Assembly (NCBI GenBank): GCA_964402955.1
Contig: CAYOEZ010000001.1
Location: forward strand, 35,027-99,026
From: an uncultured Ktedonobacterales bacterium
GTDB lineage: Bacteria; Chloroflexota; DTOL01; DAOUCN01
DNA length: 64,000 nucleotides
Direction of reading: 5' to 3'
Positions 1 through 64,000 of the stretch are shown here, one piece after another. The translations under genes and the position numbers were made by a program. Every line of letters starts with the position of its first letter. The stretch's first letter is position 1. The notes beneath the pieces were generated by a model. It did not search any database and had not been told where the DNA came from. It saw only the letters and a list, made by a program, of their open reading frames with translations.

Positions 1-2
1 TG

Positions 3-206
3 CACAGCGCCACGCTGGACGACGGCAAGGTGGAGGATATACCCATCCCCGCACAGTCCACACGCTATGATCGCTTTGGCGGCGACACACTTGCCCGCTT
101 GCAGGCCGGCCAGCCGCCCATCGCCAGCCTCGAAGATTGCTATCGAGCCATGCGGCTTCTCGACGACATCTATCGCAAGGCCGTGCGCACACCCTATCAC
201 TCGTGA
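3..206 (+). CDS. Gfo/Idh/MocA-family oxidoreductase, C-terminal fragment (5' end outside window)
   Basis: Frame-3 reading frame is open from the window edge to TGA at 204-206. The tail ...GDTLARLQAGQPPIASLEDCYRAMRLLDDIYRKAVRTPYHS resembles the C-terminal end of Gfo/Idh/MocA oxidoreductases. It is absent from the ORF track because it has no start in the window. Confidence 0.45.
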   Translation, partial: HSATLDDGKVEDIPIPAQSTRYDRFGGDTLARLQAGQPPIASLEDCYRAMRLLDDIYRKAVRTPYHS

Positions 207-232
207 CCATATCACGCAGCGAGGAGCACAGC

Positions 233-835
233 ATGGAACGTCGCGTCAGCTATTTTCCCGAATACGGTGAGCAGAACACGTCTGCTGTCGTCGAGTGTGT
301 GCGTCGCCGCCTGGATGACGGTGATGTGACGACCATTGTTGTCGCCACCTCCAGCGGTAAGACGGCGCTGCTATTCGCCGATGCCCTGGCGAAGCGCCCT
401 GGCCTGCGCCTGATCGCGGTCGGCAATCCGCCGGGCAGCGCCTACGAACCCATGATAGCGGAAAGCCGGATGAAGCTGGCGGCCAAAGGCGTCATCACTG
501 TGGACTATGCGCCCTACGGCTGCGCGTCGCTACAGGGAGACGCCCACCGTAACATGTACGGTGCGCTCGACTTGCTCGTCGTTGTTGCCGATATCTGGCG
601 CATGATGGGCGGTCAGGGGCTTAAAGTGGCGATGGAAGTTGGCTTGATGGCAACCAACGTGGGCGTGCTGAAGCCAGGCGAAAAAGTGATCGCCGTCGGC
701 GGCACTGCCAGCGGCGCCGATACGGCGATCGTGATGAAGACTGCTCTGTCTCTCGATATCTTCTCGGCGGAAGCGGAGCGTCGGCCCGACTTGCTCGAGT
801 TCATCTGCACGCCAGTGGCCAAGAAGTGGTGGTAG
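233..835 (+). CDS. pyruvate kinase alpha/beta (PK C-terminal-like) domain protein
   Basis: ATG at 233 is preceded by GAGGAG. The product MERRVSYFPEYGEQNTSAVV...IVVATSSGKTALLF...GQGLKVAMEVGLMATNVG...VIAVGGTASGADTAIVMK matches the conserved pattern of stand-alone PK_C-like proteins. The longer track ORF starting at 137 has an implausible N-terminus. Confidence 0.7.
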   Translation: MERRVSYFPEYGEQNTSAVVECVRRRLDDGDVTTIVVATSSGKTALLFADALAKRPGLRLIAVGNPPGSAYEPMIAESRMKLAAKGVITVDYAPYGCASLQGDAHRNMYGALDLLVVVADIWRMMGGQGLKVAMEVGLMATNVGVLKPGEKVIAVGGTASGADTAIVMKTALSLDIFSAEAERRPDLLEFICTPVAKKWW

Positions 836-903
836 CAGCCGCACAGCTTGCACAAACGCCAGGACCCTTCCTGGCGTTTGTGCATCTGTCATGACGTCTG
901 CGA

Positions 904-3492
904 CTACTTCGCTGCTGTGATTCCGTCATTGCCATCCTGGCGCGGCTCATCCTTCCCTCGCCGTAGCCGCAGGTGCAGTATCCCGAGCAACTGCTGGTGC
1001 GGGTGGAAGTAGAACCACAGGCCGGTCGTGAACAGGACGTAGACAACCAGGAAGGCGACCAGGAACTGCACCGGACTGCGCGTGAATGCGGTGGCCGGCC
1101 CGTCGTTCGGGTTGATCATGATCCGGCTCAGAACCAGTCCCGAAGGGATGAAGAGCAGCGCCCACACAAGCTTTCTGCGATTCCACAGGTCGCGGCCATA
1201 GGTATTGGCCACCGGGATCAACTGGAAAAACAACGTCTGGATGGCAGCCAGGAAGACGGCCAGAGATAGATTCAGCAGCGCCACCATCACGTGCGCCGCG
1301 CTCGTAACAGCCTCCGCTGTCCCGTTTACCGTCAGGCTCAACGCCGCAAAAATGCCGCTGGCGGTCCACGACATCACAACCAGCGCCACGATCGCGGCCA
1401 ATCCTGCCCAGCGCAAGGTCAGTTGCCGCTGTGCGGACACCTCAGCTTCCTCGACGCCGATGCCGCCGGGAGCGCCGAAAATGATCCCCGGCTGAAGCGG
1501 CACGATGCGGCTGACCAGCACCGCTGCTGCTGATACGAATAGATTGGCCGGCCAGAAATCGAAACGGTGCTCGACCTTCCAGCGGCGCAGTGTGAATGAT
1601 TGGCCAAGGCTGTCGGCGTAGCCACATGCTGCGACGGTCACAAGCATGACGCAGAAGAAGTAGAGGCTCCCCGGGGCCAATGGATTCCACGTTGGGTCAA
1701 GGAAACTCACGACCAAAGCGTAGGCGGCCAGTATCGATCCGAGCTTCAACATGGCGGGCATACCTCTTTCCGTCGTATGCCCGGGCCTGAAAAGCATCTT
1801 TGGGACGCGTGAAACAAGGTTGACCAGCGGGAGCCGCCGCAGCAGACCCTTGAGCGATGTCTCCTGCTCGCGAATCAGGTTGTCGGTCACGGTATTGCAG
1901 ATGCCAAACACCAGCGCAATCAGGATCACCAGCAGCAAGTTGGCGCCCAGAACGATCACTGGTGTGCCAAAGAACTCAAGCGGGGTGACGATGGGCGTGA
2001 AGAACGAGTCGCGCGTGCTGGCCTGAGCCTGCAAGCGCGCCGGCGCCGCCAGGAAGATCAGCGGCGCATCGGGCCCGCCTGGCGTGGGCGGGAAACGGTC
2101 GATGAAGTCAGTGGCGTGTCCAGTGTCGCGCCCAATCGGTTCGCGTTCCAGAGAATGCCCCGGTCCGGCAATCTTGACCGGAGGTGAGTATGCTGATGCG
2201 TCTGTGCCATAGGACATTGCACTGACCACTTTACCCGACGGGTCGCGCAGCAACACGTGGTCGCCTGTCGAGATCAAGCCGGCGCTCTGCGCATTTTTGA
2301 TGGGGAGCTGCACGAGCGGCGCCGGAATGTCGGGAAAGATGCTGTGGATATAGTCGCGATCCCAGGTCAGAACAAGATAGTTGCGCGCCTCGATCAACGT
2401 ATCCGGAATGATGTATGCGCCGGACGCTGTGTCCACCGTCCAGCCGCTCATGACAAAGGGCTGGGTGTTGCGGTTGAACAGCTCAACCCACTGCGACGAA
2501 GCGAGGCTGTTACCCAGCGGCGATTCGGCAGCCTGCGTGGCAGAGATGAGATCAATCGGTAGTCCTGTGAAATCAACCTCATTCACAATGATTGACGGCT
2601 TTGCCTGTCCGGCTGGAACGATCAGCTTTTGCGCTTGCGGCGACGGCGCTGCCGCAACAACGATCGTTGTGCTTGTTGGCCTGGCCGTTGGCACAGTTGT
2701 TACCGTTGCGGTTGGCACAGTTGTGGCTGTCTCTGTTGGCGTGGGTGGCAGGTCTGTGGGCGTTGCGGACGGCGCGGCGATTGTCGCAGTCGCGGCAGCC
2801 TTGAGCGCCGCATTGGGCTGCGCCACTGTTGCTGTTGCTGTCGGCGTCGCTGCCTGAACGGATGTTGCTGTGGCTGGTACGCCCGGGACTGCGCTGTGCG
2901 TGGGGGTGGCCGTCTGTGTGTTGGTCGGCGTCGCAGTAGCCGTTAGTGTGCGCGTCTTTGTGGCTCTTAGCGTGTTGGTCGGCGTGTCTGTTGCCGTAGG
3001 CGTGACTGTTGGTGTGTCAGTCGGCGTATATGTTGCCGTCGGTGTATTGGTCGGCGTATATGTTGCCGTCGGTGTATTGGTCGGCGTATATGTTGCCGTC
3101 GGCGTCTCTGTTGGCGCCGGTGTATTCGTCGGTGTGTCTGTCGGCGTTGGCGTATTGGTTGGTGTGTCTGTTGGTATGGCTGTCGCAGTGTCCGTCGGCC
3201 GCGGTGTTGCCGTGGCCACAGCAGTTGCGGTAGGGACCGGAGTCGGCAGCCCCGGCACGTTTGTCGGCCTGGGATTCGCTACAGGCAGAGTCGGCGGCGG
3301 ATCTATCCTCGTTGGCGTCGCCGGCACTGGCGCGGCCGCTTGACCACCGGCGAGCCCGGGAGTCAGCGACATAGCGCTGGAAAACAACGGCTGCAGCCGC
3401 GAACTGCTATCGCCAAGCGCCGCCGGAGCCGGCAAGCCAAGTGCCAGGATCGCCAACACGAGAACGACGAACATGAATCTGCGCTCTACCAT
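904..3492 (-). CDS. secreted/membrane protein: signal peptide, Thr/Pro-rich linker, lamin-tail domain (LTD), polytopic C-terminal membrane domain
   Basis: 862-aa ORF. It has an N-terminal hydrophobic signal ([20 protein letters not shown]) and about 250 aa of Thr/Pro low complexity with [10 protein letters not shown] repeats. The segment IVNEVDFTG...[19 protein letters not shown] is LTD-like. Many hydrophobic helices follow to the C-terminus. A GAGAGG RBS lies upstream of the ATG. Confidence 0.8.
3021..3102. repeat. 30-bp tandem repeat, about 2.7 copies, inside the Thr/Pro linker of the LTD protein
   Basis: The unit tcggcgtatatgttgccgtcggtgtattgg is identical at 3021-3050 and 3051-3080, with 22 further nt at 3081-3102. 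On the minus strand it encodes repeated [10 protein letters not shown]. Confidence 0.9.
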
Positions 3493-3554
3493 GCCATAAG
3501 CCTCTCTATTGTCGATGTTGTTGTGCTTGTGGGCCTGTTTGCTGCTACGGCGGG

Positions 3555-3583
3555 ATTATAAACCCTGCTTGCCTAAATGTCAA
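3555..3583 (-). promoter_or_regulatory. sigma70-type promoter for the LTD membrane protein gene
   Basis: The minus strand reads TTGACA (3583-3578), a 17-nt spacer, then TATAAT (3560-3555). Both hexamers are perfect consensus. The site is about 60 nt upstream of the ATG at 3492. Confidence 0.55.
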
Positions 3584-3649
3584 TAGGTTACTTACATTTG
3601 ACGCCCCTGCAGGCCAGAAGAAGGAGGAGGTGTCGGAGAGGGGTGTCCG

Positions 3650-4873
3650 CTATTCGCCGCCGCCGCTGGCGGCAGGGGCAGCGACAGGCCTGGGCATGCG
3701 GATGAATTGCGTGGCGAGGATGGACAGAACGATGAAGCCAAATCCAAGCTGGAAAACCACCTGGTAGCCGAATGCTTGCCAGAGCAGGCTGCCCGTGATG
3801 GGCACAATGACGGCGGCAACGTGCATCATGGAGACGCCCATTGCCAGGCTGGGGGCAACATCAGCCGGGTCGGCGATCTTCTTCAGGTAGGTGTTGCGCG
3901 CCATCATGCCCAGACCGAAGACCTGGTAGAAAATGTACATGATTGCCAGCACGAGAGCGTTGGGAATAAAGGCGAAGGCGAGAAAGACGGGAGCGCTGAC
4001 GCCGTAGCACAAGGTCAGGATGGGCTTTTCGCCGATATGATCAATCCACGAGCCGAAGATCGGCGCAGCCATCCAACTGATGATGGCGTTTGCGATGAGC
4101 AGGAGCGTAATGCTCTGCACTCCGACGTGGTAAACGTCGACCAGCGTGAAAAGGGCAAAGGTCATAGCGATCTGGGCGCGGCAGCCATCGAGAAAGTTCA
4201 GCAGATAATAGAGACCATAGCGACGCTTCATGACAAAGCCCTGCTGCCGCACCAGGCGGGGGTTCCTGGGGATGCTTAGCAGTCCGATGCCGGCCGGAAT
4301 CATGAACAACGCCGAGACGAGGAACATCTGGCGCATGCCGATAACGTTGACGATGATGAACGTGACAAACATGGATGCCAGCGTGCCAATCGAGCCGATG
4401 CTGGCTAGTTTGCCCAGGATGCGGCCCTCATACCCTTCATCGGCCAGGCTGAGGCCCAGCACAACGTAGACCTGCATCCAGGTGTGGAAGCCCAGACTGC
4501 CGATCATCGCCACCGGCAACAATTGTGCGAAGCTATGCACCTGGCTATAGCTGGCAAAACCCACCGCTGTGAGCAACAGGGCCACGCCTGCGACCTTCGA
4601 CACTGAGAAGCTGACGGTTATGGCTGCCACGGCCACCATCAGAAAGCCGACCAGCTCACGCGCCGCCGTGTAGTACCCCATCTGGGCGCCGCCGATACCC
4701 AGCTCCTGGCGGAAAAAGTTGTTGGAAACCGAGCTATCAATGCCCTGGTTGAAGCTGAGTGCGAAGACGCCGAACGCGATCAGGAGAAAACTGCGGGACG
4801 ATTTCAAAAGGATGCCTCGTCGAGACGAAAATATGCCAAAGCTGCGCCATTGTAGCATAGTACGAGTATTCAC
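3650..4873 (-). CDS. MFS transporter
   Basis: 407-aa ORF that is hydrophobic throughout (about 12 TM segments) with an MFS-like loop pattern. The start is uncertain: a TTGCGT-17-TACAAT promoter-like motif overlaps the first codons, so a downstream TTG (ILL-KSSRSF) is possible. Confidence 0.75.
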   Translation of the reverse strand: MNTRTMLQWRSFGIFSSRRGILLKSSRSFLLIAFGVFALSFNQGIDSSVSNNFFRQELGIGGAQMGYYTAARELVGFLMVAVAAITVSFSVSKVAGVALLLTAVGFASYSQVHSFAQLLPVAMIGSLGFHTWMQVYVVLGLSLADEGYEGRILGKLASIGSIGTLASMFVTFIIVNVIGMRQMFLVSALFMIPAGIGLLSIPRNPRLVRQQGFVMKRRYGLYYLLNFLDGCRAQIAMTFALFTLVDVYHVGVQSITLLLIANAIISWMAAPIFGSWIDHIGEKPILTLCYGVSAPVFLAFAFIPNALVLAIMYIFYQVFGLGMMARNTYLKKIADPADVAPSLAMGVSMMHVAAVIVPITGSLLWQAFGYQVVFQLGFGFIVLSILATQFIRMPRPVAAPAASGGGE

Positions 4874-5124
4874 GCAAACGACGGCGCGGGCTTTACGTGT
4901 AGGGAGCGGACTCCTCCGCGACCCGCTGCTGGCAGATATTCCGGCGCGGGAGAGGCCGCGCCGCTACACGCGGGACGGGGATACTGTCACCGTGACGCAA
5001 TCTCATCTTCACGCCGTGGGCTTGCAGGGAGGCCCTGTCCGTGCTATGATGCCCGCGGTGAGCCGGGACGCCTGACCCGGCGCAACCAGTGACGCTGTCA
5101 TAGGCTGTCAACAGGAATGACCGC

Positions 5125-5829
5125 TTGTCTGCACTCGATGACCTGAACGCCGCTGTTATCTCATGCCGCCGCTGCCCACGTCTCGTCGAGTGGCGCGAGC
5201 GTGTGGCGCAGGAGAAGAAGCGCGCCTACCGCAACGAGGACTACTGGGGACGCCCGCTGCCTGGCCTGGGCGACCCGCAGGCTCGGCTGCTCATCGTCGG
5301 CCTGGCGCCGGCTGCGCATGGCGGCAACCGCAGCGGGCGCATGTTCACGGGCGATCGCTCTGCCGATGTGCTCTTCATCGCCCTGCACCGCGCCGGCTTT
5401 GCCAACCAGCCCATGTCGCTATACCGTGGCGACGGCTTGCTCTTGCACGACGCCTACATCACCGCCGCAGCGCGCTGTGCCCCGCCCGGCAACCACCCCA
5501 CCCCCGACGAACTGCGCGCTTGCCAGACCTGGATGGAGCAAGAGATCACCCTCCTGCCCACCGTGCGCGTGGTCGTGACGCTGGGGCAGATCGCCTTTGC
5601 CGCCTATCTGCGCACGGCAGAACACCTGGGGCTTCAGCTACCGCGTCCGCTGCCGCTCTTTGGCCACAACCGGGCCTATCGCCTGGGGGCAGGCTGGCCG
5701 CTCGTGATCACATCCTACCACCCCAGCCGCCAGAACACACAGACTGGCCGTCTGACGCAAGACATGCTCGACGCCGTTTTTCTGCGGGCGCGAGACGAAA
5801 TTCTGGAACACATGGAGGTAGACGCATGA
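5125..5829 (+). CDS. uracil-DNA glycosylase, family 5 (UdgB-like)
   Basis: Carries the CRRCPRL Fe-S cysteines and the motif VGLAPAAHGGNRSGRMFTGD, which is the GLAPA variant typical of family 5 rather than the GEAPG of family 4. The C-terminal HPS motif (YHPSRQN) is present. TTG start. Confidence 0.8.
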   Translation: MSALDDLNAAVISCRRCPRLVEWRERVAQEKKRAYRNEDYWGRPLPGLGDPQARLLIVGLAPAAHGGNRSGRMFTGDRSADVLFIALHRAGFANQPMSLYRGDGLLLHDAYITAAARCAPPGNHPTPDELRACQTWMEQEITLLPTVRVVVTLGQIAFAAYLRTAEHLGLQLPRPLPLFGHNRAYRLGAGWPLVITSYHPSRQNTQTGRLTQDMLDAVFLRARDEILEHMEVDA

Positions 5830-6638
5830 CATTGCTAACCGGGCAGCAACTATACGATCTGACCGGCAAAGTAGCGCTGGTGACCGGCGGTGCGCGCACG
5901 CTGGGCTATGACATGGCGCTTGCCCTGGCCGAAGCCGGGGCCGATGTCGCCGTCACCAGCCGCACGCTGGAGCACGCTCAGGTCTCGGCGCAGAAGCTGT
6001 CTGAGGCAACGGGGCGCAAGGCCGTTGGCTATGCCTGCGACGTGCGCTCTGAAGCATCGGTCATGACCATGGTCGATGCTGTTCTGGCTGCTTTCGGCAA
6101 GATCGACATCCTGGTCAACAACGCCGGCAATGTCGCCAGCACCGCCAGCAACAAGCCGATCGAAAACCGGCCGCTCGAAGAATGGGAAAACACCGTGGCG
6201 ACGAACATGACAGGATCGTTTCTCTGCACCAAGCATGTCGTTGCCAAAGCCATGAAGCCGGCGCTCAGCGGCGTCATCATCAACATCGGTTCGGTGGCGG
6301 GCATGGGCGGCAAGGATCACCGCGTCTACCGCGGCACTGAGATGGGCGGTGTGACGCTCGATTATGCCGCGGCCAAGGGCGGGGTGATCAACATGACACG
6401 TGAGGAGGCCTGCTGGCTGGCGCAGTACAACATCCGCGTCAACTGTATCAGCCCGGGCGGCTTCAGGCGCAACCAACCCGAGCCGTTTCCTGAGCAGTAT
6501 AACTATCTTGTCCCGATGGGCCGCATGGGCCAGGGCGGCAAAGAGATGAAAGGCCCCGTGCTCTTCCTTGCCTCTGAGGCGTCATCGTACGTCACGGGCG
6601 TCAACTTGCCTGTTGACGGAGGTATGATGGCATGGTAA
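5826..6638 (+). CDS. SDR-family oxidoreductase
   Basis: The ATG at 5826 overlaps the udg stop (ATGA). Rossmann motif VTGGARTLG and catalytic YAAAKGG (YxxxK) are present. The upstream 5' part of track ORF 5163-6638 is out-of-frame read-through of the udg gene. Confidence 0.85.
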   Translation: MTLLTGQQLYDLTGKVALVTGGARTLGYDMALALAEAGADVAVTSRTLEHAQVSAQKLSEATGRKAVGYACDVRSEASVMTMVDAVLAAFGKIDILVNNAGNVASTASNKPIENRPLEEWENTVATNMTGSFLCTKHVVAKAMKPALSGVIINIGSVAGMGGKDHRVYRGTEMGGVTLDYAAAKGGVINMTREEACWLAQYNIRVNCISPGGFRRNQPEPFPEQYNYLVPMGRMGQGGKEMKGPVLFLASEASSYVTGVNLPVDGGMMAW

Positions 6639-7606
6639 AGGATTGGCGCGACGTTTCTGCTCTGATCATCGGTTGCGGCAGCATTGGCCGCCGCCATGCT
6701 CGCGTCTTGCGCAGCCTGGGCGTGCGCGATCTGCGCGCCTGCGACCCCATGCCTGCCCAGCGCGCTGCCTTCGCCGCCGAAAGTCCATCGCTCAAGATGT
6801 ACGAATCGTTTGAGGCTGGTCTCGCTGATCAGCCTGAGACAGTCTTTGTCTGCACGCCGCCCTGGCTGCACATCGCCCAGGCCATGCAGGCGATCAACGC
6901 CGGCTGCCACGTCTTCAGCGAAAAACCGCTCTCCGACAAGACCGACGGCATCGACGACCTGATCGCCCTGGCCGCAGCCAAGAACAAGAAGCTCATGGTG
7001 GGGCTGTGCTTCCGCTATCACGCCGGGCAGGTCAAGGCCAGAGGCTATCTCGATGCCGGGCGAGTGGGGCGGCTGGTGTCCATTCGGGCTATGGTCGGCG
7101 AGCACCTGCCCGATGTGCGGCCCGACTACCAGACGCTCTTTTCAGCGCAGACAGGCGGGGCGTTTGATCTGATGCATGAGGTTGACCTGGCCATCTGGCA
7201 TGCCGGCGCTCCCGTGCGCCGTGTGCTGGCGGTCAGCGGCAATTACAGCGACATCGGCATCGAGGCGCCCGATCTGGCCGAGATCTTGCTCGACTTCGAC
7301 AATCATTGCCTGGCGAGCATTCATCTGGACTTTTTCCAGCGCCCGCGCCGCCGCCAGACCGAGCTCGTCGGCACCGCCGGCGTCATTCTGGTTGAGTTTG
7401 CGCGCTGGGAGACCTGCACGGTATCCACGTATGAGGCATCGAGCAAGACGTGGTCGCACGAGGAGTTCCCCACCGACCGCGACGACATGTTCCGCGCCGA
7501 AGATCAGGAGTTCCTGCAAGCCGTGGCCGAAGACAAGCCGATTCGCTATACCGCGGCCGAGGCGCGCAAATCCGTCGAGGTGGTGCTGGCCGCACAACGA
7601 GCGTGA
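6632..7606 (+). CDS. Gfo/Idh/MocA-family oxidoreductase
   Basis: N-terminal Rossmann segment ALIIGCGSIGRRHARVL and an EKP motif (VFSEKPL). Overlaps the SDR gene by 7 nt, consistent with an operon. Confidence 0.85.
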   Translation: MVKDWRDVSALIIGCGSIGRRHARVLRSLGVRDLRACDPMPAQRAAFAAESPSLKMYESFEAGLADQPETVFVCTPPWLHIAQAMQAINAGCHVFSEKPLSDKTDGIDDLIALAAAKNKKLMVGLCFRYHAGQVKARGYLDAGRVGRLVSIRAMVGEHLPDVRPDYQTLFSAQTGGAFDLMHEVDLAIWHAGAPVRRVLAVSGNYSDIGIEAPDLAEILLDFDNHCLASIHLDFFQRPRRRQTELVGTAGVILVEFARWETCTVSTYEASSKTWSHEEFPTDRDDMFRAEDQEFLQAVAEDKPIRYTAAEARKSVEVVLAAQRA

Positions 7607-7625
7607 CGTCAGGCCTGACATCCGG

Positions 7626-7654
7626 TTGACCGATGCCGTGCACGATGATATAAT
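7626..7654 (+). promoter_or_regulatory. sigma70-type promoter upstream of the Ubl/large-protein pair
   Basis: TTGACC (7626-7631), a 17-nt spacer, then TATAAT (7649-7654). This leaves a leader of about 125 nt before the TTG start at 7783. Confidence 0.55.
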
Positions 7655-7782
7655 CTTTTATGAGGTGTACGGAATCGCTTAACATAGAGCGTTCCCGTGC
7701 CAGCATCGCTTCCTCATTGTCCTCTCAAACCCTCTCTGCATTGATCGATGGCTGCCATTCTCACAAGCCAAAGGAGAGTCCC

Positions 7783-8238
7783 TTGTCGCCCATAACCATC
7801 GAGGTGTGTAGCCGCATAGCCGGCCTGGCAGTGAATGACCTCGCCTTGCAGCCGGCCATTCTGGAGTTGATTGAAGAGCGCATCACCGTGGGCGAGCTGA
7901 TTCGCCGCACGGTCGAAGAGCAGGTGCGCGAGTTGGTGGGCCGGCGCAAGCTCGATGCGCTGCAAGCGCAGCAGGCTCTGGCGCGCCAGTATCTGACAGA
8001 GGATGAGGTCGGCGCTCAGGCCAGGCAGGGCGCGGTACGATATCCCTCCTCACATCCGCAAAGCATCCCGCGCATCAGTCCCCAGGCCGAAGTGCAGAAG
8101 GCGCTGGTAGCCTTTGAACGCGGGAGCTACATGGTGCTGATTGACGGCAAGCGCATGGAGCGGTTGGACGAGCAGATCACTTTCGCTCCAGGAACCAAAG
8201 TGACGTTCCTGCGTGTCATGCCGCTGGCAGGGGGCTAG
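7783..8238 (+). CDS. ThiS/MoaD-like beta-grasp (ubiquitin-like) protein ending in Gly-Gly
   Basis: A TTG at 7783 lies 6 nt after AAGGAG (7771-7776). The C-terminus YMVLIDGKRMERLDEQITFAPGTKVTFLRVMPLAGG-stop matches the ThiS/MoaD terminal pattern (xVxVNG...GDxV...VxGG). The N-terminal ITIEV...ITVGELIRRTVEEQV could supply beta1 and alpha1. The track ORF starts earlier, at 7660. Confidence 0.55.
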   Translation: MSPITIEVCSRIAGLAVNDLALQPAILELIEERITVGELIRRTVEEQVRELVGRRKLDALQAQQALARQYLTEDEVGAQARQGAVRYPSSHPQSIPRISPQAEVQKALVAFERGSYMVLIDGKRMERLDEQITFAPGTKVTFLRVMPLAGG

Positions 8239-8241
8239 GCC

Positions 8242-11208
8242 ATGCTTAATCGCCTCTTCTCGCGCGATCCTCTTCGTGACCATATCGCCCAGCTTGAGTC
8301 TGAGATGCTGTCGTGGATCGGCGACGTGTGGCGTGACGTTGCGCATGACCTGATCTTCCGCATCCCGGATCGGTTCGACGTGATCACCCGGCCCAACGAT
8401 CCCCTCTATCCCTACGTCAGCCAGAGCATTGCCAGGCTGCGTTCGCTCCGGCCCGATGCAGAGCTGAGCGTCATGGCTGCCGATATGCTCTTCAACCCGA
8501 CCGTCTGGCATCCCCGCTACGGCGACCGCAACTACGCCCAGCGGGAAATGCTGTACACTCTCGTGAGTTGCGCCATCACCATTCCACCGCCCAATATCTG
8601 CCGTCGCCTACGCGCGCGTATCGAGCAGTTCCTCATCCATCCCAAGGATCACGCCGAGATCACGAAGGGCATGAAAGTCACCTTCCCATCGTGGCGCGTC
8701 TTCTGGCCGCCCGAGCTGGAGGACTGCCTGGACATCCTCAAGACGCTGCCGGTGACGAGCGATAGCCTCGACCTCATGGAGGACATCGTCCTTGGGCGAT
8801 TGGATTCGCCTGTCACGGAGAATCCGGAGAACTGGCAGGGGAACCGCGGGCTGACCTCGTACTCGCCATCCTCCATATCGGTGTATACTTATGTCTTCGG
8901 AGACGAGCTGGCGCGTGAGTATTCCTGGATGATGACGCGCCTGTTTGACCACGGACGCCTGGATGTGAATGCTTTCTGTACTGCCGCCCAACACAATCCT
9001 CGCGTGCTCGGTTACGCGCGCCAGCCGCTGCAGGAGACAGGCAGACCTGACTTCTTCCAGCGCGACACCGGCCCGGCCTTGAGCGCTGTGCTGCCCGACT
9101 ACTGCGATCATGTATCGTGGCTGGCTGCCCAGAACCTGAGCGAAGACAACTGTAAGCAGATCAAAGAGCTTGCCTGGCTGCGCGGCGGCCGCTTCCTGGT
9201 ACAGGCGGCGCGCTGCCACAGCGAGCGCAAGATGGGCAAGCTGGTGTATGGAGAGGATATTCGCTGGCGCGAAGACCTTGAGGCCGCTGTCATTCACATG
9301 GCGAACGTGTTCGTGCGCGAGCCTGAATCGGCCCAGGAACGGCTCGACCTTGTCGCGCAACTGAGCGCATTTCCGCGCGACACGATGCGTTATCTGCTGC
9401 CTGTTGCTCCCAATGGCCACGATCTGCTGTGCGAAGCCTTGGGCTGGCAAGCCGCTATCCCACTGGCTGCGGCGCTCAGCCGCGAGCAGGTCGACGAGGA
9501 GCACCTGCCCGATGTGCTGGCCGTGCGGCAGGCTCTCGAGCAGGCCGGCGACAAGATCGCCAAGGACATGATTGGCCTGTTCCGCGGCGCGCACGTCCAT
9601 TCTGCGCGGCTGCCCTTCTTTGAGGCCATCGCTGGCTGGAATCGCACCCGCGTCGAGCAGGGCTTGCCCAAGCGCAATCAGATGTCGGTGCGTGCCCTGG
9701 GTCTCCTGCCGCTGCAGCGCGGCGACGCCGAGGTGTTGGAGCGCTACACCTTCCTGATGCGTTTTGCCAAGGAGAGCAAGCAGTTCGGCGCGCAACGCCA
9801 GGCCAGCGAGCAGGCAGCCGCAGAGGCCGGGCTGTCCCATCTGGCACAGACAGCCGGCTATGCAGACCCGACGCGCCTGGAGTGGGCGATGGAGGCCCGC
9901 CTGGGCGGTCAAAACGCTGCGCCTGGGCGGATCTGGAGCATCGGCGACTATGAGGTGTCACTCACGCTCCCTGCGCTCGATCCGGAACTGATCTTCCGGC
10001 GCGGTGACCGGACTCTCACCTCCGCGCCCGAAGCCGTCCGGCAAAATGAGGCCTACGCTGAGATCAAAGAGGCGGTTGCTGTTGTGCGCAACCAAATCAG
10101 CCGCGTGCGTACGACATTCGAAGAGATAATGGCCACTGAGCAGAGCCTGAGCGGCGAGGACCTGAGCAGCATCGCGGCCATACCAGCAGCCAATGCTCTT
10201 CTGCGGCGGCTGATCCTGCGCAGTGAGCGCGGCGAGCTTGGCTTGCTCGACCCTGTTGGCAGCGCGCTAATCACGCTTGACGGGGCGACTGTGCCGCTTG
10301 GGGAAGGCGTTTCGATCGCCCATAGTTACCATCTGTTCGAAAGCGGCCAGCTTGCCGGTTGGCAGCGCGCCGTCGTGCACCAGCGTATCATCCAGCCCTT
10401 CAAGCAGGCCTTCCGCGAGCTATATGTTGTGACGCCTGCCGAAGAGGAGACCGTCAGCTTCTCCAACCGTTTTGCCGGCCACGTCCTTGACCCGCGCATC
10501 GCCAATCGCCTGTTCCAGGCAAGGCGGTGGAGCATGTTCCAACTGGACAACACTGTGCCGTACAAAGTCTTTGCGCAGGCCGGCATTGTCGCCGAGTTTC
10601 TCTTTCCAGACGCGGGGCACTTTCTGGCCGAAACGGACGTCATTACCAGCGACCAGGTGTATTTCGCACCGTGGAGCGGCGGCGCGCCGGACCTGCCGTG
10701 GTCGCTGCCAGGGAGCAGGCCGGCATACCATGAGCGATGGGGGGAGCTAGATGAGGGGCGCATCCCTCTCAACCGCATCCCGCCGCTGATTTTCTCCGAG
10801 GTGATGCGTGACGCCGATCTCATTGTTTCTGTCGCGCGGACGGCCGACGAGGCATTGACGTCGCAGGAGACATTCGTCCGTCGCGGCGAGCTTGTTGCTG
10901 CCCTTGTGGAGGATCTCGGCTTGCCTGGGGTGACTGTTGAGGGCCACTTCGCCCATGTGCAGGGCCGGCGCGCCCGCTACCGCGTGCACTTAGGCAGCGC
11001 TGCCATTCATATCGAACCGGGGCACTATCTGTGTGTTGTCCCGGACCGCAAAGCGCAGACAGGTGAAAAGCTGTTTCTGCCATTCGCTGACGCGCACGAT
11101 AGCAAGGTGAGTGAGGTTATCAGCAAGATCCTGCTCCTGGCAAACGACCAGGCGATCAAAGATCCCACCATCCTACGCCAGATTGAGGCTCATCGCGCCA
11201 CGCCCTGA
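8242..11208 (+). CDS. large uncharacterized protein (988 aa), probably DUF4132/MolR-YehI-like
   Basis: The ATG is 3 nt after the preceding stop. C-terminal motifs IIQPFKQAFRELYVVT, IPPLIFSEVMRDADLIVSVA, YLCVVPD...LFLPFAD and SKILLLANDQAIKDPTILRQI resemble DUF4132-family proteins from memory. No HMM search was possible. Confidence 0.6.
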   Translation: MLNRLFSRDPLRDHIAQLESEMLSWIGDVWRDVAHDLIFRIPDRFDVITRPNDPLYPYVSQSIARLRSLRPDAELSVMAADMLFNPTVWHPRYGDRNYAQREMLYTLVSCAITIPPPNICRRLRARIEQFLIHPKDHAEITKGMKVTFPSWRVFWPPELEDCLDILKTLPVTSDSLDLMEDIVLGRLDSPVTENPENWQGNRGLTSYSPSSISVYTYVFGDELAREYSWMMTRLFDHGRLDVNAFCTAAQHNPRVLGYARQPLQETGRPDFFQRDTGPALSAVLPDYCDHVSWLAAQNLSEDNCKQIKELAWLRGGRFLVQAARCHSERKMGKLVYGEDIRWREDLEAAVIHMANVFVREPESAQERLDLVAQLSAFPRDTMRYLLPVAPNGHDLLCEALGWQAAIPLAAALSREQVDEEHLPDVLAVRQALEQAGDKIAKDMIGLFRGAHVHSARLPFFEAIAGWNRTRVEQGLPKRNQMSVRALGLLPLQRGDAEVLERYTFLMRFAKESKQFGAQRQASEQAAAEAGLSHLAQTAGYADPTRLEWAMEARLGGQNAAPGRIWSIGDYEVSLTLPALDPELIFRRGDRTLTSAPEAVRQNEAYAEIKEAVAVVRNQISRVRTTFEEIMATEQSLSGEDLSSIAAIPAANALLRRLILRSERGELGLLDPVGSALITLDGATVPLGEGVSIAHSYHLFESGQLAGWQRAVVHQRIIQPFKQAFRELYVVTPAEEETVSFSNRFAGHVLDPRIANRLFQARRWSMFQLDNTVPYKVFAQAGIVAEFLFPDAGHFLAETDVITSDQVYFAPWSGGAPDLPWSLPGSRPAYHERWGELDEGRIPLNRIPPLIFSEVMRDADLIVSVARTADEALTSQETFVRRGELVAALVEDLGLPGVTVEGHFAHVQGRRARYRVHLGSAAIHIEPGHYLCVVPDRKAQTGEKLFLPFADAHDSKVSEVISKILLLANDQAIKDPTILRQIEAHRATP

Positions 11209-11343
11209 TTTGCCCACACAGAAAAGCAGTGAGCGCAGAGGTGGGGAAAAAACCTGCGCCCGCTGCTTTGTGTGCGCCCGGCGTCGGCGCGTATCCCTGA
11301 GTAGGTCAGGAATCCCTGCCTGACACATGCGCGCTCGACCAAC

Positions 11344-11363
11344 GTCAGACAAGGATGTCTGAC
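11344..11363 (-). terminator. hairpin downstream of the PfkB gene (possible terminator between convergent genes)
   Basis: GTCAGACA-AGGA-TGTCTGAC, an 8-bp perfect stem, lies 7 nt beyond the minus-strand stop at 11370. It has only a weak U tract. Confidence 0.3.
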
Positions 11364-11369
11364 CTACAT

Positions 11370-12254
11370 CTACATCTCGCGCAGCCGTTTGTTCACATCT
11401 ACCATCGTTCCCGAGAAAGGCCCCGCCGTTTCCATTTTCAGCGAGGTGACAGCCGCGGCAAAGCGGCAGGCCTCAGCGGCGCCAGCCGACTGGCGTTTGG
11501 CCAGGTACGAGGCGAAGCAGGTATCGCCGCGTCCGGTGCGGCCTTTGATCTGGCGCGCCGTGAAGGGGGCGTGGTAGAACGTCCCCCCGGCATAAACGTT
11601 GACGCCGGCGGCGTTGGTCAACAGGATTTCCTTTGGCCCGTAGGCGGCCAGGCGTTGCATGGCTGCTTTGACATCGGTCAGCCCGGTCAGCGACTCAGCC
11701 TCGGCGTGGTCCACCTTCAGCACATCCACCAGCGCCAGCCCCTCGTCTTTCTGCGGCCAGTCTCTGAAGACAAGGTCGTCGCCCACCGGCACACGCACAA
11801 AGCCCTGAATGTCCAGCGCCAGCGTTCCCCGCCCCTTGAGCGCCTTGAGCACATCCATCCCCACCTCGCCGGCGATAATCGGGCCGACGATCCAGGTGTG
11901 GGCAGAAATGGCCGGGATGTCCTCGACGCGGAAGGGGCCGGCGAACGCCAGCGGCTTGCAGATACGCCGGTCCATATCGGGCGTCGTGTAGATGTTGTCG
12001 ATGCCGGAGGTGGCAGGGGCTGCCTGGGCGAAGACAGTCACGCCGGCCTGCTTCACCTCATCCAGCCGGAAGAAGTCGTTGGGGTGGAGGCGGGTGACGA
12101 TGGCCACGCGCCAGCCCAGCCGCGCCAGAGCGATGCTGGCGTAGTAGACTGATCCACCCGAACAGACAACGGTCTCTCCCTGATATGTGACCTTGTCTTT
12201 GGCAAAGTGGCCGATCATGACGACGTCCACGCTGGTGTTAGTCGCTGTCATCAT
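11370..12254 (-). CDS. PfkB-family carbohydrate kinase
   Basis: N-terminal VVMIGHFAKD...GGSVYYASIALARLG and C-terminal GRTGRGDTCFASYL (the GxGD anion-hole motif of the ribokinase superfamily). Confidence 0.85.
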   Translation of the reverse strand: MMTATNTSVDVVMIGHFAKDKVTYQGETVVCSGGSVYYASIALARLGWRVAIVTRLHPNDFFRLDEVKQAGVTVFAQAAPATSGIDNIYTTPDMDRRICKPLAFAGPFRVEDIPAISAHTWIVGPIIAGEVGMDVLKALKGRGTLALDIQGFVRVPVGDDLVFRDWPQKDEGLALVDVLKVDHAEAESLTGLTDVKAAMQRLAAYGPKEILLTNAAGVNVYAGGTFYHAPFTARQIKGRTGRGDTCFASYLAKRQSAGAAEACRFAAAVTSLKMETAGPFSGTMVDVNKRLREM

Positions 12255-12284
12255 ACTCTCCTTGCGTCCTGTAGTTGCGCAGCC

Positions 12285-12313
12285 ATTGTATCATGTTGCA
12301 GCGGCGCGCTCAA
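12285..12313 (-). promoter_or_regulatory. sigma70-type promoter for the PfkB kinase gene
   Basis: The minus strand reads TTGAGC (12313-12308), a 17-nt spacer, then TACAAT (12290-12285). AAGGAG follows just before the ATG. Confidence 0.5.
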
Positions 12314-12329
12314 GCATGCGGGAGAGCAA

Positions 12330-12857
12330 CTAATTGAGTGTAAGCGGCAGGAACAGCATGGTCGGGTTGGCGATGTCGGTCACGATGACCGTGCCGGTCA
12401 TGCCAAACGAGCCGTGCGGCCTGCAATAATACGCGTAGTCGCCCGCCACGGTGAATGTGTGCTCGTAGACCGAACCGGCAACAGAGGTCGGATTGGCGCT
12501 GCAGTTCTGGTCGTCGGGAGAGCAGAACAAGCCATCAGGGTTTCCGGGGACGCCGCTCGTCACCGTGTGCTCACCGGCTGCCCACACCCAGCGCACCGAG
12601 CTGCCAATGGGGATGATGACCATATCAGGCGAGAACGTCGCGCCCCCTTCTCCCACGGTTACCGTAACAACACTCGCGCTCTGTAGCATGTTGGTGGGCC
12701 GCGCCGCGCTGTCATTGACAGTGCCATCCTCGGTCATGGCGTGCATGTCTGCGCCAGGCGTGGCTGCCAACGTCAGCCGCGAGCCACCCATGAGCGCCAG
12801 CGCCACCGTGAGGATGGCGACGCCAACGAACGCTGTCACCTTGCACAATCTGTTCAT
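12330..12857 (-). CDS. exported type-1 (blue) copper protein, plastocyanin/halocyanin-like cupredoxin
   Basis: The start at MNRLCKVTAFVGVAILTVALALMGG is a signal peptide preceded by a GGGAG RBS. The copper ligand pattern is a His in WAAGEHTV plus YYCRPHGSFGM (C-x2-H-x4-M). The longer track start at 12962 overlaps the promoter. Confidence 0.8.
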   Translation of the reverse strand: MNRLCKVTAFVGVAILTVALALMGGSRLTLAATPGADMHAMTEDGTVNDSAARPTNMLQSASVVTVTVGEGGATFSPDMVIIPIGSSVRWVWAAGEHTVTSGVPGNPDGLFCSPDDQNCSANPTSVAGSVYEHTFTVAGDYAYYCRPHGSFGMTGTVIVTDIANPTMLFLPLTLN

Positions 12858-12933
12858 CCCAAGCTCCCTTGCGCGTCTGCGCTCGCTACCGTGCGCTGAT
12901 TGCCTTGAATCAATATATAACTGCGATAGTAAT

Positions 12934-12962
12934 GTTATACTCCAAACGACTGGCTGTGTCAA
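12934..12962 (-). promoter_or_regulatory. sigma70-type promoter for the cupredoxin gene
   Basis: The minus strand reads TTGACA (12962-12957), a 17-nt spacer, then TATAAC (12939-12934). Confidence 0.5.
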
Positions 12963-13105
12963 GCGATCTCGGAATCTAGTCCAGCCTGTCGATGAGTGCT
13001 GTCAACTCCGCAATCGAGTGCACGGTGTAGGCCGGCGTCTCCTCGGCGCTCTGTGGCGTGCTGCGGCGGCGATCGTTCCCGTGCAGGAAGACAGAGATCA
13101 CTGTG

Positions 13106-13831
13106 TCATCTCCCCAGATAGTCTTTGATGGCTCGCTCCAGACCGCGCGCGTCGTTCCAGTCCTGGCGCGTCACGATGCGCCCGTCCATCCCGATCAGAA
13201 ACGCGTTGTTTGGCAGGCGGCCATAGGTACACCAGAGCGGGTTGTCCATCTCGTCCACGAGCACGGGCATCGTGATCTTTGCTTCCGCAATCGTCTTGGC
13301 GGCGACGGCCACCCTTTCCTCGTAGAGCCGGGCTTGGGTAACAGGCGTGCCCCTGGCGTCGCGGCTGAACTGGGCCGGGTTCTGCTCGATTGGGTGCGCT
13401 TCTTTAGTGTAGATGGTAATGAAGGAAACCATATCGCTGTATCTCTGATAGAGGTCGTTGTTGCCAGCACACTGCTGGCGGAAGGGCGGTCAAGTAAATG
13501 AACCAAAGATCATGATCACCGGCTTCTCAGCCAGCAACGTCGAGAGCGTCCATGCCTTGCCCTTCGTGTCCTTGAGCGTGAAGTCGACGGCCAGTTGCCC
13601 GGGCGTCAGCGGCCGCGTGGCAAATGACTGAAACTGGTCGCAGCGGCGCGCCAGAGTGCTGGACGGCTCCAGTCGTGGCGGCGCCGGCGTCGGCGTGAAC
13701 GTGACCGTTGGCGTCAGCGCTGCTGTGGGCGTTGCCGCCGGCGTGGGGGCCGTGGGCGCGGCCGATCGGCAGGCCGGCAGCATGGCCAGTGCAAGAAGGA
13801 GAAGACAGGACGCCAGTCGTCGTCGCGTCAT
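13106..13831 (-). CDS. deiodinase-like thioredoxin-fold lipoprotein, probable selenoprotein (in-frame UGA at 13490-13492)
   Basis: Track ORFs 13490-13831 and 13106-13432 share one frame and are separated only by a TGA. Read-through gives FGSFT-U-PPFRQQC...ITIYTKEAHP, which is the deiodinase family active-site motif. The N-terminus is a lipoprotein signal (LALAMLPAC) followed by a Thr/Pro linker. Confidence 0.75.
13463..13479 (-). promoter_or_regulatory. candidate bacterial SECIS hairpin
   Basis: The minus strand reads UGA, then 10 nt (CCGCCCUUCC), then GCCAGCA-GUG-UGCUGGC. This is a perfect 7-bp stem with a 3-nt loop that begins with G. Confidence 0.65.
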
Positions 13832-13856
13832 GGAGAGAGCGCACCCCCGCGTCTAC

Positions 13857-13885
13857 ATTCTACCACCTCATGTCGCTGCTGGCAA
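13857..13885 (-). promoter_or_regulatory. sigma70-type promoter for the selenoprotein gene
   Basis: The minus strand reads TTGCCA (13885-13880), a 17-nt spacer, then TAGAAT (13862-13857). It lies about 25 nt upstream of the ATG at 13831. Confidence 0.5.
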
Positions 13886-14285
13886 CAGGGTGCATCCAAT
13901 ACCCGTTTTTGATTAGGCCCGTTGTGGCAGGCGAACGCGCCGATGAACAGTATTACCGCGTTGGTCTTGGCCCCCTGCACCCGCTAGCTCACCCTATCCC
14001 CAGCCGCTCCTGGAAGCGCATCACCTTCATCGTGACGCACTGGGCGCAGATTGTGCGCGCCTGGGATGTGAGCGACCTGCTGGAGGAGAATGCGCTGGAA
14101 CGAGGGCTTTGGAGTGCTCTGGATAAGCTACGGGCAGTGCGGGATGAGGAAGAGGAGTGGTGAGCAGGGAGTAGGGTGTTCTGCTCACGACCAAATCAGA
14201 CAAACGGGCCATGAATTCAGGTGAGGGTCTCGTCCTTGCCAGAATCTCTCCGGAGGGAGTATACTGATGACCAGGGAGGAGCAGG

Positions 14286-14700
14286 ATGGCAGAGACCAAA
14301 ACGCGTCGCCAGTGGACAGCGGAAGAGAAGCCCGGAATAATTCAGGAGGCCCGACAAGCAGATCAGGCGGTGAGCGATGTGTGCCGGTGACACGGCGTCG
14401 CCATGCAAGAGACGAGAAGAGCCGGATCCGCACGGTCGTTCGCCAGGCAGAAGAGGTGACCAGCCGTCCGCGGCGCGGCGTTCTGCTGACGTTTGGCCCG
14501 CCCCGTGTGACGTACTATCGGTGGACGCAGGGCCGGACAGCGGGGACACTGACCGAGCCGATCATCGTCCGAGCGCGGCATGTGCTTGCGCCGACGCCAG
14601 CCGAGGTTGCGGCCGTCTGTCGCTTTGCCTGTGTGCCCCAGAATGGGTTACGAGCGGTTGGCATGGCAGATGGTGGACAATGACGTTGCCTATCTGAAGC
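14286..14700 (+). mobile_element. IS3-family-like transposase remnant (degenerate orfA, truncated orfB)
   Basis: MAETKTRRQWTAEEKPGIIQEARQADQAVSDVCR-stop-HGVA matches the HTH orfA pattern but contains an in-frame TGA. Downstream frames give TPAEVAAV...PRMGYERLAWQMVDNDVAYL (the orfB N-terminus), after which similarity is lost. No intact rve domain or element ends were identified. Confidence 0.55.
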
Positions 14701-14749
14701 GTCATCAGGTCGACGGCTTTTTGACGATCAACAATCCGGCAATACACAC

Positions 14750-14778
14750 TTGTGCATCTGGTGACCGTAATGTATAAT
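14750..14778 (+). promoter_or_regulatory. sigma70-type promoter for the first GntR regulator
   Basis: TTGTGC (14750-14755), a 17-nt spacer, then TATAAT (14773-14778). Confidence 0.5.
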
Positions 14779-14834
14779 GCACTACGTTCGAAAACTCTTC
14801 CTATCGCAACCAAAAGGACTACGCTGGCAACGCC

Positions 14835-15581
14835 ATGTCTACCCTCGGAAAGCTTGATAATTTGCCGTCGCTGAGTGAACGTGCCTATGGCGTCATTCAG
14901 GATGCCATACTTACGCTCAAAATCCGCCCCGGACAGAGAGTGGCCATCGGCGACCTCGCTGAGCAATTGGGTATTAGCCGTACCCCCGTCCGCGATGCGC
15001 TGTTGCTCCTGGAGAAAGAGGGTCTGGTGACGATGATGGCACAGCGCGGAGCCCACGTGGCGACCGTAACAGTGGAGGACGTTCGCGATATCTACGAATT
15101 GCGTAGCGTTCTTGAAGGCTACGCTCCCCGCCTCGTCGCCACATCCCTCACCAGCAGTGAGCTCGCCGCGGCACGCGCGGCCCTGCAAGATGCTGCTGAC
15201 GCCCTGGCCCGTTGCGAGGCTAAACGGGCCAGCGACCTGGGCCACCAATTGCACGAACTCATCGTTCGCAAGGTCGTCAATCGCCGCCTGATCTCCTACC
15301 TGAACGACCTCGACATGCACTACACTCGCATTCGCCACTATACGTTGCTCATTCCTGGCCGCATCGAACAATCGCAGGAGGAGCATCAACGCATCCTGGC
15401 TGCCCTGGATGCTCACGACCCGTTGGCGGCGGAGCAGGCGATGGAAGCGCACCTGATGTCTGTACACAACGACCTCATGCAACATCAGGAGATCTTCGCA
15501 GGCGAGCCAGAGAGCCATGCCGCACGGCTTGGGCGTCACGTCGTGTTATCCTCGTCCTTTCATGATCGTGCTTTGCCGTAG
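14835..15581 (+). CDS. GntR-family transcriptional regulator (FadR/FCD-type)
   Basis: Winged-HTH segment LAEQLGISRTPVRDALLLLEKEGLV followed by a helical FCD-like C-terminal domain. Confidence 0.9.
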   Translation: MSTLGKLDNLPSLSERAYGVIQDAILTLKIRPGQRVAIGDLAEQLGISRTPVRDALLLLEKEGLVTMMAQRGAHVATVTVEDVRDIYELRSVLEGYAPRLVATSLTSSELAAARAALQDAADALARCEAKRASDLGHQLHELIVRKVVNRRLISYLNDLDMHYTRIRHYTLLIPGRIEQSQEEHQRILAALDAHDPLAAEQAMEAHLMSVHNDLMQHQEIFAGEPESHAARLGRHVVLSSSFHDRALP

Positions 15582-15649
15582 GTTGCGCACTCCCTTCGCG
15601 TCGTCTCCACCAGATACTGACGAGTTTTCAGCGAAAGACTCCCGCGCTC

Positions 15650-15678
15650 TTGACAAATGGCTCTTCATGTGATATACA
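15650..15678 (+). promoter_or_regulatory. sigma70-type promoter for the PrpD-like/DapA-like/RidA operon, followed by an AT-rich operator-like stretch
   Basis: TTGACA (15650-15655), a 17-nt spacer, then TATACA (15673-15678). The downstream GCATGTAATATATCGTGTATCATATAC contains GT..AC-type half-sites plausible for GntR binding. Confidence 0.5.
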
Positions 15679-15765
15679 GCATGTAATATATCGTGTATCA
15701 TATACCCTGGCAAAGAGCACCACACTCACGCCCATCCCCGCACACTTACGGGAGGCAGTCAGGTC

Positions 15766-17127
15766 ATGCATGTCTGGCCCCATACCCAGCGTCTGGCTGA
15801 GTACTCAGCCAGCTTCACGTTCCACGATCTGCCTCAGCGGGCAGTCGAGCTGACCAAGCCGCTCGTCTTGGATACCTTGGGTGCGCTCTTTGCCGCCTGG
15901 CCCGACCGCCACCCCGTCGCCCGTCTTCTTGGTGACTATGTGGAGCAGATGGGTGGCGCCCCGGAATGTACGGTCTTAGGCCGTGACTTCAAGGCCCCTG
16001 CCGCCAATGCTGCCCTGGTCAATGGGACGATGGGCTATGCGGCGGATATTGAAGGCGGCGGGTTTGCCCGTATGCACGCGGCGGCCGTCTTTGTCCCCAC
16101 AGTATTGGTTATGGGTGAACGGCAAAACCTCAGCGGCAAGGACGTCATTGCCGCACTGGCTTTGGCCTATGATATCTCCGGCAGGGTCAGCGAAGCCAAT
16201 CGCACCAGCTCACCTTATCCCCACTCGTTCCACCCTTCGGCTGTCTTTGGTACCTTTGGCGCCGCTGCCGTCGCTGGTTATGCCTTGCATTTGGATGCAG
16301 ACCGATTCGTCAACTGCTACGGCCTGGCCGGGAACGTTGCCTCCGGGTTGATTGCCTGGGTGGACGACCCGACCGAGCATTCCCGCTCCTATGGCATCGG
16401 GGTCGCTGCACACAATGGCGTCAATGCCGGTCTATTGGCCGAGCGCGGCTTCGGCGGCCCGCGTGGCATCTTCGATCCAATGAAGTACAACATCTTTGAC
16501 GCCTTCTCGGGTGAGGCTCACCTGGAGGAGTTAAGCCGAGATTTGGGGAAAGAGTACTACATCGAGCGGGCCGACGGTTACAAGCAGTATCCCTGCTGTG
16601 GCGACATTCACTCTGGGCTTGATGCGCTGCTGGCTATTCTCGCCGAGCAGAATGTGCGCCCCCAGGAGATTGCCCAAATTACCCATATGGTCAAGCCCGG
16701 CCGGGCACAAATCATAGACAACAACCCATTGCGTTCCCACTGCTCGCAGTACATTCTGGCCGTCGCAGCGGTCGAGCATCAAATCCGTTGGGATGACTTC
16801 CTCCACGACCGGCGGGCTGAACCAGCCATTGGCACCGTTGCTGCCAAAACCCGGCTGATCGCCGCCCCGGAGCTTGAGACATCCCCTGCGGCTGCTCCAG
16901 CCATCGTTGAAATCACGACAAATGATGGACGAATCTTCCGTAAGCGCGTCGACTTCGCCAAGGGGCGCAGCCAGAACCCACTGACGCAGGCGGAACTTGA
17001 GCAGAAATTCGTCCGCCTGTCTGCGCCTGCGATAGGAGAGCCGCGCTGCGCCGAGATCATGGCTCTCGTCAAACAACTGGATAGCATTGCGAATGTTCGC
17101 CAACTTATCGAGCTCATGCATCGCTGA
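15766..17127 (+). CDS. MmgE/PrpD-family protein (paralog 1)
   Basis: 453 aa. Conserved blocks LDTLGA, NGTMGYAADIEG, HPSAVFG and YPCCGDIHSG are shared with the two other paralogs in the window. Confidence 0.9.
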   Translation: MHVWPHTQRLAEYSASFTFHDLPQRAVELTKPLVLDTLGALFAAWPDRHPVARLLGDYVEQMGGAPECTVLGRDFKAPAANAALVNGTMGYAADIEGGGFARMHAAAVFVPTVLVMGERQNLSGKDVIAALALAYDISGRVSEANRTSSPYPHSFHPSAVFGTFGAAAVAGYALHLDADRFVNCYGLAGNVASGLIAWVDDPTEHSRSYGIGVAAHNGVNAGLLAERGFGGPRGIFDPMKYNIFDAFSGEAHLEELSRDLGKEYYIERADGYKQYPCCGDIHSGLDALLAILAEQNVRPQEIAQITHMVKPGRAQIIDNNPLRSHCSQYILAVAAVEHQIRWDDFLHDRRAEPAIGTVAAKTRLIAAPELETSPAAAPAIVEITTNDGRIFRKRVDFAKGRSQNPLTQAELEQKFVRLSAPAIGEPRCAEIMALVKQLDSIANVRQLIELMHR

Positions 17128-17186
17128 CACGACGGCCACCAGAGACACCGGCCACGTGGCTGGCAAGAGAACAGAGGAGGCTTCTC

Positions 17187-18089
17187 ATGGCAACCTTCCA
17201 ACCCACCGGTATGATCATCCCTATGCTGACCCCATTCCACCAGGATGGCAGCGTGGATGATGAGGGGGTACGACGTCTAGCGCGGCGACTCATGGCAGCA
17301 GGTGTGCATGGACTGTTTCCCGTTGGCAGCACCGGTGAATTCTTTGCTCTCACCTGGCAGGAGCGTTGCCGCATCATCGAGATCGTCATCGAAGAGGCAA
17401 ACGGCCGTGCGCCGGTGTATGCAGGCACAGGAGGGGTCAGCACCCAAGAGGTTGTCGAATTGACGCGGCGCGCCGAGAAGATGGGCGCGGACGCCATCGT
17501 GGTCATCACACCCTTTTTCATCTCTCCTAACCAGGATGAGCTCTACGCTCACTATGCGGCCATCTGCGCCAGCACGGCTCTGCCGGTTATCCCTTACAAT
17601 AATCCCTCTCGCACCGGAGGAGTAAACCTGGAACCATCCACTGTCGCCCGGATGGCTGTCACTCTTCCCAACCTGGTGGGCATCAAGGATTCCAGCGGGA
17701 AGCTTCAGCAGACAATCGAGTACATCCGAATGACGCCCCGAACGTTCCGCGTCTTCCAGGGCCGCGATGAGCTAATCCATGAGTCGTTCAAGCATGGCAC
17801 CATTGGCGCAGTGGCTGCAACGGGAAACGTCGCGCCCGAGGTTGTGATGGACGTCTACGAGGCGCATGTAGCGGGCGATGAGAGTCGAGGGCGTGCTGCC
17901 CAGAAAAAACTTACCAGGTTGCGGGATGCACTGGCCCTGGGCACCTTTCCTTCAGTACTCAAAGCGGCCATGGCCCTGATCGGAGAGCCTGTGGGGCCGC
18001 CGCGCTTGCCTGTTGCGCCTCTGGCGGAGCCGCAGATGGAGAAGCTGCGAGCCATGCTGGACCAAATCGGACTGCCTGTTCACGCCTAA
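17187..18089 (+). CDS. dihydrodipicolinate synthase/N-acetylneuraminate lyase-family aldolase (DapA-like)
   Basis: Motifs GSTGEF, Y..NP (IPYNNP) and the Schiff-base lysine block VGIKDSSGK. Confidence 0.9.
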   Translation: MATFQPTGMIIPMLTPFHQDGSVDDEGVRRLARRLMAAGVHGLFPVGSTGEFFALTWQERCRIIEIVIEEANGRAPVYAGTGGVSTQEVVELTRRAEKMGADAIVVITPFFISPNQDELYAHYAAICASTALPVIPYNNPSRTGGVNLEPSTVARMAVTLPNLVGIKDSSGKLQQTIEYIRMTPRTFRVFQGRDELIHESFKHGTIGAVAATGNVAPEVVMDVYEAHVAGDESRGRAAQKKLTRLRDALALGTFPSVLKAAMALIGEPVGPPRLPVAPLAEPQMEKLRAMLDQIGLPVHA

Positions 18090-18130
18090 ACGCGTGAGGT
18101 CAGGACAAACCAAAACAAGGAGAGAACACC

Positions 18131-18520
18131 ATGAGCATCAAGGTCATCCAGACAGCAAAATGCGCAGCTCCCGTCGGTCCCTACTCCCAGGGAATCATCG
18201 CCAACGGCTTTGTCTTCGTGGCCGGTGAGAAGGGGCTCGACCCCAAGACCAACAAGATCGTGTCCGGCGGAATTGCTCCCGAGACACGGCAGTGCTTGAT
18301 CAACATCCAGAACGTGTTGGCTGAGGCCGGCTGCACCATGGATGATGTGGTATCGAGCACGGTGCACATGGTCAATCTGGTGGACTTCGCGGCCATGAAC
18401 GTTGTCTATGCCGAGTTCTTCAAGAGGAATCCGCCGGTGCGCACGACGGTTGGCGTCACGTCGCTGCCGGCAGGGGCAGCGGTGGAGATCACGTGCAGCG
18501 CGGTTCTGCCCACCGAGTAA
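18131..18520 (+). CDS. RidA/YjgF-family reactive intermediate deaminase
   Basis: 129 aa. Carries APVGPYSQGI...FVAGEKGLDP...RTTVGVTSLPAGAAVEI, which is typical of YjgF/RidA. Confidence 0.9.
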   Translation: MSIKVIQTAKCAAPVGPYSQGIIANGFVFVAGEKGLDPKTNKIVSGGIAPETRQCLINIQNVLAEAGCTMDDVVSSTVHMVNLVDFAAMNVVYAEFFKRNPPVRTTVGVTSLPAGAAVEITCSAVLPTE

Positions 18521-18611
18521 CGGGTGCTTAAGGCTAATGTCGTTGTTCCTATCGTCCGTTGATGCTCATCATGTTGTCCACCGCCCACAGGTGATCGGAC
18601 CAAGAGAAGCG

Positions 18612-19316
18612 ATGCTTGAACCCCTAGATGACGCTCTTGCTTTGAGTGATCGAGCCTATGTAGCCATCAGGGAGGCAATCCTCACCCTGAAGATCAGACC
18701 AGGCCAGCTTGTGGCTATCGGCGACCTGGCTGACCAATTGAGGATCAGCCGCACCCCTGTGCGAGAGGCCCTCTTGCGGCTTGAGAAGGAAGGGTTGGTC
18801 TCGATCAACCCGCGCAAGGGCGCCTATGCTACCTCCATATCCGTTGACGATGTGAAAGAGATATTCGAGCTGCGCATCGTGCTTGAAGCCTACGCAGCGC
18901 GGGTGGCGGCCCCCCGTCTGACTGCCGCCGACCATGCGCACTTGAGGAATATCCTGAGCGCATCGGAGGCTGCTTTTCAGGCGGGCGACGAGATTCACGC
19001 TGCAGACCTGGGGCGGCAGCTTCATGACCTTCTGGTGCACACGGTGCACAATCGCCGGCTCGTTGCCTATCTCGACAATCTCGACGGTCACTACACACGC
19101 CTCAGACGGTTCGCCGTCACGTTGCCCGGCCGATTCGAGCGATCTCATGAACAGCACAAGGCGCTGGTTGCAGCCCTGGAGAGCGGGAATGGTGAGGCAG
19201 CCGGGCGGATTATGGAGGATCACCAGGCATCGGTTCGTGATGAGGTCTTGGCGCACATCGATATGTGGATGCCCTATCTGGAAGGGGCTGGGAATGGCAA
19301 GGAGGAAGTAGCATGA
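18612..19316 (+). CDS. GntR-family transcriptional regulator (paralog of 14835-15581)
   Basis: Start at MLEPLDDALALSDRAY. The HTH LADQLRISRTPVREALLRLEKEGLV is very similar to the first GntR. The upstream part of the track ORF overlaps ridA. Confidence 0.85.
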   Translation: MLEPLDDALALSDRAYVAIREAILTLKIRPGQLVAIGDLADQLRISRTPVREALLRLEKEGLVSINPRKGAYATSISVDDVKEIFELRIVLEAYAARVAAPRLTAADHAHLRNILSASEAAFQAGDEIHAADLGRQLHDLLVHTVHNRRLVAYLDNLDGHYTRLRRFAVTLPGRFERSHEQHKALVAALESGNGEAAGRIMEDHQASVRDEVLAHIDMWMPYLEGAGNGKEEVA

Positions 19317-19765
19317 GGAACACACTCGTAGCAATCCTCTGTTGTCTTGGCCTGTTGTTTTCCATCCTTCTCGCAACTGGCTGTGCTCCTGGAGGAGGAA
19401 AGGGAGGGGCCACCTTAACTCAAGACGCCGTGGCTCAAGCATTTGTGGAGCACCTCTTCGCAGGCCGTCTGGATCAAGCCAAGGCCTTGGCGGCCAAGGG
19501 CCACGCTGACGAACTCAAGGCAAGCGTTGACGCCTTTGCCCCCTTGCTGGCCACGTATCAGTTCCAGGAAGTTCAGATTGCCTCCTACCGCCCGTGGAGC
19601 TTCCAAGGAGACCCAGAAGGCAACAGACGGGTCGAGGTTCGCTATCAGTTCAAGGCCAAGTCCGGGGACGACGAGGTGAAGATCGGATTCTTTGAATTTC
19701 GCGTGCTGAACGTGAGCGGGGGATGGGGAGCTGTTGAGATCGTCCTGAAGCGTCCGACCGAATAA
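19313..19765 (+). CDS. small lipoprotein, function unknown
   Basis: The ATG at 19313 follows AAGGAGGA and overlaps the GntR stop. Signal peptide with lipobox: MRNTLVAILCCLGLLFSILLATGC. Confidence 0.6.
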   Translation: MRNTLVAILCCLGLLFSILLATGCAPGGGKGGATLTQDAVAQAFVEHLFAGRLDQAKALAAKGHADELKASVDAFAPLLATYQFQEVQIASYRPWSFQGDPEGNRRVEVRYQFKAKSGDDEVKIGFFEFRVLNVSGGWGAVEIVLKRPTE

Positions 19766-20039
19766 CCCGTGAGCCATTGAGAGGACGGCCAGGGGAGTAT
19801 CCGGGTACAGTCGCAGCATAGCCGCTTGCGGGTGTCTCCATGATGGGCGGGCGGCCCTCAACGACGGTGCTGCAGGATAACCTCCAGGGACGGCGCGATC
19901 TGGCAGCCTTGAGGGAGGTGATGCGTACAGCGAACAAGATTTGCCGGCGTTTCTGATCGTTGGTACATCTGTCACGGCGCACACAGTTGGGGTTCGTACA
20001 CTGCTACTCATACTGTCTTGAGAAAAGGAGAAGAAAACC

Positions 20040-21563
20040 ATGTCTGGAGACAAGAAGCTCAGCCGGCGCGATATGCTGCGCATGGCTGCAGCAGCAACCG
20101 TTGGCACGCTGGCAGCAGCCTGCGGAGCAGCGGCCACACCCACTCCGGCTCCGACACAGACAGCCAGAGTCATCGAGAAGCCGGTCACCCAGATCGTCAA
20201 GGAAACGCAGATCGTCAAGGAAACCCAGGTTGTCAAGGAAGTGGTGACGGCTGTTACGACGCCGCAACCCAAGGGGAACATCGTCATCTCTGTGCTCATC
20301 AGTGGCAACCTGCTCACCGAAGCCGATTCCATCGCCGAGGCCCAGCTCTTCACCGTCCATCTGATGGAGAAAAACCTCAAGCTGAACTCGAAGGGCATCA
20401 TGGCCAAGTATGAACCGTGGCCCGGCGGCGACGACTACAACAGAAAGGTACGCCTGATGACCGCATCTGGCGAGTTGAAGGATGTCGTCATCTGGGGCAA
20501 CTGGTCAAGTATCGCAGCCTACGCCAGCGACAAGGTGATACTGCCCATCGATGAACTTCTGAAGCTGAAGGGCATCCAGGAAAGCGAGTGGACGCCAGCT
20601 TCGATGAAGCTGTGCAAATACGATGCCAAGAGCGCTACGCCCTTTGTTGGGGAGCTCTATGCGTTACCAAACATGGCCAACCCTGGCGCCGCTTTCCTCT
20701 TCACCAACGCCGACGTGATCGCTGCGGCCGGCGCGACCCTTCCCAAAGATGGCATGACCTTGATAGACCTGGAGGCCATCGCCACGAAGGCGACCAATCC
20801 GGCCAAGGGTATCTTTGGCATGAACATCAACCTGTGGAGCACGACCCATGGCTTGGGCTGAGACTTTGGCTACGTCGCACCCTTTGGCGGCAGAGTCCTG
20901 GACGATGCCGGCAAGAAGTGCCTCATCAACTCCGAAGAGTGCGTGGCGGCCTGGAAGTGGATGCGCGATATCCACCATGTCAAGAAGATCGCACCGACTC
21001 CTGCCGATATCAAGGCCATGGGCGACTACAAGCAGGGCACGGAAAACGGCAAACTGGCCATCTACAAGATGGGCGCCTGGGGCGCGAGTTGGTTCCTGAT
21101 GCGGGCCAAGAACGAGAAGCCCAAGATGGAGTTCTGTGTCGCTCCGGACCGGTACGATGTTGGCACCAAGAATGCCCTGCGCGGCAATGATCTGGGGGTC
21201 AACTGGTACGGGATCTCTGCCAACGCCAAGAACAAGGCGGAATGCATGGATGTCCTGTATGCCTTCAATGACAAGGCGGCAGGCATCTTCTCGAACCAAG
21301 TTGGCATCACGCTACCGATGCCACGGCCCGATGTGCTGAGCGATCCCTCCACAGCCAAGGTGCCGATCATCGCGGCTGCTGCCACCGCTGTGCTCGGCGC
21401 TGCCGTCCTTCCGCCAGCGGCCAACGGGCGAAGCGGCGAGATCAACACTCTGCTCGGACAGCGCTTTGGCCCTGTTGACACCGGCGAACAAGTGCCAGAC
21501 AAGGCATTCCTGGATAAGCTGGCAGCGGAAATCCAGAAGATCCTCGATATGCCCAAGGCCTAG
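20040..21563 (+). pseudogene. ABC transporter substrate-binding protein (family 1, sugar-type) interrupted by in-frame TGA at 20859-20861
   Basis: Track ORFs 20040-20861 and 20943-21563 are in the same frame. The sequence reads through as ...STTHGLG-stop-DFGYVAPFGGRVLDDAGKK.... A Tat-like signal with lipobox is present (SRRDMLRMAAAATVGTLAAAC). The TGA sits where a Trp (TGG) is plausible. Confidence 0.7.
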
Positions 21564-21716
21564 CCTGGTCCATGTGTCATGCTGGGCAGGAGAGCGCAAA
21601 CCCGGCAAACCTGCCCAGCAGCGTGCGTCCGATGTGCGGGGTGGAGGGGCATCTTCGCAGGGCCCCCCGCCCCGCACGGCTACCTGTGCGCCGTGTGCGC
21701 ACGAGGAGGCGTTACC

Positions 21717-22673
21717 ATGAGTACGTCAATTATCGCCCATGGCCAGGTCACGCCGGCTCCCAGGCGGCGATTCAAGATGACGAACCAGATGAGGGAGGAG
21801 ATCGGCGGGCTGATCTGGACCTCTCCCTGGTGGGCCGGCGTTCTGGTGTTCAGCATATACCCCATGATTGCTGGTCTCTACTACTCATTCAATCGAGCCA
21901 CTTTGACTGGCCTGACTGAGTGGGTGGGTCTACAAAACTACATCGAGATATTGACGAAGGATGACCTCTTTTGGCCGTCCGTTGGGCGTACGTTCTATTA
22001 CGCCTTCGCTGTGGTGCCGCTAACTATGGCAGCGTCCCTCTTGGCTGCCTCGGTCCTGAATCAGGGAATAGTCGGCCAGAACTTCTTTCGCACGATCTTC
22101 TACATACCGACACTGATGCCAACGGTGGGTCTTGTTGTCATCTGGGCCTGGATCCTGAACCCCAAGGTTGGCCTAGTCAACTGGTTCCTCAGCCTGTTTG
22201 GCATCCAGGGGCCCACCTGGCTTATGTCGACAACCTGGGCTATGCCGTCGCTGTTTCTGATGGCAGGTTGGGGCGCCTTTGGCGGCAACGCCATGATCAT
22301 CTATCTGTCGTCCATGCAGAGTGTCCCGAAGGAGCTCTACGAGGCCTGCGAGATAGACGGCGGCAAGCCCTGGGATAAGTTCTTCAATGTTACCATGCCC
22401 ATGATCTCCCCGGCCATCGTGTTCAATTTGCTGCTGGGGATCATGGGCGCCATGCAGAGCTTCCTCTTCCAATTCCTCGCGCCAGAACCTCCAGGCGGTC
22501 CAAACTACGCCACGTACACATTGGGCCTGCACATGTACGTGCGCGGCTTCGAGAATGGCCGCATGGGCTATGCAAGCGCCCTGGCATGGCTCATGTTCGT
22601 TATAGTCTTTGTCCTGGTCGCGATCAACTACAAACTGTCCGGACGGTGGAGCGCAATAGGATCGGAGGGATAG
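21717..22673 (+). CDS. ABC transporter permease (MalF/UgpA-like)
   Basis: The ATG at 21717 follows GAGGAGG. Six TM segments and an EAA loop LYEACEIDGGKPWDKFFNVTMPMISP. Confidence 0.85.
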   Translation: MSTSIIAHGQVTPAPRRRFKMTNQMREEIGGLIWTSPWWAGVLVFSIYPMIAGLYYSFNRATLTGLTEWVGLQNYIEILTKDDLFWPSVGRTFYYAFAVVPLTMAASLLAASVLNQGIVGQNFFRTIFYIPTLMPTVGLVVIWAWILNPKVGLVNWFLSLFGIQGPTWLMSTTWAMPSLFLMAGWGAFGGNAMIIYLSSMQSVPKELYEACEIDGGKPWDKFFNVTMPMISPAIVFNLLLGIMGAMQSFLFQFLAPEPPGGPNYATYTLGLHMYVRGFENGRMGYASALAWLMFVIVFVLVAINYKLSGRWSAIGSEG

Positions 22674-22676
22674 GCC

Positions 22677-23600
22677 ATGACACTGCAGTCACTCTTTTCA
22701 AACAAACCTGGGGCTCTGCAAGGCAGGGAGACGCGGCACAACTGGCAGGAGCGGCTCAGGCATGTTCCACTGCGCGGGGCCATCTATCTCGTTGCCATCG
22801 CTATCGCGATCCTATCGCTCATTCCCGTGCTGTGGACACTGTCAACGTCGCTGAAGATGGGCGGCCAGGTGACAAAGCTGCCGCCAGACTTCATTCCCAA
22901 CCCCCTATACTGGGCCAACTATTCGGCTGTTTTGAATGGGATGGGTAACGTCCTGCCATTTACGCGCTGGGTGACCAACACGCTAACCATCGTTGGGGCG
23001 AATGTCTTCGGCGAGGTCTTCTTCGCTGCCGTTGCCGGCTATGGCTTTGCCCGCTTTCGCTTCCGGCTTCGGGAAGCCTTCATTCTCACCATGTTTGCCA
23101 ACGCCATCGTGCCGGGCATGATCAAGATGCTGCCGCAATACATGATGTTCGCCTCCTGGCACTGGACGAACACCTATCTCCCGCTGATCATACCGAACTG
23201 GTTCGGTGGCATGTTTCTGACGTTCCTGTTCCGGCAGTACTTCCTGACCATCCCGCGCTCGCTGGATGAGTCAGCCAAGATTGACGGCGCCACCAACCTG
23301 CAGATCTTCTTCAGAATCATCCTGCCTCTGTCGCGGCCTATCCTGGCTACGGCGGCAGTGATGGTCTACATGTTTAACTGGGACAACTTCCTCGGCCCCT
23401 TCATCTATGTGCATTCCATAGAGAAGTACACGCTGGCAGTGGGCCTGCAATTCTTCAGGCAAAGCGGGTATGGGGGCACGACCAAGGAGCCGCTGATGGC
23501 CGCCTACACCATCCTGATGGCGGCGCCCGTTATCCTGGCCTTCTTCCTGTTCCAGAGGTACTTCGTGCAGGGCATCCAGTTGTCGGCCTCCAAAGAGTAG
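22677..23600 (+). CDS. ABC transporter permease (MalG/UgpE-like)
   Basis: EAA loop SLDESAKIDGATNLQIFFRIILPLSRP. Starts 4 nt after the preceding gene. No ATPase gene is adjacent. Confidence 0.9.
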   Translation: MTLQSLFSNKPGALQGRETRHNWQERLRHVPLRGAIYLVAIAIAILSLIPVLWTLSTSLKMGGQVTKLPPDFIPNPLYWANYSAVLNGMGNVLPFTRWVTNTLTIVGANVFGEVFFAAVAGYGFARFRFRLREAFILTMFANAIVPGMIKMLPQYMMFASWHWTNTYLPLIIPNWFGGMFLTFLFRQYFLTIPRSLDESAKIDGATNLQIFFRIILPLSRPILATAAVMVYMFNWDNFLGPFIYVHSIEKYTLAVGLQFFRQSGYGGTTKEPLMAAYTILMAAPVILAFFLFQRYFVQGIQLSASKE

Positions 23601-23624
23601 CGTCTGTAACGCCGGGCCCTCACA

Positions 23625-24016
23625 GTGGTCTTCATCGTCGTCGCGGTGCTGCTGGCAATCGCCGTGAGCCTGGCTGTTTCACTTCGGAATTTCCCCTATG
23701 ATGGGAGGGACGAATACGGGCTGGCAGTGGAAATGATGGCATTGTCCTACGCGAAGCCTGCCAGGGACCCGCAGAAGGTGACACTTGGAAGTCTGCATGC
23801 CATGCGGCTCATTCTTGACTATGCCAAAGACGTTGATGAGGCTGTCTCACTGCTGCAGAAGCACAACGTTGATTTCGCTGGAGGTCCGCCTTGCATGACC
23901 TGGTCGCTGATTCGTCCGGAAACCGAGCGCCAGTAGAGCGGGACGGGAAAGTGCTGCGGCTTGGCAAACCGCTGCACCAGTGGGAGTGTGTCGTCTTGCG
24001 AGATGAGAACAGGTAG
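23625..24016 (+). pseudogene. frameshifted 3' remnant of an Ntn-hydrolase-like (C45/choloylglycine-hydrolase-type) gene
   Basis: Frame A gives ...GLAVEMMAL...LHAMRLILDYAKDVDEAVSLLQKHNVDFAGGP. Frame B continues LHDLVADSSGNRAPVERDGKVLRLGKPLHQWECVVL. The N-terminal nucleophile region is missing. The family call is weak. Confidence 0.3.
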
Positions 24017-24027
24017 GAGAACTGTGC

Positions 24028-25818
24028 ATGAGGATCCTGGCGCGCCTGTTTCGCTTTCTTGCCCCACATTGGAAAACTTTGACCATTGGTGTGATTGTCA
24101 TCCTGGCCCGCTCGGGCGCGGAACTTGTGCCTCCGCTGGTGCAACGAGACGTCATTGATGGCGTCATACAGGGGCACGACCTGAGCCGGCTGGGTCCCTT
24201 GATGGGGGCGTTGGTGGGCGTCTACCTCGTCCTGGCAGTGCTAGGCATCGCAGACAGCTATATCATCCACACTCTGGGAATGCGGGTGATTGTGGATTTC
24301 CGGGTGCGCGTGTATGCCTACCTGCAGCGTCTCTCGCTGTCATTCTTTGAGCGTATGCCGACGGGTGAGTTGATGTCGCGAGTTACCAACGACGTCGACG
24401 AACTGCAGGCGTTCGTGACGCACGGGTCGGCGCAATTGATTGCCGATGTGCTGCGGCTGGCCGGCACGGCGGCGATTCTGTTCTTGCTGGAGTGGCGCTT
24501 GGCCCTGTTACTTCTTGTCCCCATCCCCATATTGGTGACGTCTCTGCTCTACTACAACAAGCGCATCCGGCCAGTCTACCGAATGGCCCGCGATCGTCTG
24601 GGTGATATCAATGCCGTGTTACAAGATCGGCTGTCCGGCATTCGCGTCGTCCAGGCTTTTGCCCAAGCGGAGCGCGAACTCAAGTTTTTCACGGACGTCA
24701 ATGAACGGTATTACGCGGCCCAGGTAGCCGGAATCCGTTATTGGTCCATTTTGTTCCCGAGCCTGAACTTCGTTGTCATGATGGGCCCAATCCTCATCAT
24801 GGGTGCAGGAGCGCTGATGGTGGTGCAGGGTGAGCTTTCGCTGGGTACGCTGGTAGCCTTTCTCGCCTACGCGGTGTCATTCTACGACCCTGTTCGCCGG
24901 CTCACTGACATTGACAACGTTTTCCAGAGGGCGATCGCCGCCGCTGCTCGGGTCTTCGAGCTGCTCGACGCAGAGCCGGACATTGCGGACGCACCGAACG
25001 CGATCGAGCCGCAAAGGATCACGGGTGCTGTCACCTTCGAGCATGTGTCGTTCGCTTACAGCGCTGGCGAGGAAGTGTTACACGACATTACGTTCCACAT
25101 GGGCCCAGGCGAGATGGTGGCGCTGGTCGGGCCGAGCGGCGCTGGCAAGACGAGCATTGCCAGTCTGCTCTGCCGGTTCTACGACCCGGGGAAAGGAAAA
25201 GTGCTTATTGATAATCATGACCTGCGTACAGTGAAGCTACGGTGGCTTCGCACCCAGATGGCGGCTGTCTTGCAGGATACCTTCCTCTTCAATACAACGG
25301 TGCGGGAAAACCTGCTCTACGCTAAGCCGGATGCTACGGACGAGGAGTTGATCGCGGCAGCCAAAGTGGCGTATGCCCATGATTTCATCATGGAGATGCC
25401 CAAAGGGTATGAGACCGAGATAGGCGAGAGAGGTGTGCGACTAAGCGGAGGTCAGAAGCAGCGTCTGGCGCTGGCGCGCGCCATACTTGCCGATCCCAGG
25501 ATTCTCATTCTCGACGAGGCCACCTCTTCGGTAGACGCAGAGGCAGAGTACCTCATCCAGCAGGCACTGGAAGAGGTGCTCAAAGGACGCAGCGCCCTGG
25601 TCATCGCCCATCGCCTGAGCACCGTCCGGCGGGCCGACAAAATCATTGCGCTGGAAGACGGTCATATCAGAGAAGTGGGCAGCCACGAAGAGCTGAGGCA
25701 GGCGGGCGGACTCTACAGCCAGCTCTATCGCAGGCAGTTGGGACCGGATCCGATTCCTGAATCGCAAACTTCATCTGGAGACGCAGCCGGACAGTCCATC
25801 GTCAGAATTTGTGGGTGA
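24028..25818 (+). CDS. ABC exporter, fused permease/ATPase (MsbA/multidrug-type)
   Basis: Six-TM N-terminal domain, Walker A GPSGAGKTS, signature LSGGQKQR and Walker B ILILDEATS. Confidence 0.9.
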   Translation: MRILARLFRFLAPHWKTLTIGVIVILARSGAELVPPLVQRDVIDGVIQGHDLSRLGPLMGALVGVYLVLAVLGIADSYIIHTLGMRVIVDFRVRVYAYLQRLSLSFFERMPTGELMSRVTNDVDELQAFVTHGSAQLIADVLRLAGTAAILFLLEWRLALLLLVPIPILVTSLLYYNKRIRPVYRMARDRLGDINAVLQDRLSGIRVVQAFAQAERELKFFTDVNERYYAAQVAGIRYWSILFPSLNFVVMMGPILIMGAGALMVVQGELSLGTLVAFLAYAVSFYDPVRRLTDIDNVFQRAIAAAARVFELLDAEPDIADAPNAIEPQRITGAVTFEHVSFAYSAGEEVLHDITFHMGPGEMVALVGPSGAGKTSIASLLCRFYDPGKGKVLIDNHDLRTVKLRWLRTQMAAVLQDTFLFNTTVRENLLYAKPDATDEELIAAAKVAYAHDFIMEMPKGYETEIGERGVRLSGGQKQRLALARAILADPRILILDEATSSVDAEAEYLIQQALEEVLKGRSALVIAHRLSTVRRADKIIALEDGHIREVGSHEELRQAGGLYSQLYRRQLGPDPIPESQTSSGDAAGQSIVRICG

Positions 25819-25945
25819 TGAAACATCGTCTACAAGCTGTTTTCGGCGCCAAAATGGGTGGTCCAGAACGTTTTCAGGCTCAGATACATGCTCTGATGGG
25901 GAGCCAGCATTCGGCGTCGCCGGAATACGGACTTTTCGGCTACAT

Positions 25946-26118
25946 TTCTAGCAGCTTGTCGGAGAGAGTTGTCTCACCGCAGAGACGCAGAGTACGCAGA
26001 GGTTTTGATGGTTTTCTGTGCTCTTTCTCGGCGATGCCCGATACAGCGGGGCAGGCTCTCTCTGCGTCTCTGCGCTAGAAATGACCTCCGGCATTGGCTC
26101 TCCGACAGGCTGCTAGAA
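25946..26118. repeat. 173-bp inverted-repeat (MITE-like / long-hairpin) element
   Basis: Outer arms ttctagcagcttgtcggagag (25946-25966) and ctctccgacaggctgctagaa (26098-26118) are complementary at 20 of 21 positions. Inner arms cgcagagacgcagag (25978-25992) and ctctgcgtctctgcg (26060-26074) pair perfectly. No target-site duplication is obvious. Confidence 0.6.
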
Positions 26119-26508
26119 CGCCTTCGCCGACGAAGTGACTAAGATGCAGGTTGACCTGCCAGACGGAGGGTGTTGAACAATGGTGGTTCCCGCGTAGTAT
26201 AGCCCCTCGTGGGCGTCGAAAGCCCCGAATGCGGCCAATTCGACAGCCACAAGGGCCGATGCTACACGTTTCGGCGCCTTGTTCAGCACCCTCGCCAGAC
26301 GGGATGGGCCGTGTGGCCGAGGCGGTGCAACTGACGGCGCGCGGCTAGCGGCATGCCTGCCGCTACGATGGGCACACGGTGGACCTGGCGCTGCCGCTGC
26401 AGCAGTGGGAGTGTGTCGTCTTGTACGACGGGCACTCGGCGAGGCGTTGCGGGAACTCAGGCGTGATGCAGTGCAGCGAAAATGTCAGGGCAAGGGAGCG
26501 GGTAAACA

Positions 26509-27993
26509 ATGGCTGGTGAGATACTCTACATCCACCCTTCGAAGATCGCCGTCGCGACTAAGGATTATTCCCAGATCGGAGTAGCCAGCCCATACGCGCT
26601 CATGCCCGTTGGCGTCATCGGTCTGGTGAACCTGCTGCGGGGGGCTGGCTTTGATGTGCAAGGGTTGAACTATCCGATCGAGGTCATCATTGATCGTTCT
26701 TTTGATCTGAAGAACTGGCTCAGGGCCCGTTCTGATGCCCGTCTGATCCTTATTGATCTGCACTGGTACGAGCACACTTTCGGCGCGTTCGATGTTGCCA
26801 GCCTTTGCAAGGCGACTCTGCCGCAGGCCTACATCGCCATGGGAGGCTTGACCGCTTCGATCTATGCCAAGGAGCTTCTGCGTCACTTCCGCGAGGTTGA
26901 CTACGTCATCCAGGGCGATGCGGAGGAGCCACTGCTGGCGCTGGCGCGCTTGGTCTGCCGGGGCGAAGGTGATCTAGCCAACATCCCTAATCTGGGCTAC
27001 CGGGACCACCGCGCGGTGAGACTGAACAAGCGCACCTACTGTGCCACGGCCGACGATCTGGACCGCCTGGACTTTGTGGACCTGTCGTTCTTGAGCCACG
27101 AGCGTGACTACGCTGAGATGCAGTATGCGAGTTCGGAGTGGGAGTCATCTGACCGGCGTGGGCACTGGCTGTGCAACGGGCGGGGCTGCTTCTACAACTG
27201 CGCCTTCTGCGGTGGCGGCGCCAACGTGCATCGCTCAATTGCCGGGCGGCAGGGTATCATCGCACGCTCGCCCGAGGTTGTCGTGCACGATATGGAACGC
27301 CTCGCCGAGCGGGGTGTTCAACAAATATCCCCCACCCTCGATCCGGCTATTATGGGTGAGGCCTACTGGCGAGCGCTTTTCAGCAGGATGCGCGAACACC
27401 GGGTGCGCATGGGCCTCAACATCGAGCATTTCCAGTTGCCCAGCATGGAGTTCTTCACTGCCTTCCTGGAGTCAGCCGATCTGGATCATTCGGAACTGGT
27501 TTTCTCGCCACTCTCTGGCTCGGAGCGCGTGCGCGCTCTCAACGGCAAGACCTATTCGAATCAAGCCTTGCTTGAGGCGCTCAGCTTCCTTGCGGCGCAC
27601 GAGGTTCCTGTGTACATCTACTTCTCGCTCAACCTGCCGGGAGAAACGATGCGTACTCTCGACGAGACCCTGACCCTGGCTCGCCGAATCTGCGATCTCT
27701 ATCCACCGCGGAAACTGCGGATGGCCAACATGTGCCACACGGTGGATCCAGCGTCACCGCTGGCTCAGCGACCTCGCGAGTACCAGGTCAGGGTGCAGTT
27801 CGATTCCTTGCTGGACTACTATGAGTATTGCCGGCAAACGCCGACGATTCAGCAGGGCGTCAGACTGGAAGCGTGGCGGGGTTTCCGTGCCCTGGACTAT
27901 CAGGCGCAACCGCTGGACCTCATGGCGCAACGCTGGGATCAATTCTGCAAGGGTCAGGCTGCGACCTGCAATCCTGTGCTGCGGGCATGGTAG
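26509..27993 (+). CDS. B12-binding-domain radical SAM protein (class B)
   Basis: The N-terminal Rossmann-like region (LMPVGVIGLVNLL...IDLHWYEH...AMGGLTAS) is typical of a cobalamin-binding domain. The radical SAM cluster motif is GRGCFYNCAFCGG (CX3CX2C). Confidence 0.85.
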   Translation: MAGEILYIHPSKIAVATKDYSQIGVASPYALMPVGVIGLVNLLRGAGFDVQGLNYPIEVIIDRSFDLKNWLRARSDARLILIDLHWYEHTFGAFDVASLCKATLPQAYIAMGGLTASIYAKELLRHFREVDYVIQGDAEEPLLALARLVCRGEGDLANIPNLGYRDHRAVRLNKRTYCATADDLDRLDFVDLSFLSHERDYAEMQYASSEWESSDRRGHWLCNGRGCFYNCAFCGGGANVHRSIAGRQGIIARSPEVVVHDMERLAERGVQQISPTLDPAIMGEAYWRALFSRMREHRVRMGLNIEHFQLPSMEFFTAFLESADLDHSELVFSPLSGSERVRALNGKTYSNQALLEALSFLAAHEVPVYIYFSLNLPGETMRTLDETLTLARRICDLYPPRKLRMANMCHTVDPASPLAQRPREYQVRVQFDSLLDYYEYCRQTPTIQQGVRLEAWRGFRALDYQAQPLDLMAQRWDQFCKGQAATCNPVLRAW

Positions 27994-28154
27994 CCTCGCA
28001 AGCAGCGGGTAGAGGCGTGGATGGTGGAGACACGCTATCCTGGGCTGCCTATGTACCGGCGCACCCGACTGGGGATCTTATGAACACGCAGTCACGATTG
28101 ACCAGATGGGATCAGAAGGTCAGGCCGTTTATAGCAGATGGACGAATGCAATGA

Positions 28155-28970
28155 GTGAGGCTGATGAAAAAGGGCATCTATGTGGACCGGCTGCCGGGAG
28201 GATTCTCGGAGGAGGGCTTTGCCCTCGCCACGGATGCCGGGTTTGACGGCATCGAGTTAGAAACGCTATTCGATGATGACTCTCGCCGCCGGGCAGCGCA
28301 GCTTGCCGTCCGCTACGGGCTAAGCGTTCCCAGCATTGTTAACATGCGGCACTGGCAGTGGCCTCTCTCCGATCCTGATGCCAACGTGCGGCGCCAGGGC
28401 TTCGAGGCAGTGCTGGCCTCGATTGAGACGGCTGTTGCTGTCGGCGCCGACACGGTGCTGCTGGTGCCTGCTATTGTGACACAGGACGTCTCTTATCGTG
28501 AGGCATGGACACGGTCTCAGGGGGAGATCGCTCAGCTTGTCAAGGTTGCTGAGGAGAAGAAGATCACGATTGCCTTGGAGAACGTGTTCAGTAACCGCTT
28601 TCTCTTCAGTCCGCTGGAGTTCGCTGACTATATTGACCAGTTTCGCAGTTCTGCCGTGGCGGCCTACTTTGATGTGGGCAACGTCTGCTTCTATGGCTTC
28701 GCGCGCGATTGGATCGCCACACTTGGAGCGCGCATCCGCCGGGTGCACGTCAAGGGCTTCGACGAGCGCACACGGCAGATCACTCTGTCGCTCTTAGACG
28801 GCACGCTCAACTGGCCGGCCATCATGTCTGCTTTGCGCAACACAGGCTACGACGGATGGCTCATCGCCGAGCCGCCGCCCAAGGGCCCGCGCGGTTCCGA
28901 TGCGCCGCATGAGTCCATCTACGCGCTCAGCAAAGAGATGCACAGAATTATCGTGGGGTTGAGCGCGTAG
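28155..28970 (+). CDS. sugar phosphate isomerase/epimerase (xylose isomerase-like TIM barrel)
   Basis: 271 aa. The pattern GFDGIEL...VPAIV...ITIALEN...YFDVGN...VHVKG is typical of AP_endonuc_2/IolE-IolI-like TIM barrels. GTG start, with an alternative ATG at 28164. Confidence 0.85.
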   Translation: MRLMKKGIYVDRLPGGFSEEGFALATDAGFDGIELETLFDDDSRRRAAQLAVRYGLSVPSIVNMRHWQWPLSDPDANVRRQGFEAVLASIETAVAVGADTVLLVPAIVTQDVSYREAWTRSQGEIAQLVKVAEEKKITIALENVFSNRFLFSPLEFADYIDQFRSSAVAAYFDVGNVCFYGFARDWIATLGARIRRVHVKGFDERTRQITLSLLDGTLNWPAIMSALRNTGYDGWLIAEPPPKGPRGSDAPHESIYALSKEMHRIIVGLSA

Positions 28971-29005
28971 CACGGCAAAGCGCCCCCTGACGCGTGTAGA
29001 GGAGA

Positions 29006-30112
29006 GTGTATGTGAAAAAAGTCAAGTACGCGATCGTCGGCTGTGGGTCTGTGTCGGGGAACCGCTACTTTCCCAACGTGCGCTCCATCGAGCGTGGGCA
29101 GTTGGCGGCCGTGTGCGACAACGTCATCGAGCGCGCCCGGCCGCGCGCTGAAGAGTTCGGCGTCCCATGCTTCACAGACGTTGACGAACTGCTGGCCCAG
29201 GGCGACTTTGACCTGCTGGTCAACCTCACGCACGAGCAGATGCACTTCGATCTGAACCTGCGCGCATTGCAGGCAGGGAAACACGTCTACACTCAGAAGC
29301 CGATGGCAACCACCGTGGTCGAGGCGACGGCGCTTATCGACGAGGCTGCCAGGCGCAACCTCAAGCTGGTGGCAGAAGAAGTGCGTCCTATCTTCCTGGT
29401 CAACCGGACCATTCGCAAGCTCATTGACGATGGAGTCATCGGAAAGGTGGTCTGGGCCAGAGCGACCTGTACCCATTGGGGGCCCGCCATCATTGACAAC
29501 TGGCCCACCGATCCAACCGGCAAGTACAAAAAGGGCGCGGGCCCCCTGCGTGATCCGGGGGTTGAACGGTTGCACCTGCTCACCTCGCTCTTGGGGCCTG
29601 CCCGCCGGGTCTCGGCCATGTCGGGCATCAACCAACCAGAGGTTGTCGTGCGCGGGGGGCCCAACATGGGCATGCGCATAAAAGTCGAGGAAGACGACAT
29701 TACATTGCTTACCCTCGACTTCGGCAACGCTGTCTTTGCTATGATCGACACGGCCTGGGTCAACACAAGGGCGACCCTGACGCCGCCGCTGGAGATTTAC
29801 GGGCAGAAGGGCGTCATTACCCATATGAGCGGGCCCAGCCGTGAGCCAGGGCAGATGGACTTTGACCTGCGTCTCTATCGTGACGAGCCTGCGCTCGGTG
29901 TGCGCGGCTGGACCGAAGTTATGCCCATACCGCCTCTGAAGCCAGATCCCAGCGTTGCTATCGCCGGCCTGGTTCATGCAATTGACTGCATCCTCGATGA
30001 CAAAAAGCCTATCCCTGGCGGTGAACATGCGCGCCACTGCATCGAGATTATAGAAAAGGCGTTTATCGCTGCTCGCATGGGAATGACGCAAGACATCGAG
30101 ACAACATTCTAG
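29006..30112 (+). CDS. Gfo/Idh/MocA-family oxidoreductase
   Basis: Contains KYAIVGCGSVSGNRY and an EKP-like motif YTQKPMA. About 70% identical by eye to the 34380-35480 product. Confidence 0.9.
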   Translation: MYVKKVKYAIVGCGSVSGNRYFPNVRSIERGQLAAVCDNVIERARPRAEEFGVPCFTDVDELLAQGDFDLLVNLTHEQMHFDLNLRALQAGKHVYTQKPMATTVVEATALIDEAARRNLKLVAEEVRPIFLVNRTIRKLIDDGVIGKVVWARATCTHWGPAIIDNWPTDPTGKYKKGAGPLRDPGVERLHLLTSLLGPARRVSAMSGINQPEVVVRGGPNMGMRIKVEEDDITLLTLDFGNAVFAMIDTAWVNTRATLTPPLEIYGQKGVITHMSGPSREPGQMDFDLRLYRDEPALGVRGWTEVMPIPPLKPDPSVAIAGLVHAIDCILDDKKPIPGGEHARHCIEIIEKAFIAARMGMTQDIETTF

Positions 30113-30172
30113 AGTACAAGGCTGCCGGTTGCTTGAGATCGCCGGGGCGGCCGGACTCCGAGAGGCAACAAG

Positions 30173-30898
30173 ATGCCGTTTGTTCGAGTACACGACTACG
30201 ACATGTACTACGAGGACCAGGGGCAGGGGGAGCCGCTGTTGCTGGTGCATGGGGGCATGGGCTCCAGCAAGGCCTTTGCCCCGTACATGCAGGTGTACGC
30301 CCGGCGCTATCGTGTCATCGTGCCCGAGCGCAAGGGGCATGGGCGCTCTACGGGGATAGCTGACTTCCCACCCGACTTCCTGCGCCGCGACGCGTTGCAC
30401 CTGGCTGATTTCATCAGCGGCCTGGGGCTGAAGCAGGTGCGGTTTTTCGGGCACAGCGACGGCGGCTCGATCGGCCTTCATCTGGCAATTGAGCGGCCTA
30501 ACGTGGTGCGGGCGATGGTGCTTCTGGCGGCCCATTCCCATGCCGAGACAAAGACGCTGCAGGGCCTGCGCCTTGGTCATGAGGCCGGTTGTACGCCAGA
30601 ACGGCGAGCGCAGAGTGATCCCAAGCAGTACGACCTGACCATGGCCTGGTTCAGGCACTGGCTGAACCCCGCTGGCGGCACGATAGATGTGCGCGGGACA
30701 ATGGCGCACATCTGCTGCCCCACCTTGGTGATCCAGGGGATGGAGGACGCGTACGCCACGCAGGCGCACGCCGAGGACATCGCCCGCGCCATTCCTGGGG
30801 CGGAGCTTTGGCTGATACCCGGCGGAAGCCACTCGCCGCGAGAGGCTCGTGAAGAGCAGTTTGACCAGCGCGTGCTCGAGTTCCTATCAAAGCACTAG
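30173..30898 (+). CDS. alpha/beta hydrolase
   Basis: HG oxyanion motif LLLVHGGMGS and nucleophile elbow GHSDGG. The C-terminal His lies in GGSHSP. Confidence 0.9.
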   Translation: MPFVRVHDYDMYYEDQGQGEPLLLVHGGMGSSKAFAPYMQVYARRYRVIVPERKGHGRSTGIADFPPDFLRRDALHLADFISGLGLKQVRFFGHSDGGSIGLHLAIERPNVVRAMVLLAAHSHAETKTLQGLRLGHEAGCTPERRAQSDPKQYDLTMAWFRHWLNPAGGTIDVRGTMAHICCPTLVIQGMEDAYATQAHAEDIARAIPGAELWLIPGGSHSPREAREEQFDQRVLEFLSKH

Positions 30899-31016
30899 GA
30901 CGTCAGGCAGCAGCGGGGGGGCGCTCTGTCAATCAAGGTGAGAACATCAGGATCTTCTTTGCGGCAGCTCACGCATTCGGCCGCATGGATAGCAGGGGAT
31001 AGTCACATGACCGACC

Positions 31017-32090
31017 ATGCTTGATATAGTCGCCAAACCAGACTGGGAAGGGCTACTGCGCAACCTGCGGCGAGAAGGGACTCCGCAGCGGGTCTACCAC
31101 ATGGAGCTTTTTCTCGACGTGGAGGTGCGTGAGGCGCTGCAGGAGCGTTTCGGGTTGGCCGATGGCTTGGACCGCGCCGATCCGTACTACGCACACAAGG
31201 CGCTCATCGCCCTGTACCGCTTCCTGGGCTACGACATGCTGCGGCCGCCCGTGGGAGGCCTGAGCATCTCTGCTCTGCACAAAGCGGTGGCAGATACCGC
31301 GGTATTGCCCAAGGCAGGCGGCCGCGGCTTCCGCGACGATGCCCACGGGCCAATCGCATCGTGGCAAGACTTTGAGCGCTACCCCTGGCCCGATCCAGCC
31401 AGGTTCGACACTCGGGTGCTGGAGTGGTACGCGGCCAACACGCCTGACGACATGTGCCTGGCAGGCAGTTGCCACCAGGTGTTCGACTACACGTGTGCCC
31501 TCATGGGTTTGCAGGGGCTATGCTTTGCGCTGTATGAGCAGCCGGATCTGGTTGATGCGGTCATCGAGCGGGTGGGCAGCCTCCTGTTGGCGGCCGCTCA
31601 GGTTTATCTGCAGTGCGATCGCGTCAAGGCGCTCTTTGACGGTGACGATCTGGGACACCGTACGGCCACCCTGGTCAGCCCAAAGGTACTGATAGACAAG
31701 GTTTTGCCCTGGCACAAGAAGATTGCTGCTCTGGCCCACGAGCACGGCGCCCTGTACCTGCTGCACTCCTGCGGCAACATCGCAGCCATCATGCCGGCGC
31801 TGATCGAGGATGTGCAGATTGACGGACGGCACTCGTTCGAGGATGCCATCGAGCCGGTGACGGAGGCCAAGCGGCGCTGGGGCGACCGCCTGGCGCTCAT
31901 CGGCGGCCTCGATGTGGATTTTCTGACCAGGGCCACGCCGCAGCAGGTGCGGCAGCGGGTGCGCGAGACTTTAGATGTGTGCATGCCAGGCGGCGGCTAC
32001 TGCCTGGGCAGCGGCAACAGCGTGACCAACTACATTCCGTTGCACAATTATCTGGCCATGGTGGACGAAGGCCGGCGCTACACGGCATAA
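31017..32090 (+). CDS. uroporphyrinogen decarboxylase (URO-D)/MtaA-like family protein
   Basis: C-terminal blocks LLHSCGNI...IGGLDVDFL..GTPQQVRQRVRETL...GGGYCLGSGNSV are typical of URO-D-fold methyltransferase/decarboxylase proteins. Confidence 0.8.
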   Translation: MLDIVAKPDWEGLLRNLRREGTPQRVYHMELFLDVEVREALQERFGLADGLDRADPYYAHKALIALYRFLGYDMLRPPVGGLSISALHKAVADTAVLPKAGGRGFRDDAHGPIASWQDFERYPWPDPARFDTRVLEWYAANTPDDMCLAGSCHQVFDYTCALMGLQGLCFALYEQPDLVDAVIERVGSLLLAAAQVYLQCDRVKALFDGDDLGHRTATLVSPKVLIDKVLPWHKKIAALAHEHGALYLLHSCGNIAAIMPALIEDVQIDGRHSFEDAIEPVTEAKRRWGDRLALIGGLDVDFLTRATPQQVRQRVRETLDVCMPGGGYCLGSGNSVTNYIPLHNYLAMVDEGRRYTA

Positions 32091-32117
32091 TCAAGTAACA
32101 TTCGGAGGCGAGATACG

Positions 32118-33275
32118 ATGACGGCAATGACGTCCAAAGACCGACTCCTGGCCGCTATCAGACATAAAGAGGCAGATCGAGTGCCGGTGGCTCCGCGCAT
32201 GCACCTGTGGGCAGCAGAGCAGTACAAGTCATACGATTGGCCCATGCAATTGCGGCTCTTCGGGGAGTTCGGCTGCGACGCGCTGGTGGATGTGGACTAC
32301 AATCTGCCCTCCTATGTGCCCTACGTCTTCTCCGGCGACTACCGGGATCTGGACCGGGTCTCCGTGGACTTGACGATCGAGAACAATGGCGAGGCCAACC
32401 TGATCAAGCGTCGCTTTCACACGCCCGCCGGCGACCTCACCGACCAGATTCTGCAAGGGCATCCCTGGAGCGGGCACGGCATCAGCCCCAGTCCAACCGT
32501 CCAGGAGCCGCTGGTCAAGAGTCTCAAGGACGTGGAGAAGATACCCTTCATCTTGCCCGACCCGGATACCTGCAGGAGCAATGTGTGGCCGGAGATCATC
32601 AAGATCATCGGCAACCGGGGGCTGCTACAGGTGCACCCACGCGGCATGCTCAGCGGCATGACCGCCTTCCTGGGCATGTCTGAGTGCATGATGGCCTTCT
32701 ATGATGATCGTGAGATGTTCGACAGCTTGCTGCGGGTCTTGGCCGAGCACTACCAGAAGATGACGCGGCGCATCCTGGAATGGGGCGCGGAGATTGTCTT
32801 CAGCAGTTGGCACAACTTCGGCGTCAGTTCCGGCTGGTCGCCCCATATCTTCCGTGAGGCATTCATGCCGGTGATCAAGGACCACATAGACCTGGTGCAC
32901 TCCTACGGCGCGCTCTACAACTACTTTGACAATGGCAAGGTCATGCCCATCATCGAGGACATCGGCAGCCTGGGCCCGGACATCATCTCGTCCCTGTGCC
33001 CGCCCACGGTGGGCGACGTCGATCTGGCACAGGTGAAACAACTGATCGGTGACCGTGTCTGTCTACACGGCAATGTGGATGCCATCCTGGTCGTGCAGCA
33101 AGGCACGCCGGCGCAGGTCCGAGACGCCGTGCGCGAGGCCATCCGCATTGGCGCGCCGGGTGGAGGGTTCATCCTGGGCAACAGCGACGCCTTCTTCATG
33201 GACACGCCGCGCCAGAACATCGAGGCGTTCTTCGCCGCAGCAAAGGAATTCGGCGCCTATCCGATCAAACTGTAG
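32118..33275 (+). CDS. URO-D/MtaA-like family protein
   Basis: Contains KEADRVPVAP, LHGNVDAILVVQQGTPAQVRDAVREAI and GGGFILGNSDAF. Confidence 0.8.
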   Translation: MTAMTSKDRLLAAIRHKEADRVPVAPRMHLWAAEQYKSYDWPMQLRLFGEFGCDALVDVDYNLPSYVPYVFSGDYRDLDRVSVDLTIENNGEANLIKRRFHTPAGDLTDQILQGHPWSGHGISPSPTVQEPLVKSLKDVEKIPFILPDPDTCRSNVWPEIIKIIGNRGLLQVHPRGMLSGMTAFLGMSECMMAFYDDREMFDSLLRVLAEHYQKMTRRILEWGAEIVFSSWHNFGVSSGWSPHIFREAFMPVIKDHIDLVHSYGALYNYFDNGKVMPIIEDIGSLGPDIISSLCPPTVGDVDLAQVKQLIGDRVCLHGNVDAILVVQQGTPAQVRDAVREAIRIGAPGGGFILGNSDAFFMDTPRQNIEAFFAAAKEFGAYPIKL

Positions 33276-33407
33276 GGACGGTTTCAGCGCGGAGGCGCCG
33301 TACACGGCTATGGTGCACCTTATGCACCGATGTTCAGCCACACAACTGCCTTCCGCAAGCCTGGTGGCCTGTAGGAAGGCGGAAAATAACCAAGGGAGGA
33401 ACAAGCA

Positions 33408-34367
33408 ATGCCACCGAAATTGGGGTTGTACAGCATCACGTACGCCGGTATGTGGTACGACGGACCGGCGCTCAGCCTGAAGGAGTTCATGGATCGGGCC
33501 AAGAAGCACGGCGTCGAGGGTGTGGAGTTCGACTGCCGCGCTCCACACGCCGTGCCCTACCTGCTGAAGCCACGCGACCGCAAGGAGCTGGTGGACCACG
33601 CGACCAAACTGGGCCTGAATATCTGCGCCCTGGCCGCCAACAATGATTTCTCCAGTCCCGTCACCGAGCATCGCGAAGCCAACATCCAGATGGTCGTCGA
33701 GATGATCCACCTGTGCAAGGACCTGGGCGCACCCGTCCTGCGCATCTTCACCGCCTGGATGGGCAGCAGCAAGCGTGATGGCATGGGCACTTACGAGATC
33801 TCTCGCCCCGGCTACGAGCGTGCTTTCCCCGACACCACGTTCACGGAGCGCTATCAATACTGCCTGGATGCCTTCAAGATCATCACCAAGTTCGCCGAAG
33901 ACGATGGCGTGATTCTGGCGTTGCAAAACCACCCCCCGGTTGTCCGCAATAGCGCCGACTGCATGACGATGGCGGATGAGGTGAACTCCCCTAACTTCTG
34001 CCTGTCCTTCGACATCTCAGGCGAGAGGGCGTGGCAGAGCAGCGAATGGGTGCTGAACCAGGCGCATGTCATCGGCAAGCGCTGGGTGCACAGCCACTAT
34101 GGCGGCGACTTCAAGCGTAACCCCGACGGCAAGCTCGTGCGTGTGCCCTTGGGGCGTCCGCTGAGCCCCGGCGGCGACACGAACGATGAGGCGTGGGTGC
34201 AGAGCATGTTCGAGAACAACTTCGGCGGATTTGTCAACTATGAAGGCTGCACGCCCACCTACACGTCCAAGGGGCGGTTGAACCCCATCGAAGTGATGGA
34301 AAAGCGCACTGACCTGGCGCTCGACTACATGCGGCAACTTTTCACCAAATACGGCTCGAAAAAGTGA
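33408..34367 (+). CDS. sugar phosphate isomerase/epimerase (xylose isomerase-like TIM barrel)
   Basis: 319 aa. Contains HGVEGVEFD, LRIFTAW and LALQNHP, typical of the family. GGAGGAA RBS. Confidence 0.85.
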   Translation: MPPKLGLYSITYAGMWYDGPALSLKEFMDRAKKHGVEGVEFDCRAPHAVPYLLKPRDRKELVDHATKLGLNICALAANNDFSSPVTEHREANIQMVVEMIHLCKDLGAPVLRIFTAWMGSSKRDGMGTYEISRPGYERAFPDTTFTERYQYCLDAFKIITKFAEDDGVILALQNHPPVVRNSADCMTMADEVNSPNFCLSFDISGERAWQSSEWVLNQAHVIGKRWVHSHYGGDFKRNPDGKLVRVPLGRPLSPGGDTNDEAWVQSMFENNFGGFVNYEGCTPTYTSKGRLNPIEVMEKRTDLALDYMRQLFTKYGSKK

Positions 34368-34379
34368 GGATGATGAGTC

Positions 34380-35480
34380 ATGGAAAAGGTTAAGTATGCT
34401 GTTGTGGGCTGCGGCTCTGTTTCCTGGAACCGCTACTGGCCCCGCGTGCCCGACATCACCCGAGGGCAGCTCGTAGCGACCTGCGATGCGTCCGAAGAGC
34501 GGGCAAAGCGGCCAGCCGACATGTACAAGGTACCCTACTTTACAAACGTTGACGAGATGCTGGAAAAAGTGGACTTCGACCTCCTGGTCAACCTGACCAA
34601 CGATCAGGTGCACTATCCCCTGAGTCTCAAGGGTTTGCAGGCCGGCAAGCACGTCTACACGCAAAAGCCGATGACGGTGACTGTTGAGCAGGCCACCACG
34701 TTGATCGAGGAGGCAGCCAGGCGCAAGCTTAAGCTCGTCTCCGAGGAAGCAGCGGCCCTCTTCCTGCTCTATCGTACGATGCGCAAGCTCCTGGATGAGG
34801 GCGTGCTGGGCAAAGTGGTGTGGGCGCGTGCAACCTGCACGCATTGGGGGCCGGCGACGATAGACAACTGGCCGACCGACCCGGCCTGGTTCTACGCCAA
34901 GGGCGGCGGGCCGCTACGCGATGTCGGCATCGAGCGCCTGCATGCCCTGACCTATCTCCTTGGCCCCTGCAAGCGCGTGTCGGCCATGTCTGGCATTAAC
35001 CAGCCAGAGGTGGTCGTGCGTGGCGGGCCCAACAAAGGCAAGCTGGTCAAGGTCGAGGAAGACGATGTGACGCTGTTGACGCTTGACTTCGGAGATTCGA
35101 CCTTTGCCATGCTCGACGCAGTCTGGGTCAACCAGCGTGCGACCTTGACGCCATCCTTGGAGATCTACGGCCAGAAAGGCGTCATGACGATCATGAAGGG
35201 GGCGGGCCGCGACCCAGGGCAGCGCGACTTCGATCTGCGGCTCTACCGTGACGAGCCGGGGCTGGGGGTGCGGGGATGGACGCAAGTCGAGGCCATCCCG
35301 CCGCTCACGCCGGAGCCGAGCGTCGCCATCACCGGGCTTGTCCACGCCATTGACTGCATTCTGGATGACAAGAAGCCCATCCTGAGCGGAGAACACGCTC
35401 GCCACTGCATCGAGATCATGGAGAAGTCATACCTGGCTGCCCGCACCGGCACGATTCAGACAATCGTTCATACCTTCTAG
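34380..35480 (+). CDS. Gfo/Idh/MocA-family oxidoreductase (paralog of 29006-30112)
   Basis: Contains KYAVVGCGSVSWNRY and YTQKPMT. Long identical blocks are shared with the paralog, for example VVWARATCTHWGP, SAMSGINQPEVVVRGGPN and GLVHAIDCILDDKKPI. Confidence 0.9.
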   Translation: MEKVKYAVVGCGSVSWNRYWPRVPDITRGQLVATCDASEERAKRPADMYKVPYFTNVDEMLEKVDFDLLVNLTNDQVHYPLSLKGLQAGKHVYTQKPMTVTVEQATTLIEEAARRKLKLVSEEAAALFLLYRTMRKLLDEGVLGKVVWARATCTHWGPATIDNWPTDPAWFYAKGGGPLRDVGIERLHALTYLLGPCKRVSAMSGINQPEVVVRGGPNKGKLVKVEEDDVTLLTLDFGDSTFAMLDAVWVNQRATLTPSLEIYGQKGVMTIMKGAGRDPGQRDFDLRLYRDEPGLGVRGWTQVEAIPPLTPEPSVAITGLVHAIDCILDDKKPILSGEHARHCIEIMEKSYLAARTGTIQTIVHTF

Positions 35481-35571
35481 CGCCATCGTTTGCACTGTCA
35501 TAGAGGCGGGCCGGACCGGCCTCATAGAGACGGGACCGGCCCGTTGCTATCCCCAGATAGAGGAACAATAG

Positions 35572-36936
35572 ATGAACGTAATCGGCTCTTACACCCAGAA
35601 GATGGCCGCCTTCGCGGCCGGCTACCGCTACGAAGACCTCCCTGCGGAGGCCGTCGCTTTGGCGCGCAAGATAGTTCTCGATACTATCGGCGCTATCCTC
35701 CTTGGATCTCGGCCTGACTACAAGTCGGTTTGGGTTCTGGGCGACCTGGCTCGTGAGGAGGGGGGACCAGCCCAGTGCACCGTTTTCGGGCGTGACTTCA
35801 AGACGCCGCTCCTGGCTGCCAGCCTCGCCAACGGCACCATGGGTTACTCCGCCGATGCCGAGGGTGCCGGCGCGGCCCGCATGCATGCGGCCGCCGTCTT
35901 TGTTCCCACGGTGCTCACCGTGGGCGAGTACACCCATGCCTCCGGCAAGGAGATGATTGCGGCCCTCGCTCTGGCCTACGACGTGGCCTGCCGTATCTCC
36001 GACGCGGCCGATTCAGGTGTCCCTTACGTCCATTCCTTCCACCCTTCTGCCGTCTTTGGTCACTTCGGCGCCGCCGCGGGCGCGGGGTACCTCTTCAAGC
36101 TGGAAGAGATGCAATGGGTCAATGCGCTGGGCCTGGCGGGCATCAACGCTACCGGCATGATTGCCTGGCTGGACGACCCGACTGAGGACTCCCGCGGCTT
36201 CGTCATCGGCGTGGCGGCGCAGAGTGGAACCCGGGCTGCGCTGCTGGCTAAGAAGGGAATGGGCGGCCCGGTCCGCATCCTGGACGACACCAAGTACACG
36301 ATCTACGACGCCTACTCAGACGCGATGCACCTGGAAAAGTTGACGGAAGGGATGGGCGCCAGATTCCGCATCCTGGAGGCGGTGGACTTCAAGCTCTATC
36401 CCTGCTGCGGCGACATCCACAGCGGCCTCGACGCCCTCCTGTCCATCCGTGAGCAACATCACCTCCAGGCAGACGACATTGTCAGCGTCACCCATTGGGT
36501 CAGGCCCTTGCGCCATAAGGTGATAGATAACAACCCCCTCAAGTCTCACAACGCGCAATACATCATGGCGGTGGCGGCCGTGAATGGGGGAATAGATCCC
36601 AACGACATCCTGACGGATCGGAGGTCCGATGCGCGCATTGCGCAACTGTACTCCCAGACCCGCCTGCTCCCTGAGCCGCTTCTGAGTGAGATTCCCTACG
36701 GCGCGCCGGCCATCGTAGAAGTGCGGACGCGCGATGGGCGAACCTTCAAGGAGCGGGTCATCGATCGCAAGGGGACTGCTCAGAATCCCTTCACGGACGA
36801 GGAGTTGCGAGAGAAGTTCCTGCGCTGGGCAACGACGCGCATCAGTGAGGCCCAGGCTCGGCGCATCATCGAATTGACCGGTTGTCTGGAGGAACTGGAG
36901 GATGTGGGCGAGTTGGTGGGTTTGCTCGCTGCCTGA
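35572..36936 (+). CDS. MmgE/PrpD-family protein (paralog 2)
   Basis: 454 aa with the same conserved blocks as paralog 1 (NGTMGYSADAEG, HPSAVFG, YPCCGDIHSG). Confidence 0.9.
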   Translation: MNVIGSYTQKMAAFAAGYRYEDLPAEAVALARKIVLDTIGAILLGSRPDYKSVWVLGDLAREEGGPAQCTVFGRDFKTPLLAASLANGTMGYSADAEGAGAARMHAAAVFVPTVLTVGEYTHASGKEMIAALALAYDVACRISDAADSGVPYVHSFHPSAVFGHFGAAAGAGYLFKLEEMQWVNALGLAGINATGMIAWLDDPTEDSRGFVIGVAAQSGTRAALLAKKGMGGPVRILDDTKYTIYDAYSDAMHLEKLTEGMGARFRILEAVDFKLYPCCGDIHSGLDALLSIREQHHLQADDIVSVTHWVRPLRHKVIDNNPLKSHNAQYIMAVAAVNGGIDPNDILTDRRSDARIAQLYSQTRLLPEPLLSEIPYGAPAIVEVRTRDGRTFKERVIDRKGTAQNPFTDEELREKFLRWATTRISEAQARRIIELTGCLEELEDVGELVGLLAA

Positions 36937-36943
36937 GTCTATG
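36788..36943 (+). repeat. 156-bp direct repeat, copy 1 (3' end of PrpD paralog 2 plus 7 nt downstream)
   Basis: Aligns without gaps to 40215-40370 with 7 mismatches by my count, about 95% identity. Confidence 0.9.
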
Positions 36944-39730
36944 AATATGAGCGATGCAAGGGGGGTTCACATGGCACTTACTGCCGACTCAAGGCTTGAA
37001 GACCTGCTGGCGACGACAAGAGGTAGAGCGATCTTGGCCAGACACCTGCCGGGTATCCTTGAAGATCCCAACTTGGCCAGTGTTAGGCGAATGACCTTAA
37101 AGATCTTTGCTGCCCATCGCCCGGTCCTGGCAGCGGAGAAACTGAAAGCGATTCTCGACGACCTGCGCCGGCCGGTTGGAGAGGTCATGCCGGCCGTTCT
37201 GGCCAACAAATCCCTGGACGAGATAGACAACGCTAGTTACCGAGCCGCTCCCGGGCCGATGGCTGGCGAGCCCGAGCCGATCGAACTGCGGGAGGGCATA
37301 GTCGACCACCCTGATGGGCTGGCCGCCCTGTCCCTAGACGGGGCATGGCTGATGGCTGCTGGGGGGGGCGAGGATGCCAGGCTTGCCGGTGTCTGGCCAG
37401 ATGCGATCGCGGCGCGGGTCCCCGGTAGCGTTCACACGGCTCTCGTCGAGGCTGGCGTGATCCCAGACCCCACGTTCGGAGTCAACCAGAAGATCGCCCG
37501 ACGTGAAAGCTACAAGACATGGTGGCTGAAGCGTACCTTCCGGCGCCCGCAGCACAGCCAAGGCGAGAAGCTCATCTTCGGGGGCGTGTGCAATAGATGC
37601 ACGGTGTGGCTCAATGGGTATGAGCTTGGCCGGCACGAGGGGATGTTCGGCGGCCCCAGTTTTGACGTGGCCGATATGCTGCGCGAGGAAAACTCCCTCG
37701 TCCTGCGCCTGGATCCTACCCCCTTCGAGGGGCGTGACCTGACAGAGCATCATACCAATCCCGAGAACAACTTCAGTTGGCGGCGGACCGTCGTGTTCAA
37801 CAATGTCTACGGCTGGCATTACTCGAATCTTCCCTCTTTGGGCATCTGGCGGCCGGTGAAGATCGAGGGAGCAACTGCGGTGTCGATCCGGGACCCATTT
37901 GCCGCGACCAAAGATCCCAAGAAGGGCATCGTTGATCTGGCGTTACGCCTCGAGGGCCAGGTGGGCAACCTGGCAGGCACACTCCGGGGTAGCATCGAGC
38001 CGGAGAACTTCTCCGGCAGTTCGCACTACTTTGAGAAAGCAGTGCACGCAGACCAGGCCTCACTCGGTTTGCACCTGCGCTTTGTGGTACCTGATCCACA
38101 CCTGTGGTGGCCAGTGGACCTGGGCGCGCCAAACCTCTACAGGCTCAGGCTTTCCTTCACGCCTGCACATGGTGAACAGGTGGACTGCAAAGAGCTCACC
38201 TTCGGCATACGGACCATCGAGATGACCCCCTTGCCGGACGGGCCCAGGCCAGACAAGTACAATTGGACTTTCGTGATCAACGGCGACCCCCATTTCATCA
38301 AGGGGACCGGCTGGTGTACGATGGACCCGCTGATGGATTTCTCTCGGGAACGCTGCGACCGCTTCCTGACCCTGGCAGCCATGCAGCACGTGCAGATGCT
38401 GCGGGCATGGGGCAGCGGCATGCCGGAGACCGATGAGTTCTACGATCTTTGCAACCGCAAGGGCATCATGGTGTTACAGGAGTGGCCGACAGCCTGGGAC
38501 AGCCACCTGGACCAGCCCTACGAACTGCTCGAGCAGACGGTCCGCCTCAACACGCTACGCCTGCGCAACAACCCCTGCCTGGCGATGTGGGGTGCGGGCA
38601 ACGAGTCGTCCAACCCGTTTGGGGAAGCCATCGACATGATGGGGCGTTTGAGCATCGAACTGGACGGCACGCGCCCGTTCCACTGCGGTGAGCCCTGGGG
38701 TGGGAGCTTCCATGACTACGCTTGCTACTGGGGCAGGAGGCATCTTGACCACAACCTGAACATGACCGCCGACTTCTTCGGCGAGTTTGGCTTGGCTTCC
38801 ATGCCCATGTACGAGTCTGTGCAGCGCTACCTGCCGCACGACGAGAAGCAGCTTTGGCCACCGCCGCCCGACGGCAGCTTTGCCTATCACACGCCTATTT
38901 TCAACACCAGCGACGATGTGTCCCGGCTGACCCAATTAGCGCGCTACTTCATGCCCAAGGATTGCTCGATGGCGGAGTTTACAGTTGGGTCGCAGCTTGC
39001 GCAGGCCGTCGGGGTGCGCCATCCGCTGGAACTGGCGAGGACGCGTTGGCCGGAGTGCTCCGGCGCCCTATACTACAAAATGAACGACAACTTCCCTGCG
39101 GCGTCCTGGTCCTGCGCTGACTGGTACGGTGCGCCCAAGATCGGCCACTACTTCTTCCAGGACGCCTTTGCTCCGCTCCATGCCTGTGTCATCTTCTCGA
39201 CGGTGAACATGGGCGGGACTCCAGCCGAGCTGCCCGTCTTCCTACTAGACGATGCGGATGCTCTCCAGAACTCACCCTGGCAGGTGGTCGTGCGGGCCTT
39301 CGACAGCCAACTCAAGCTGATCAAGCGCGCCGACTACAGCGGCCAGGGTGCGACAGGCAGCCCGTTGCGGCTGGGCAGCTTCGACTTGACATACCAGGAA
39401 ACGGACAGCACGCCTCTGCTAATCGTGGCCGAAGTCAGCAAAGGCGGCCTGCTCGCTGATCGCACGTTCTACTGGACCAACTACGAGTCAGATAAGGGCT
39501 GCCTCTTCCGGCTGCCCAGGACCCGACTGTCGTTTACGGTGAAGGGCCCGGAGATCACCGTCAAGAACGTGGGCGAGCTTCCGGCAGTTGCTGTCAACGT
39601 GGCGCAGCCCGGGCATCTCGACACTTTCCTGGTTTCCGACAACTACTTCTGGTTGGATGCGGGCGAAGAGAAGACCGTCGCAGCCAGCAGCCCAGATGTC
39701 CTGACGGTGAGCGCTTGGAACGCCGCGTAA
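36941..39730 (+). CDS. glycoside hydrolase family 2 (beta-mannosidase/exo-glucosaminidase-like)
   Basis: Contains VPGSVHTALVEAGVIPDPTFGVNQ..., an acid/base block NNPCLAMWGAGNES and a nucleophile region FFGEFGLASMP. About 130 aa of N-terminal extension are of unknown type. The ATG at 36941 was chosen just after the PrpD stop. Confidence 0.8.
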   Translation: MNMSDARGVHMALTADSRLEDLLATTRGRAILARHLPGILEDPNLASVRRMTLKIFAAHRPVLAAEKLKAILDDLRRPVGEVMPAVLANKSLDEIDNASYRAAPGPMAGEPEPIELREGIVDHPDGLAALSLDGAWLMAAGGGEDARLAGVWPDAIAARVPGSVHTALVEAGVIPDPTFGVNQKIARRESYKTWWLKRTFRRPQHSQGEKLIFGGVCNRCTVWLNGYELGRHEGMFGGPSFDVADMLREENSLVLRLDPTPFEGRDLTEHHTNPENNFSWRRTVVFNNVYGWHYSNLPSLGIWRPVKIEGATAVSIRDPFAATKDPKKGIVDLALRLEGQVGNLAGTLRGSIEPENFSGSSHYFEKAVHADQASLGLHLRFVVPDPHLWWPVDLGAPNLYRLRLSFTPAHGEQVDCKELTFGIRTIEMTPLPDGPRPDKYNWTFVINGDPHFIKGTGWCTMDPLMDFSRERCDRFLTLAAMQHVQMLRAWGSGMPETDEFYDLCNRKGIMVLQEWPTAWDSHLDQPYELLEQTVRLNTLRLRNNPCLAMWGAGNESSNPFGEAIDMMGRLSIELDGTRPFHCGEPWGGSFHDYACYWGRRHLDHNLNMTADFFGEFGLASMPMYESVQRYLPHDEKQLWPPPPDGSFAYHTPIFNTSDDVSRLTQLARYFMPKDCSMAEFTVGSQLAQAVGVRHPLELARTRWPECSGALYYKMNDNFPAASWSCADWYGAPKIGHYFFQDAFAPLHACVIFSTVNMGGTPAELPVFLLDDADALQNSPWQVVVRAFDSQLKLIKRADYSGQGATGSPLRLGSFDLTYQETDSTPLLIVAEVSKGGLLADRTFYWTNYESDKGCLFRLPRTRLSFTVKGPEITVKNVGELPAVAVNVAQPGHLDTFLVSDNYFWLDAGEEKTVAASSPDVLTVSAWNAA

Positions 39731-39844
39731 TGGAGGATCAGTCCTGCTTGTGCAGCGATCAAAGATCAGTCTCACGCAGGAGGCATGTACGTCATGGGGA
39801 AGAAGGCAGAAAGGCTTGAGTGATTCCAAGACCGTGCTCTGAGC

Positions 39845-40051
39845 ATGTATATCTTCTGGAACATGGACTGCCAGCTCGGGATGGTCAACAGCCATTCCAT
39901 GGTGGGCGCCTCCCGGGATTACCTGCACCGCTATATCAGCGAGCTGCCCAAGACCTTCAATCCCAAGCGCTTCCACGCCGAATGGTACGTTCGCCTGGCC
40001 AAGGTCGCGGGCGTCAAGTACCTCACCTTCACGGCAGACATTTCAAGATAG
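39845..40051 (+). pseudogene. alpha-L-fucosidase (GH29)-like N-terminal fragment, truncated at the MITE
   Basis: FNPKRFHAEWYVRLAKVAGVKYLTFT resembles the GH29 block FNP..FDA..W..LAK.AGAKY.V.T.KHHDGF. The frame terminates inside the inverted-repeat element. Confidence 0.4.
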
Positions 40052-40214
40052 TCGCAGCCTGACGACCACGGAACACACAGAACACACGGAAAGGCCCTGG
40101 GCGGGCTTGCCGGGGCAATTCGGCGCAGACTAGACCCTAATGCGCTCAGCCGCAGCTTTTTTCTGTGTGTTCCGTGTGTTCTGTGGTTCACATAACGTTA
40201 TCTTGAATTGTCTG
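40035..40214. mobile_element. 180-bp MITE-like element with 16-bp terminal inverted repeats and 9-bp direct flanks
   Basis: The terminal inverted repeats cagacatttcaagata (40035-40050) and tatcttgaattgtctg (40199-40214) are complementary at 15 of 16 positions. Identical CCTTCACGG flanks lie at 40026-40034 and 40215-40223. Internal arms at 40066-40091 and 40161-40186 pair at 23 of 26 positions. Confidence 0.65.
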
Positions 40215-40216
40215 CC

Positions 40217-40363
40217 TTCACGGACGAGGAGTTGCGAGAGAAGTTCCTGCGCTGGGCAGCGACGCGCATCAAGGAGGCCCAGGCTCGGCGCATCGTCGAA
40301 TTGACCGGTTGTCTAGAGGAACTGGAGGATGTGGGCGAGTTGGTCGGTTTGCTCGCAGCCTGA
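40217..40363 (+). pseudogene. orphan 3' fragment of a PrpD-family gene (within repeat copy 2, 40215-40370)
   Basis: Encodes FTDEELREKFLRWAATRIKEAQARRIVELTGCLEELEDVGELVGLLAA-stop. This is nearly identical to the last 48 aa of the 35572-36936 product but has no upstream coding sequence. Confidence 0.8.
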
Positions 40364-40378
40364 GTCTATGGAGGGCAC

Positions 40379-41536
40379 GTGAACAATCGGGAACGCATGT
40401 TGGCGACCCTGGCGGGGGAGATCCTGGACTACGTCCCGGCCTGGCCCTTTGGCTTCTTCAACGCCGCCACAATTCGCCGCCTGGTGCCGGCCGAGTACCT
40501 GGTGCCCGATCTGGGAACCTGGCCTGAGGACGGCGCCTATGGCTTTGCCGCCCAGACGTCTGCTGAATTGGACAAGATCATCACCTACAACCGGTACATA
40601 GACCGCATCGCTACGGCGGCAGGCCGCGGCGCTAACCGCGCCTTTGGCCACGCCGGGCCGGGCGAGTTCAACGCGCGGGTAATAGAGAAGAACGATGACT
40701 ACCGCGTCATTCAATATGAGTCCGGCGCCAGGGCCAAGATCCAGTGGTCTCCCCACTTCTATCACCTCGTCGACATGCCGGTAAAGACGATGGAGGACGC
40801 CGAGGCGATCTGCCTGCCTGATCCGGAGCAACCGGAGCGCTGGATAGGTTACCGCCAGGAGGTGGCATACCTGAAGCAGCGCGGCGAGTACGTGATCGGC
40901 CACGTCAACGGCTTCTTTTCTGGCTGTCACTACTTCCTGCGCGATTACCAGGACCTGATGACGGACCTGATCCTGCAGCCCGAGTTGGTGGCGACTCTAG
41001 TGAAGAAGCTTGGTGACTGGAACCTGCGGGCAGCGCGTATGATGCTGGAGGCGGGGGTAGACTGCATCGGCTTCTGCGACGATCTGGGCTCCGGGGACAA
41101 CCTGCTTTTCCGACCTGAACTCTACCGGCGCTTCTTCTTCCCCTGGCACCGCGCCTTGTGCGATCTGGTCCATTCGTATGGCAAGCATGTGCACCTGCAT
41201 AGCCACGGCAACATAAACAGGATCCTGGATCTGGTCGTGGACAGCGGCATCGACATGCTTAACCCGCTGGACCCCGGCGAAGGGATGGATCTGGCGGCTA
41301 TCAAGGAGCATTACGGCCACCGCCTGACTTTGGTAGGGGGGATGGACGGGTACATCTTCAATCAGGAACTGGACGAGATAGAGGCCCGGCTGCGCCAGTC
41401 AGTGCAGGTAGGCGCCAGAGGCGGGCGCTTCATCCTGATGGACGCCAGCGGCATTCCGGATAGCATCAGCCGGGAGAAATTTGAGGCCTTCCTGGAGATC
41501 AGCCGGCGGGTGCGCGGGCAAACGCCGCGCCGCTAG
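40379..41536 (+). CDS. URO-D/MtaA-like family protein
   Basis: Contains HLHSHGNI, LVGGMDGYIF..ELDEIEARLRQSV and GGRFILMDASGI. GTG start, with an alternative ATG at 40397. Confidence 0.8.
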   Translation: MNNRERMLATLAGEILDYVPAWPFGFFNAATIRRLVPAEYLVPDLGTWPEDGAYGFAAQTSAELDKIITYNRYIDRIATAAGRGANRAFGHAGPGEFNARVIEKNDDYRVIQYESGARAKIQWSPHFYHLVDMPVKTMEDAEAICLPDPEQPERWIGYRQEVAYLKQRGEYVIGHVNGFFSGCHYFLRDYQDLMTDLILQPELVATLVKKLGDWNLRAARMMLEAGVDCIGFCDDLGSGDNLLFRPELYRRFFFPWHRALCDLVHSYGKHVHLHSHGNINRILDLVVDSGIDMLNPLDPGEGMDLAAIKEHYGHRLTLVGGMDGYIFNQELDEIEARLRQSVQVGARGGRFILMDASGIPDSISREKFEAFLEISRRVRGQTPRR

Positions 41537-41675
41537 CCACTTGCACCCACTGGGGGCCGGCCACAATTGAGATTGTATGCTTGGTCGGTTGTTGGGGCGG
41601 CTCGGCTGAGGCCGGGCTACCCGCTCCCGCGTACTTCTACCTTGACGCGGCGCCACACTTGCACAGGAGATAGAG

Positions 41676-43061
41676 ATGGCAACACACGACCGTGCCCAGG
41701 CTGGCGACAGTTCCAAGATCATCGAGCAACTGAGTGCATTCGTCGCCCATACCAGGCTCTCGGACTTGCCGCCGGCAGTGGTGACCCAGGCAGAGTGCAT
41801 TCTGCTGGACACGCTGGGGGCCATTCTTTCCGCCACAGCTCCGCGCTACGCGACAGGCCGCATCCTGCGCGAGTTCATTCTAGGGCAGGGCGGCACAGCG
41901 GAATGCACGCTCATCGGCACGTCCCATCGCACCTCATGTATCAATGCCGCTCTCTACAATGGGACGCTCGGCTACTCGTCCGACATCGAGAGCCATCATC
42001 CCGGCGCGATCATGCACGCCGCGGCCATCGTGGTGCCAAGCTCGTTAGCCATTGCTGAGCGCAACCACTGCAGCGGCGCAGAACTGCTGACCTCCATTAT
42101 CTTGGGCGTAGACATGGCCTGCCGCGTCAGCAATGCCATCGGCCCCACCACGCTCTATTATCGCGGGCAGCACCCCACCTGTGTGGGCGGCGGCTTCGGC
42201 TCAGCCACAGCTGCGGCCTACCTGCTGCACCTCGACGCGCTTGCCATTCGTCGCGTTTGGGGGCTGACGGGTACCCAGGCATCTGGCCTGCTGGCGTGGG
42301 AGACGGATGACACTGAGAACTCGCGACCTTTCAACCCTGGTATCGCCACCCGCAACGGCACGATGGCGGCAGTCCTGGCATCATACGGATTCGGCGGGCC
42401 GCCAGATATCTTTGAAGGCAAGTTCAACATCATGGCCGCTTTCGGCGATCCGCCCGACCTGAGCCAACTGACCGATGGCTTGGGTCAGCGTTTCCTGATC
42501 AACGAACTGGCCATCAAGCGTTATGCCTGCTGCGCCTTCCTTCATCCAGGACTCGACGGCCTCGAGGAGATCATGGCTGAGAACAGCCTGACGGCTGGCG
42601 AGATCACGGCCATGCGCTTGCGCTTCCCGCGCTCGGGCGTCAAGCTGATTGACAATAACCCGGTACGCTCGCACTGGCGCCAATATATCCTACCCATCTA
42701 TGCCCTGGAACGGAAAGTCGTCATTGACGATATCCTGACCGATCGGCGCGGCGAGCCTGCCATTGCTGCCTTGAGCAGCAAAGTGCAGGTGCCCGCTGAT
42801 GAAGGTTTGGACTCCGAGTTTCCGGCGCGCTACACCTCTATCATGGAGGTGGAGGCACGGGGCACAACGTTCAGCAAGAAAGTCGTCTATGCCAAGGGTT
42901 GCCCCGAGAACCCCCTGAGCGGTGAAGAGCTGGAGACGAAGTTCCGCGCCCTGGCGGGCAGCGTGGCCAGCAGCCAGCGCGTTGACCAGATCATCGAGAC
43001 AGTACATAGCATCAAGGCTGCTCCGACCACCGATGGACTGATGGCGCTATTGCGGGGGTGA
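41676..43061 (+). CDS. MmgE/PrpD-family protein (paralog 3)
   Basis: 461 aa. Contains LDTLGAI, NGTLGYSSDIES, HPTCVGG and YACCAFLHPG. Confidence 0.9.
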   Translation: MATHDRAQAGDSSKIIEQLSAFVAHTRLSDLPPAVVTQAECILLDTLGAILSATAPRYATGRILREFILGQGGTAECTLIGTSHRTSCINAALYNGTLGYSSDIESHHPGAIMHAAAIVVPSSLAIAERNHCSGAELLTSIILGVDMACRVSNAIGPTTLYYRGQHPTCVGGGFGSATAAAYLLHLDALAIRRVWGLTGTQASGLLAWETDDTENSRPFNPGIATRNGTMAAVLASYGFGGPPDIFEGKFNIMAAFGDPPDLSQLTDGLGQRFLINELAIKRYACCAFLHPGLDGLEEIMAENSLTAGEITAMRLRFPRSGVKLIDNNPVRSHWRQYILPIYALERKVVIDDILTDRRGEPAIAALSSKVQVPADEGLDSEFPARYTSIMEVEARGTTFSKKVVYAKGCPENPLSGEELETKFRALAGSVASSQRVDQIIETVHSIKAAPTTDGLMALLRG

Positions 43062-43071
43062 CACGCCGACT

Positions 43072-44271
43072 GTGATCCTATCCAAACGGCCAGGGCTGGT
43101 AGAGCGTTCTCACGAGGCGCGCGCCGGCGCCTTCTACTTCTCTTTCATGGCGGCCAATGGCGCCATTGGCGCATTCCTCTACCTGCTCTACCGGCAACAC
43201 GGGCTGGCGCCGTCGGAGATTGGCCTTGTCATTGCCATGACCCATGTCATGAACTTCGTCGTGTCGCCCACATGGGGAGCCGCCAGCGACGCCATGGAGC
43301 GCCGGCGAGGTCCATCGCTGTTGATGATCGCCTGCCTGGGAGCGGGGCCTGCTATCTTATTGGTGCAGGCGGCCTATGGCCTGCTCCCCATGGTTCTCGC
43401 TGTCGTAGTGTGGGGCTTCTTCGGTGGATCGATCATCTCGCTGGCCGACGCAGCCACCATGCGTATGCTGGACAACGACCGCAACGCTTATGGGCGCGTA
43501 CGCGTCTGGGGATCGTTGGGGGCCGTCATAGCCAGCCTGGTGGCCGGGCAATTGGGCAACCGCATGGGTATGGGCATCGTCTTTCCGTTTTATGCGCTGA
43601 TGATGCTGCTGTGTGCGCTACTAGCCCTGTCGTTCCCCCGCGCCCGCTATACAAGCAAGCGGAGCTTCACGTCCGCTATGCTGAAGCTGATGCGCCACCC
43701 GCGTGTCGTCTTCTTTCTGGGCGCGATTCTGCTCATCGGCGCCGGCTACATGAACTGGATCAGTACGTTCTCGCTTTACCTGAATGATCTGGGAGCAAGC
43801 CCGGGGCTGATCGGCGCTTTCTATGGCTTGAGTTCGGCTGTCCAGATACCGGTGCAGGCGACATCTGCAAAGTGGCTGGGAGCGCTTGGCGCCCGCCGCA
43901 GCCTGATTGTGGCCTTTGCTGTCTTTGTCGCCTTCTGGCTGGGTTGCAGCTTCCTCTCGTTCTCTGGGCCGCAACTGGCCATTCCACTGGCCCTCGTCCA
44001 CGGGTTGGCCTTTGGTGTCTATCAGGTAGCAGGGGTTGTCTACGTCAGTGAGGTCACGCCGGCGGAACATGCTGGACTCGCCCAGGGCGCCTATGGTAGT
44101 TTCAGTCGAGGGCTGGGGTCGATTCTTGGCTCGCTCACAGGCGGATTCCTGTTCCAGAGCATTGGCGGGGGTTCTGCCTACCGCATCTCCGCCTTGGTTG
44201 GGCTGCTGTCGCTGGCGTGCTTGTGGCTGATCCCGGTGTGGACCAGGCGCCGCGCCCAGGCTGAACGATAG
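43072..44271 (+). CDS. MFS transporter
   Basis: 399 aa with about 12 TM segments. GTG start 10 nt after the preceding stop. Confidence 0.85.
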   Translation: MILSKRPGLVERSHEARAGAFYFSFMAANGAIGAFLYLLYRQHGLAPSEIGLVIAMTHVMNFVVSPTWGAASDAMERRRGPSLLMIACLGAGPAILLVQAAYGLLPMVLAVVVWGFFGGSIISLADAATMRMLDNDRNAYGRVRVWGSLGAVIASLVAGQLGNRMGMGIVFPFYALMMLLCALLALSFPRARYTSKRSFTSAMLKLMRHPRVVFFLGAILLIGAGYMNWISTFSLYLNDLGASPGLIGAFYGLSSAVQIPVQATSAKWLGALGARRSLIVAFAVFVAFWLGCSFLSFSGPQLAIPLALVHGLAFGVYQVAGVVYVSEVTPAEHAGLAQGAYGSFSRGLGSILGSLTGGFLFQSIGGGSAYRISALVGLLSLACLWLIPVWTRRRAQAER

Positions 44272-44313
44272 GCAATCCCGTCAGCCCGCTCTGGGCTGGG
44301 CGAGGAGATTTAC

Positions 44314-44329
44314 AATACCAGATGGTATT
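44314..44329. promoter_or_regulatory. perfect palindrome AATACCA-GA-TGGTATT, candidate operator
   Basis: A 7-bp inverted repeat with a 2-nt centre lies in the 186-nt gap upstream of the TPP-enzyme gene and overlaps a TACAAT hexamer (44311-44316). Its GGTAT/ATACC half-sites are of the GntR GT-N-AC style. Confidence 0.35.
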
Positions 44330-44457
44330 CATCCTGAGTGCGTGACATGCCGTGGGGCGCGACCGCGGGCCTTTGCTGTGCCATTAGGCGGCTTGAGACT
44401 TGGCTCGGTGGCTCTGAGCAGCGGCGGCAGTGGTAGAGGCAGCAAGGAGGAACCTGC

Positions 44458-46182
44458 ATGAACGGAGCTGAGGTGCTTGTACATGAGCTTCTTCTATATG
44501 ACACAGACGTTGTTTTCGGTTTGCCGGGTGACACAAGCATCGACCTGTACGATGCCTTGCGAGCTACCGGTGGCCGGATTAAGCATATTGTAGCCCGCGA
44601 CGAACGGTCAGCCGCCTTTATGGCCGACGTCTACGCCCGCCTGACTGGAAAACCTGGCATCTGTGAAGGCCCAAGCGGCGGCGGCGCAACCTACATGCTG
44701 CCGGGCATTGTGGAAGCGCACGGATCATCGGTTGCCTTGATTGCCCTGACCACCGACAATCCGATCGACTATGAGGCGCAGGGCGCACTGACCGATCTCA
44801 ACCAGCCAGCGATCTTTTCCTCGGTCACCAAATGGGCAACACGTGTCCCGCGCGCCGACATGCTGCCCCGCTTTCTGCGCCGTGCATTTCGCCTGGCGAC
44901 GAGCGGCCGGCCAGGCGCCGTCCATCTCGCCTTGCCCAAGGATGTTCTGGGGCAGGACGTGTCTGAAGCGGCCGCCATCTACGCTGAAGAGGCCTGCGCG
45001 AGGTGGCCGGCTTACCGCACGCGGCCGGCGGCAGCGGATGTGGAGCGCCTGGCTCGCGGTTTGCTGGCCGCTGAGCGCCCAGTCATCATCGCAGGCGGCG
45101 GCGCCGTGTCCTCAGGCGCCTTCGCCGAGCTGCTCACCGTAGCGGAGCTGCTCAATGCGCCGGTTGCCACCACCATCAATGGAAAAGGCGCCATCGCCGA
45201 AACCCACTGCCTAAGTCTGGGCGTCATCGGCGGCAACGGCGGCCGGCCCTACGCCAATCAAGTAGTGCAAGAGGCAGATCTGGTTCTCTTCGTGGGCACG
45301 AAGGTCAGCTATGTGGACACCGACAACTGGCGGGCGCCCTCGCGGGCCAAGCCTCCGGTTGTCCTGCAGATCGATGTGGATCCTACCGAGATCGGCAATA
45401 ACTACCGGCTGACGGACGGCCTGTGCGGGGACGCGCAGTTGACTCTAGCTGACCTGGCGACCGCGCTGCGCCAGCTTCTGCCGGCCCCCATTGGCCGTGA
45501 CGCCTTGCTGGCCCGCATTGCCAGCCTGAAGGCGACGTGGCGCGCCGAGATTGCTGCTCTAGCCGCCCGCGCGTGCCAGCCGATCATGCCCCAGTGCGTG
45601 GTAGCAGAGTTGCAAGAGGCTCTGCCCGCTGAGACAGTTCTGGTCTGCGATCCGGGCACGCCGACGCCCTTCATGGCTGCGGAGTATGAGCTGCGTTGCC
45701 CGGGCCGCTGGATGATCTCGCCCCGGGCCCAGGGAGGTCTTGGCTATGCGATTCCCGGTGTAGTAGGAGCGCGTCTGGCCAGACCAGCCCAGCTTGTGGT
45801 GGGACTGTGCGGCGACGGCTCGTTTGCTATGTCGGCTGGCGACCTGGTAACCATCGCTCGCGTCGGCGGGCCAACCGTCCTCATCCTGTTCAACAATCGC
45901 AGCTATGGCTGGATCAAGGCGCTGCAGAAGCTCCAGGGTGGCGGACGGTACTTCTCGGTCGATCTGGACGAGCCGATAGACTATGTGCAGGTGGCGGCTG
46001 GCTTTGGCCTGCGCGGCAAGCGCGTGACATCCTCGCAAGAGATCGGCCCGGCCTTGCACGAGGCTCTTAGCTACGGCGGGCCCTACCTCATCGAGATTCC
46101 CACGGCTGGCGAGCATGATGTCATTCCTCCCGTCGCAGCGTGGCAGCGGGCGGTGGAAGGCGGCGTGGTCAACGGTGAATGA
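44458..46182 (+). CDS. thiamine pyrophosphate-dependent enzyme (acetolactate synthase large subunit/IolD-like family)
   Basis: N-terminal PYR domain GAEVLVHELL...VFGLPGD and TPP motif GDGSFAMSAGDL...ILFNNRSYG. Confidence 0.9.
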   Translation: MNGAEVLVHELLLYDTDVVFGLPGDTSIDLYDALRATGGRIKHIVARDERSAAFMADVYARLTGKPGICEGPSGGGATYMLPGIVEAHGSSVALIALTTDNPIDYEAQGALTDLNQPAIFSSVTKWATRVPRADMLPRFLRRAFRLATSGRPGAVHLALPKDVLGQDVSEAAAIYAEEACARWPAYRTRPAAADVERLARGLLAAERPVIIAGGGAVSSGAFAELLTVAELLNAPVATTINGKGAIAETHCLSLGVIGGNGGRPYANQVVQEADLVLFVGTKVSYVDTDNWRAPSRAKPPVVLQIDVDPTEIGNNYRLTDGLCGDAQLTLADLATALRQLLPAPIGRDALLARIASLKATWRAEIAALAARACQPIMPQCVVAELQEALPAETVLVCDPGTPTPFMAAEYELRCPGRWMISPRAQGGLGYAIPGVVGARLARPAQLVVGLCGDGSFAMSAGDLVTIARVGGPTVLILFNNRSYGWIKALQKLQGGGRYFSVDLDEPIDYVQVAAGFGLRGKRVTSSQEIGPALHEALSYGGPYLIEIPTAGEHDVIPPVAAWQRAVEGGVVNGE

Positions 46183-46210
46183 GGTGCAAGCAACATCGGG
46201 GGGTGCAGCA

Positions 46211-47491
46211 GTGCCGTCAGTAGACGCTGTCATGTTGGGCGCTGGCGATCGGGGATACTACTGCCAGGGCATGTACGCCATTCGCTATCCACATCGCCTG
46301 CGCTACGTCGCTGTCGCAGAGCCGGACCAGGCCCTGCGCGACCGATTTGGAGAGGTCCACGGCATCGCGCCAGGGCACCGCTACGCTTCCTGGGAGGATC
46401 TGCTCTGTGGCGGGCAACTGGCGCCTATTCTGGTAAACACGACCCCTGACCGGGCGCACATGGCATCGAGCGTGGCCGCACTGAGCGCCGGCTATCACGT
46501 GCTCCTCGAAAAGCCCATGGCTACATCGGCGGATGACTGCTTGCGCATTGTGAACGCCGCCGAGCGCGCCGGGCGCATCCTGCAAGTCTTTCATGGCATG
46601 CGCTACGCGCCGCTCTTCCGTCTTGTCCACGAGGCTATCGCAGCGGGCCGGCTGGGCCGCCTGATCAGCTATGCTCATTTCGAGAATGTTGCCTACTTCC
46701 ACATGGCCCATGCCTACGTGCGCGGCAACTGGCGGCGCTCTGACACGTCGGGACCGATGATCTTGACCAAGTGCTGCCATGATCTCGACCTGATCGTATG
46801 GTACACTGGCCAGCGCTGCCGGCGCGTCTCCTCGTTTGGATCACTACAGCACTACCGCCGTGAAAACGCCCCTCCGGGCTCTCCTGATCGGTGCACCGAC
46901 GGCTGCCCAATAGAAGAGACCTGTCCGTATTATGCTCCCCGCTTCTACCTGAGTAGTGAGGGCGTGGCGCCCAAGATGACACGGGCGATTGCCACCGATC
47001 TCAGCATAGAGGGCATTCTGAAGGCTCTGCGCGACGGCCCCTATGGGCGCTGTGTCTACCGCTGCGACAACGATGTGGTGGACAACCAGGTGGTCATGAT
47101 GGACATGGAGGACGGCACCAGCGCCAGCCTGACTATACACGGCTTCAGCTATGATGGTGGGCGAACAATCCGCATGCAGGGCACAGAGGGGACGCTGTTG
47201 ATGGAAGCTCTGCGGCGTGAGGTCGAGGTCTACGATCATCTGCGCGGCCGCTGCGATACTCTGCGTCCTGGTAAGACCACCGGAGGACATGGTGGCGGCG
47301 ATGACGGGCTAATGTCAGCTTTCCTGCACTCGGTAGAGGCAGGCCAGCAGGACGTGATGACGTCGGCGAGGGCCTCGCTGGAGAGCCATCTGATGGCTTT
47401 CGCCGCAGAAGAGTCGCGCCTGACAGGCAACTCGATTGACATGGATAGCTTCCGGCAGGCAGCCGAGCAACGAGCCGCAAGGAAGCTGTGA
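46211..47491 (+). CDS. Gfo/Idh/MocA-family oxidoreductase
   Basis: A GTG at 46211 follows a GGGGGG run. Contains VMLGAGDRGYY and EKP (LLEKPMA). The track start at 46115 overlaps the TPP gene by 68 nt. Confidence 0.8.
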   Translation: MPSVDAVMLGAGDRGYYCQGMYAIRYPHRLRYVAVAEPDQALRDRFGEVHGIAPGHRYASWEDLLCGGQLAPILVNTTPDRAHMASSVAALSAGYHVLLEKPMATSADDCLRIVNAAERAGRILQVFHGMRYAPLFRLVHEAIAAGRLGRLISYAHFENVAYFHMAHAYVRGNWRRSDTSGPMILTKCCHDLDLIVWYTGQRCRRVSSFGSLQHYRRENAPPGSPDRCTDGCPIEETCPYYAPRFYLSSEGVAPKMTRAIATDLSIEGILKALRDGPYGRCVYRCDNDVVDNQVVMMDMEDGTSASLTIHGFSYDGGRTIRMQGTEGTLLMEALRREVEVYDHLRGRCDTLRPGKTTGGHGGGDDGLMSAFLHSVEAGQQDVMTSARASLESHLMAFAAEESRLTGNSIDMDSFRQAAEQRAARKL

Positions 47492-47531
47492 TGTGGACAT
47501 CGTGCCTGCCCCGTTCAGACTTGGAGGACCG

Positions 47532-48320
47532 ATGCTGACCGAAAAGACCTTCGACACGGGCGAGGTGACAATCAGCTATGCCGAGGGACCGGCTGCTGGG
47601 CCCCCGTTGCTCCTGCTGCATGGCCTTTCCAGCCGGTGGCAGTCTTTCCTGTCGCTGATCCCCGTCCTGTCACTGCGCTGGCATGTCTTTGCCCCTGACT
47701 TGCGGGGACATGGTCTGTCGGGCCGCGCCGCCAATCGCTACACGCTGGAGGACTATGTTGGCGATACGCTGCGCTTTATGGCGCGGCATTTCGATGAGCC
47801 GCCGGCGCTCTACGGACACTCTCTGGGCGGCATGGTCGGCATCATGATCGCGGCGCGCCGGCCGCTGCGGGCGCTGGTCATCGGCGATTCTCCCCTCTAC
47901 CTGGACACGATACAGACGATGTATGGAGCAAGCCCGAAAGCGAACCCCGTCCAGCAGCTCATCCGCTCTGAACGCAACGTCGCCAGACTGAGCGCCGCTC
48001 TGCACGATCTGATGCCCAACAAGGATCAAACCTTCTACCGCTACCATGCCAAGAACCTCTCGCTGCTCGACGCCGGTGTGCTCACCCCTTTGTTGACAAT
48101 CCTGGATGGATACGATTGTGCCACGCTGTTGCCCAAGATCCGTTGTCCGGCGCTCATTCTGCGGGCCGACCACATCACACAAGAGGACGCACAGCGCGCG
48201 CAGGCGCAACTGGCTGATGCGACCGTTATCAGCTTCGAGGGGCTGGGGCATGAGCTGCAGAATGATGGGCAAGGGTATGCCGTTACACTGGCTGTCGCCA
48301 AGTTCCTGGAGTCACTCTGA
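47532..48320 (+). CDS. alpha/beta hydrolase
   Basis: The ATG at 47532 follows GGAGGA. Contains PLLLLHGLSSRW and the nucleophile elbow GHSLGG. Confidence 0.85.
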   Translation: MLTEKTFDTGEVTISYAEGPAAGPPLLLLHGLSSRWQSFLSLIPVLSLRWHVFAPDLRGHGLSGRAANRYTLEDYVGDTLRFMARHFDEPPALYGHSLGGMVGIMIAARRPLRALVIGDSPLYLDTIQTMYGASPKANPVQQLIRSERNVARLSAALHDLMPNKDQTFYRYHAKNLSLLDAGVLTPLLTILDGYDCATLLPKIRCPALILRADHITQEDAQRAQAQLADATVISFEGLGHELQNDGQGYAVTLAVAKFLESL

Positions 48321-48358
48321 GCGACTCGGAGACAATGATAGTGACAAGGAGCTATACT

Positions 48359-50959
48359 ATGACAACCTGCGACTTCCCTGGAGACCTGACCCACGTTGAC
48401 TATGCGGCGTTCTTGTCTCAGCACGATGTCGTCTATCAGTCGCCGGTGGCAGACGGCATAGATGGCCTGCCGGTGGGCAACGGCGACCTGGGCGCCATGA
48501 TCTGGACGCCGCCCGATCGTCTGCACCTGGCCATCAACAAGGTGGATCTCTTCGATGACGGGCCTGACGGGCCGTTCAGCAGTTGGGGCGACGACGTAGA
48601 AGAGTCGAATACGACACAGCGAGCGGCCGGCACGCTTGCCATCAGCAACGGATTGCCTGCCTATGATCGTCTCTACCTGACAGATTTCGAAGGCCGGCTG
48701 CGCCTGGCTGAGGCCGAGGTCGACATCAGATCGGTCACCCCCTTTGCCCGAGCAAAAACCGAGATTCTCGCCTCGGAAGACGCCGGCGTCTTGGTCGTGC
48801 ACTACGAGGATGAGACGGAGGAGGCGCTGCCGCGGCGTATCGAGCTGGCTCGCTGGGGCAGCCGCAGCTTTCCTCACTGGTACAACAAGGTAAAGCGAGA
48901 GATCACGCGCCCGCTGCAGGGGACGGATTGCGGCAGCGACGGTCGCCATGTCTGGATCACGCAACAACTGCGTGCGCTCCACTTTGCCGTGGTTGCCCTC
49001 GTTGACGGGCCTGCTGCCCCGCGCCGCCTGCACAGCCGGGCTGGCGTCTTCGAGAGCCCGCCGGTGACATCCTTCGCCGCAACCGTCTATCTGGCAGTTG
49101 TCAACAGCGAGGAGGCCGGCGACCCTCTGGCCACAGCCATCCAGCGCGTCGATGCGGCAGCACAGATGGGTCGTCAGCCCTTGGTCGCTGCACACCGGCA
49201 GTCCTGGCAGCGCTTTTGGCAGACCTCGTTCGTCGATCTGCCGCCTGAGCAGGACTACCTGGAGAATCTCTGGTATCTCAACAGCTACCAGGTCGCATCA
49301 GCGTCAAAAGGGCGCTATCCGCTCAACCACATCGATGCTATCTATAGTTGGAATCGTGATGTGCGGCCCTGGGCCCACTACTATCACTGGAATGACCAGA
49401 TCCACATCTGGCCGCTGCACGCTATTGGCCACGGTGAACTGGCCATGCCCTACTATCGCTACCGGCGTTCCATGCTCGAGCACGCGATGGAGGACGCCCA
49501 GCGGGTTCACGGCGTGGATGGCGCATTCTACACCGACGTGGCCAATCGCAAAGGCTACCAGGCTGCGTCCGAAGGGATTCTGTGCCGCAACCTGACGCCT
49601 GGCCCCCAGATAGCAGCCGATTTCTGGCGGCACTGGCAGTACACGCGCGACCTCGACTTCCTGAAAGAGCATGCTTATCCCGTCATCCGCGAGGTAGCGC
49701 GCTTCTACGCCGCTTTCGTGCAAAAAAGCGAGGATGGGCGCTATACCTTCGTCATGACACAGCCATACGAAGGCGTTCTGTGGCTGCGTGATACGCTCAC
49801 TGACCTTGCCCATGCGCGCCAGATCTTCCACATCTTCCTGGAGGCGAGCGCCATTCTCGACGCCGACCACGATCTGGCACAGCGCTGCCGCGAGGTGATG
49901 GACAATCTGGCGGACTACGTGACAGTGCAGGTCTCGGCAGAGTATTCTGTCCCGTGTCCGCCGGACGGCAAGGCGGACTGGCCCGACAGCCATCCCGTGC
50001 AGTTCAAAGATGTGCGGCCAGGCGATCCCACCATGCCCATCTGGTTCCTGGGCTATAAGGTGCACAGCGAAGCCTCAGCCCACGGCCAGGAGGTGCCGGA
50101 TGGCACGCCGATACACGAGGGTATGCGCAACCCGGTGACGCACTTGTGGATCTTCACATCCACCAATATGGCGCCGATCTTTCCCGCCAATCAGGTGGGG
50201 CTAGACCAGGCCAGCACACCCGCATTCCAGGCTGCGCTGAACACGGTGAGGGCTTTTGGCTACGAGGGCGCCAGCTTCAGCCTGTACCTGGTTGGCAAGG
50301 CGCGACTTGGAATGGCCACTGAGCTACAAGACGCCCTTGGCCAGTTTGCCCAGCGCTTCCAGGTCTTTCCCAACGGCTTTTTCCATTACTTCCCCAGGGG
50401 CAATGCGCAGTTTGCTGACGGCAACCCGCGCCAGCCGCGCCAGGTGCGCGTTGCGGGGACGCAAGGAGAGAATATCTGGTGGCCGGTGGCCCAGTCCAAC
50501 CATATGAGCATCGAGGGCGGTCCCATGCTCCAGCTTGCCATCAACGAGATGCTCCTGCAGAGCTATTCGGGAACCATACGGGTCTTTCCTGCCGTTCCGC
50601 CTGCGTGGGAAGGTCAGTTCCGCCTACATGCGGTCGGCCGCTTCGTGGTCAGCGCGGCACGCATGGGAGGTGAGACTACCTACGTTGTTCTCGAAAGTAT
50701 GGGGGGCGAGGCTTGCCGGATGGCCAACCCCTGGCCCGGACGCACCATCACTCTCTACGGGCAAGAGCGCGCTTGGCGGCCTGTAGCAGAGCTTTCGGGC
50801 GACATGCTCGCGTTCCCGACCGCCGCAGGAGCACTGTACCTGCTGCTGCCAGCGGGCAAGACTCCTGCTTACCTCAATACGGTCAACAGCAGCGGGCAGC
50901 CCAACCAGCAGGCCAAGACCCTGGGCATAGCCCGCCTGGGCCTGCCCAAAGGATTCTAA
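48359..50959 (+). CDS. six-hairpin glycosidase-like protein (GH95/DUF5703-like N-terminus)
   Basis: The ATG at 48359 lies 7 nt after AAGGAG. The N-terminal GLPVGNGDLGAMIWTPPDRLHLAINKVDLFD matches the GNG motif of the GH95-type N-terminal domain. Total length is 866 aa. Confidence 0.65.
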   Translation: MTTCDFPGDLTHVDYAAFLSQHDVVYQSPVADGIDGLPVGNGDLGAMIWTPPDRLHLAINKVDLFDDGPDGPFSSWGDDVEESNTTQRAAGTLAISNGLPAYDRLYLTDFEGRLRLAEAEVDIRSVTPFARAKTEILASEDAGVLVVHYEDETEEALPRRIELARWGSRSFPHWYNKVKREITRPLQGTDCGSDGRHVWITQQLRALHFAVVALVDGPAAPRRLHSRAGVFESPPVTSFAATVYLAVVNSEEAGDPLATAIQRVDAAAQMGRQPLVAAHRQSWQRFWQTSFVDLPPEQDYLENLWYLNSYQVASASKGRYPLNHIDAIYSWNRDVRPWAHYYHWNDQIHIWPLHAIGHGELAMPYYRYRRSMLEHAMEDAQRVHGVDGAFYTDVANRKGYQAASEGILCRNLTPGPQIAADFWRHWQYTRDLDFLKEHAYPVIREVARFYAAFVQKSEDGRYTFVMTQPYEGVLWLRDTLTDLAHARQIFHIFLEASAILDADHDLAQRCREVMDNLADYVTVQVSAEYSVPCPPDGKADWPDSHPVQFKDVRPGDPTMPIWFLGYKVHSEASAHGQEVPDGTPIHEGMRNPVTHLWIFTSTNMAPIFPANQVGLDQASTPAFQAALNTVRAFGYEGASFSLYLVGKARLGMATELQDALGQFAQRFQVFPNGFFHYFPRGNAQFADGNPRQPRQVRVAGTQGENIWWPVAQSNHMSIEGGPMLQLAINEMLLQSYSGTIRVFPAVPPAWEGQFRLHAVGRFVVSAARMGGETTYVVLESMGGEACRMANPWPGRTITLYGQERAWRPVAELSGDMLAFPTAAGALYLLLPAGKTPAYLNTVNSSGQPNQQAKTLGIARLGLPKGF

Positions 50960-50971
50960 AGAGGAGGTCAT

Positions 50972-51433
50972 ATGGCGCCCAAGATTCTCGGCTATCATGA
51001 GATCGCGCTTGTCGTGCAGGACCTGGAGCGGTCGGAACAGTTCTATCACGACGTTTTGGGTATGCGCGTGCTCTTTCGCATCCCTGGCAAGAACGTCACC
51101 GTGAGCTTGGATGGGAACGCACACACGCTGTTGGGCCTGTGGTTGCCTGGCGCCCACAATACGGCGGCCGGCCAGGGCGGTAAGATCCATTTCACGATGG
51201 CCATTGACCCGGCCGACGGCGACGCCTGGTACAATCACCTGCTGGAGCAGGACGTCGCGGTGCGCAAGCGCGTCAAGGTGACCGGCGATGTACACCTGGA
51301 CTTCGATGACCCCGATGGCCATCCGCTCGAGTTCTGGGGGAGGACGGGTGAGAAGCTGGCCACGATGCCCGATGCGGTGATCCCCGCCGAGAGCCGCGAC
51401 TTGTTCTTCTTCCCGGACGAAAAAACGAGCTAA
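50972..51433 (+). CDS. VOC-family (glyoxalase/bleomycin resistance/dioxygenase) protein
   Basis: 153 aa. Contains LGYHEIALVVQDLERSEQFYHDVLGM and DPDGHPLEF. Confidence 0.85.
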   Translation: MAPKILGYHEIALVVQDLERSEQFYHDVLGMRVLFRIPGKNVTVSLDGNAHTLLGLWLPGAHNTAAGQGGKIHFTMAIDPADGDAWYNHLLEQDVAVRKRVKVTGDVHLDFDDPDGHPLEFWGRTGEKLATMPDAVIPAESRDLFFFPDEKTS

Positions 51434-51468
51434 GATCGTGAATAGCATGTCAGAGGAGCATAGGCCAC

Positions 51469-53082
51469 ATGACACATGACAGCGCTATGCCCATGCGGGG
51501 CGTCAATTTCTGGCCGCACATCAGAAATTGGTACGAGGTCCATTCCCTGGAGGATAACCAGCGACTGCTGGAAGACATAGTTGGCATGGGCTTCAACGAT
51601 TTCTGCACCTGCTTCGAGCGCGAGCTGCTCAGGAACTACCTCGATGAGCGGACTGCAGATGACTATGGCCAACGGTTGTGGCACACGCTCAAGGAACTGG
51701 GGCGCATGGCCCATACTCTGGGCCTCAAGGTCACCATCATTGACGCGCTCAACACCGTATTCACTGATCAGTGCAGCGATCCAGCGTTGGCCGATCTGCA
51801 GGCGGAGAAGCCGCCCACCTGGCCGCGCGGTTGGCAGAAGAAGGACTATCTGTTCTGCCCATCCAAACCCCGCGCCCGCGAGATCATCTTGAGGAACCAT
51901 GAGCTGGCGTATAAAGACTATCCGGTAATTGACGCGCTGCTCCTGTGGGCGTACGATCCGAGTGGTTGTGGCTGTGCGGCCTGCCATCCCTGGCCCAAGA
52001 CGGCTTTCGAGCTGGGACGCGAGCTGGCTGCCAGGCTGAGGGTCTATCACCCCCAGGCGGCTGTCTACCTCTCGGCCTGGGACATGAGCGACGAGGAAGT
52101 GGGTGTTCTCATCGATCTGCTGAACCAGGATTCGTCAGGGACTTTCCAGGGGGTTGTGGACAAGGAATGGCAGTTCTTGGACCTACAGGCCGGCGGCGTG
52201 CCGCTTGAGCGATGGGCCAGGCTGGATGCGCGCTATGTGAAGATGCCGTACATAGACCTGTGCCAGATCGGCGCCTGGGGATGGCACTGCTTCACTGCCA
52301 ACCCGTACCCGACCAGGTTTGAAGCGCTATTTCAGGCGATGCGCCGGGCAGGCATCGTGCACTACTCTGCCTATTCCGAGGACATCCACGACGACATCAA
52401 CAAGTACCTGATTGCCAGGCTGGGCACGAGCTCCGAGAAGAGTGCACGCCAGTTGATCAGGGAATACTGCATGCGCTACTTCCAGGCAGCAGTGGGCGAC
52501 GACGTCTACGAAGCCGCCTGTCTCATGGAGGAGGAGTACACCAACAAGCTCGGATCGCCGTGGGTGCAGCAACCGGTGATGAGCCTTGACACGGCGCGCA
52601 AGATGCACGCCATCCTCAAGGATGTCGAGACGCGTCTGCCCGGCTATGTCATACGATCGTGGCGCTGGCAGGTCCTCATCTCGCGGGCCGAGTTGTCGCT
52701 GCTGATCAACGCGATCGGCGACCTCGAGCAGACGAAAGCGGACATTACCGCTCTGTTCCGCCGCGTGCTGGACGCCAAGAGCGCCGAAGAGGCCCACGAT
52801 CAACTGCAGAAGGCGAGCGTGCTCATCGGCAAGAAGCAACACCTGCTCGCACAGATCAGGACAACTGTTGATGCCTTCAGGAGCGATGTGCTCCAGGAAC
52901 CATACACGCGGACCATTCGAGTGTACAGCGCCCTGCCGTCGTACTACGCCTGGCAGAAGATGCTTATCGAGATGGACGAGACGGCTGGGCTGGCGACCCG
53001 CATTTTCCTGAACAGCATGCAGGATGTGATCAGGGAACGGCTGCACCTGGCTGGAGAGGCTGTGTCTCCTGCAGGGGACTAG
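51469..53082 (+). CDS. hypothetical protein (537 aa), no family recognised
   Basis: Long ORF with codon usage like its neighbours. The N-terminal half could be a TIM-barrel hydrolase-like fold (GVNFW...GFNDF...LWAYDPSGCGC) and the C-terminal third is helical. This is a guess only. Confidence 0.65.
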   Translation: MTHDSAMPMRGVNFWPHIRNWYEVHSLEDNQRLLEDIVGMGFNDFCTCFERELLRNYLDERTADDYGQRLWHTLKELGRMAHTLGLKVTIIDALNTVFTDQCSDPALADLQAEKPPTWPRGWQKKDYLFCPSKPRAREIILRNHELAYKDYPVIDALLLWAYDPSGCGCAACHPWPKTAFELGRELAARLRVYHPQAAVYLSAWDMSDEEVGVLIDLLNQDSSGTFQGVVDKEWQFLDLQAGGVPLERWARLDARYVKMPYIDLCQIGAWGWHCFTANPYPTRFEALFQAMRRAGIVHYSAYSEDIHDDINKYLIARLGTSSEKSARQLIREYCMRYFQAAVGDDVYEAACLMEEEYTNKLGSPWVQQPVMSLDTARKMHAILKDVETRLPGYVIRSWRWQVLISRAELSLLINAIGDLEQTKADITALFRRVLDAKSAEEAHDQLQKASVLIGKKQHLLAQIRTTVDAFRSDVLQEPYTRTIRVYSALPSYYAWQKMLIEMDETAGLATRIFLNSMQDVIRERLHLAGEAVSPAGD

Positions 53083-53157
53083 CGTTTCCGGCCAGGACGT
53101 GCACACAGAGAGCAGTGATGGCCGCCATCTGATCGGCAGCGACATGCACATATCATG

Positions 53158-53867
53158 CTAATGCTGGGCCACAAAGGCTAGGACGCGCGATTCAAAAGCG
53201 TCCCCATCCAGCCGGGGTATACCATGAGCGGCGTTGGGAATCAGCCACAGTGCGGCCCCTGGAATGGCGCGGGCAATCCCCTCGGCATGGTCAGGGCCAA
53301 CGAACTCATCGTGCATGCCCTGCGTAACCAGGGTTGGGCAGTGAATGCGGCCCAGGTCAGGCCGTACAGCGAGATCGGCGCCGGCCAGCCAGCGGTTGAA
53401 CCAGGCGATGGCGCGCTTGTAGTTGCGCGAGCCCATGCGCTCCTCATGCTCGCGCAGGCTGACCATGTGCGCATATATGCCGCGCAGCATGGATTCTTCA
53501 ACATGGGAGTGAGCGGCCCACAAGACAAGCAAGCGAACACGCTCCGGTCCCTCTATTGCCATCAGCAGGGCAACCGAGCCGCCATCGCTTGACCCCAGGA
53601 CGTGGGCAGGCTCAATACCAAGAGCTTCCAGGACCGCGATCTGATCCAGGGCATCCTGGCGCAGGAAGTCCGGCGCGAAGTCCGGCCGGTCGCTGGAGCG
53701 GCCGTAACCGTACCGATCGGTGGCTATGACCCGCTAGTGTGGGGCGTAGACAGGCATGGCGCTGGCCCAATCGGCGGCGGATCCGCCGCCATGAAGCAGC
53801 AACGAAACGTCGCCCTGCCTTGTTCCTCGTAGTACATGTCATAGTCACGTATATGCACAAATGGCAT
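53158..53867 (-). pseudogene. alpha/beta hydrolase pseudogene (paralog of 30173-30898)
   Basis: Begins MPFVHIRDYDMYYEEQG (compare MPFVRVHDYDMYYEDQG in the intact paralog) after AAGGAG. There is a frameshift near 53811-53820 and an in-frame TAG at 53734-53736 (APH-stop-RVIATDRYGYGRS). The GSSDGG elbow is retained. Confidence 0.8.
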
Positions 53868-54250
53868 GAAGGAACTCCTTCCAGCGTATCCGCGGCGCTT
53901 CAGTCACGTGTTGGGCTGCCTTCTCTCTGACCCGACGCGCCAGGGCGCGCTAACGCAGCCCAACCCGGTCGGTGTTAGAGAACGCCTGGCCACACTCAAG
54001 TTCCCGAGTGGGGACTTCCCGTTGCTGACTCGCTTACAGCGCGCCGCGCGGCGTCGGGCAGCCTCACCAGGTTGAGTGTCTTGCAGGTCAAGTATAGCAC
54101 AAACGGCGACCCTATAGGGTCGCCAACAGGGGAGCGCCACCGATTTGGGGCATGCTCATAACTCAGGAAGATGGTCTGACACACGGCCAGTGGATTCAGC
54201 GACGCAGACAGTGGATGACTCGTCGGCATGGACCTGCTGTGTCCTCAACG

Positions 54251-54422
54251 TGTCATGTGCCCACTGCAAAAAGGTCATCAGACTTCGCCTGGTGGGGAGA
54301 CGGCATCAAAACGACGTGCCTTGGATGCCATTTCGGCCCTAATGAGGCTATTTCGGGTCACTAAATGGGGCAAATGCTCAGTTCGATCGACCATTTGACC
54401 TTCTTGCAGTGGGCACGTGTCA
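54251..54422. repeat. 172-bp inverted-repeat (MITE-like) element
   Basis: Arms tgtcatgtgcccactgcaaaaaggtca (54251-54277) and tgaccttcttgcagtgggcacgtgtca (54396-54422) are complementary at 24 of 27 positions. The element lies in non-coding DNA. Confidence 0.5.
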
Positions 54423-54539
54423 TTGGCATGAGCCCTTGCTGGATGTATACTGCCGGACGAGTTGCCGGCTACCCTGCCGCTGATGGTCTTCAACTCTGAC
54501 ATCTAAAAAAAGGCGGGGACGCAAAGAGGTAGACAAGCC

Positions 54540-55440
54540 ATGTCTAGCCAGTTACGCCGCCTGGTGCAGCCTGAGGATCTCCTTGCTATTAAGACCGTTT
54601 CTGACGTCCAGATCTCCCCCAATGGCCGGCGCCTGGCCTATGTGCTTTCCGAAGTCGACACACAGAAAGACAACTACCATACCACCATCTGGGTTGTGCC
54701 GTCGGACGGCAGCGATCCGGTGCAGTTCACGCGCGGGCCCAAACACGATCTGGCGCCTCGCTGGTCGCCTGACGGTTCGGTCCTGGCCTTTCTGTCTGAC
54801 CGGGACGGCGACGCTCCGCAATTGTACCTTCTGCCCGCATACGGAGGCGAGGGCCATAAGATAACGTCTTTGACCCTGGGCGCTGGCCCAGCCGTCTGGT
54901 CCCCCGATGGACAGAAGATCCTCTTCGCTGCTTCGGTCTTTACCGAATCTCCTCCCACCGACAAAGATGCCCGGGCGCGCTGGAATCTCCGCCCGCGTCA
55001 GGTGACCCGCGCCCACTACAAGGACGATGGGCGCGGCTACACGCTTGACAAAGGGACACACCTGTTCATCGTGGCAGCCGGGGCGGTGAGGCACAACAGG
55101 TGACAGATGGTGACGCCAACGATGCAGCACCCGCCTGGTCTGCAGACGGTAGTCGTGTCGCCTTCAGTCGCACTCGCTCCGGCATAGCGGACTACAACCT
55201 GTCGGACATCTGGGTTGCTGGTGCTGACGGGAGCAACGCCCGCCAGATCACCAGCGAGACCGGGCGCGCCATTTTCCCCAGTTGGTCGCCGGACGGCTCT
55301 GCACTGGCATGTTTCGGCACCGACGAGCAGGAACCAGAAATTGGCGATCCACACCGAGAGTCTGGATAGCGCCCGTGGACAGGGGTACGCCTCACTGTGT
55401 GACAGCGAACTACGACAGGGCTGCCCTCGCCTGGGCCGGC
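54540..55440 (+). pseudogene. peptidase S9-type beta-propeller (TolB/DPP-like) pseudogene; catalytic domain missing
   Basis: Repeated propeller motifs are present (ISPNGRRLAYV, RWSPDGSVLAF, VWSPDGQKILF, AWSADGSRVAF, SWSPDGSALAC). The reading frame switches near 55075-55090 (G-run) and again near 55340-55360. No alpha/beta hydrolase domain follows. Confidence 0.7.
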
Positions 55441-55457
55441 CTGCACCCGATTTTCCC

Positions 55458-56057
55458 TTGTGGCAGCTCGACGGCAAATCAACAAGCCTCAGCCAGGTGT
55501 GGTCTCAACACTCCTACACAATTGAGGAGTTCGGGAGCTTCACCTGACCATATTGTGGGATGGCGGCGCCATCCATGAACGCCATTGCCGATCGCTATAG
55601 TGACCGGAATGTCGGCGCTGTTTTCATCTATACGCACGAGGCTCATCCCGGGGAGAACTACCCGCATCTGACCTCAATGGCACAGAAGTTGCGCCATGCC
55701 AGCGCATTGCGCGACATCCTTGGCGTAACGCGCCCCATTCTAGTGGACGCGCTCGATGGAGCGTGTCACCGAGCATACGGCTCAATGCCCAACATGACCT
55801 GGGTCTTCACGAACAACGGCGTCCCCGTCTACAAGTCAGACTGGACAGATGCTGCCAGTGTGGACAACGCGATCGAGTATCTCTTGAAGGTGACAGAGCG
55901 GAGACGGTCTGGAGAAGTGCTAGCTCCGTTTCATGTAGAGAGGCTTGATTTCCGCAACCACAGCCGGGCCGCTTTCTACAAGCGGCTGGAAGTGAAAGGG
56001 CCAAAGGCAGTGCGAGAGTTCCAGGCGGCATTTCCAGGCCCCAGAAGGGAGACCTGA
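55458..56057 (+). CDS. deiodinase-like thioredoxin-fold protein, probable selenoprotein (in-frame UGA at 55545-55547); 5' boundary unresolved
   Basis: The frame is open from 55215. Read-through gives APDFPLWQLDGKSTSLSQVW...EEFGSFT-U-PYCGMAAPSMNAIADRYSD...VFIYTHEAHP, paralogous to 13106-13831. No ATG or GTG with an RBS lies near the start of the homology region, so the TTG at 55458 is a placeholder. Confidence 0.55.
55558..55574 (+). promoter_or_regulatory. candidate bacterial SECIS hairpin
   Basis: Reads UGA, then 10 nt (CCAUAUUGUG), then GGAUGGC-GGC-GCCAUCC. This is a perfect 7-bp stem with a 3-nt G-initial loop. Spacing and size are identical to the hairpin at 13463-13479. Confidence 0.6.
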
Positions 56058-56150
56058 GTCTCTTGCTCTCGACGCAAGGTAAGACATGACCGCTACGTCG
56101 CATCCATAGAAGTGAAGGGCTCGACGATCATAGACGAAAGCAGGACAGAT

Positions 56151-56655
56151 ATGGCCAGCAAGGAAGCGAACGATCAGCACTTCGACTTGGTTGTGATAGG
56201 TAGCGGCTCAGCCGGTGATAGCGCGGCGTGGATTGCCCGTTCGTATGGACGGTCCGCTACCGTCATTGAGTGGGAAGGACAAGGTAGGGGGAGACTGCCC
56301 CAACTACGCTTGTGTGCCGACGAAGGCGCTCTTGCGCTCGGCGAAGGTCTACTCCCTTCTGAAACGGGCCGAAGAATTCGGTCTGCGTGCTGATGCCATC
56401 GGGTTTGACTGGGAGAAAATCGTCGCCCGAGAAGAGTGGATCATCCGCCACACCGGTTCGGCACAGGCCGAGAAAATGTATCAGGAAAACGGCATTGTGC
56501 TCTTGAGAGGTACGGCCGCATTTGAGGATGCCCATCACATCCGTGTCAACCGCCAGGTTCTGAGCGCCGACAGGATTATGATCGCCACAGGCTCAAAGCC
56601 CGGCATGCCCCGTATTGAAGGTATCGATACCGTCCAGCCGATCACCCATATATAA
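56151..56655 (+). pseudogene. pyridine nucleotide-disulfide oxidoreductase (dihydrolipoyl dehydrogenase/mercuric reductase-like) N-terminal fragment, frameshifted
   Basis: FAD motif FDLVVIGSGSAGD in one frame and the redox-active disulfide block GGDCPNYACVPTKALL in the next. The frameshift lies near 56268-56285. The fragment stops after about 165 aa, with no NAD or dimerisation domains. Confidence 0.7.
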
Positions 56656-57178
56656 ATGAACGAGCGTGTGATCGCCGCCATACGGCCGATAGCCTCGGCG
56701 GCCCAGGCGTACGCCAGAGTGATCACCACCACGAGGGCAGTCCCACCTTCACCAATCGGTAAGGCCGAGACTCTACGCACCAAGGGCGAAAAGATAGACA
56801 CGCCAATGATGACGGCTCCTGCCATGTAGAGGACAATCCACCCTCCATTCAATGCGTATTGCCCCAAGCCCGTGGCCGCTTCCATGACCGAAGGCCGCCA
56901 GAAGGACCGAGAGCAGGAGAACAACCAGGATATCATCGCTTGACTCAGGCGAACCATGCAGTTCCGCCCGCGGCAAGCACACCTGCAAGGAAGAAAAGGC
57001 TTGCACTGCTGCGTAGACCGAAACGCAGGAAAATGTGGGTGGGCACAACCGCACGATGGAGGAGTGACGGCAGCCAGTAGTCAGCGAGGGGATAGCCAAT
57101 AGACATGGGGGCCAATGGATTTGTCGCTGTGATCGTCAGCATGGAGGGTGCGCTGATGGTAGCCAGAGCGGCGAACAC
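56656..57178 (-). pseudogene. cation/proton antiporter-like membrane protein fragment with frameshifts
   Basis: Three minus-strand frames carry consecutive hydrophobic segments (IFLRFGLRSSASLFFLAGV; DDILVVLLLSVLLAAFGHGSGHGLG; GGWIVLYMAGAVIIGVSIFSP). The pattern resembles the N-terminal half of CPA-type antiporters. Family assignment is weak. Confidence 0.35.
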
Positions 57179-57330
57179 CGCCTCCCACTGAGGTAGGATC
57201 AGCCTAATGGTTGTCGGTGGTATATACCTGGTGTTAACCTTCGTTTACCTGCACATTCACCGCCCCGTGCTACAATTCAGTATCGCGTTCATGGTGAGAT
57301 CACGCACTACCCATCCTCAGCGGAGGCGTC

Positions 57331-59886
57331 ATGAGACAGCAGAGACGGATGTTCTATGTCGTGGCACTGCTTGGGGCGGCGCTTGCCCTTGTGTTGGGCG
57401 CCGCTTCTTTAACCCAAGCCGGCCAGGACCGCCCCAGCGCGCAGCTTGCGTCTGCTCCCTATGCAGGTGTCTACGTCGGCCGTGACTATCGTAACATCGA
57501 CCCCACCATCTACCCGGCTGTTGGTGGACAGTATATGTTCTCGTGGCGAGAGCTTGAGCCGCAGGAAGGGAACTACCAGTGGCAACTCATCGAACACTGG
57601 GTGCAGGCTGAGGCGCTGCAATCAGGTAAGCGTGCGGCATTTGCCCTCACGACATATAACGGGCGCATCGAAGGCGGCATTCAGGTTCCTGCCTGGGTTT
57701 ACGATCCCGGGCAGGGAGGCAACTCCCAGGCAGTCATCAGTTGCAGTGGGATACTGATTCCGCGCTACTGGAACCAGTACTATCTCACCAAGTACCAGAA
57801 CTTTGTACGGGCCCTGGGTGCACGGTTCAACGCCGATCCTCGCGTGACCTGGGTACAAATCGGCTCCGGGCTCTACGGCGAGACGCAGCCAGCCGACGAT
57901 CAGGATGACCAGTGTGTCAAGAACGCCTTGGCTGCCGACATCGGCTCCTCCGAACCTGCTATCCAAAGCAGCCAGTGGGTCACAACCGTCAACACCATAA
58001 CCGACTTCTACGTCTCGGCATTTCCCAGCACGACGCTCTTTCTCCAGTTTGCGCCGAGCTTCATCGATCCGTGCGAGCGCAAACGCGTCACCGACTATGC
58101 AGGGGCGCGCGCTGTGGGTCTTTTCAACGCTGGCCTCCTGGCTGACTTCAACAATGCCGTCTTCCCTCCTATGTCGAGGACAGCCGGCTGCGGGGCGTAT
58201 GAGCCCTATTTGACCTGGATGGGCCGCGTGCCGTTCGGGTGGGAATCCTATCGTTATTTGCTGCCCACGGCTACCCACGTCTATTGGGCGGTTTTCAACG
58301 CTCTGGACAAACATGCCGACTACATCAACTTCGAGCACGACTTGTTCCACGACAGCAGCGGCAATCCCATCCCAGACAACTTCCCCTACTTTGAGTTTGC
58401 TAATCGCTACCTGGGGCGAACAATTACTGATACACCGAGCGTGTGGGTTGCTCTGCGCGACCATCGGCAGGAAGCGCCTGGTAATCCCTACTGGCCGCAA
58501 TGGGGCAATTACAGCTACTGGCTCTACCAGGATGACAACGTGGCAGGTGGACGCACGGTTACGGAGACGAACGATTCCGCCGTCTATCTGCCCACCTACA
58601 ATCCTACCCTTCCTCCTGGCAAGGAGGGGTGGGTGACACGGCGAACCGACCAGGCTAGCGGCAATCCATCCATGTGGTTCAAGATCGATGATGGCTATAT
58701 CAACGGCAACAGCCCGTCAGCCGGGGTTCAGGTGACGTACTGGGACCATGGCACGGACACCTGGGCGCTCCTCTATGACTCAACGAGGGGGGAACAGGCC
58801 GCTGTGCCGCAAGGATCAAGCCAGCCCTGGGTTCAGAAGCAGAACAGCAACACCTGGAAGGTTGCATCGTTTGTCCTGAGCGATGGGCGACTGGCCAATG
58901 GACTGGCCGGCGGGAGTGACTTCCGCATTGACAGCCGCAATGACGGCGACGAATGGGTGCACTTTGTCAAGGTTATCAAGGGTGGTTTCCCCACACCGAC
59001 CCCCACACCGGTGTCGTATGACCAGGCCGTGAACGCCGGCGCATCGCTGCCGTACACAGATAGTCTGGGGATTGTTTGGGAGCGTGATCGGACGTACCTG
59101 GCCGGAAGCTGGGGCAACACCGGCGGGCGTGTTTACGTGACAGCTGCGCCGATCACTGGAACAGACGATGATGTTCTCTACCAGAGCCAACGTTTCCAAA
59201 TGCCGTCCTATCAGTTTGATGTGCCGCCTGGCGTGTACCGGGTTGATCTACGCTTTGCCGAAACGTTCTATGGTGTGCCCAATGACCGAGTCTTCAATGT
59301 CTACCTGGAGGGCCAGCCTGTTTTGATGAACTTCGACATCCTGGTTGCCGCGGGAGGGTGGTATACAGCGCTAGACCGCTCCTTCGATGTCACGGTGACA
59401 GACGGACGGCTTGACGTTACATTTGTTGATAAGAGACAGACTGCGACCATTGCTGGTCTGCGCGTGCGCGGGCTGTCCTCTACAGTCACAGCGACACCGA
59501 CATCCTCAGCGACTATGTTGTCAACCGCCACGCCATCGCAGACAGCGACTGCAACGCCTAGTGTGACGGCAACGGCATCAGGCACGCCAACGCAGACTGC
59601 AACAGTGACGCCTACCGCGAGTCCGAGCCCGGCAGCGACCGCTACCGCGACGCCAACAGCGACTACCTCGCCGACCATGACGGAAATACCTTCTGAATCG
59701 GCAACGCCGACCAGCACAGCAACGACAACTGGCGTATCAACGACCACGGCAACTGCCTCGCCAGAGGGAACCAACACATCGACGGCAACGGCTTCTACTC
59801 CAGCGAAGACAGCGACACCAACACCTACACCCACAGCGACCTGGATTACAATGTGGCTACCAATCATAGTCTGGGGGCATCAGTAA
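57331..59886 (+). CDS. secreted glycoside-hydrolase-like protein with malectin domain and Thr/Pro-rich C-terminal tail
   Basis: Signal peptide MFYVVALLGAALALVLGAASLTQAG. The N-terminal TIM-barrel-like region (FSWRELEPQEGNYQW) is of GH42/DUF4832 style. The malectin block is YTDSLGIVWERDRTYLAGSWG...DDDVLYQSQRF...YRVDLRFAE...RVFNVYLEG. About 130 aa of Thr/Ala/Pro tail follow, ending in a short hydrophobic segment. Confidence 0.8.
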   Translation: MRQQRRMFYVVALLGAALALVLGAASLTQAGQDRPSAQLASAPYAGVYVGRDYRNIDPTIYPAVGGQYMFSWRELEPQEGNYQWQLIEHWVQAEALQSGKRAAFALTTYNGRIEGGIQVPAWVYDPGQGGNSQAVISCSGILIPRYWNQYYLTKYQNFVRALGARFNADPRVTWVQIGSGLYGETQPADDQDDQCVKNALAADIGSSEPAIQSSQWVTTVNTITDFYVSAFPSTTLFLQFAPSFIDPCERKRVTDYAGARAVGLFNAGLLADFNNAVFPPMSRTAGCGAYEPYLTWMGRVPFGWESYRYLLPTATHVYWAVFNALDKHADYINFEHDLFHDSSGNPIPDNFPYFEFANRYLGRTITDTPSVWVALRDHRQEAPGNPYWPQWGNYSYWLYQDDNVAGGRTVTETNDSAVYLPTYNPTLPPGKEGWVTRRTDQASGNPSMWFKIDDGYINGNSPSAGVQVTYWDHGTDTWALLYDSTRGEQAAVPQGSSQPWVQKQNSNTWKVASFVLSDGRLANGLAGGSDFRIDSRNDGDEWVHFVKVIKGGFPTPTPTPVSYDQAVNAGASLPYTDSLGIVWERDRTYLAGSWGNTGGRVYVTAAPITGTDDDVLYQSQRFQMPSYQFDVPPGVYRVDLRFAETFYGVPNDRVFNVYLEGQPVLMNFDILVAAGGWYTALDRSFDVTVTDGRLDVTFVDKRQTATIAGLRVRGLSSTVTATPTSSATMLSTATPSQTATATPSVTATASGTPTQTATVTPTASPSPAATATATPTATTSPTMTEIPSESATPTSTATTTGVSTTTATASPEGTNTSTATASTPAKTATPTPTPTATWITMWLPIIVWGHQ

Positions 59887-59934
59887 AGAAAGAGAAGTAG
59901 GCAGCGCGGCCTGCACCTCATTCCCCGGCCCCTT

Positions 59935-59967
59935 CCCCACTCCTGCCACGGAGCAGCAGGAGTGGGG
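59935..59967 (+). terminator. GC-rich hairpin downstream of 57331-59886 (possible intrinsic terminator)
   Basis: CCCCACTCCTGC-(9 nt)-GCAGGAGTGGGG, a 12-bp perfect stem, lies 49 nt after the TAA stop. No U tract follows. Confidence 0.4.
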
Positions 59968-60153
59968 GGATATTGGCATCCATGCGGCAGCGACAGGATG
60001 ATGGCAGAGGGCGAGAATCGTACATGTCAAGGGGTAAGCTATGGTTAGTTGTGGACCCGGTATATGGGGGATGTCAGGCTGTTGCGGAGGAGACATTGCT
60101 CTCGTCGATCGTGTTCAGCAGTCACAGGCGCTGCCAAGTGAGGTTTCCCGAAC

Positions 60154-61074
60154 ATGATAGAACGACACGTACGACAACAGCGGCGTCTGTCCCTGCATGT
60201 GCACCCGCCTATTCTGGCCACGTGCATTGCGCTTGGGCTGATGGGCTGGATCTTAAGCGCATGTAGTCCGTCTCTGCAAACCCCAACGCCGCCGCCAGCG
60301 CCAACGATGACGCCCAGACCCACGTTCACGCCGCCGCCCTCGCGCACGCCCACCTCCGCGCAGTCGCCGAGGCCAACCAACGCGCCGCCAACGGCGTTGC
60401 CAGTCGATCCCACGCCGCAAGCTACTGCAACTGCGCAGCCCGCGCTGACAAACACTCCTGCACCAACGCGGCCGCCTGCTACTGTGCCCATGCCTGCGCC
60501 CACGTCCACAAAGGCCCCGCCGACGATGCCAGCCATGCCGCCAAGGCAGGGTGGCGACTGGGACATGGAGGCTGGCTTTTCGCAGTGGAAGAGCCCATAC
60601 GAGGAGTTTGTGGGGCACGTTGCCAACGGCTGGTCGCCTTTGAGCAAGGCCAATAACCCCGCAGCCGCGCCGCGCTTCAACGAGAATAAGTTTCCCCCCA
60701 ATATCCAGAGCGGGCAGCGTTCGCAGGAGATCAGTTTCGACTTCCGCAGCGGCGAGATGGGGCTCTGGCGCACGGAGGAGGTCGTACCAGGTCATCAATA
60801 CAGAGTGGAAGCCTGGGCCAAGTACGCGCCCAGCCCGAGCGGGCTTAGCCTCTTTCTGGGCATTGACCTGACGGGAGGTAACCAGTTCGAGGCGAGTACG
60901 GTCACGTGGTATCCCTGGCCGAACATGACGCCGAATCAGTGGATCGTCACTCGCCAGACCGTGCGCGTCGCCGCCGAGCGCATCACGGTGTTCTTGCGCG
61001 CCGTCCATCCCGTTGCCGAGCCAGGAGGCAATACGATGTTTGACAACGCCAGTCTACTTGACGAAGGCAGATAG
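60154..61074 (+). CDS. lipoprotein with Pro/Thr linker and C-terminal jelly-roll (CBM4_9-like) domain
   Basis: Lipobox GWILSAC, about 100 aa of Pro/Thr-rich linker, then about 170 aa of beta-rich sequence (GHQYRVEAWAKY...ITVFLRAVHP...GGNTMFDNASL) reminiscent of carbohydrate-binding modules. Confidence 0.65.
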   Translation: MIERHVRQQRRLSLHVHPPILATCIALGLMGWILSACSPSLQTPTPPPAPTMTPRPTFTPPPSRTPTSAQSPRPTNAPPTALPVDPTPQATATAQPALTNTPAPTRPPATVPMPAPTSTKAPPTMPAMPPRQGGDWDMEAGFSQWKSPYEEFVGHVANGWSPLSKANNPAAAPRFNENKFPPNIQSGQRSQEISFDFRSGEMGLWRTEEVVPGHQYRVEAWAKYAPSPSGLSLFLGIDLTGGNQFEASTVTWYPWPNMTPNQWIVTRQTVRVAAERITVFLRAVHPVAEPGGNTMFDNASLLDEGR

Positions 61075-61078
61075 TCGA

Positions 61079-61408
61079 ATGGTGCAGCCAATGAACGAGT
61101 CTTTCACATCTGCCTTGAGGGTCGACGAGTCTTGGCCGATTCAAACACTCTGGTCGCCTGGCAACGAAGGTTTCCAGGTTCATGTCCTTCTACGGAACGA
61201 GCGAAACACGTATCTAGACCACCTGCCGCTGCGTTATGATCAGTGGAGTCTGATACAATATTGCTGTCTAACTGTGGCACATCGAGGAGGAAACATGACG
61301 CTTTCTCATGCACGAGCGGGGGACTGGCTGCCGCTCCCTGTGCGTACGCACGATGTCTTGTGCGTGCTGGCCCCGACTGCTCTGCCTCCTGACTTCACTC
61401 CTGATTAG
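61079..61408 (+). CDS. hypothetical small protein
   Basis: The ATG at 61079 is 5 nt after the preceding stop. The ORF is 109 aa with no recognisable motifs. Support is positional only. Confidence 0.3.
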   Translation: MVQPMNESFTSALRVDESWPIQTLWSPGNEGFQVHVLLRNERNTYLDHLPLRYDQWSLIQYCCLTVAHRGGNMTLSHARAGDWLPLPVRTHDVLCVLAPTALPPDFTPD

Positions 61409-61591
61409 ACCGCCCGTCACCCGTCCTTACTTTTCTGCTTGAACATCCGGTTCTGGCAGCGATCGGCTTCCTCTTGGACACCTGAGCGCTATCTCGATCC
61501 CATCCGCGGTCGCGCCCTGCGCTCGGTCGGCGAGCTTCCTCGCCGGAATCGACAAACAATCGCACATTACTGATGAACGGGAGATAGTCAC

Positions 61592-64000
61592 ATGAGAACA
61601 CCGAGAAACAGATTTACACAACCAGCAACGCTCCTGATTGTTGCCATGCCGCTCTTGCTTGTGGCCCTTCTTGGACTACCGATGGCGCTCGCTGCAGAGC
61701 AGGAGACCGGGCAGAGCGGGCTGACGCAGTCTACCCTGGCCGCGGTCGCGCTGGCTTCGACGCAAACCCTGTCTTTCCAGGCGGGTGTGAGCCCCAACAG
61801 CAGCTACCGCATGTCTGACACATACGTTGGCAACTACGGCGATGAGCAATCCAACAACTACTGCGGCGCGACGACGATGAACCTGCGCAATAGCGACTAC
61901 CGGGCGGCGCTGCTCCATTTCCCGCTGACGGGTGCACCGGCCGGGGCAACCGTGGTTTCTGCGACGCTGAGCGTCTATGTCGACTTATCTAGCAACGTGG
62001 CCACTCTTGCTGTGGCCGCCTACGGGATGGCGCGGGAATGGGACCCCTGCTGGTCAAACTGGGTCAACGCCAACGCGACCCAGCGTTGGGGCGCCGCTGG
62101 CGCCAATAGTACGAGCAGCGATCGTTCTGGAATTGCCGAGGATGCCGTCATCATGACCACATCTGGCGTATGGTACACGCTCAACCTCACCAGATTAGTC
62201 CAGGAGTGGGTCTCCGATCCAGCTAGCAACAAAGGGTTGATCCTCAAGACGCTGACGGGCTCACATGTCCAGTACAACCTTCGCTCCGGCGACCATGCCA
62301 ATCTGGCCACGCGGCCGAAGCTGGATGTCGTCTATGTGGGAGCGGGAACGCCCACGCCAACGCCGCCGGTCCTCCCGCCAACGACCTACAGCCGCCGTGT
62401 CAACGCAGCCGGCCCCGCCTACACAGATGGGCGCGGCCAGGTCTGGCAGGCTGACCAGGCCTATGTCTCCGGAGGCTGGGGCTATGTCGATGGTAAGACG
62501 AGCGCCTCTACTGCAGCCATCGCCAACACCGACGATGACATCCTCTACCAGAGTGAGCGTTTTTGGACGGGAAGGGGCGCCTACGCGTTCACGGTTCCCA
62601 ATGGCGTCTACAGCGTCACCCTCAGGTTTGCTGAGTTGTACGTGACAGCTCCGGGCGAGCGCGTGTTCAATGTCAAACTGGAGGGCGCCACGGTTCTAGC
62701 CGCACTCGACATTTATAGCTGGGCAGGAGGCCGGTACGTTGCCTATGACCGGCAGTTCGCGGTAGCTGTCAGTAACGGCGTTTTGAACGTTGACTTCGAC
62801 TGGAACGCGCCCCAGATCTGCGCCATTGAGGTCGTGCCGCGCGGCGAAGTCGCGCCGCCGGCAACGTCGACCGTTACGCCCACACCGACAGTCACAGTGA
62901 CGCCTGGCGGTCCCACCTTCACGCCCACGGCCACGTCACAACCGTCCCTCACGCCGACTCCAACGCCGACGCATGCCTACCAGCGCCGGGTGAATAGCGG
63001 CGGTTCGAGCTACACTGACAGTCAGGGCCAACTGTGGCAGCCGGATCAACCCTACGCCGCCGGCAGTTGGGGTTACTCATTTAGCCACGTCTACAGCGTC
63101 GCCAACCCTATTGGCAACACGCTGGATGATCCGCTGTATCAGACCGAGCGCTTTTTCGAGCCCGCCGGCTACTACTACTTCACCGTGCCCAACGGCACGT
63201 ATCTTGTCACCCTCAAGTTCGCCGAGATCTACATCTCCACTCCCGACACACGTGTCTTCCGTGTCAGCCTGGAAGGACAGGTTGTCCTCCCTGCATTGGA
63301 CATAATAGCTACGGCGGGAGGACGTTTCGTTGCTCTTGACTACTCGTTCGTCGCCACCGTGAACGACGGCGTTTTGAACATAGACTTCCTGGCTTTGAAA
63401 GGAAATGCGGCCAAGGTCTCGGCGCTTGAGATCACAGGGCTTACCCTGGCGGCAACCGTCACACCGACGCCCTCCACCACCCACACGGTATCGCCCACAC
63501 CATCGTGGACAGCAACGCCCACAATCACACCGGGCGGCCCAACCATGACGCCCACGACAACACCAACCGTGACGTTGACACCTTCGCCAACGCCCACGGT
63601 GGTCTACCTGGTGCGGGCCAACCTTGGCGGGCCCGACTACGTGGATGGCGCGGGTAAGCTGTGGCAGAGCGATCGCGCCTACAGCTCGGGGAATTGGGGC
63701 TATACCGTGACCGGAGGGACGTACACGTCGGGCACAGGTATCGCCGACACAACCGACGACCCATTGTTCCAGAGCGAGCGCTACTGGGTCCAGAGCGGCG
63801 CCTACCGGTTCGATGTCCCCGTGACAGGTCTGTATGAAGTCAGTTTGCTGTTCTCAGAGAATGTGACGTCAATCTGGCAGGCAGGCCAACGCGTTTTCGA
63901 CATCCAAATGGAGGGCGTAAGCGCATTCCCTCAGTTTGACATCTACGGGCTTGCGCCGGGACGGTTTCGCGCTGTCATCGTCACGACAACGGTTATGGTC
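61592..64000 (+). CDS. secreted DNRLRE-domain protein with at least three tandem malectin domains (3' end outside window)
   Basis: The frame is open from ATG 61592 to the window end (803 codons, translated manually); it is absent from the track because no stop is present. Signal peptide LLIVAMPLLLVALLGLPMALA. The N-terminal block is SDTYV...RAALLHFPL...SATLSVYV...REWD...WSNW. Three repeats of Y.RRVN.GG..Y.D..G..W..D..Y..G.WGY...D.LYQSERF...VFN/R..LEG are separated by Thr/Pro linkers. Confidence 0.85.
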   Translation, partial: MRTPRNRFTQPATLLIVAMPLLLVALLGLPMALAAEQETGQSGLTQSTLAAVALASTQTLSFQAGVSPNSSYRMSDTYVGNYGDEQSNNYCGATTMNLRNSDYRAALLHFPLTGAPAGATVVSATLSVYVDLSSNVATLAVAAYGMAREWDPCWSNWVNANATQRWGAAGANSTSSDRSGIAEDAVIMTTSGVWYTLNLTRLVQEWVSDPASNKGLILKTLTGSHVQYNLRSGDHANLATRPKLDVVYVGAGTPTPTPPVLPPTTYSRRVNAAGPAYTDGRGQVWQADQAYVSGGWGYVDGKTSASTAAIANTDDDILYQSERFWTGRGAYAFTVPNGVYSVTLRFAELYVTAPGERVFNVKLEGATVLAALDIYSWAGGRYVAYDRQFAVAVSNGVLNVDFDWNAPQICAIEVVPRGEVAPPATSTVTPTPTVTVTPGGPTFTPTATSQPSLTPTPTPTHAYQRRVNSGGSSYTDSQGQLWQPDQPYAAGSWGYSFSHVYSVANPIGNTLDDPLYQTERFFEPAGYYYFTVPNGTYLVTLKFAEIYISTPDTRVFRVSLEGQVVLPALDIIATAGGRFVALDYSFVATVNDGVLNIDFLALKGNAAKVSALEITGLTLAATVTPTPSTTHTVSPTPSWTATPTITPGGPTMTPTTTPTVTLTPSPTPTVVYLVRANLGGPDYVDGAGKLWQSDRAYSSGNWGYTVTGGTYTSGTGIADTTDDPLFQSERYWVQSGAYRFDVPVTGLYEVSLLFSENVTSIWQAGQRVFDIQMEGVSAFPQFDIYGLAPGRFRAVIVTTTVMV

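What the first reader, a model, noticed from the sequence alone, without database searches (positions are those of the whole stretch)
13106..13831. Exported deiodinase-like selenoprotein: in-frame UGA in an FGSFT-U-PPF motif with a SECIS-like hairpin 10 nt downstream
The minus-strand ORFs 13490-13831 and 13106-13432 are in one frame, and the only interruption is the TGA at 13490-13492. Reading through gives ...KPVIMIFGSFT-U-PPFRQQCAGNNDLYQRYSDMVSFITIYTKEAHP.... That is the FGSxTUPPF active-site motif plus the downstream YIxEAHP block of the iodothyronine-deiodinase branch of the thioredoxin fold, with the UGA exactly where animal deiodinases carry Sec. Ten nt after the UGA lies a perfect 17-nt hairpin, GCCAGCA-GUG-UGCUGGC (13463-13479). 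As I recall it, the E. coli fdhF minimal SECIS is an upper stem-loop of about 17 nt placed about 11 nt from UGA with G in the loop, so the geometry fits. The N-terminus is a lipoprotein signal plus a Thr/Pro linker, so the enzyme would be extracytoplasmic. It has its own TTGCCA-17-TAGAAT promoter and sits directly upstream of an exported type-1 copper protein. Standard pipelines would annotate two hypothetical proteins. Bacterial Sec-containing deiodinase-like proteins are rare and functionally uncharacterised.
Basis: partly seen in the sequence, partly recalled or inferred. Interest (0 to 1): 0.85.

Follow-up and report, generated by a model that had tools for sequence, protein, structure and literature searches.

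The report
Selenocysteine deiodinase-like lipoprotein gene
The two short "hypothetical" ORFs are one gene for a surface-anchored, deiodinase-like redox enzyme whose catalytic residue is selenocysteine. It is a genuine but already recognised kind of bacterial selenoprotein, and its substrate is still unknown.

Summary

- **One gene.** Minus-strand 13831-13106 is a single 241-codon gene interrupted only by TGA 13492-13490.
- **Family.** The read-through protein passes Pfam T4_deiodinase (52.8 bits, cut-off 27). The UGA aligns with the Sec/Cys of mouse Dio2 and Dio3.
- **Conservation.** The same codon is TGA in 54 of 69 homologous loci and Cys in 12. These are mostly Anaerolineales and Dehalococcoidia.
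- **SECIS.** The hairpin 10 nt downstream is conserved in register. 91.7% of cells pair, 6 of 7 pairs show compensatory changes, and the first loop G is invariant at a codon third position. It meets all four published bacterial SECIS constraints.
- **Translation past the UGA.** Sequence downstream of the UGA is under purifying selection (dN/dS 0.13).
- **Not an error.** The locus is 100% identical in two independent assemblies.
- **Sec machinery.** One homologue lies directly after a Sec-containing selD.

Sec machinery could not be checked for this genome. The closest relatives carry Ser (TCN) instead of Sec, and the cupredoxin adjacency is not conserved. Bacterial deiodinase-like selenoproteins have been known since 2005, so this is a new member of a known, functionally uncharacterised kind.

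The parts
13857..13885 (-). Sigma-70-like promoter match, TTGCCA-17 nt-TAGAAT with TG before the -10
   Evidence: 10 of 12 matches. This is a consensus match only, not shown to function.
13106..13831 (-). Complete selenoprotein gene: 241 codons including Sec114, plus the stop codon at 13106-13108
   Evidence: Homologues are single polypeptides. dN/dS downstream of the UGA is 0.13 against L002.
13769..13831 (-). Signal peptide with lipobox L-P-A-C (residues 1-21; Cys21 is the predicted lipid anchor)
   Evidence: Read from the sequence. Ala20 and Cys21 are at least 90% conserved in alignment A2. A lipobox is found in 41 of 60 N-complete homologues.
13652..13768 (-). Thr/Pro/Ala-rich flexible linker (residues 22-60)
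   Evidence: The equivalent region of the AlphaFold2 model has pLDDT below 50.
13109..13651 (-). Deiodinase-type thioredoxin/peroxiredoxin-fold catalytic domain (residues 61-241)
   Evidence: PF00837 scores 52.8 bits against a cut-off of 27. Dio2 9h48 matches at E=2e-10 and Dio3 4tr3 at E=1.7e-8. The fold search hits ResA/TlpA-type proteins and Dio2/Dio3.
13490..13492 (-). UGA codon 114, read as selenocysteine in the T-U-P-P-F motif
   Evidence: The codon is TGA in 54 of 69 homologous loci and TGC/TGT in 12. It aligns to the catalytic Sec-to-Cys position of Dio2 and Dio3.
13463..13479 (-). Bacterial SECIS hairpin: 7-bp stem GCCAGCA/UGCUGGC with loop GUG, 10 nt after the UGA
   Evidence: 91.7% of cells pair, 6 of 7 pairs have compensatory changes, 0 of 500 shuffles reach the observed values, and loop G21 is invariant in 48 sequences.
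13469..13471 (-). Cys121 codon (U-x6-C), the candidate resolving cysteine; its T and G form part of the SECIS loop
   Evidence: Cys in 44 of 49 Sec forms. It was lost independently (TCT, AGC, GCT) in the Ser-type relatives.
13394..13396 (-). His146 codon of the E-A-H-P block, equivalent to Dio2 His162
   Evidence: His in 49 of 49 Sec forms. It is Asn or Arg in most Ser-type relatives. Its role in Dio is taken from PMC11592359.
12976..13101 (-). Remnant of the C-terminus of a HAD-family hydrolase gene. It marks a deletion next to the selenoprotein gene and is not part of the gene
   Evidence: tblastn gives 54-59% identity to the 3' end of the HAD gene that follows the homologue in L084, L086 and L087.

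Best explanation
Minus-strand 13831-13106 is one gene for a membrane-anchored, extracytoplasmic lipoprotein. Its catalytic domain is a deiodinase-type thioredoxin/peroxiredoxin fold.

Codon 114 (UGA, 13492-13490) is decoded as selenocysteine. The 7-bp/GUG-loop hairpin starting 10 nt downstream (13479-13463) is a bacterial SECIS. It would recruit SelB with Sec-tRNA(Sec) to the ribosome paused at the UGA. Those two steps rest on comparative evidence.

The chemistry is inferred. The selenolate of Sec114 sits at the N-terminus of helix alpha1. It lies in a network of Ser111, Thr113, Tyr141, Glu144 and His146 that matches the deiodinase proton relay. The selenolate attacks an electrophilic atom of an extracellular substrate. 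The resulting Se-OH or Se-X intermediate is resolved by Cys121 into a selenenylsulfide. An extracytoplasmic thiol system then re-reduces it.

The substrate is unknown. My estimates are hydroperoxide about 0.35, organohalide (true deiodinase-like dehalogenation) about 0.2, protein disulfide or sulfoxide about 0.2, and something else about 0.25.
For: - **Single frame, single TGA**.
- **Family.** PF00837 is above its cut-off, and U aligns with the catalytic Sec-to-Cys of Dio2 and Dio3.
- **Conserved UGA.** TGA sits at the same codon in 54 of 69 homologous loci across Anaerolineales, Dehalococcoidia and one NC10 MAG. It is Cys in 12.
- **Hairpin conservation.** Among 48 distinct TGA sequences, 29 have 7 of 7 pairs and 14 have 6 of 7. 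Distant Cys forms have 1-3 pairs.
- **Covariation.** 91.7% of cells pair, against 24-60% for slid controls. 6 of 7 pairs show double changes, and 0 of 500 shuffles reach the observed values. The Cys and Ala codon choice covaries with the Gln/Arg identity opposite. Loop G21 is invariant although it is a codon third position.
- **Published bacterial SECIS constraints.** All four in PMC13188914 Fig. 2 are met: a 3-nt loop starting G-U, a 7-bp stem, 17 nt from UGA to loop, and -12.0 kcal/mol.
- **Translation past the UGA.** Window against L002, both with TGA: dS 0.62 and dN/dS 0.13 downstream of the UGA.
- **Reproducibility.** Two independent assemblies are 100% identical over 1151 nt, including the TGA.
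- **Internal negative control.** A second in-frame TGA in the window (20859) replaces a conserved Trp and is not conserved in homologues.
- **Sec machinery next to a homologue.** In L038 a Sec-containing selD (TIGR00476, 388 bits) ends 213 nt upstream of the homologue.
- **Phylum.** Dehalococcoidia are among the most selenoprotein-rich genomes (PMC13326102).
- **Catalytic residues** are conserved in 44-49 of 49 Sec forms.
- **Lipobox**.
Against: - No selA, selB, selD or tRNA-Sec lies in the 64-kb window, and the rest of the genome could not be read.
- The hairpin alone is not statistically exceptional in a single sequence.
- A 3-nt loop is the minimum the bacterial SECIS model allows.
- The eight closest relatives (62-84% identity) have Ser (TCA, TCG or TCT), not Sec or Cys. 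In a neighbour-joining tree the window and L002 nest inside that Ser clade. A TCA-to-TGA change therefore cannot be excluded by parsimony.
- No neighbour is conserved across loci, so nothing constrains the substrate.
- The deiodinase residues His182, Trp167 and the distal Cys are not conserved.
Confidence: 0.88

Rival explanations
1. Pseudogene. The window's lineage descends from the Ser-type (TCA) clade, and a single C-to-G change created a nonsense TGA. Translation would stop at residue 113.
For: The closest relatives carry TCA, TCG or TCT at this codon. The window and L002 nest within them in a neighbour-joining tree. The window demonstrably contains another gene broken by a TGG-to-TGA change.
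Against: Window and L002 both carry TGA and have diverged to dS 0.62, yet dN/dS is 0.13 downstream of it. The hairpin is intact (7 of 7 and 6 of 7 pairs) where Ser forms have 4-6 of 7. Cys121 and His146 are retained, but most Ser forms have lost them, through independent changes at Cys121. The G15-C29 to C15-G29 swap, which includes an Ala-to-Gly replacement, keeps the stem paired.
Confidence: 0.05
2. The UGA is passed without selenocysteine, for example by near-cognate Trp or Cys insertion or general leaky termination. The hairpin would be a by-product of the R-Q-Q-C-A-G coding sequence.
For: Sec machinery was not seen for this genome. Close Cys forms (L012, L031, L033, L057) also keep 6-7 pairs, so part of the pairing could be inherited coding sequence.
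Against: Synonymous sites covary with the opposite arm, and the wobble G21 is invariant. Distant Cys forms have no hairpin. The UGA sits exactly on the catalytic residue, where only Sec or Cys gives an active enzyme. selD is adjacent in L038.
Confidence: 0.04
3. Two independent small genes, or an assembly or sequencing error at the TGA.
For: Gene callers list two ORFs.
Against: Every Cys or Ser homologue is one polypeptide spanning both halves. The second ORF would start inside strand beta2 of the fold. The sequence is identical in assemblies of two separate runs. TGA is shared by 54 loci.
Confidence: 0.01
4. Functional rival: the protein is a genuine reductive dehalogenase of organo-iodine or organo-bromine compounds at the cell surface. 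It would use the same Se-halogen chemistry as animal deiodinases, rather than acting as a peroxidase or thiol oxidoreductase.
For: The motif T-U-P-P-F is identical to that of animal deiodinases. The relay residues Ser, Thr, Tyr, Glu and His are conserved in 47-49 of 49 Sec forms (roles from PMC11592359). An insertion of deiodinase-like length follows beta2. The hosts are mostly Dehalococcoidia and Anaerolineales, many with names pointing to marine or anoxic sources.
Against: The equivalents of His182, Trp167 and the substrate-clamp region are not conserved. No rdh or halogen-related neighbours were found. The fold search ranks ResA/TlpA-type thiol-disulfide oxidoreductases at least as high as Dio2 and Dio3. 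No bacterial homologue has ever been assayed.
Confidence: 0.2

Closest known systems
Bacterial 'deiodinase-like protein' selenoprotein family (Zhang, Fomenko and Gladyshev 2005, Sargasso Sea, PMC1088965; listed in PMC9312934 and PMC13188914)
   Same: It is a PF00837 domain with an in-frame UGA at the catalytic position. A bacterial SECIS lies directly downstream with a G in a small apical loop. Cys-containing homologues exist, and the function is unknown.
   Different: The reviews give the motif of their representative as UxxC, whereas this clade is U-P-P-F with the nearest Cys at +7. This clade consists of lipoproteins from Chloroflexota rather than sequences from marine surface plankton. No sequence comparison with the published representatives was possible here.
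Animal iodothyronine deiodinases Dio1-3 (structures 4TR3 and 9H48)
   Same: The FGSxT-U-PPF motif and the xEAHP block are shared. Ser, Thr, Tyr, Glu and His of the proposed proton relay are present. An N-terminal Prx-like beta-hairpin is present, and an insertion of about 28 residues follows beta2. Both are membrane-tethered through the N-terminus.
   Different: This protein uses a lipid anchor outside the cell instead of a transmembrane helix in the ER or plasma membrane. Its SECIS lies inside the ORF rather than in the 3'UTR. The equivalents of His182, Trp167 and the distal Cys205/239 are absent. The family has its own Cys64, Cys121 and Cys201. Thyroid hormones are not expected substrates.
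Extracytoplasmic membrane-anchored thioredoxin-like reductases (ResA, TlpA/DsbE, pneumococcal Etrx lipoproteins)
   Same: These are the best Foldseek matches (E about 1e-9, target TM 0.81-0.86). They share the thioredoxin fold, the anchoring on the outer face of the membrane, and the redox residue at the N-terminus of helix alpha1.
   Different: Those proteins use a CxxC dithiol. This protein has a single Sec with no vicinal Cys and carries the deiodinase insertion. At sequence level only weak AhpC-TSA and Redoxin matches are found.
NCBIfam NF038285 'deiodinase family protein' and NF041057 'Rcas_1661 family thioredoxin-like (seleno)lipoprotein'
   Same: NF038285 aligns over the catalytic domain at 119.6 bits. 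NF041057 shows that Chloroflexota seleno-lipoproteins with a thioredoxin fold are already recognised by curators.
   Different: Both score below their curated cut-offs (119.6 against 250, and 13.2 against 190). The 347-position NF038285 model has about 175 N-terminal positions with no counterpart here.

Membership tests
Pfam PF00837 T4_deiodinase | Whole-protein score at or above the gathering cut-off (27 bits) | tested here: met
   52.8 bits, E=4.4e-14, residues 100-219 on profile positions 100-213. The same family is precomputed for homologues P0001-P0014.
Bacterial selenoprotein gene (general criteria, PMC13188914) | In-frame UGA aligned with Cys in homologues (a Cys/Sec pair) | tested here: met
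   TGC or TGT at the same codon in 12 loci and in P0009, P0010, P0012, P0014, P0018 and P0019.
Bacterial selenoprotein gene (general criteria, PMC13188914) | UGA-containing homologues in other organisms, with conserved sequence on both sides of the UGA | tested here: met
   54 of 69 loci carry TGA. dN/dS downstream of the UGA is 0.13.
Bacterial selenoprotein gene (general criteria, PMC13188914) | Bacterial SECIS: 3-9 nt apical loop, 4-16 bp stem, G in the first two loop positions, 16-37 nt from UGA to loop, MFE at or below -7.5 kcal/mol | tested here: met
   Loop GUG, 7-bp stem, 17 nt spacing, -12.0 kcal/mol. Covariation supports the stem.
Bacterial selenoprotein gene (general criteria, PMC13188914) | selA, selB, selC and selD present in the same genome | not testable with these tools
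   None is in the 64-kb window. The only indirect support is a Sec-containing selD adjacent to the homologue in L038.
Iodothyronine deiodinases (animal Dio1-3) | Catalytic Sec in FGS(A/C)T-U-PPF at the start of helix alpha1 | tested here: met
   FGSFT-U-PPF aligns to FGSATCPPF of Dio2 and FGSCTCPPF of Dio3, both crystallised as Sec-to-Cys mutants.
Iodothyronine deiodinases (animal Dio1-3) | Proton-relay and substrate residues (Dio2 numbering Ser127, Thr129, Tyr157, Glu160, His162, His182, plus Trp167; PMC11592359) | tested here: inconclusive
   Ser111, Thr113, Tyr141, Glu144 and His146 are conserved in 47-49 of 49 Sec forms. The positions aligned to His182 and Trp167 are Ala/Pro and Asn. Five of seven residues are kept.
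Iodothyronine deiodinases (animal Dio1-3) | Deiodinase-specific insertion (loop-D) between beta2 and alpha2, and an N-terminal Prx-like beta-hairpin | tested here: met
   The stretch aligns to Dio2 with a single one-residue gap. The AlphaFold2 model of the 84%-identical P0002 shows two N-terminal strands and a 28-residue, partly low-confidence loop after beta2. Dio2 9h48 gives the longest aligned span in the fold search, 184 columns at query TM 0.57.
Iodothyronine deiodinases (animal Dio1-3) | Distal resolving Cys (Dio2 Cys205, called the distal Cys in PMC11592359; I take Dio3 Cys239 as its counterpart from memory) | tested here: not met
   The aligned position is Met188, which is Met or Val in the family. 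The family instead conserves Cys121, Cys64 and Cys201.
Iodothyronine deiodinases (animal Dio1-3) | Reductive deiodination activity | not testable with these tools
NCBIfam NF038285 deiodinase family protein | Score at or above the curated cut-off (250 bits) | tested here: not met
   119.6 bits, covering model positions 179-323 of 347 only.
Bacterial lipoprotein | Signal peptide ending in a lipobox [LVI][ASTVI][GAS]-C | tested here: inconclusive
   The window has L-P-A-C after RRR and a 12-residue hydrophobic core. Pro at position -2 is atypical, but it recurs in L002, L003, L009 and L043. A lipobox-like site is found in 41 of 60 homologues by my own pattern. No dedicated predictor was available.

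The most novel reading that the evidence does not exclude
The Chloroflexota U-P-P-F lipoproteins are cofactor-free, selenium-dependent reductive dehalogenases acting on organo-iodine or organo-bromine compounds outside the cell. That would make them the bacterial counterpart, and possibly the ancestor, of thyroid-hormone deiodinase chemistry. It would also be a second dehalogenation system, independent of B12, in Dehalococcoidia and Anaerolineae.
Probability: 0.15. Interest if true: 0.85.

Novelty: new member of a known kind. Interest (0 to 1): 0.4.

Why it matters
This corrects a mis-annotation: two "hypothetical proteins" are one selenoenzyme. It also adds a well-supported Sec-using, surface-anchored clade to a family for which I found no assay of any bacterial member.

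The clade offers three things for experiments:

- a compact SECIS supported by covariation;
- natural Sec, Cys and Ser variants at the catalytic position;
- conservation of the deiodinase relay residues.

Together these make the long-open question of what bacterial deiodinase homologues do directly testable. The candidate activities are peroxidase, thiol reductase and dehalogenase.

Tried and rejected
- **Rfam and ARAGORN on the window.** Rfam at gathering thresholds and ARAGORN found nothing: no tRNA-Sec and no curated RNA family.
- **Pfam on 40 window ORFs.** No selA, selB or selD was found.
- **ARAGORN on 37 related loci.** No tRNA-Sec was found.
- **Cupredoxin link.** The copper protein has no match in any of the 87 loci held at that point. 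In the closest relatives a HAD hydrolase occupies that position, and the window keeps only a 41-codon remnant of it. The link is rejected.
- **Conserved neighbours.** Clustering the flanking ORFs of all loci found no family shared by more than 4 loci. The one family shared by 4 loci occurred only among distant Cys-form loci. Pfam on 20 immediate neighbours gave unrelated functions, apart from selD in L038.
- **Other ORFs in L038.** The ORFs upstream of selD have no NCBIfam match at E<=1e-5, so they are not SelA or SelB.
- **Other selenoprotein genes in the window.** A scan for in-frame TGA found only the substrate-binding protein gene, where the TGA replaces a conserved Trp.
- **Technical dead ends.** The first alignment (A1) was too diverse for locus retrieval. 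DNA for P0008 could not be fetched.
Full report
**Observation.** On the minus strand, ORFs 13831-13490 and 13432-13106 share a frame, and the only interruption is TGA at 13492-13490. Read-through gives a 241-residue protein with four parts:
- an N-terminal signal ending in L-P-A-C;
- a Thr/Pro/Ala-rich linker;
- the motif ...KPVIMIFGSFT-U-PPFRQQCAGNN...;
- the block ...IYTKEAHP... .

Ten nucleotides after the UGA lies the perfect hairpin GCCAGCA-GUG-UGCUGGC (13479-13463). It is the only element in the minimum-energy fold of the 48 nt after the UGA, at -12.0 kcal/mol. Taken alone this is only mildly unusual. The 71-nt region has z = -1.26 against shuffles, and 0.86% of all TGA triplets in the window are followed by a comparable hairpin. 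The promoter-like TTGCCA-17-TAGAAT site is there.

**What the protein is.** With Cys substituted for U, the protein passes Pfam T4_deiodinase at 52.8 bits against a cut-off of 27. It matches the catalytic cores of mouse Dio2 (9h48, E=2e-10) and Dio3 (4tr3, E=1.7e-8), with U on the catalytic Sec-to-Cys position. It scores 119.6 bits on NCBIfam NF038285 "deiodinase family protein". That is below the cut-off of 250 and covers only the C-terminal half of the model.

An AlphaFold2 model of the 84%-identical relative P0002 has mean pLDDT 78. It shows a thioredoxin fold with two extra N-terminal strands and a 28-residue loop after beta2. Foldseek places it among extracytoplasmic thiol-disulfide oxidoreductases (ResA, TlpA/DsbE, Etrx lipoproteins) and Dio2/Dio3. 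Dio2 gives the longest aligned span.

**Is the UGA a selenocysteine codon?** Homologues were retrieved from GTDB genomes and from metagenomes.
- **Codon identity.** Across 69 loci carrying the motif, the codon is TGA in 54, TGC or TGT in 12, Ser in 2 and TGG in 1. Fourteen of the 15 genome loci have TGA. They are Anaerolineales, Dehalococcoidia, other Chloroflexota, one NC10 MAG and two MAGs labelled only "uncultured bacterium".
- **Earlier "Trp" calls.** Protein P0011, listed with Trp at this position, has TGA in its DNA. Its listed sequence was presumably translated with a code that reads TGA as Trp. P0013 also shows Trp, but I did not check its DNA.
- **Selection downstream.** The window and L002 both carry TGA and have diverged to dS 0.62. 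dN/dS is 0.13 downstream of the UGA and 0.10 upstream, so the 3' half is translated.
- **Reproducibility.** Window 12900-14050 is 100% identical in Logan assemblies of two different runs, SRR13723393 and SRR13723397. This rules out a random assembly or sequencing error.
- **Gene calls.** Gene callers split the locus into 97-aa and 108-aa ORFs.

**The SECIS.** In 48 distinct TGA sequences aligned without gaps, the helix occupies columns 14-20 and 24-30.
- 91.7% of cells form standard pairs, against 24-60% when the 3' arm is slid.
- 6 of 7 pairs show compensatory double changes, and 0 of 500 shuffles reach any observed measure.
- The covariation links non-synonymous sites to synonymous ones. CAG opposite GCU or UGU alternates with CGG opposite GCC or UGC.
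- The first loop base, G21, is invariant although it is a codon third position.
- Distant Cys homologues (about 35% identity) have only 1-3 of 7 pairs.
- Four close Cys forms keep 6-7 pairs, which I read as recently converted genes that retain a fossil element.

The hairpin meets all four constraints of the published bacterial SECIS model: loop of 3-9 nt, stem of 4-16 bp, G in the first two loop positions, 16-37 nt from UGA to loop, and MFE at or below -7.5 kcal/mol (PMC13188914, Fig. 2 legend). Here the loop is 3 nt starting G-U, the stem is 7 bp, and the spacing is 17 nt.

**An internal control.** The window holds a second in-frame TGA at 20859-20861, in an ABC-transporter substrate-binding lipoprotein gene. 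There the homologues all have Trp (HGLG-W-DFGY), none has TGA, and no G-loop hairpin follows. That one is a TGG-to-TGA nonsense change, or an error. The contrast shows what a non-Sec TGA looks like in this same sequence.

**Sec machinery.** None lies in the window, and I could not read the rest of the genome. Two pieces of indirect support exist.
- In metagenome contig L038, a selD gene ends 213 nt upstream of the homologue on the same strand. It scores 388 bits on TIGR00476 (cut-off 125) and 338 bits on NF002098 (cut-off 299). It carries its own in-frame UGA at G-L-G-U-G-S-K followed by a hairpin.
- Dehalococcoidia genomes are listed among the most selenoprotein-rich bacteria (PMC13326102).

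**Anatomy relevant to mechanism.** Counts below are out of 49 Sec forms.

| Residue | Conserved in |
|---|---|
| Ser111 | 47 |
| Thr113 | 49 |
| Sec114 | 49 |
| Cys121 | 44 |
| Tyr141 | 49 |
| Glu144 | 48 |
| His146 | 49 |
| Arg173 | 49 |
| Cys64 | 46 |
| Cys201 | 47 |

Ser, Thr, Tyr, Glu and His correspond to Dio2 Ser127, Thr129, Tyr157, Glu160 and His162 of the proposed proton relay (PMC11592359). The equivalents of His182, Trp167 and the distal Cys205 are not conserved.

Cys64 and Cys201 persist even in the Ser-type relatives, so I infer a structural disulfide. Cys121 and His146 decay once Sec is replaced. Cys121 is therefore my candidate for the resolving thiol.

A signal peptide plus lipobox is found in 41 of 60 N-complete homologues. 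The enzyme is thus tethered to the outer face of the membrane.

**Evolutionary oddity.** The eight closest relatives (62-84% identity) have Ser at the Sec position, encoded TCA, TCG or TCT.
- All but P0004 (locus L086) have lost His146, to Asn or Arg.
- Cys121 has been lost independently through TCT, AGC and GCT codons.
- Their hairpins are weakened to 4-6 of 7 pairs.

In a neighbour-joining tree the window and L002 nest within this clade. Either Sec-to-Ser occurred several times, or the window lineage changed TCA back to TGA. In both cases the present gene has an intact hairpin, intact catalytic residues and purifying selection downstream. I therefore put the pseudogene reading at about 5%.

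**Context.** The downstream plastocyanin/azurin-family gene (PF00127) has no counterpart in any of the 87 loci held at that point. In the closest relatives a HAD hydrolase follows the gene, and the window retains only its last 41 codons (12976-13101). The PfkB kinase beyond it is syntenic. No neighbour recurs across the family apart from the single selD case. Context therefore says nothing about the substrate.

**Comparison with what is known.** Bacterial Sec-containing and Cys-containing deiodinase-like proteins with bacterial SECIS elements were reported from the Sargasso Sea in 2005. The authors suggested a redox role unrelated to thyroid hormones (PMC1088965). The family is listed in current reviews, with the motif given as UxxC (PMC9312934 and PMC13188914). 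The present clade has U-P-P-F and is a Chloroflexota lipoprotein.

A profile search of 1.84 billion cluster representatives finds 203 relatives at E<=1e-30 and 1,940 at E<=1e-10. Of the 148 best new hits, 87 of the 95 with a recognisable motif carry Cys there. Searches for any functional study of a bacterial member found none.

**Verdict.** This is a real selenoprotein gene with a real SECIS. It is a new member of a known, uncharacterised family, and the substrate is open. The most novel reading not excluded is a surface, selenium-dependent dehalogenase, which I put at about 0.15.

Noticed in passing
window 20040-21563 (+), TGA at 20859-20861: An ABC sugar-transporter substrate-binding lipoprotein gene lies upstream of permeases 21579-22670 and 22677-23597. 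It has one in-frame TGA where all homologues have a conserved Trp (HGLG-W-DFGY). This is a TGG-to-TGA nonsense mutation or an error, not Sec.
   Followed up: yes
window 12976-13101 (-): The 41-codon ORF right after the selenoprotein stop is the remnant C-terminus of a HAD-family hydrolase. That hydrolase is intact in relatives L084, L086 and L087. The window lineage has a deletion here, and the cupredoxin gene 12330-12962 now sits next to it, preceded by its own AT-rich TTGACA-17-TATAAC region.
   Followed up: yes
L001:809, L084:10391, L086:563, L090, L091 (closest relatives of the window gene): Sec is replaced by Ser (TCA, TCG or TCT) rather than Cys in the sister lineages. Cys121 then decays independently (TCT, AGC, GCT), and His146 is lost in all but L086. 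Sec-to-Ser replacement seems unusual to me, since Cys is the usual substitute. It suggests loss of redox function or a changed function.
   Followed up: partly
L038:3525-4574 (+), TGA at 3576: A selD gene is itself a selenoprotein (G-L-G-U-G-S-K with a downstream hairpin). It lies directly upstream of a Sec-type deiodinase-like gene on a metagenome contig.
   Followed up: yes
L005:5214-5614 and L006:5233-5632: In two Anaerolineales MAGs a tmRNA gene (tag ANRTDYAALPLAA) lies a few hundred bases upstream of the deiodinase-like selenoprotein gene.
   Followed up: no
window 15766-17124, 35572-36933, 41676-43058; 31017-33272, 40379-41533; 26509-27990: The window holds three MmgE/PrpD-family genes and three URO-D-family genes. 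It also holds a B12-binding radical-SAM gene, several GFO/IDH/MocA oxidoreductases, xylose-isomerase-like TIM barrels, GH2 and GH95 glycosidases and two GntR/FCD regulators. Together they look like a large carbohydrate or organic-acid catabolic island.
   Followed up: no
window 53100-57300: This stretch has only short ORFs, including a 146-aa fragment of a pyridine-nucleotide-disulphide oxidoreductase (56215-56652, covering about a third of the Pfam model). It may be a degraded region.
   Followed up: no
window 8242-11205 (+): A 988-aa protein combines DUF5724, DUF4132 and DUF7737 domains. Its function is unknown.
   Followed up: no

What the first reader, a model, noticed from the sequence alone, without database searches (positions are those of the whole stretch)
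55215..56057. Second UGA-containing paralog (FGSFT-U-PYC) with an identically spaced hairpin, embedded in a pseudogene field and lacking a clear start
The frame is open from 55215 to 56057 except for the TGA at 55545-55547. Read-through gives RPAPDFPLWQLDGKSTSLSQVW...EEFGSFT-U-PYCGMAAPSMNAIADRYSDRNVGAVFIYTHEAHP.... This shares FGSFTUP, RYSD, IYTxEAHP and P(V/I)LVD blocks with the 13106-13831 product. Here the Sec sits in a U-x-x-C arrangement, a thioredoxin-like redox pair. After the UGA come exactly 10 nt and then GGAUGGC-GGC-GCCAUCC (55558-55574). This is the same 7-3-7 hairpin size and spacing as in the first gene, but with an unrelated sequence, which argues for selection on structure. The oddity is the 5' end: homology starts about 55440, immediately after a decayed S9-propeller pseudogene in other frames. 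No ATG or GTG with an RBS is available there. The gene is therefore either translated from an unusual start or fusion, or is a recently orphaned copy.
Basis: partly seen in the sequence, partly recalled or inferred. Interest (0 to 1): 0.75.

Follow-up and report, generated by a model that had tools for sequence, protein, structure and literature searches.

The report
Damaged copy of a selenoprotein gene
This is a copy of a widespread bacterial selenocysteine-containing redox enzyme gene, with its UGA codon and recoding hairpin intact, but it has lost the start of its coding region, sits among broken genes, and is probably a recently inactivated, otherwise ordinary selenoprotein gene.

Summary
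The frame 55215-56057 is open apart from the TGA at 55545-55547, and a 7-3-7 hairpin (55558-55574) follows after 10 nt.

The TGA is a real selenocysteine codon by descent. All 80 related loci fetched from reference genomes carry TGA at this codon, and a few relatives carry Cys.

The hairpin is under RNA-level selection:
- RNAalifold predicts it independently.
- 99% of cells pair, and 3 of 7 pairs show compensatory changes.
- Four-fold sites inside it are nearly frozen (0-0.8 bit, against 1.4-1.8 elsewhere).

The product is a thioredoxin-fold oxidoreductase with a U-P-Y-C centre. It resembles ResA/TlpA and, more distantly, the deiodinases. Selenoproteins of this kind are already catalogued.

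The odd 5' end is damage, not an unusual start. Orthologues have a conserved 69-residue segment before Sec. Here, alignable homology begins only at 55422, at codon 29. A lone AACTACGAC (NYD) remnant lies in another frame, implying a net 40-nt loss.

The flanking genes are truncated or frameshifted, while the rest of the window is intact. The remaining 206 codons show no extra damage, so the inactivation is recent, or a shortened protein is still made.

Sec machinery could not be checked in the source genome.

The parts
55545..55547 (+). In-frame TGA, the selenocysteine codon of the FGSFT-U-PYC active site
   Evidence: TGA is at the aligned codon in all 80 loci L002-L081 and in the closest relative, L086+L001. 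Cys occupies this position in P0002 and P0007.
55558..55574 (+). SECIS-like hairpin: 7-bp stem (55558-55564 with 55568-55574) and 3-nt loop GGC (55565-55567), 10 nt after the TGA
   Evidence: RNAalifold gives the same hairpin on 74 sequences. 99% of cells pair, 3 of 7 pairs have compensatory changes, and 0 of 500 shuffles reach the covariation score. Four-fold sites inside the hairpin are nearly invariant. The first loop base is G in 74 of 74 sequences.
55422..56057 (+). Retained coding region of the selenoprotein gene, from orthologue codon 29 to the stop at 56055-56057
   Evidence: Ungapped 79% nucleotide identity to the merged closest relative over window 55423-56041. The protein is 67-76% identical to 80 genome loci. 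Conserved positions are not degraded.
55408..55416 (+). AACTACGAC (Asn-Tyr-Asp), a probable remnant of the conserved YNYD motif. It lies in a different frame and 40 nt too close to the TGA.
   Evidence: It is the only AAYTAYGAY on the + strand of the window. In orthologues the Tyr of YNYD lies 60 codons before Sec in most loci, whereas here the equivalent distance is 140 nt. Five nt (55417-55421) replace 45 nt of the relative.
55341..55343 (+). In-frame TTG with AGGA 8 nt upstream. This is the only plausible substitute start, and it is hypothetical.
   Evidence: Read directly from the sequence. No comparative support. It would add 27 unrelated residues before the point where homology begins.
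54540..55369 (+). Upstream pseudogene: N-terminal beta-propeller of an S9-type peptidase in two frames (54540-55103 and 55100-55369). The catalytic domain is absent.
   Evidence: PD40 and DPPIV_N matches in both ORFs. The frame change lies near 55080-55100. In the closest relative the upstream neighbour is a short-chain dehydrogenase instead.
56152..56648 (+). Downstream pseudogene: a flavoprotein disulfide reductase (Pyr_redox_2) with a 4-nt insertion at 56271-56274, cut off at 56648
   Evidence: Pfam matches in two frames. The blastn alignment to L001 shows the 4-nt gap, and homology ends at L001 position 1141 of a gene that runs to 2074. No continuation appears in any frame.
53158..53562 (-). 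Fragment of an alpha/beta-hydrolase gene (C-terminal part only), marking the left side of the roughly 4-kb decay island
   Evidence: The Abhydrolase_1 match covers only profile positions 192-239 of 245. No ORF of 150 aa or more lies between 53151 and 54540.
13106..13831 (-). The related, apparently intact gene: a deiodinase-family lipoprotein-like protein, FGSFT-U-PPF, with TGA at 13490-13492 and a hairpin at 13463-13479
   Evidence: T4_deiodinase 52.8 bits (cut-off 27), spanning the TGA. NF038285 scores 119.6 bits. The hairpin appears in the MFE fold at the same offset. It is 35% identical to the present protein.

Best explanation
The locus is a 5'-damaged, probably recently inactivated copy of a gene for a cytoplasmic thioredoxin-fold oxidoreductase. 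The gene family normally contains selenocysteine.

In intact family members, the mRNA hairpin that begins 11 nt after the UGA is expected to recruit SelB carrying Sec-tRNA(Sec), so that UGA is read as selenocysteine. This step is inferred from the known bacterial mechanism. The product then has a U-P-Y-C centre at the start of the first helix. That centre is expected to cycle between a selenol/thiol form and a selenenylsulfide form (inferred).

In this window the UGA, the hairpin and 206 codons are preserved. The first 28 or so codons, the native start and the upstream region have been lost or scrambled, with a net 40-nt loss and a frame change. The genes on both sides are also broken. The full-length protein therefore cannot be made from its native start.
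For: Shown for the Sec codon:
- TGA is at this codon in 80 of 80 related loci from reference genomes and in the closest relative.
- Homologues in protein databases are split into ORFs of about 69 and about 155-160 residues at exactly this point.
- Cys forms exist.

Shown for the hairpin:
- It is predicted independently from the alignment.
- 99% of cells pair, against 29-60% for slid controls.
- Three pairs have double changes: AU to CG seven times, GC to CG twice, GC to AU once.
- Synonymous-site entropy is 0-0.8 bit in the hairpin against 1.4-1.8 elsewhere.

Shown for the fold:
- Redoxin and AhpC-TSA matches are above cut-off.
- The model has pLDDT 82, and ResA, TlpA and DIO3 are the best structural matches.

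Shown for the damage:
- Orthologues have a start codon with a Shine-Dalgarno sequence 7-10 codons before YNYD, and 60 codons from that Tyr to Sec.
- Homology with the closest relative starts at its codon 29, at window 55423.
- Upstream there is only an out-of-frame NYD remnant.
- The neighbouring genes are frameshifted and truncated.
- Positions 1-53000 carry long intact ORFs.
Against: - The retained 206 codons show no excess damage. There are 2 deviations at columns that are at least 95% conserved (median 1, maximum 4 among orthologues), and 7 window-derived against 5 relative-derived amino-acid changes. Selection may therefore still act on the gene.
- The missing N-terminal segment is modelled with low confidence (pLDDT 48-65) and lies outside the thioredoxin core. 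A shortened protein might still fold.
- An in-frame TTG with an AGGA upstream exists at 55341.
- The join of L086 and L001 rests on a 28-nt overlap within one metagenome sample.
- Sec machinery was not seen, because only 64 kb of the genome is available.
- No expression data are available.
Confidence: 0.65

Rival explanations
1. The gene is still functional. Translation starts at a substitute codon, such as TTG 55341, and yields a Sec-containing thioredoxin-fold protein with a new, shorter N-terminus.
For: - There is no excess of damaging substitutions in the remaining 206 codons.
- The UGA and hairpin are perfectly preserved.
- AGGA lies 8 nt before TTG 55341.
- The lost segment is outside the confidently modelled core.
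- A sigma-70-like promoter at 54423-54451 could drive read-through transcription.
Against: - The lost segment (YNYDxFxPxKFxxWLNF) is strongly conserved in sequence and length in the orthologues examined.
- The substitute start has no comparative support, and its match could be chance.
- Both neighbours are decayed, including the syntenic flavoprotein partner.
- The product carries V-to-E and N-to-K changes never seen in 73 orthologues.
Confidence: 0.22
2. The lesions are assembly or sequencing artefacts, and the real genome carries an intact gene with the normal 69-codon N-terminal segment.
For: The S9 frameshift lies in a G run. A homopolymer frameshift is also seen in the Logan contig of the relative. 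Short palindromes such as the hairpin break assemblies.
Against: A 40-nt loss, a 4-nt insertion and two truncations of about a kilobase or more are not typical read errors. The other 53 kb of the window has long uninterrupted ORFs.
Confidence: 0.08
3. The UGA is not read as selenocysteine in this organism. Either it terminates translation, leaving the ATG-55560 ORF as a separate small protein, or it is read through as another amino acid.
For: Database gene callers report only the downstream ORF (P0001). Sec machinery was not demonstrated for the source genome. Homologues with Trp, Leu or Phe at this site exist.
Against: Conservation runs across the codon, and the active-site motif would be split. 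The hairpin shows covariation and frozen synonymous sites at the position expected for a bacterial SECIS. A second TGA-containing gene of a known selenoprotein family lies in the same window with intact flanks.
Confidence: 0.05

Closest known systems
Bacterial Prx-like / Redoxin-family / thiol-disulfide-isomerase-like UxxC selenoproteins, catalogued from the Sargasso Sea and GOS metagenomes and in a 2026 review (PMC1088965, PMC2398784, PMC13188914)
   Same: Thioredoxin fold. Sec is the first residue of a UxxC motif. A bacterial SECIS hairpin with a small G-containing apical loop follows directly after the UGA. Rare Cys homologues exist. Pfam Redoxin (PF08534) and AhpC-TSA (PF00578) matches.
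   Different: - I could not establish which catalogued subfamily this is, if any.
- No NCBIfam model reaches its cut-off.
- The family has its own conserved 33-residue N-terminal extension and a CHRAYGSMPNM block.
- Sec is used in every one of the 80 genome loci examined.
- The few Sec-less relatives looked at include Leu, Phe and Trp forms as well as Cys.
Iodothyronine deiodinase family, including bacterial deiodinase-like selenoproteins (PF00837, NF038285)
   Same: FGS-x-T-U active-site context. There is a weak profile similarity. The mouse DIO3 and DIO2 catalytic cores are among the structural matches, with the highest query TM-score (0.58). The window's other TGA gene is a clear member.
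   Different: PF00837 scores 18.2 bits against a cut-off of 27, and NF038285 scores 57 against 250. The motif is U-P-Y-C rather than U-P-P-F.
ResA / TlpA / DsbE thiol-disulfide oxidoreductases
   Same: These are the best structural matches: Foldseek E about 3e-9, target TM-score 0.83, rmsd 2.3-2.5 A. The redox motif sits in the CxxC position at the start of helix 1.
   Different: Sequence identity is only 16-18%. Those proteins are extracytoplasmic and Cys-based. This family has no signal peptide, has Sec, and has extra N- and C-terminal helical segments.
Escherichia coli fdhF SECIS (the minimal 17-nt upper stem-loop placed 11 nt after the UGA; from my own knowledge of Liu et al. 1998 and Zinoni et al. 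1990, not re-read here)
   Same: A 17-nt hairpin beginning 11 nt after the UGA, inside the coding sequence, with G in the apical loop.
   Different: The stem is a perfect 7 bp with a 3-nt loop and no bulged U. The sequence is unrelated. Binding by SelB is untested.

Membership tests
Bacterial selenoprotein gene (Sec-UGA plus bSECIS) | The in-frame UGA aligns with Sec or Cys in homologues, and homology continues across it | tested here: met
   80 of 80 loci carry TGA. Cys occurs in P0002 and P0007. tblastn matches span the codon.
Bacterial selenoprotein gene (Sec-UGA plus bSECIS) | A stem-loop immediately downstream of the UGA with a small apical loop containing G | tested here: met
   A 7-bp stem with loop G(G/U)C sits 17 nt from the UGA to the loop. 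The first loop base, G, is invariant in 74 sequences. The feature is as stated in PMC1088965.
Bacterial selenoprotein gene (Sec-UGA plus bSECIS) | The structure is conserved through compensatory change | tested here: met
   3 of 7 pairs have changes on both sides (10 cells). 0 of 500 shuffles reach the covariation score, and slid controls give 0-1 such pairs. Caveat: the hairpin overlaps conserved codons, so protein constraint contributes. The frozen four-fold sites argue for RNA-level selection.
Bacterial selenoprotein gene (Sec-UGA plus bSECIS) | selA, selB, selC and selD are present in the same genome | not testable with these tools
   Only 64 kb is available. The window has no tRNA, no Rfam hit and no SelB- or SelA-like motif, and no sel family appears among about 30 ORFs scanned. 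The source genome was not found in the collections.
Bacterial selenoprotein gene (Sec-UGA plus bSECIS) | An intact, translatable reading frame with a start codon | tested here: not met
   The first 28 or so codons and the native start are missing or out of frame.
Thioredoxin-fold thiol-disulfide oxidoreductase (Redoxin / AhpC-TSA / TlpA-ResA-like) | Profile match above the curated cut-off | tested here: met
   PF08534 scores 33.7 bits (cut-off 26.6) and PF00578 scores 28.4 (cut-off 26).
Thioredoxin-fold thiol-disulfide oxidoreductase (Redoxin / AhpC-TSA / TlpA-ResA-like) | A C/U-x-x-C motif between strand beta-1 and the N-terminus of helix alpha-1 of a thioredoxin fold | tested here: met
   In the model of the Cys homologue P0002, the strand is 60-66, C70-P-Y-C73 follows, and the helix is 71-90. 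ResA/TlpA are the top structural hits.
Iodothyronine deiodinase family (PF00837 / NF038285) | Profile match above the curated cut-off | tested here: not met
   PF00837 scores 18.2 bits against 27. NF038285 scores 57.4 against 250.
Iodothyronine deiodinase family (PF00837 / NF038285) | Structural similarity to the deiodinase catalytic core | tested here: inconclusive
   4tr3 gives E = 5e-8 and TMq 0.58, but rmsd is 4.6 A. It ranks below many ResA/TlpA chains by E-value.
Peroxiredoxin | Peroxidatic Cys/Sec in a T-x-x-C/U motif | tested here: not met
   The motif here is T-U-P-Y-C, with Sec directly after Thr and in a UxxC arrangement.

The most novel reading that the evidence does not exclude
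The family may be an as yet uncatalogued, almost obligately Sec-dependent cytoplasmic oxidoreductase. Its SECIS is locked into the conserved G-M-A-A-P-S-M peptide. When Sec is lost, the residue at that site is sometimes replaced by Leu, Phe or Trp rather than by Cys, which would hint at a chemistry or a non-catalytic role that Cys does not rescue. On this reading, the window copy is a still-functional variant with a remodelled N-terminus.
Probability: 0.12. Interest if true: 0.5.

Novelty: new member of a known kind. Interest (0 to 1): 0.3.

Why it matters
Practical value is mainly for annotation. Public gene calls split this family into two anonymous ORFs of about 69 and about 155-160 residues, across more than 1800 database clusters. 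One rule would repair them: TGA after FGSFT, followed by the GGGAUGGCG(G/U)CGCCAUCC hairpin.

The family is also a clean natural example of a coding-region SECIS. Its base pairs show up as amino-acid covariation: Met with Ser against Leu with Ala or Val.

The window copy illustrates how a selenoprotein gene decays. It was hit by a 5' deletion while the UGA and SECIS remain untouched. None of this changes current understanding of Sec decoding.

Tried and rejected
- Rfam at gathering threshold on the whole window, and at E up to 10 on 55450-55700, found nothing relevant.
- ARAGORN found no tRNA-Sec in the window or in 60 related loci.
- The source genome could not be retrieved. P0001 and a 988-aa window protein are not on record, and the genome-collection scan returned no locus above 76% identity. 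The sel-gene test could therefore not be run.
- Single-sequence folding does not single out the hairpin.
- Gene neighbourhood of the orthologues is only weakly conserved: DUF3179 in 23 of 73 loci, a glutaredoxin-thioredoxin-reductase fusion in 18, and an ECF sigma factor in 16. It gives only a soft hint of a redox partner.
- Local alignment of 55300-55421 with the relative's 5' region is not significant (222 of 500 shuffles score as high). The NYD remnant rests on its uniqueness and position alone.
- Sequence search of the PDB gave only marginal hits.
- I considered an S9-selenoprotein fusion. I rejected it because the S9 fragments are in other frames and end in a stop at 55367-55369, and because the closest relative has a different upstream gene.
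- I ran no further search on identifying the taxon.
Full report
**1. What is in the sequence**

Translation of 55215-56057 (+) is open except for the TGA at 55545-55547. It reads ...RPAPDFPLWQLDGKSTSLSQVWSQHSYTIEEFGSFT*PYCGMAAPSMNAIADRYSDRNVGAVFIYTHEAHPGENYPHL... up to the stop at 56055-56057.

Ten nucleotides after the TGA lies GGATGGC-GGC-GCCATCC (55558-55574). The minus-strand gene at 13106-13831 has FGSFT*PPF, with its TGA at 13490-13492. Its hairpin, GCCAGCA-GUG-UGCUGGC (13463-13479), sits at the same offset. The two products are 35% identical over 161 residues (E = 5e-21).

Two cautions apply:
- In this 61% G+C window, more than 50 TGAs have over 70 open codons on each side.
- Folding the 60 nt alone gives another minimum-energy structure, with z = -0.53.

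The local features alone would not be convincing.

**2. Comparative evidence for a selenocysteine codon**

A protein search returned 1807 relatives. Most are 154-160 residues long and begin at the Met codons just after the TGA. Only a few are full length. A search with the N-terminal part returned 235 ORFs. Of the 120 listed, 85 are exactly 69 residues long, and nearly all end in FGSFT. Gene callers therefore split the family at this codon everywhere.

In 80 loci fetched from species-representative genomes, the aligned codon is TGA in all 80. These are mostly Chloroflexota (Anaerolineae, Ardenticatenaceae, Caldilineae), with some labelled Armatimonadota, Deinococcus, Rubrobacter and Planctomycetota. 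Cys occupies the position in P0002 and P0007.

**3. The hairpin is a conserved RNA structure**

The test used an ungapped alignment of 74 sequences, running from the TGA to +60.
- RNAalifold predicts exactly the 7-3-7 hairpin at columns 14-20 and 24-30.
- 99.0% of cells form standard pairs, against 29-60% when the 3' arm is slid by 1-3 columns.
- Three of seven pairs carry changes on both sides: A-U to C-G in seven sequences, G-C to C-G in two, and G-C to A-U in one.
- Another 19 cells are G-U wobble changes.
- None of 500 shuffles reaches the observed covariation score.

At the protein level this shows up as GMAAPSM changing to GLAAP(A/V)M.

The stem lies in conserved codons, so I also measured four-fold degenerate sites. 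Inside the hairpin the entropy is 0.19, 0.0, 0.37 and 0.80 bit. At 4-fold sites elsewhere in the gene it is mostly 1.4-1.8 bit.

The first loop base is G in all 74 sequences. [quoted passage not shown]

The geometry is a 17-nt hairpin starting 11 nt after the UGA.

**4. What the protein is**

Pfam Redoxin (33.7 bits) and AhpC-TSA (28.4 bits) are above their cut-offs. T4_deiodinase (18.2 bits) and NCBIfam NF038285, 'deiodinase family protein' (57 bits against a cut-off of 250), are below theirs.

I ran an AlphaFold model of the full-length Cys homologue P0002, with a 61-row alignment (pLDDT 82, pTM 0.75). It shows a thioredoxin fold with strand 60-66, then C70-P-Y-C73, then helix 71-90.

Foldseek against the PDB puts ResA, TlpA and DsbE-type thiol-disulfide oxidoreductases first (E about 3e-9, target TM 0.83). 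Uncharacterised thioredoxin-like proteins 3u5r, 2ywi and 2cvb rank alongside them. The mouse DIO3 and DIO2 cores have the highest query TM-scores, 0.58 and 0.54.

The family is thus a Sec-containing UxxC thiol-disulfide-type oxidoreductase, lying between the ResA/Prx-like and deiodinase-like branches. No signal peptide is evident in the orthologue N-termini, so it is probably cytoplasmic.

The inferred chemistry, not shown here, is nucleophilic attack by the selenolate and resolution by Cys+3 into a selenenylsulfide. A flavoprotein disulfide reductase would then re-reduce it. Such a gene follows directly in this lineage. A glutaredoxin-thioredoxin-reductase fusion is nearby in 18 of 73 orthologous loci.

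**5. The 5' end**

In most of the 72 orthologues with flank, a start codon lies 7-10 codons before a YNYD motif. It is usually ATG, with a Shine-Dalgarno sequence. The Tyr of that motif lies 60 codons before Sec in most loci, and 61 or 65 in six.

The closest relative was rebuilt from two contigs of one metagenome sample. L086 and L001 overlap by 28 nt and break inside the palindromic hairpin. The rebuilt gene has the intact form M-IEEDVLRRYNYDEFVPSKFEQWLNFDASPLLGQPAPDF....

The blastn alignment of that relative with the window is ungapped over 619 nt (79% identity). It begins at the relative's codon 29, which corresponds to window 55423. Upstream of that point no alignment is significant.

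However, the only AAYTAYGAY on the window's + strand sits at 55408-55416. It lies in another frame, 5 nt before the resumption of homology, where the relative has 45 nt. That amounts to a net 40-nt loss with a frame shift.

In the reading frame of the retained part, the only start-type codons are TTG 55215 and TTG 55341, the latter with AGGA 8 nt upstream. No promoter-like site lies nearby. The single match is at 54423-54451, before the S9 fragment.

**6. Context**

The upstream S9-type peptidase is represented only by PD40 propeller fragments in two frames. It has no catalytic domain.

The downstream flavoprotein gene has a 4-nt insertion (56271-56274) relative to L001. It loses homology at 56648, about 930 nt short of the relative's gene end.

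Further left there is only the C-terminal end of an alpha/beta-hydrolase.

By contrast, 1-53000 and 57331-59886 carry long ORFs with ordinary Pfam domains. The decay is therefore local to about 53.1-57.3 kb and is unlikely to reflect general sequence quality. In the closest relative the upstream neighbour is a short-chain dehydrogenase, so the adjacency to S9 is derived.

**7. Is the copy dead?**

The remaining 206 codons look healthy:
- There are two departures at columns that are at least 95% conserved (median 1, maximum 4 among 74 sequences).
- Seven amino-acid changes are assignable to the window lineage, against five for the relative.
- Two of the seven (Val to Glu in TIVEFGS, Asn to Lys in NGPK) are seen in none of 73 orthologues.

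The lost N-terminal segment is conserved in sequence but modelled with low confidence.

My reading is recent inactivation (0.65). The main rival is a still-used, N-terminally shortened protein (0.22). Artefact (0.08) and non-Sec readings (0.05) are minor.

**8. Relation to what is known**

Trx-fold UxxC selenoproteins are already listed from metagenome surveys and in a 2026 review (PMC1088965, PMC2398784, PMC13188914). The listed kinds are Prx-like 1-3, Redoxin family, thiol-disulfide-isomerase-like and deiodinase-like.

I could not determine which entry, if any, corresponds to this family. No NCBIfam model captures it at its cut-off. I therefore class it as a new member of a known kind, and the biology as ordinary for selenoprotein genes.

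**9.

Sense codons other than Cys/Sec do occur in more distant homologues:
- TTA (Leu) in L084.
- TTC (Phe) in L082 and L083.
- TGG (Trp) in L085.

In L084 the two Ala codons spanning the hairpin loop have changed from GCG to GCC, which breaks the closing pair. That is as expected once Sec decoding is lost.

These cases do not touch the main clade, but they are curious because Cys is the usual replacement.

**10. Not settled**

- Sec machinery in the source genome is unknown (untestable here).
- Expression of the locus is unknown.
- The reality of the lesions at read level has not been checked.

Noticed in passing
L084 1320-2042; L082/L083 3001-3735; L085 666-1385: More distant full-length homologues carry Leu (TTA), Phe (TTC) or Trp (TGG) at the Sec position instead of Cys. 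In L084 the two Ala codons spanning the hairpin loop are GCC rather than the otherwise invariant GCG, which breaks the closing pair.
   Followed up: partly
L086 1152-1179 and L001 1-28: Two contigs of the same Logan sample overlap by 28 nt and end inside the palindromic SECIS hairpin. Merged, they give the closest relative with an intact 69-codon N-terminal segment. The palindrome may systematically break short-read assemblies of this family.
   Followed up: partly
window 55542-55544 and the aligned codon in L002-L081: The Thr codon directly before the UGA is ACC in 67 of 74 sequences (0.45 bit at a four-fold site). This suggests a context preference 5' of the Sec codon.
   Followed up: no
window 13106-13831 (-): The other TGA gene is a clear deiodinase-family member (PF00837, 52.8 bits). 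It has an N-terminal lipoprotein-like signal (…LAMLPAC), the FGSFT-U-PPF motif and open flanks. Its conservation among orthologues was not examined.
   Followed up: partly
window 53100-57330: This is a roughly 4-kb island of gene remnants inside an otherwise intact region: a hydrolase fragment, S9 propeller fragments, the selenoprotein remnant and a truncated flavoprotein. The stretches 53600-54540 and 56650-57330 have no recognisable coding content. The cause, whether mobile element or serial deletions, was not determined.
   Followed up: partly
L001 1400-1500: The flavoprotein gene of the closest relative is called as two overlapping genes. The frame changes at a run of nine G. This could be a homopolymer assembly error or a real frameshift.
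   Followed up: partly
window 15766-17127, 35572-36936, 41676-43061; 31017-33275, 40379-41536; 6632-7606, 34380-35480, 46115-47491: The window holds three MmgE/PrpD paralogues, three URO-D-like paralogues and three GFO/IDH/MocA oxidoreductases, interspersed with transporters and glycoside hydrolases. The arrangement looks like repeated catabolic cassettes.
   Followed up: no
L002-L081, within 4 kb of the selenoprotein gene: Recurrent but not universal neighbours are DUF3179 proteins (23 of 73 loci), a glutaredoxin-thioredoxin-reductase fusion (18), an ECF sigma factor (16) with a small Cys-containing protein (17), and a YjeF_N protein (14).
   Followed up: partly
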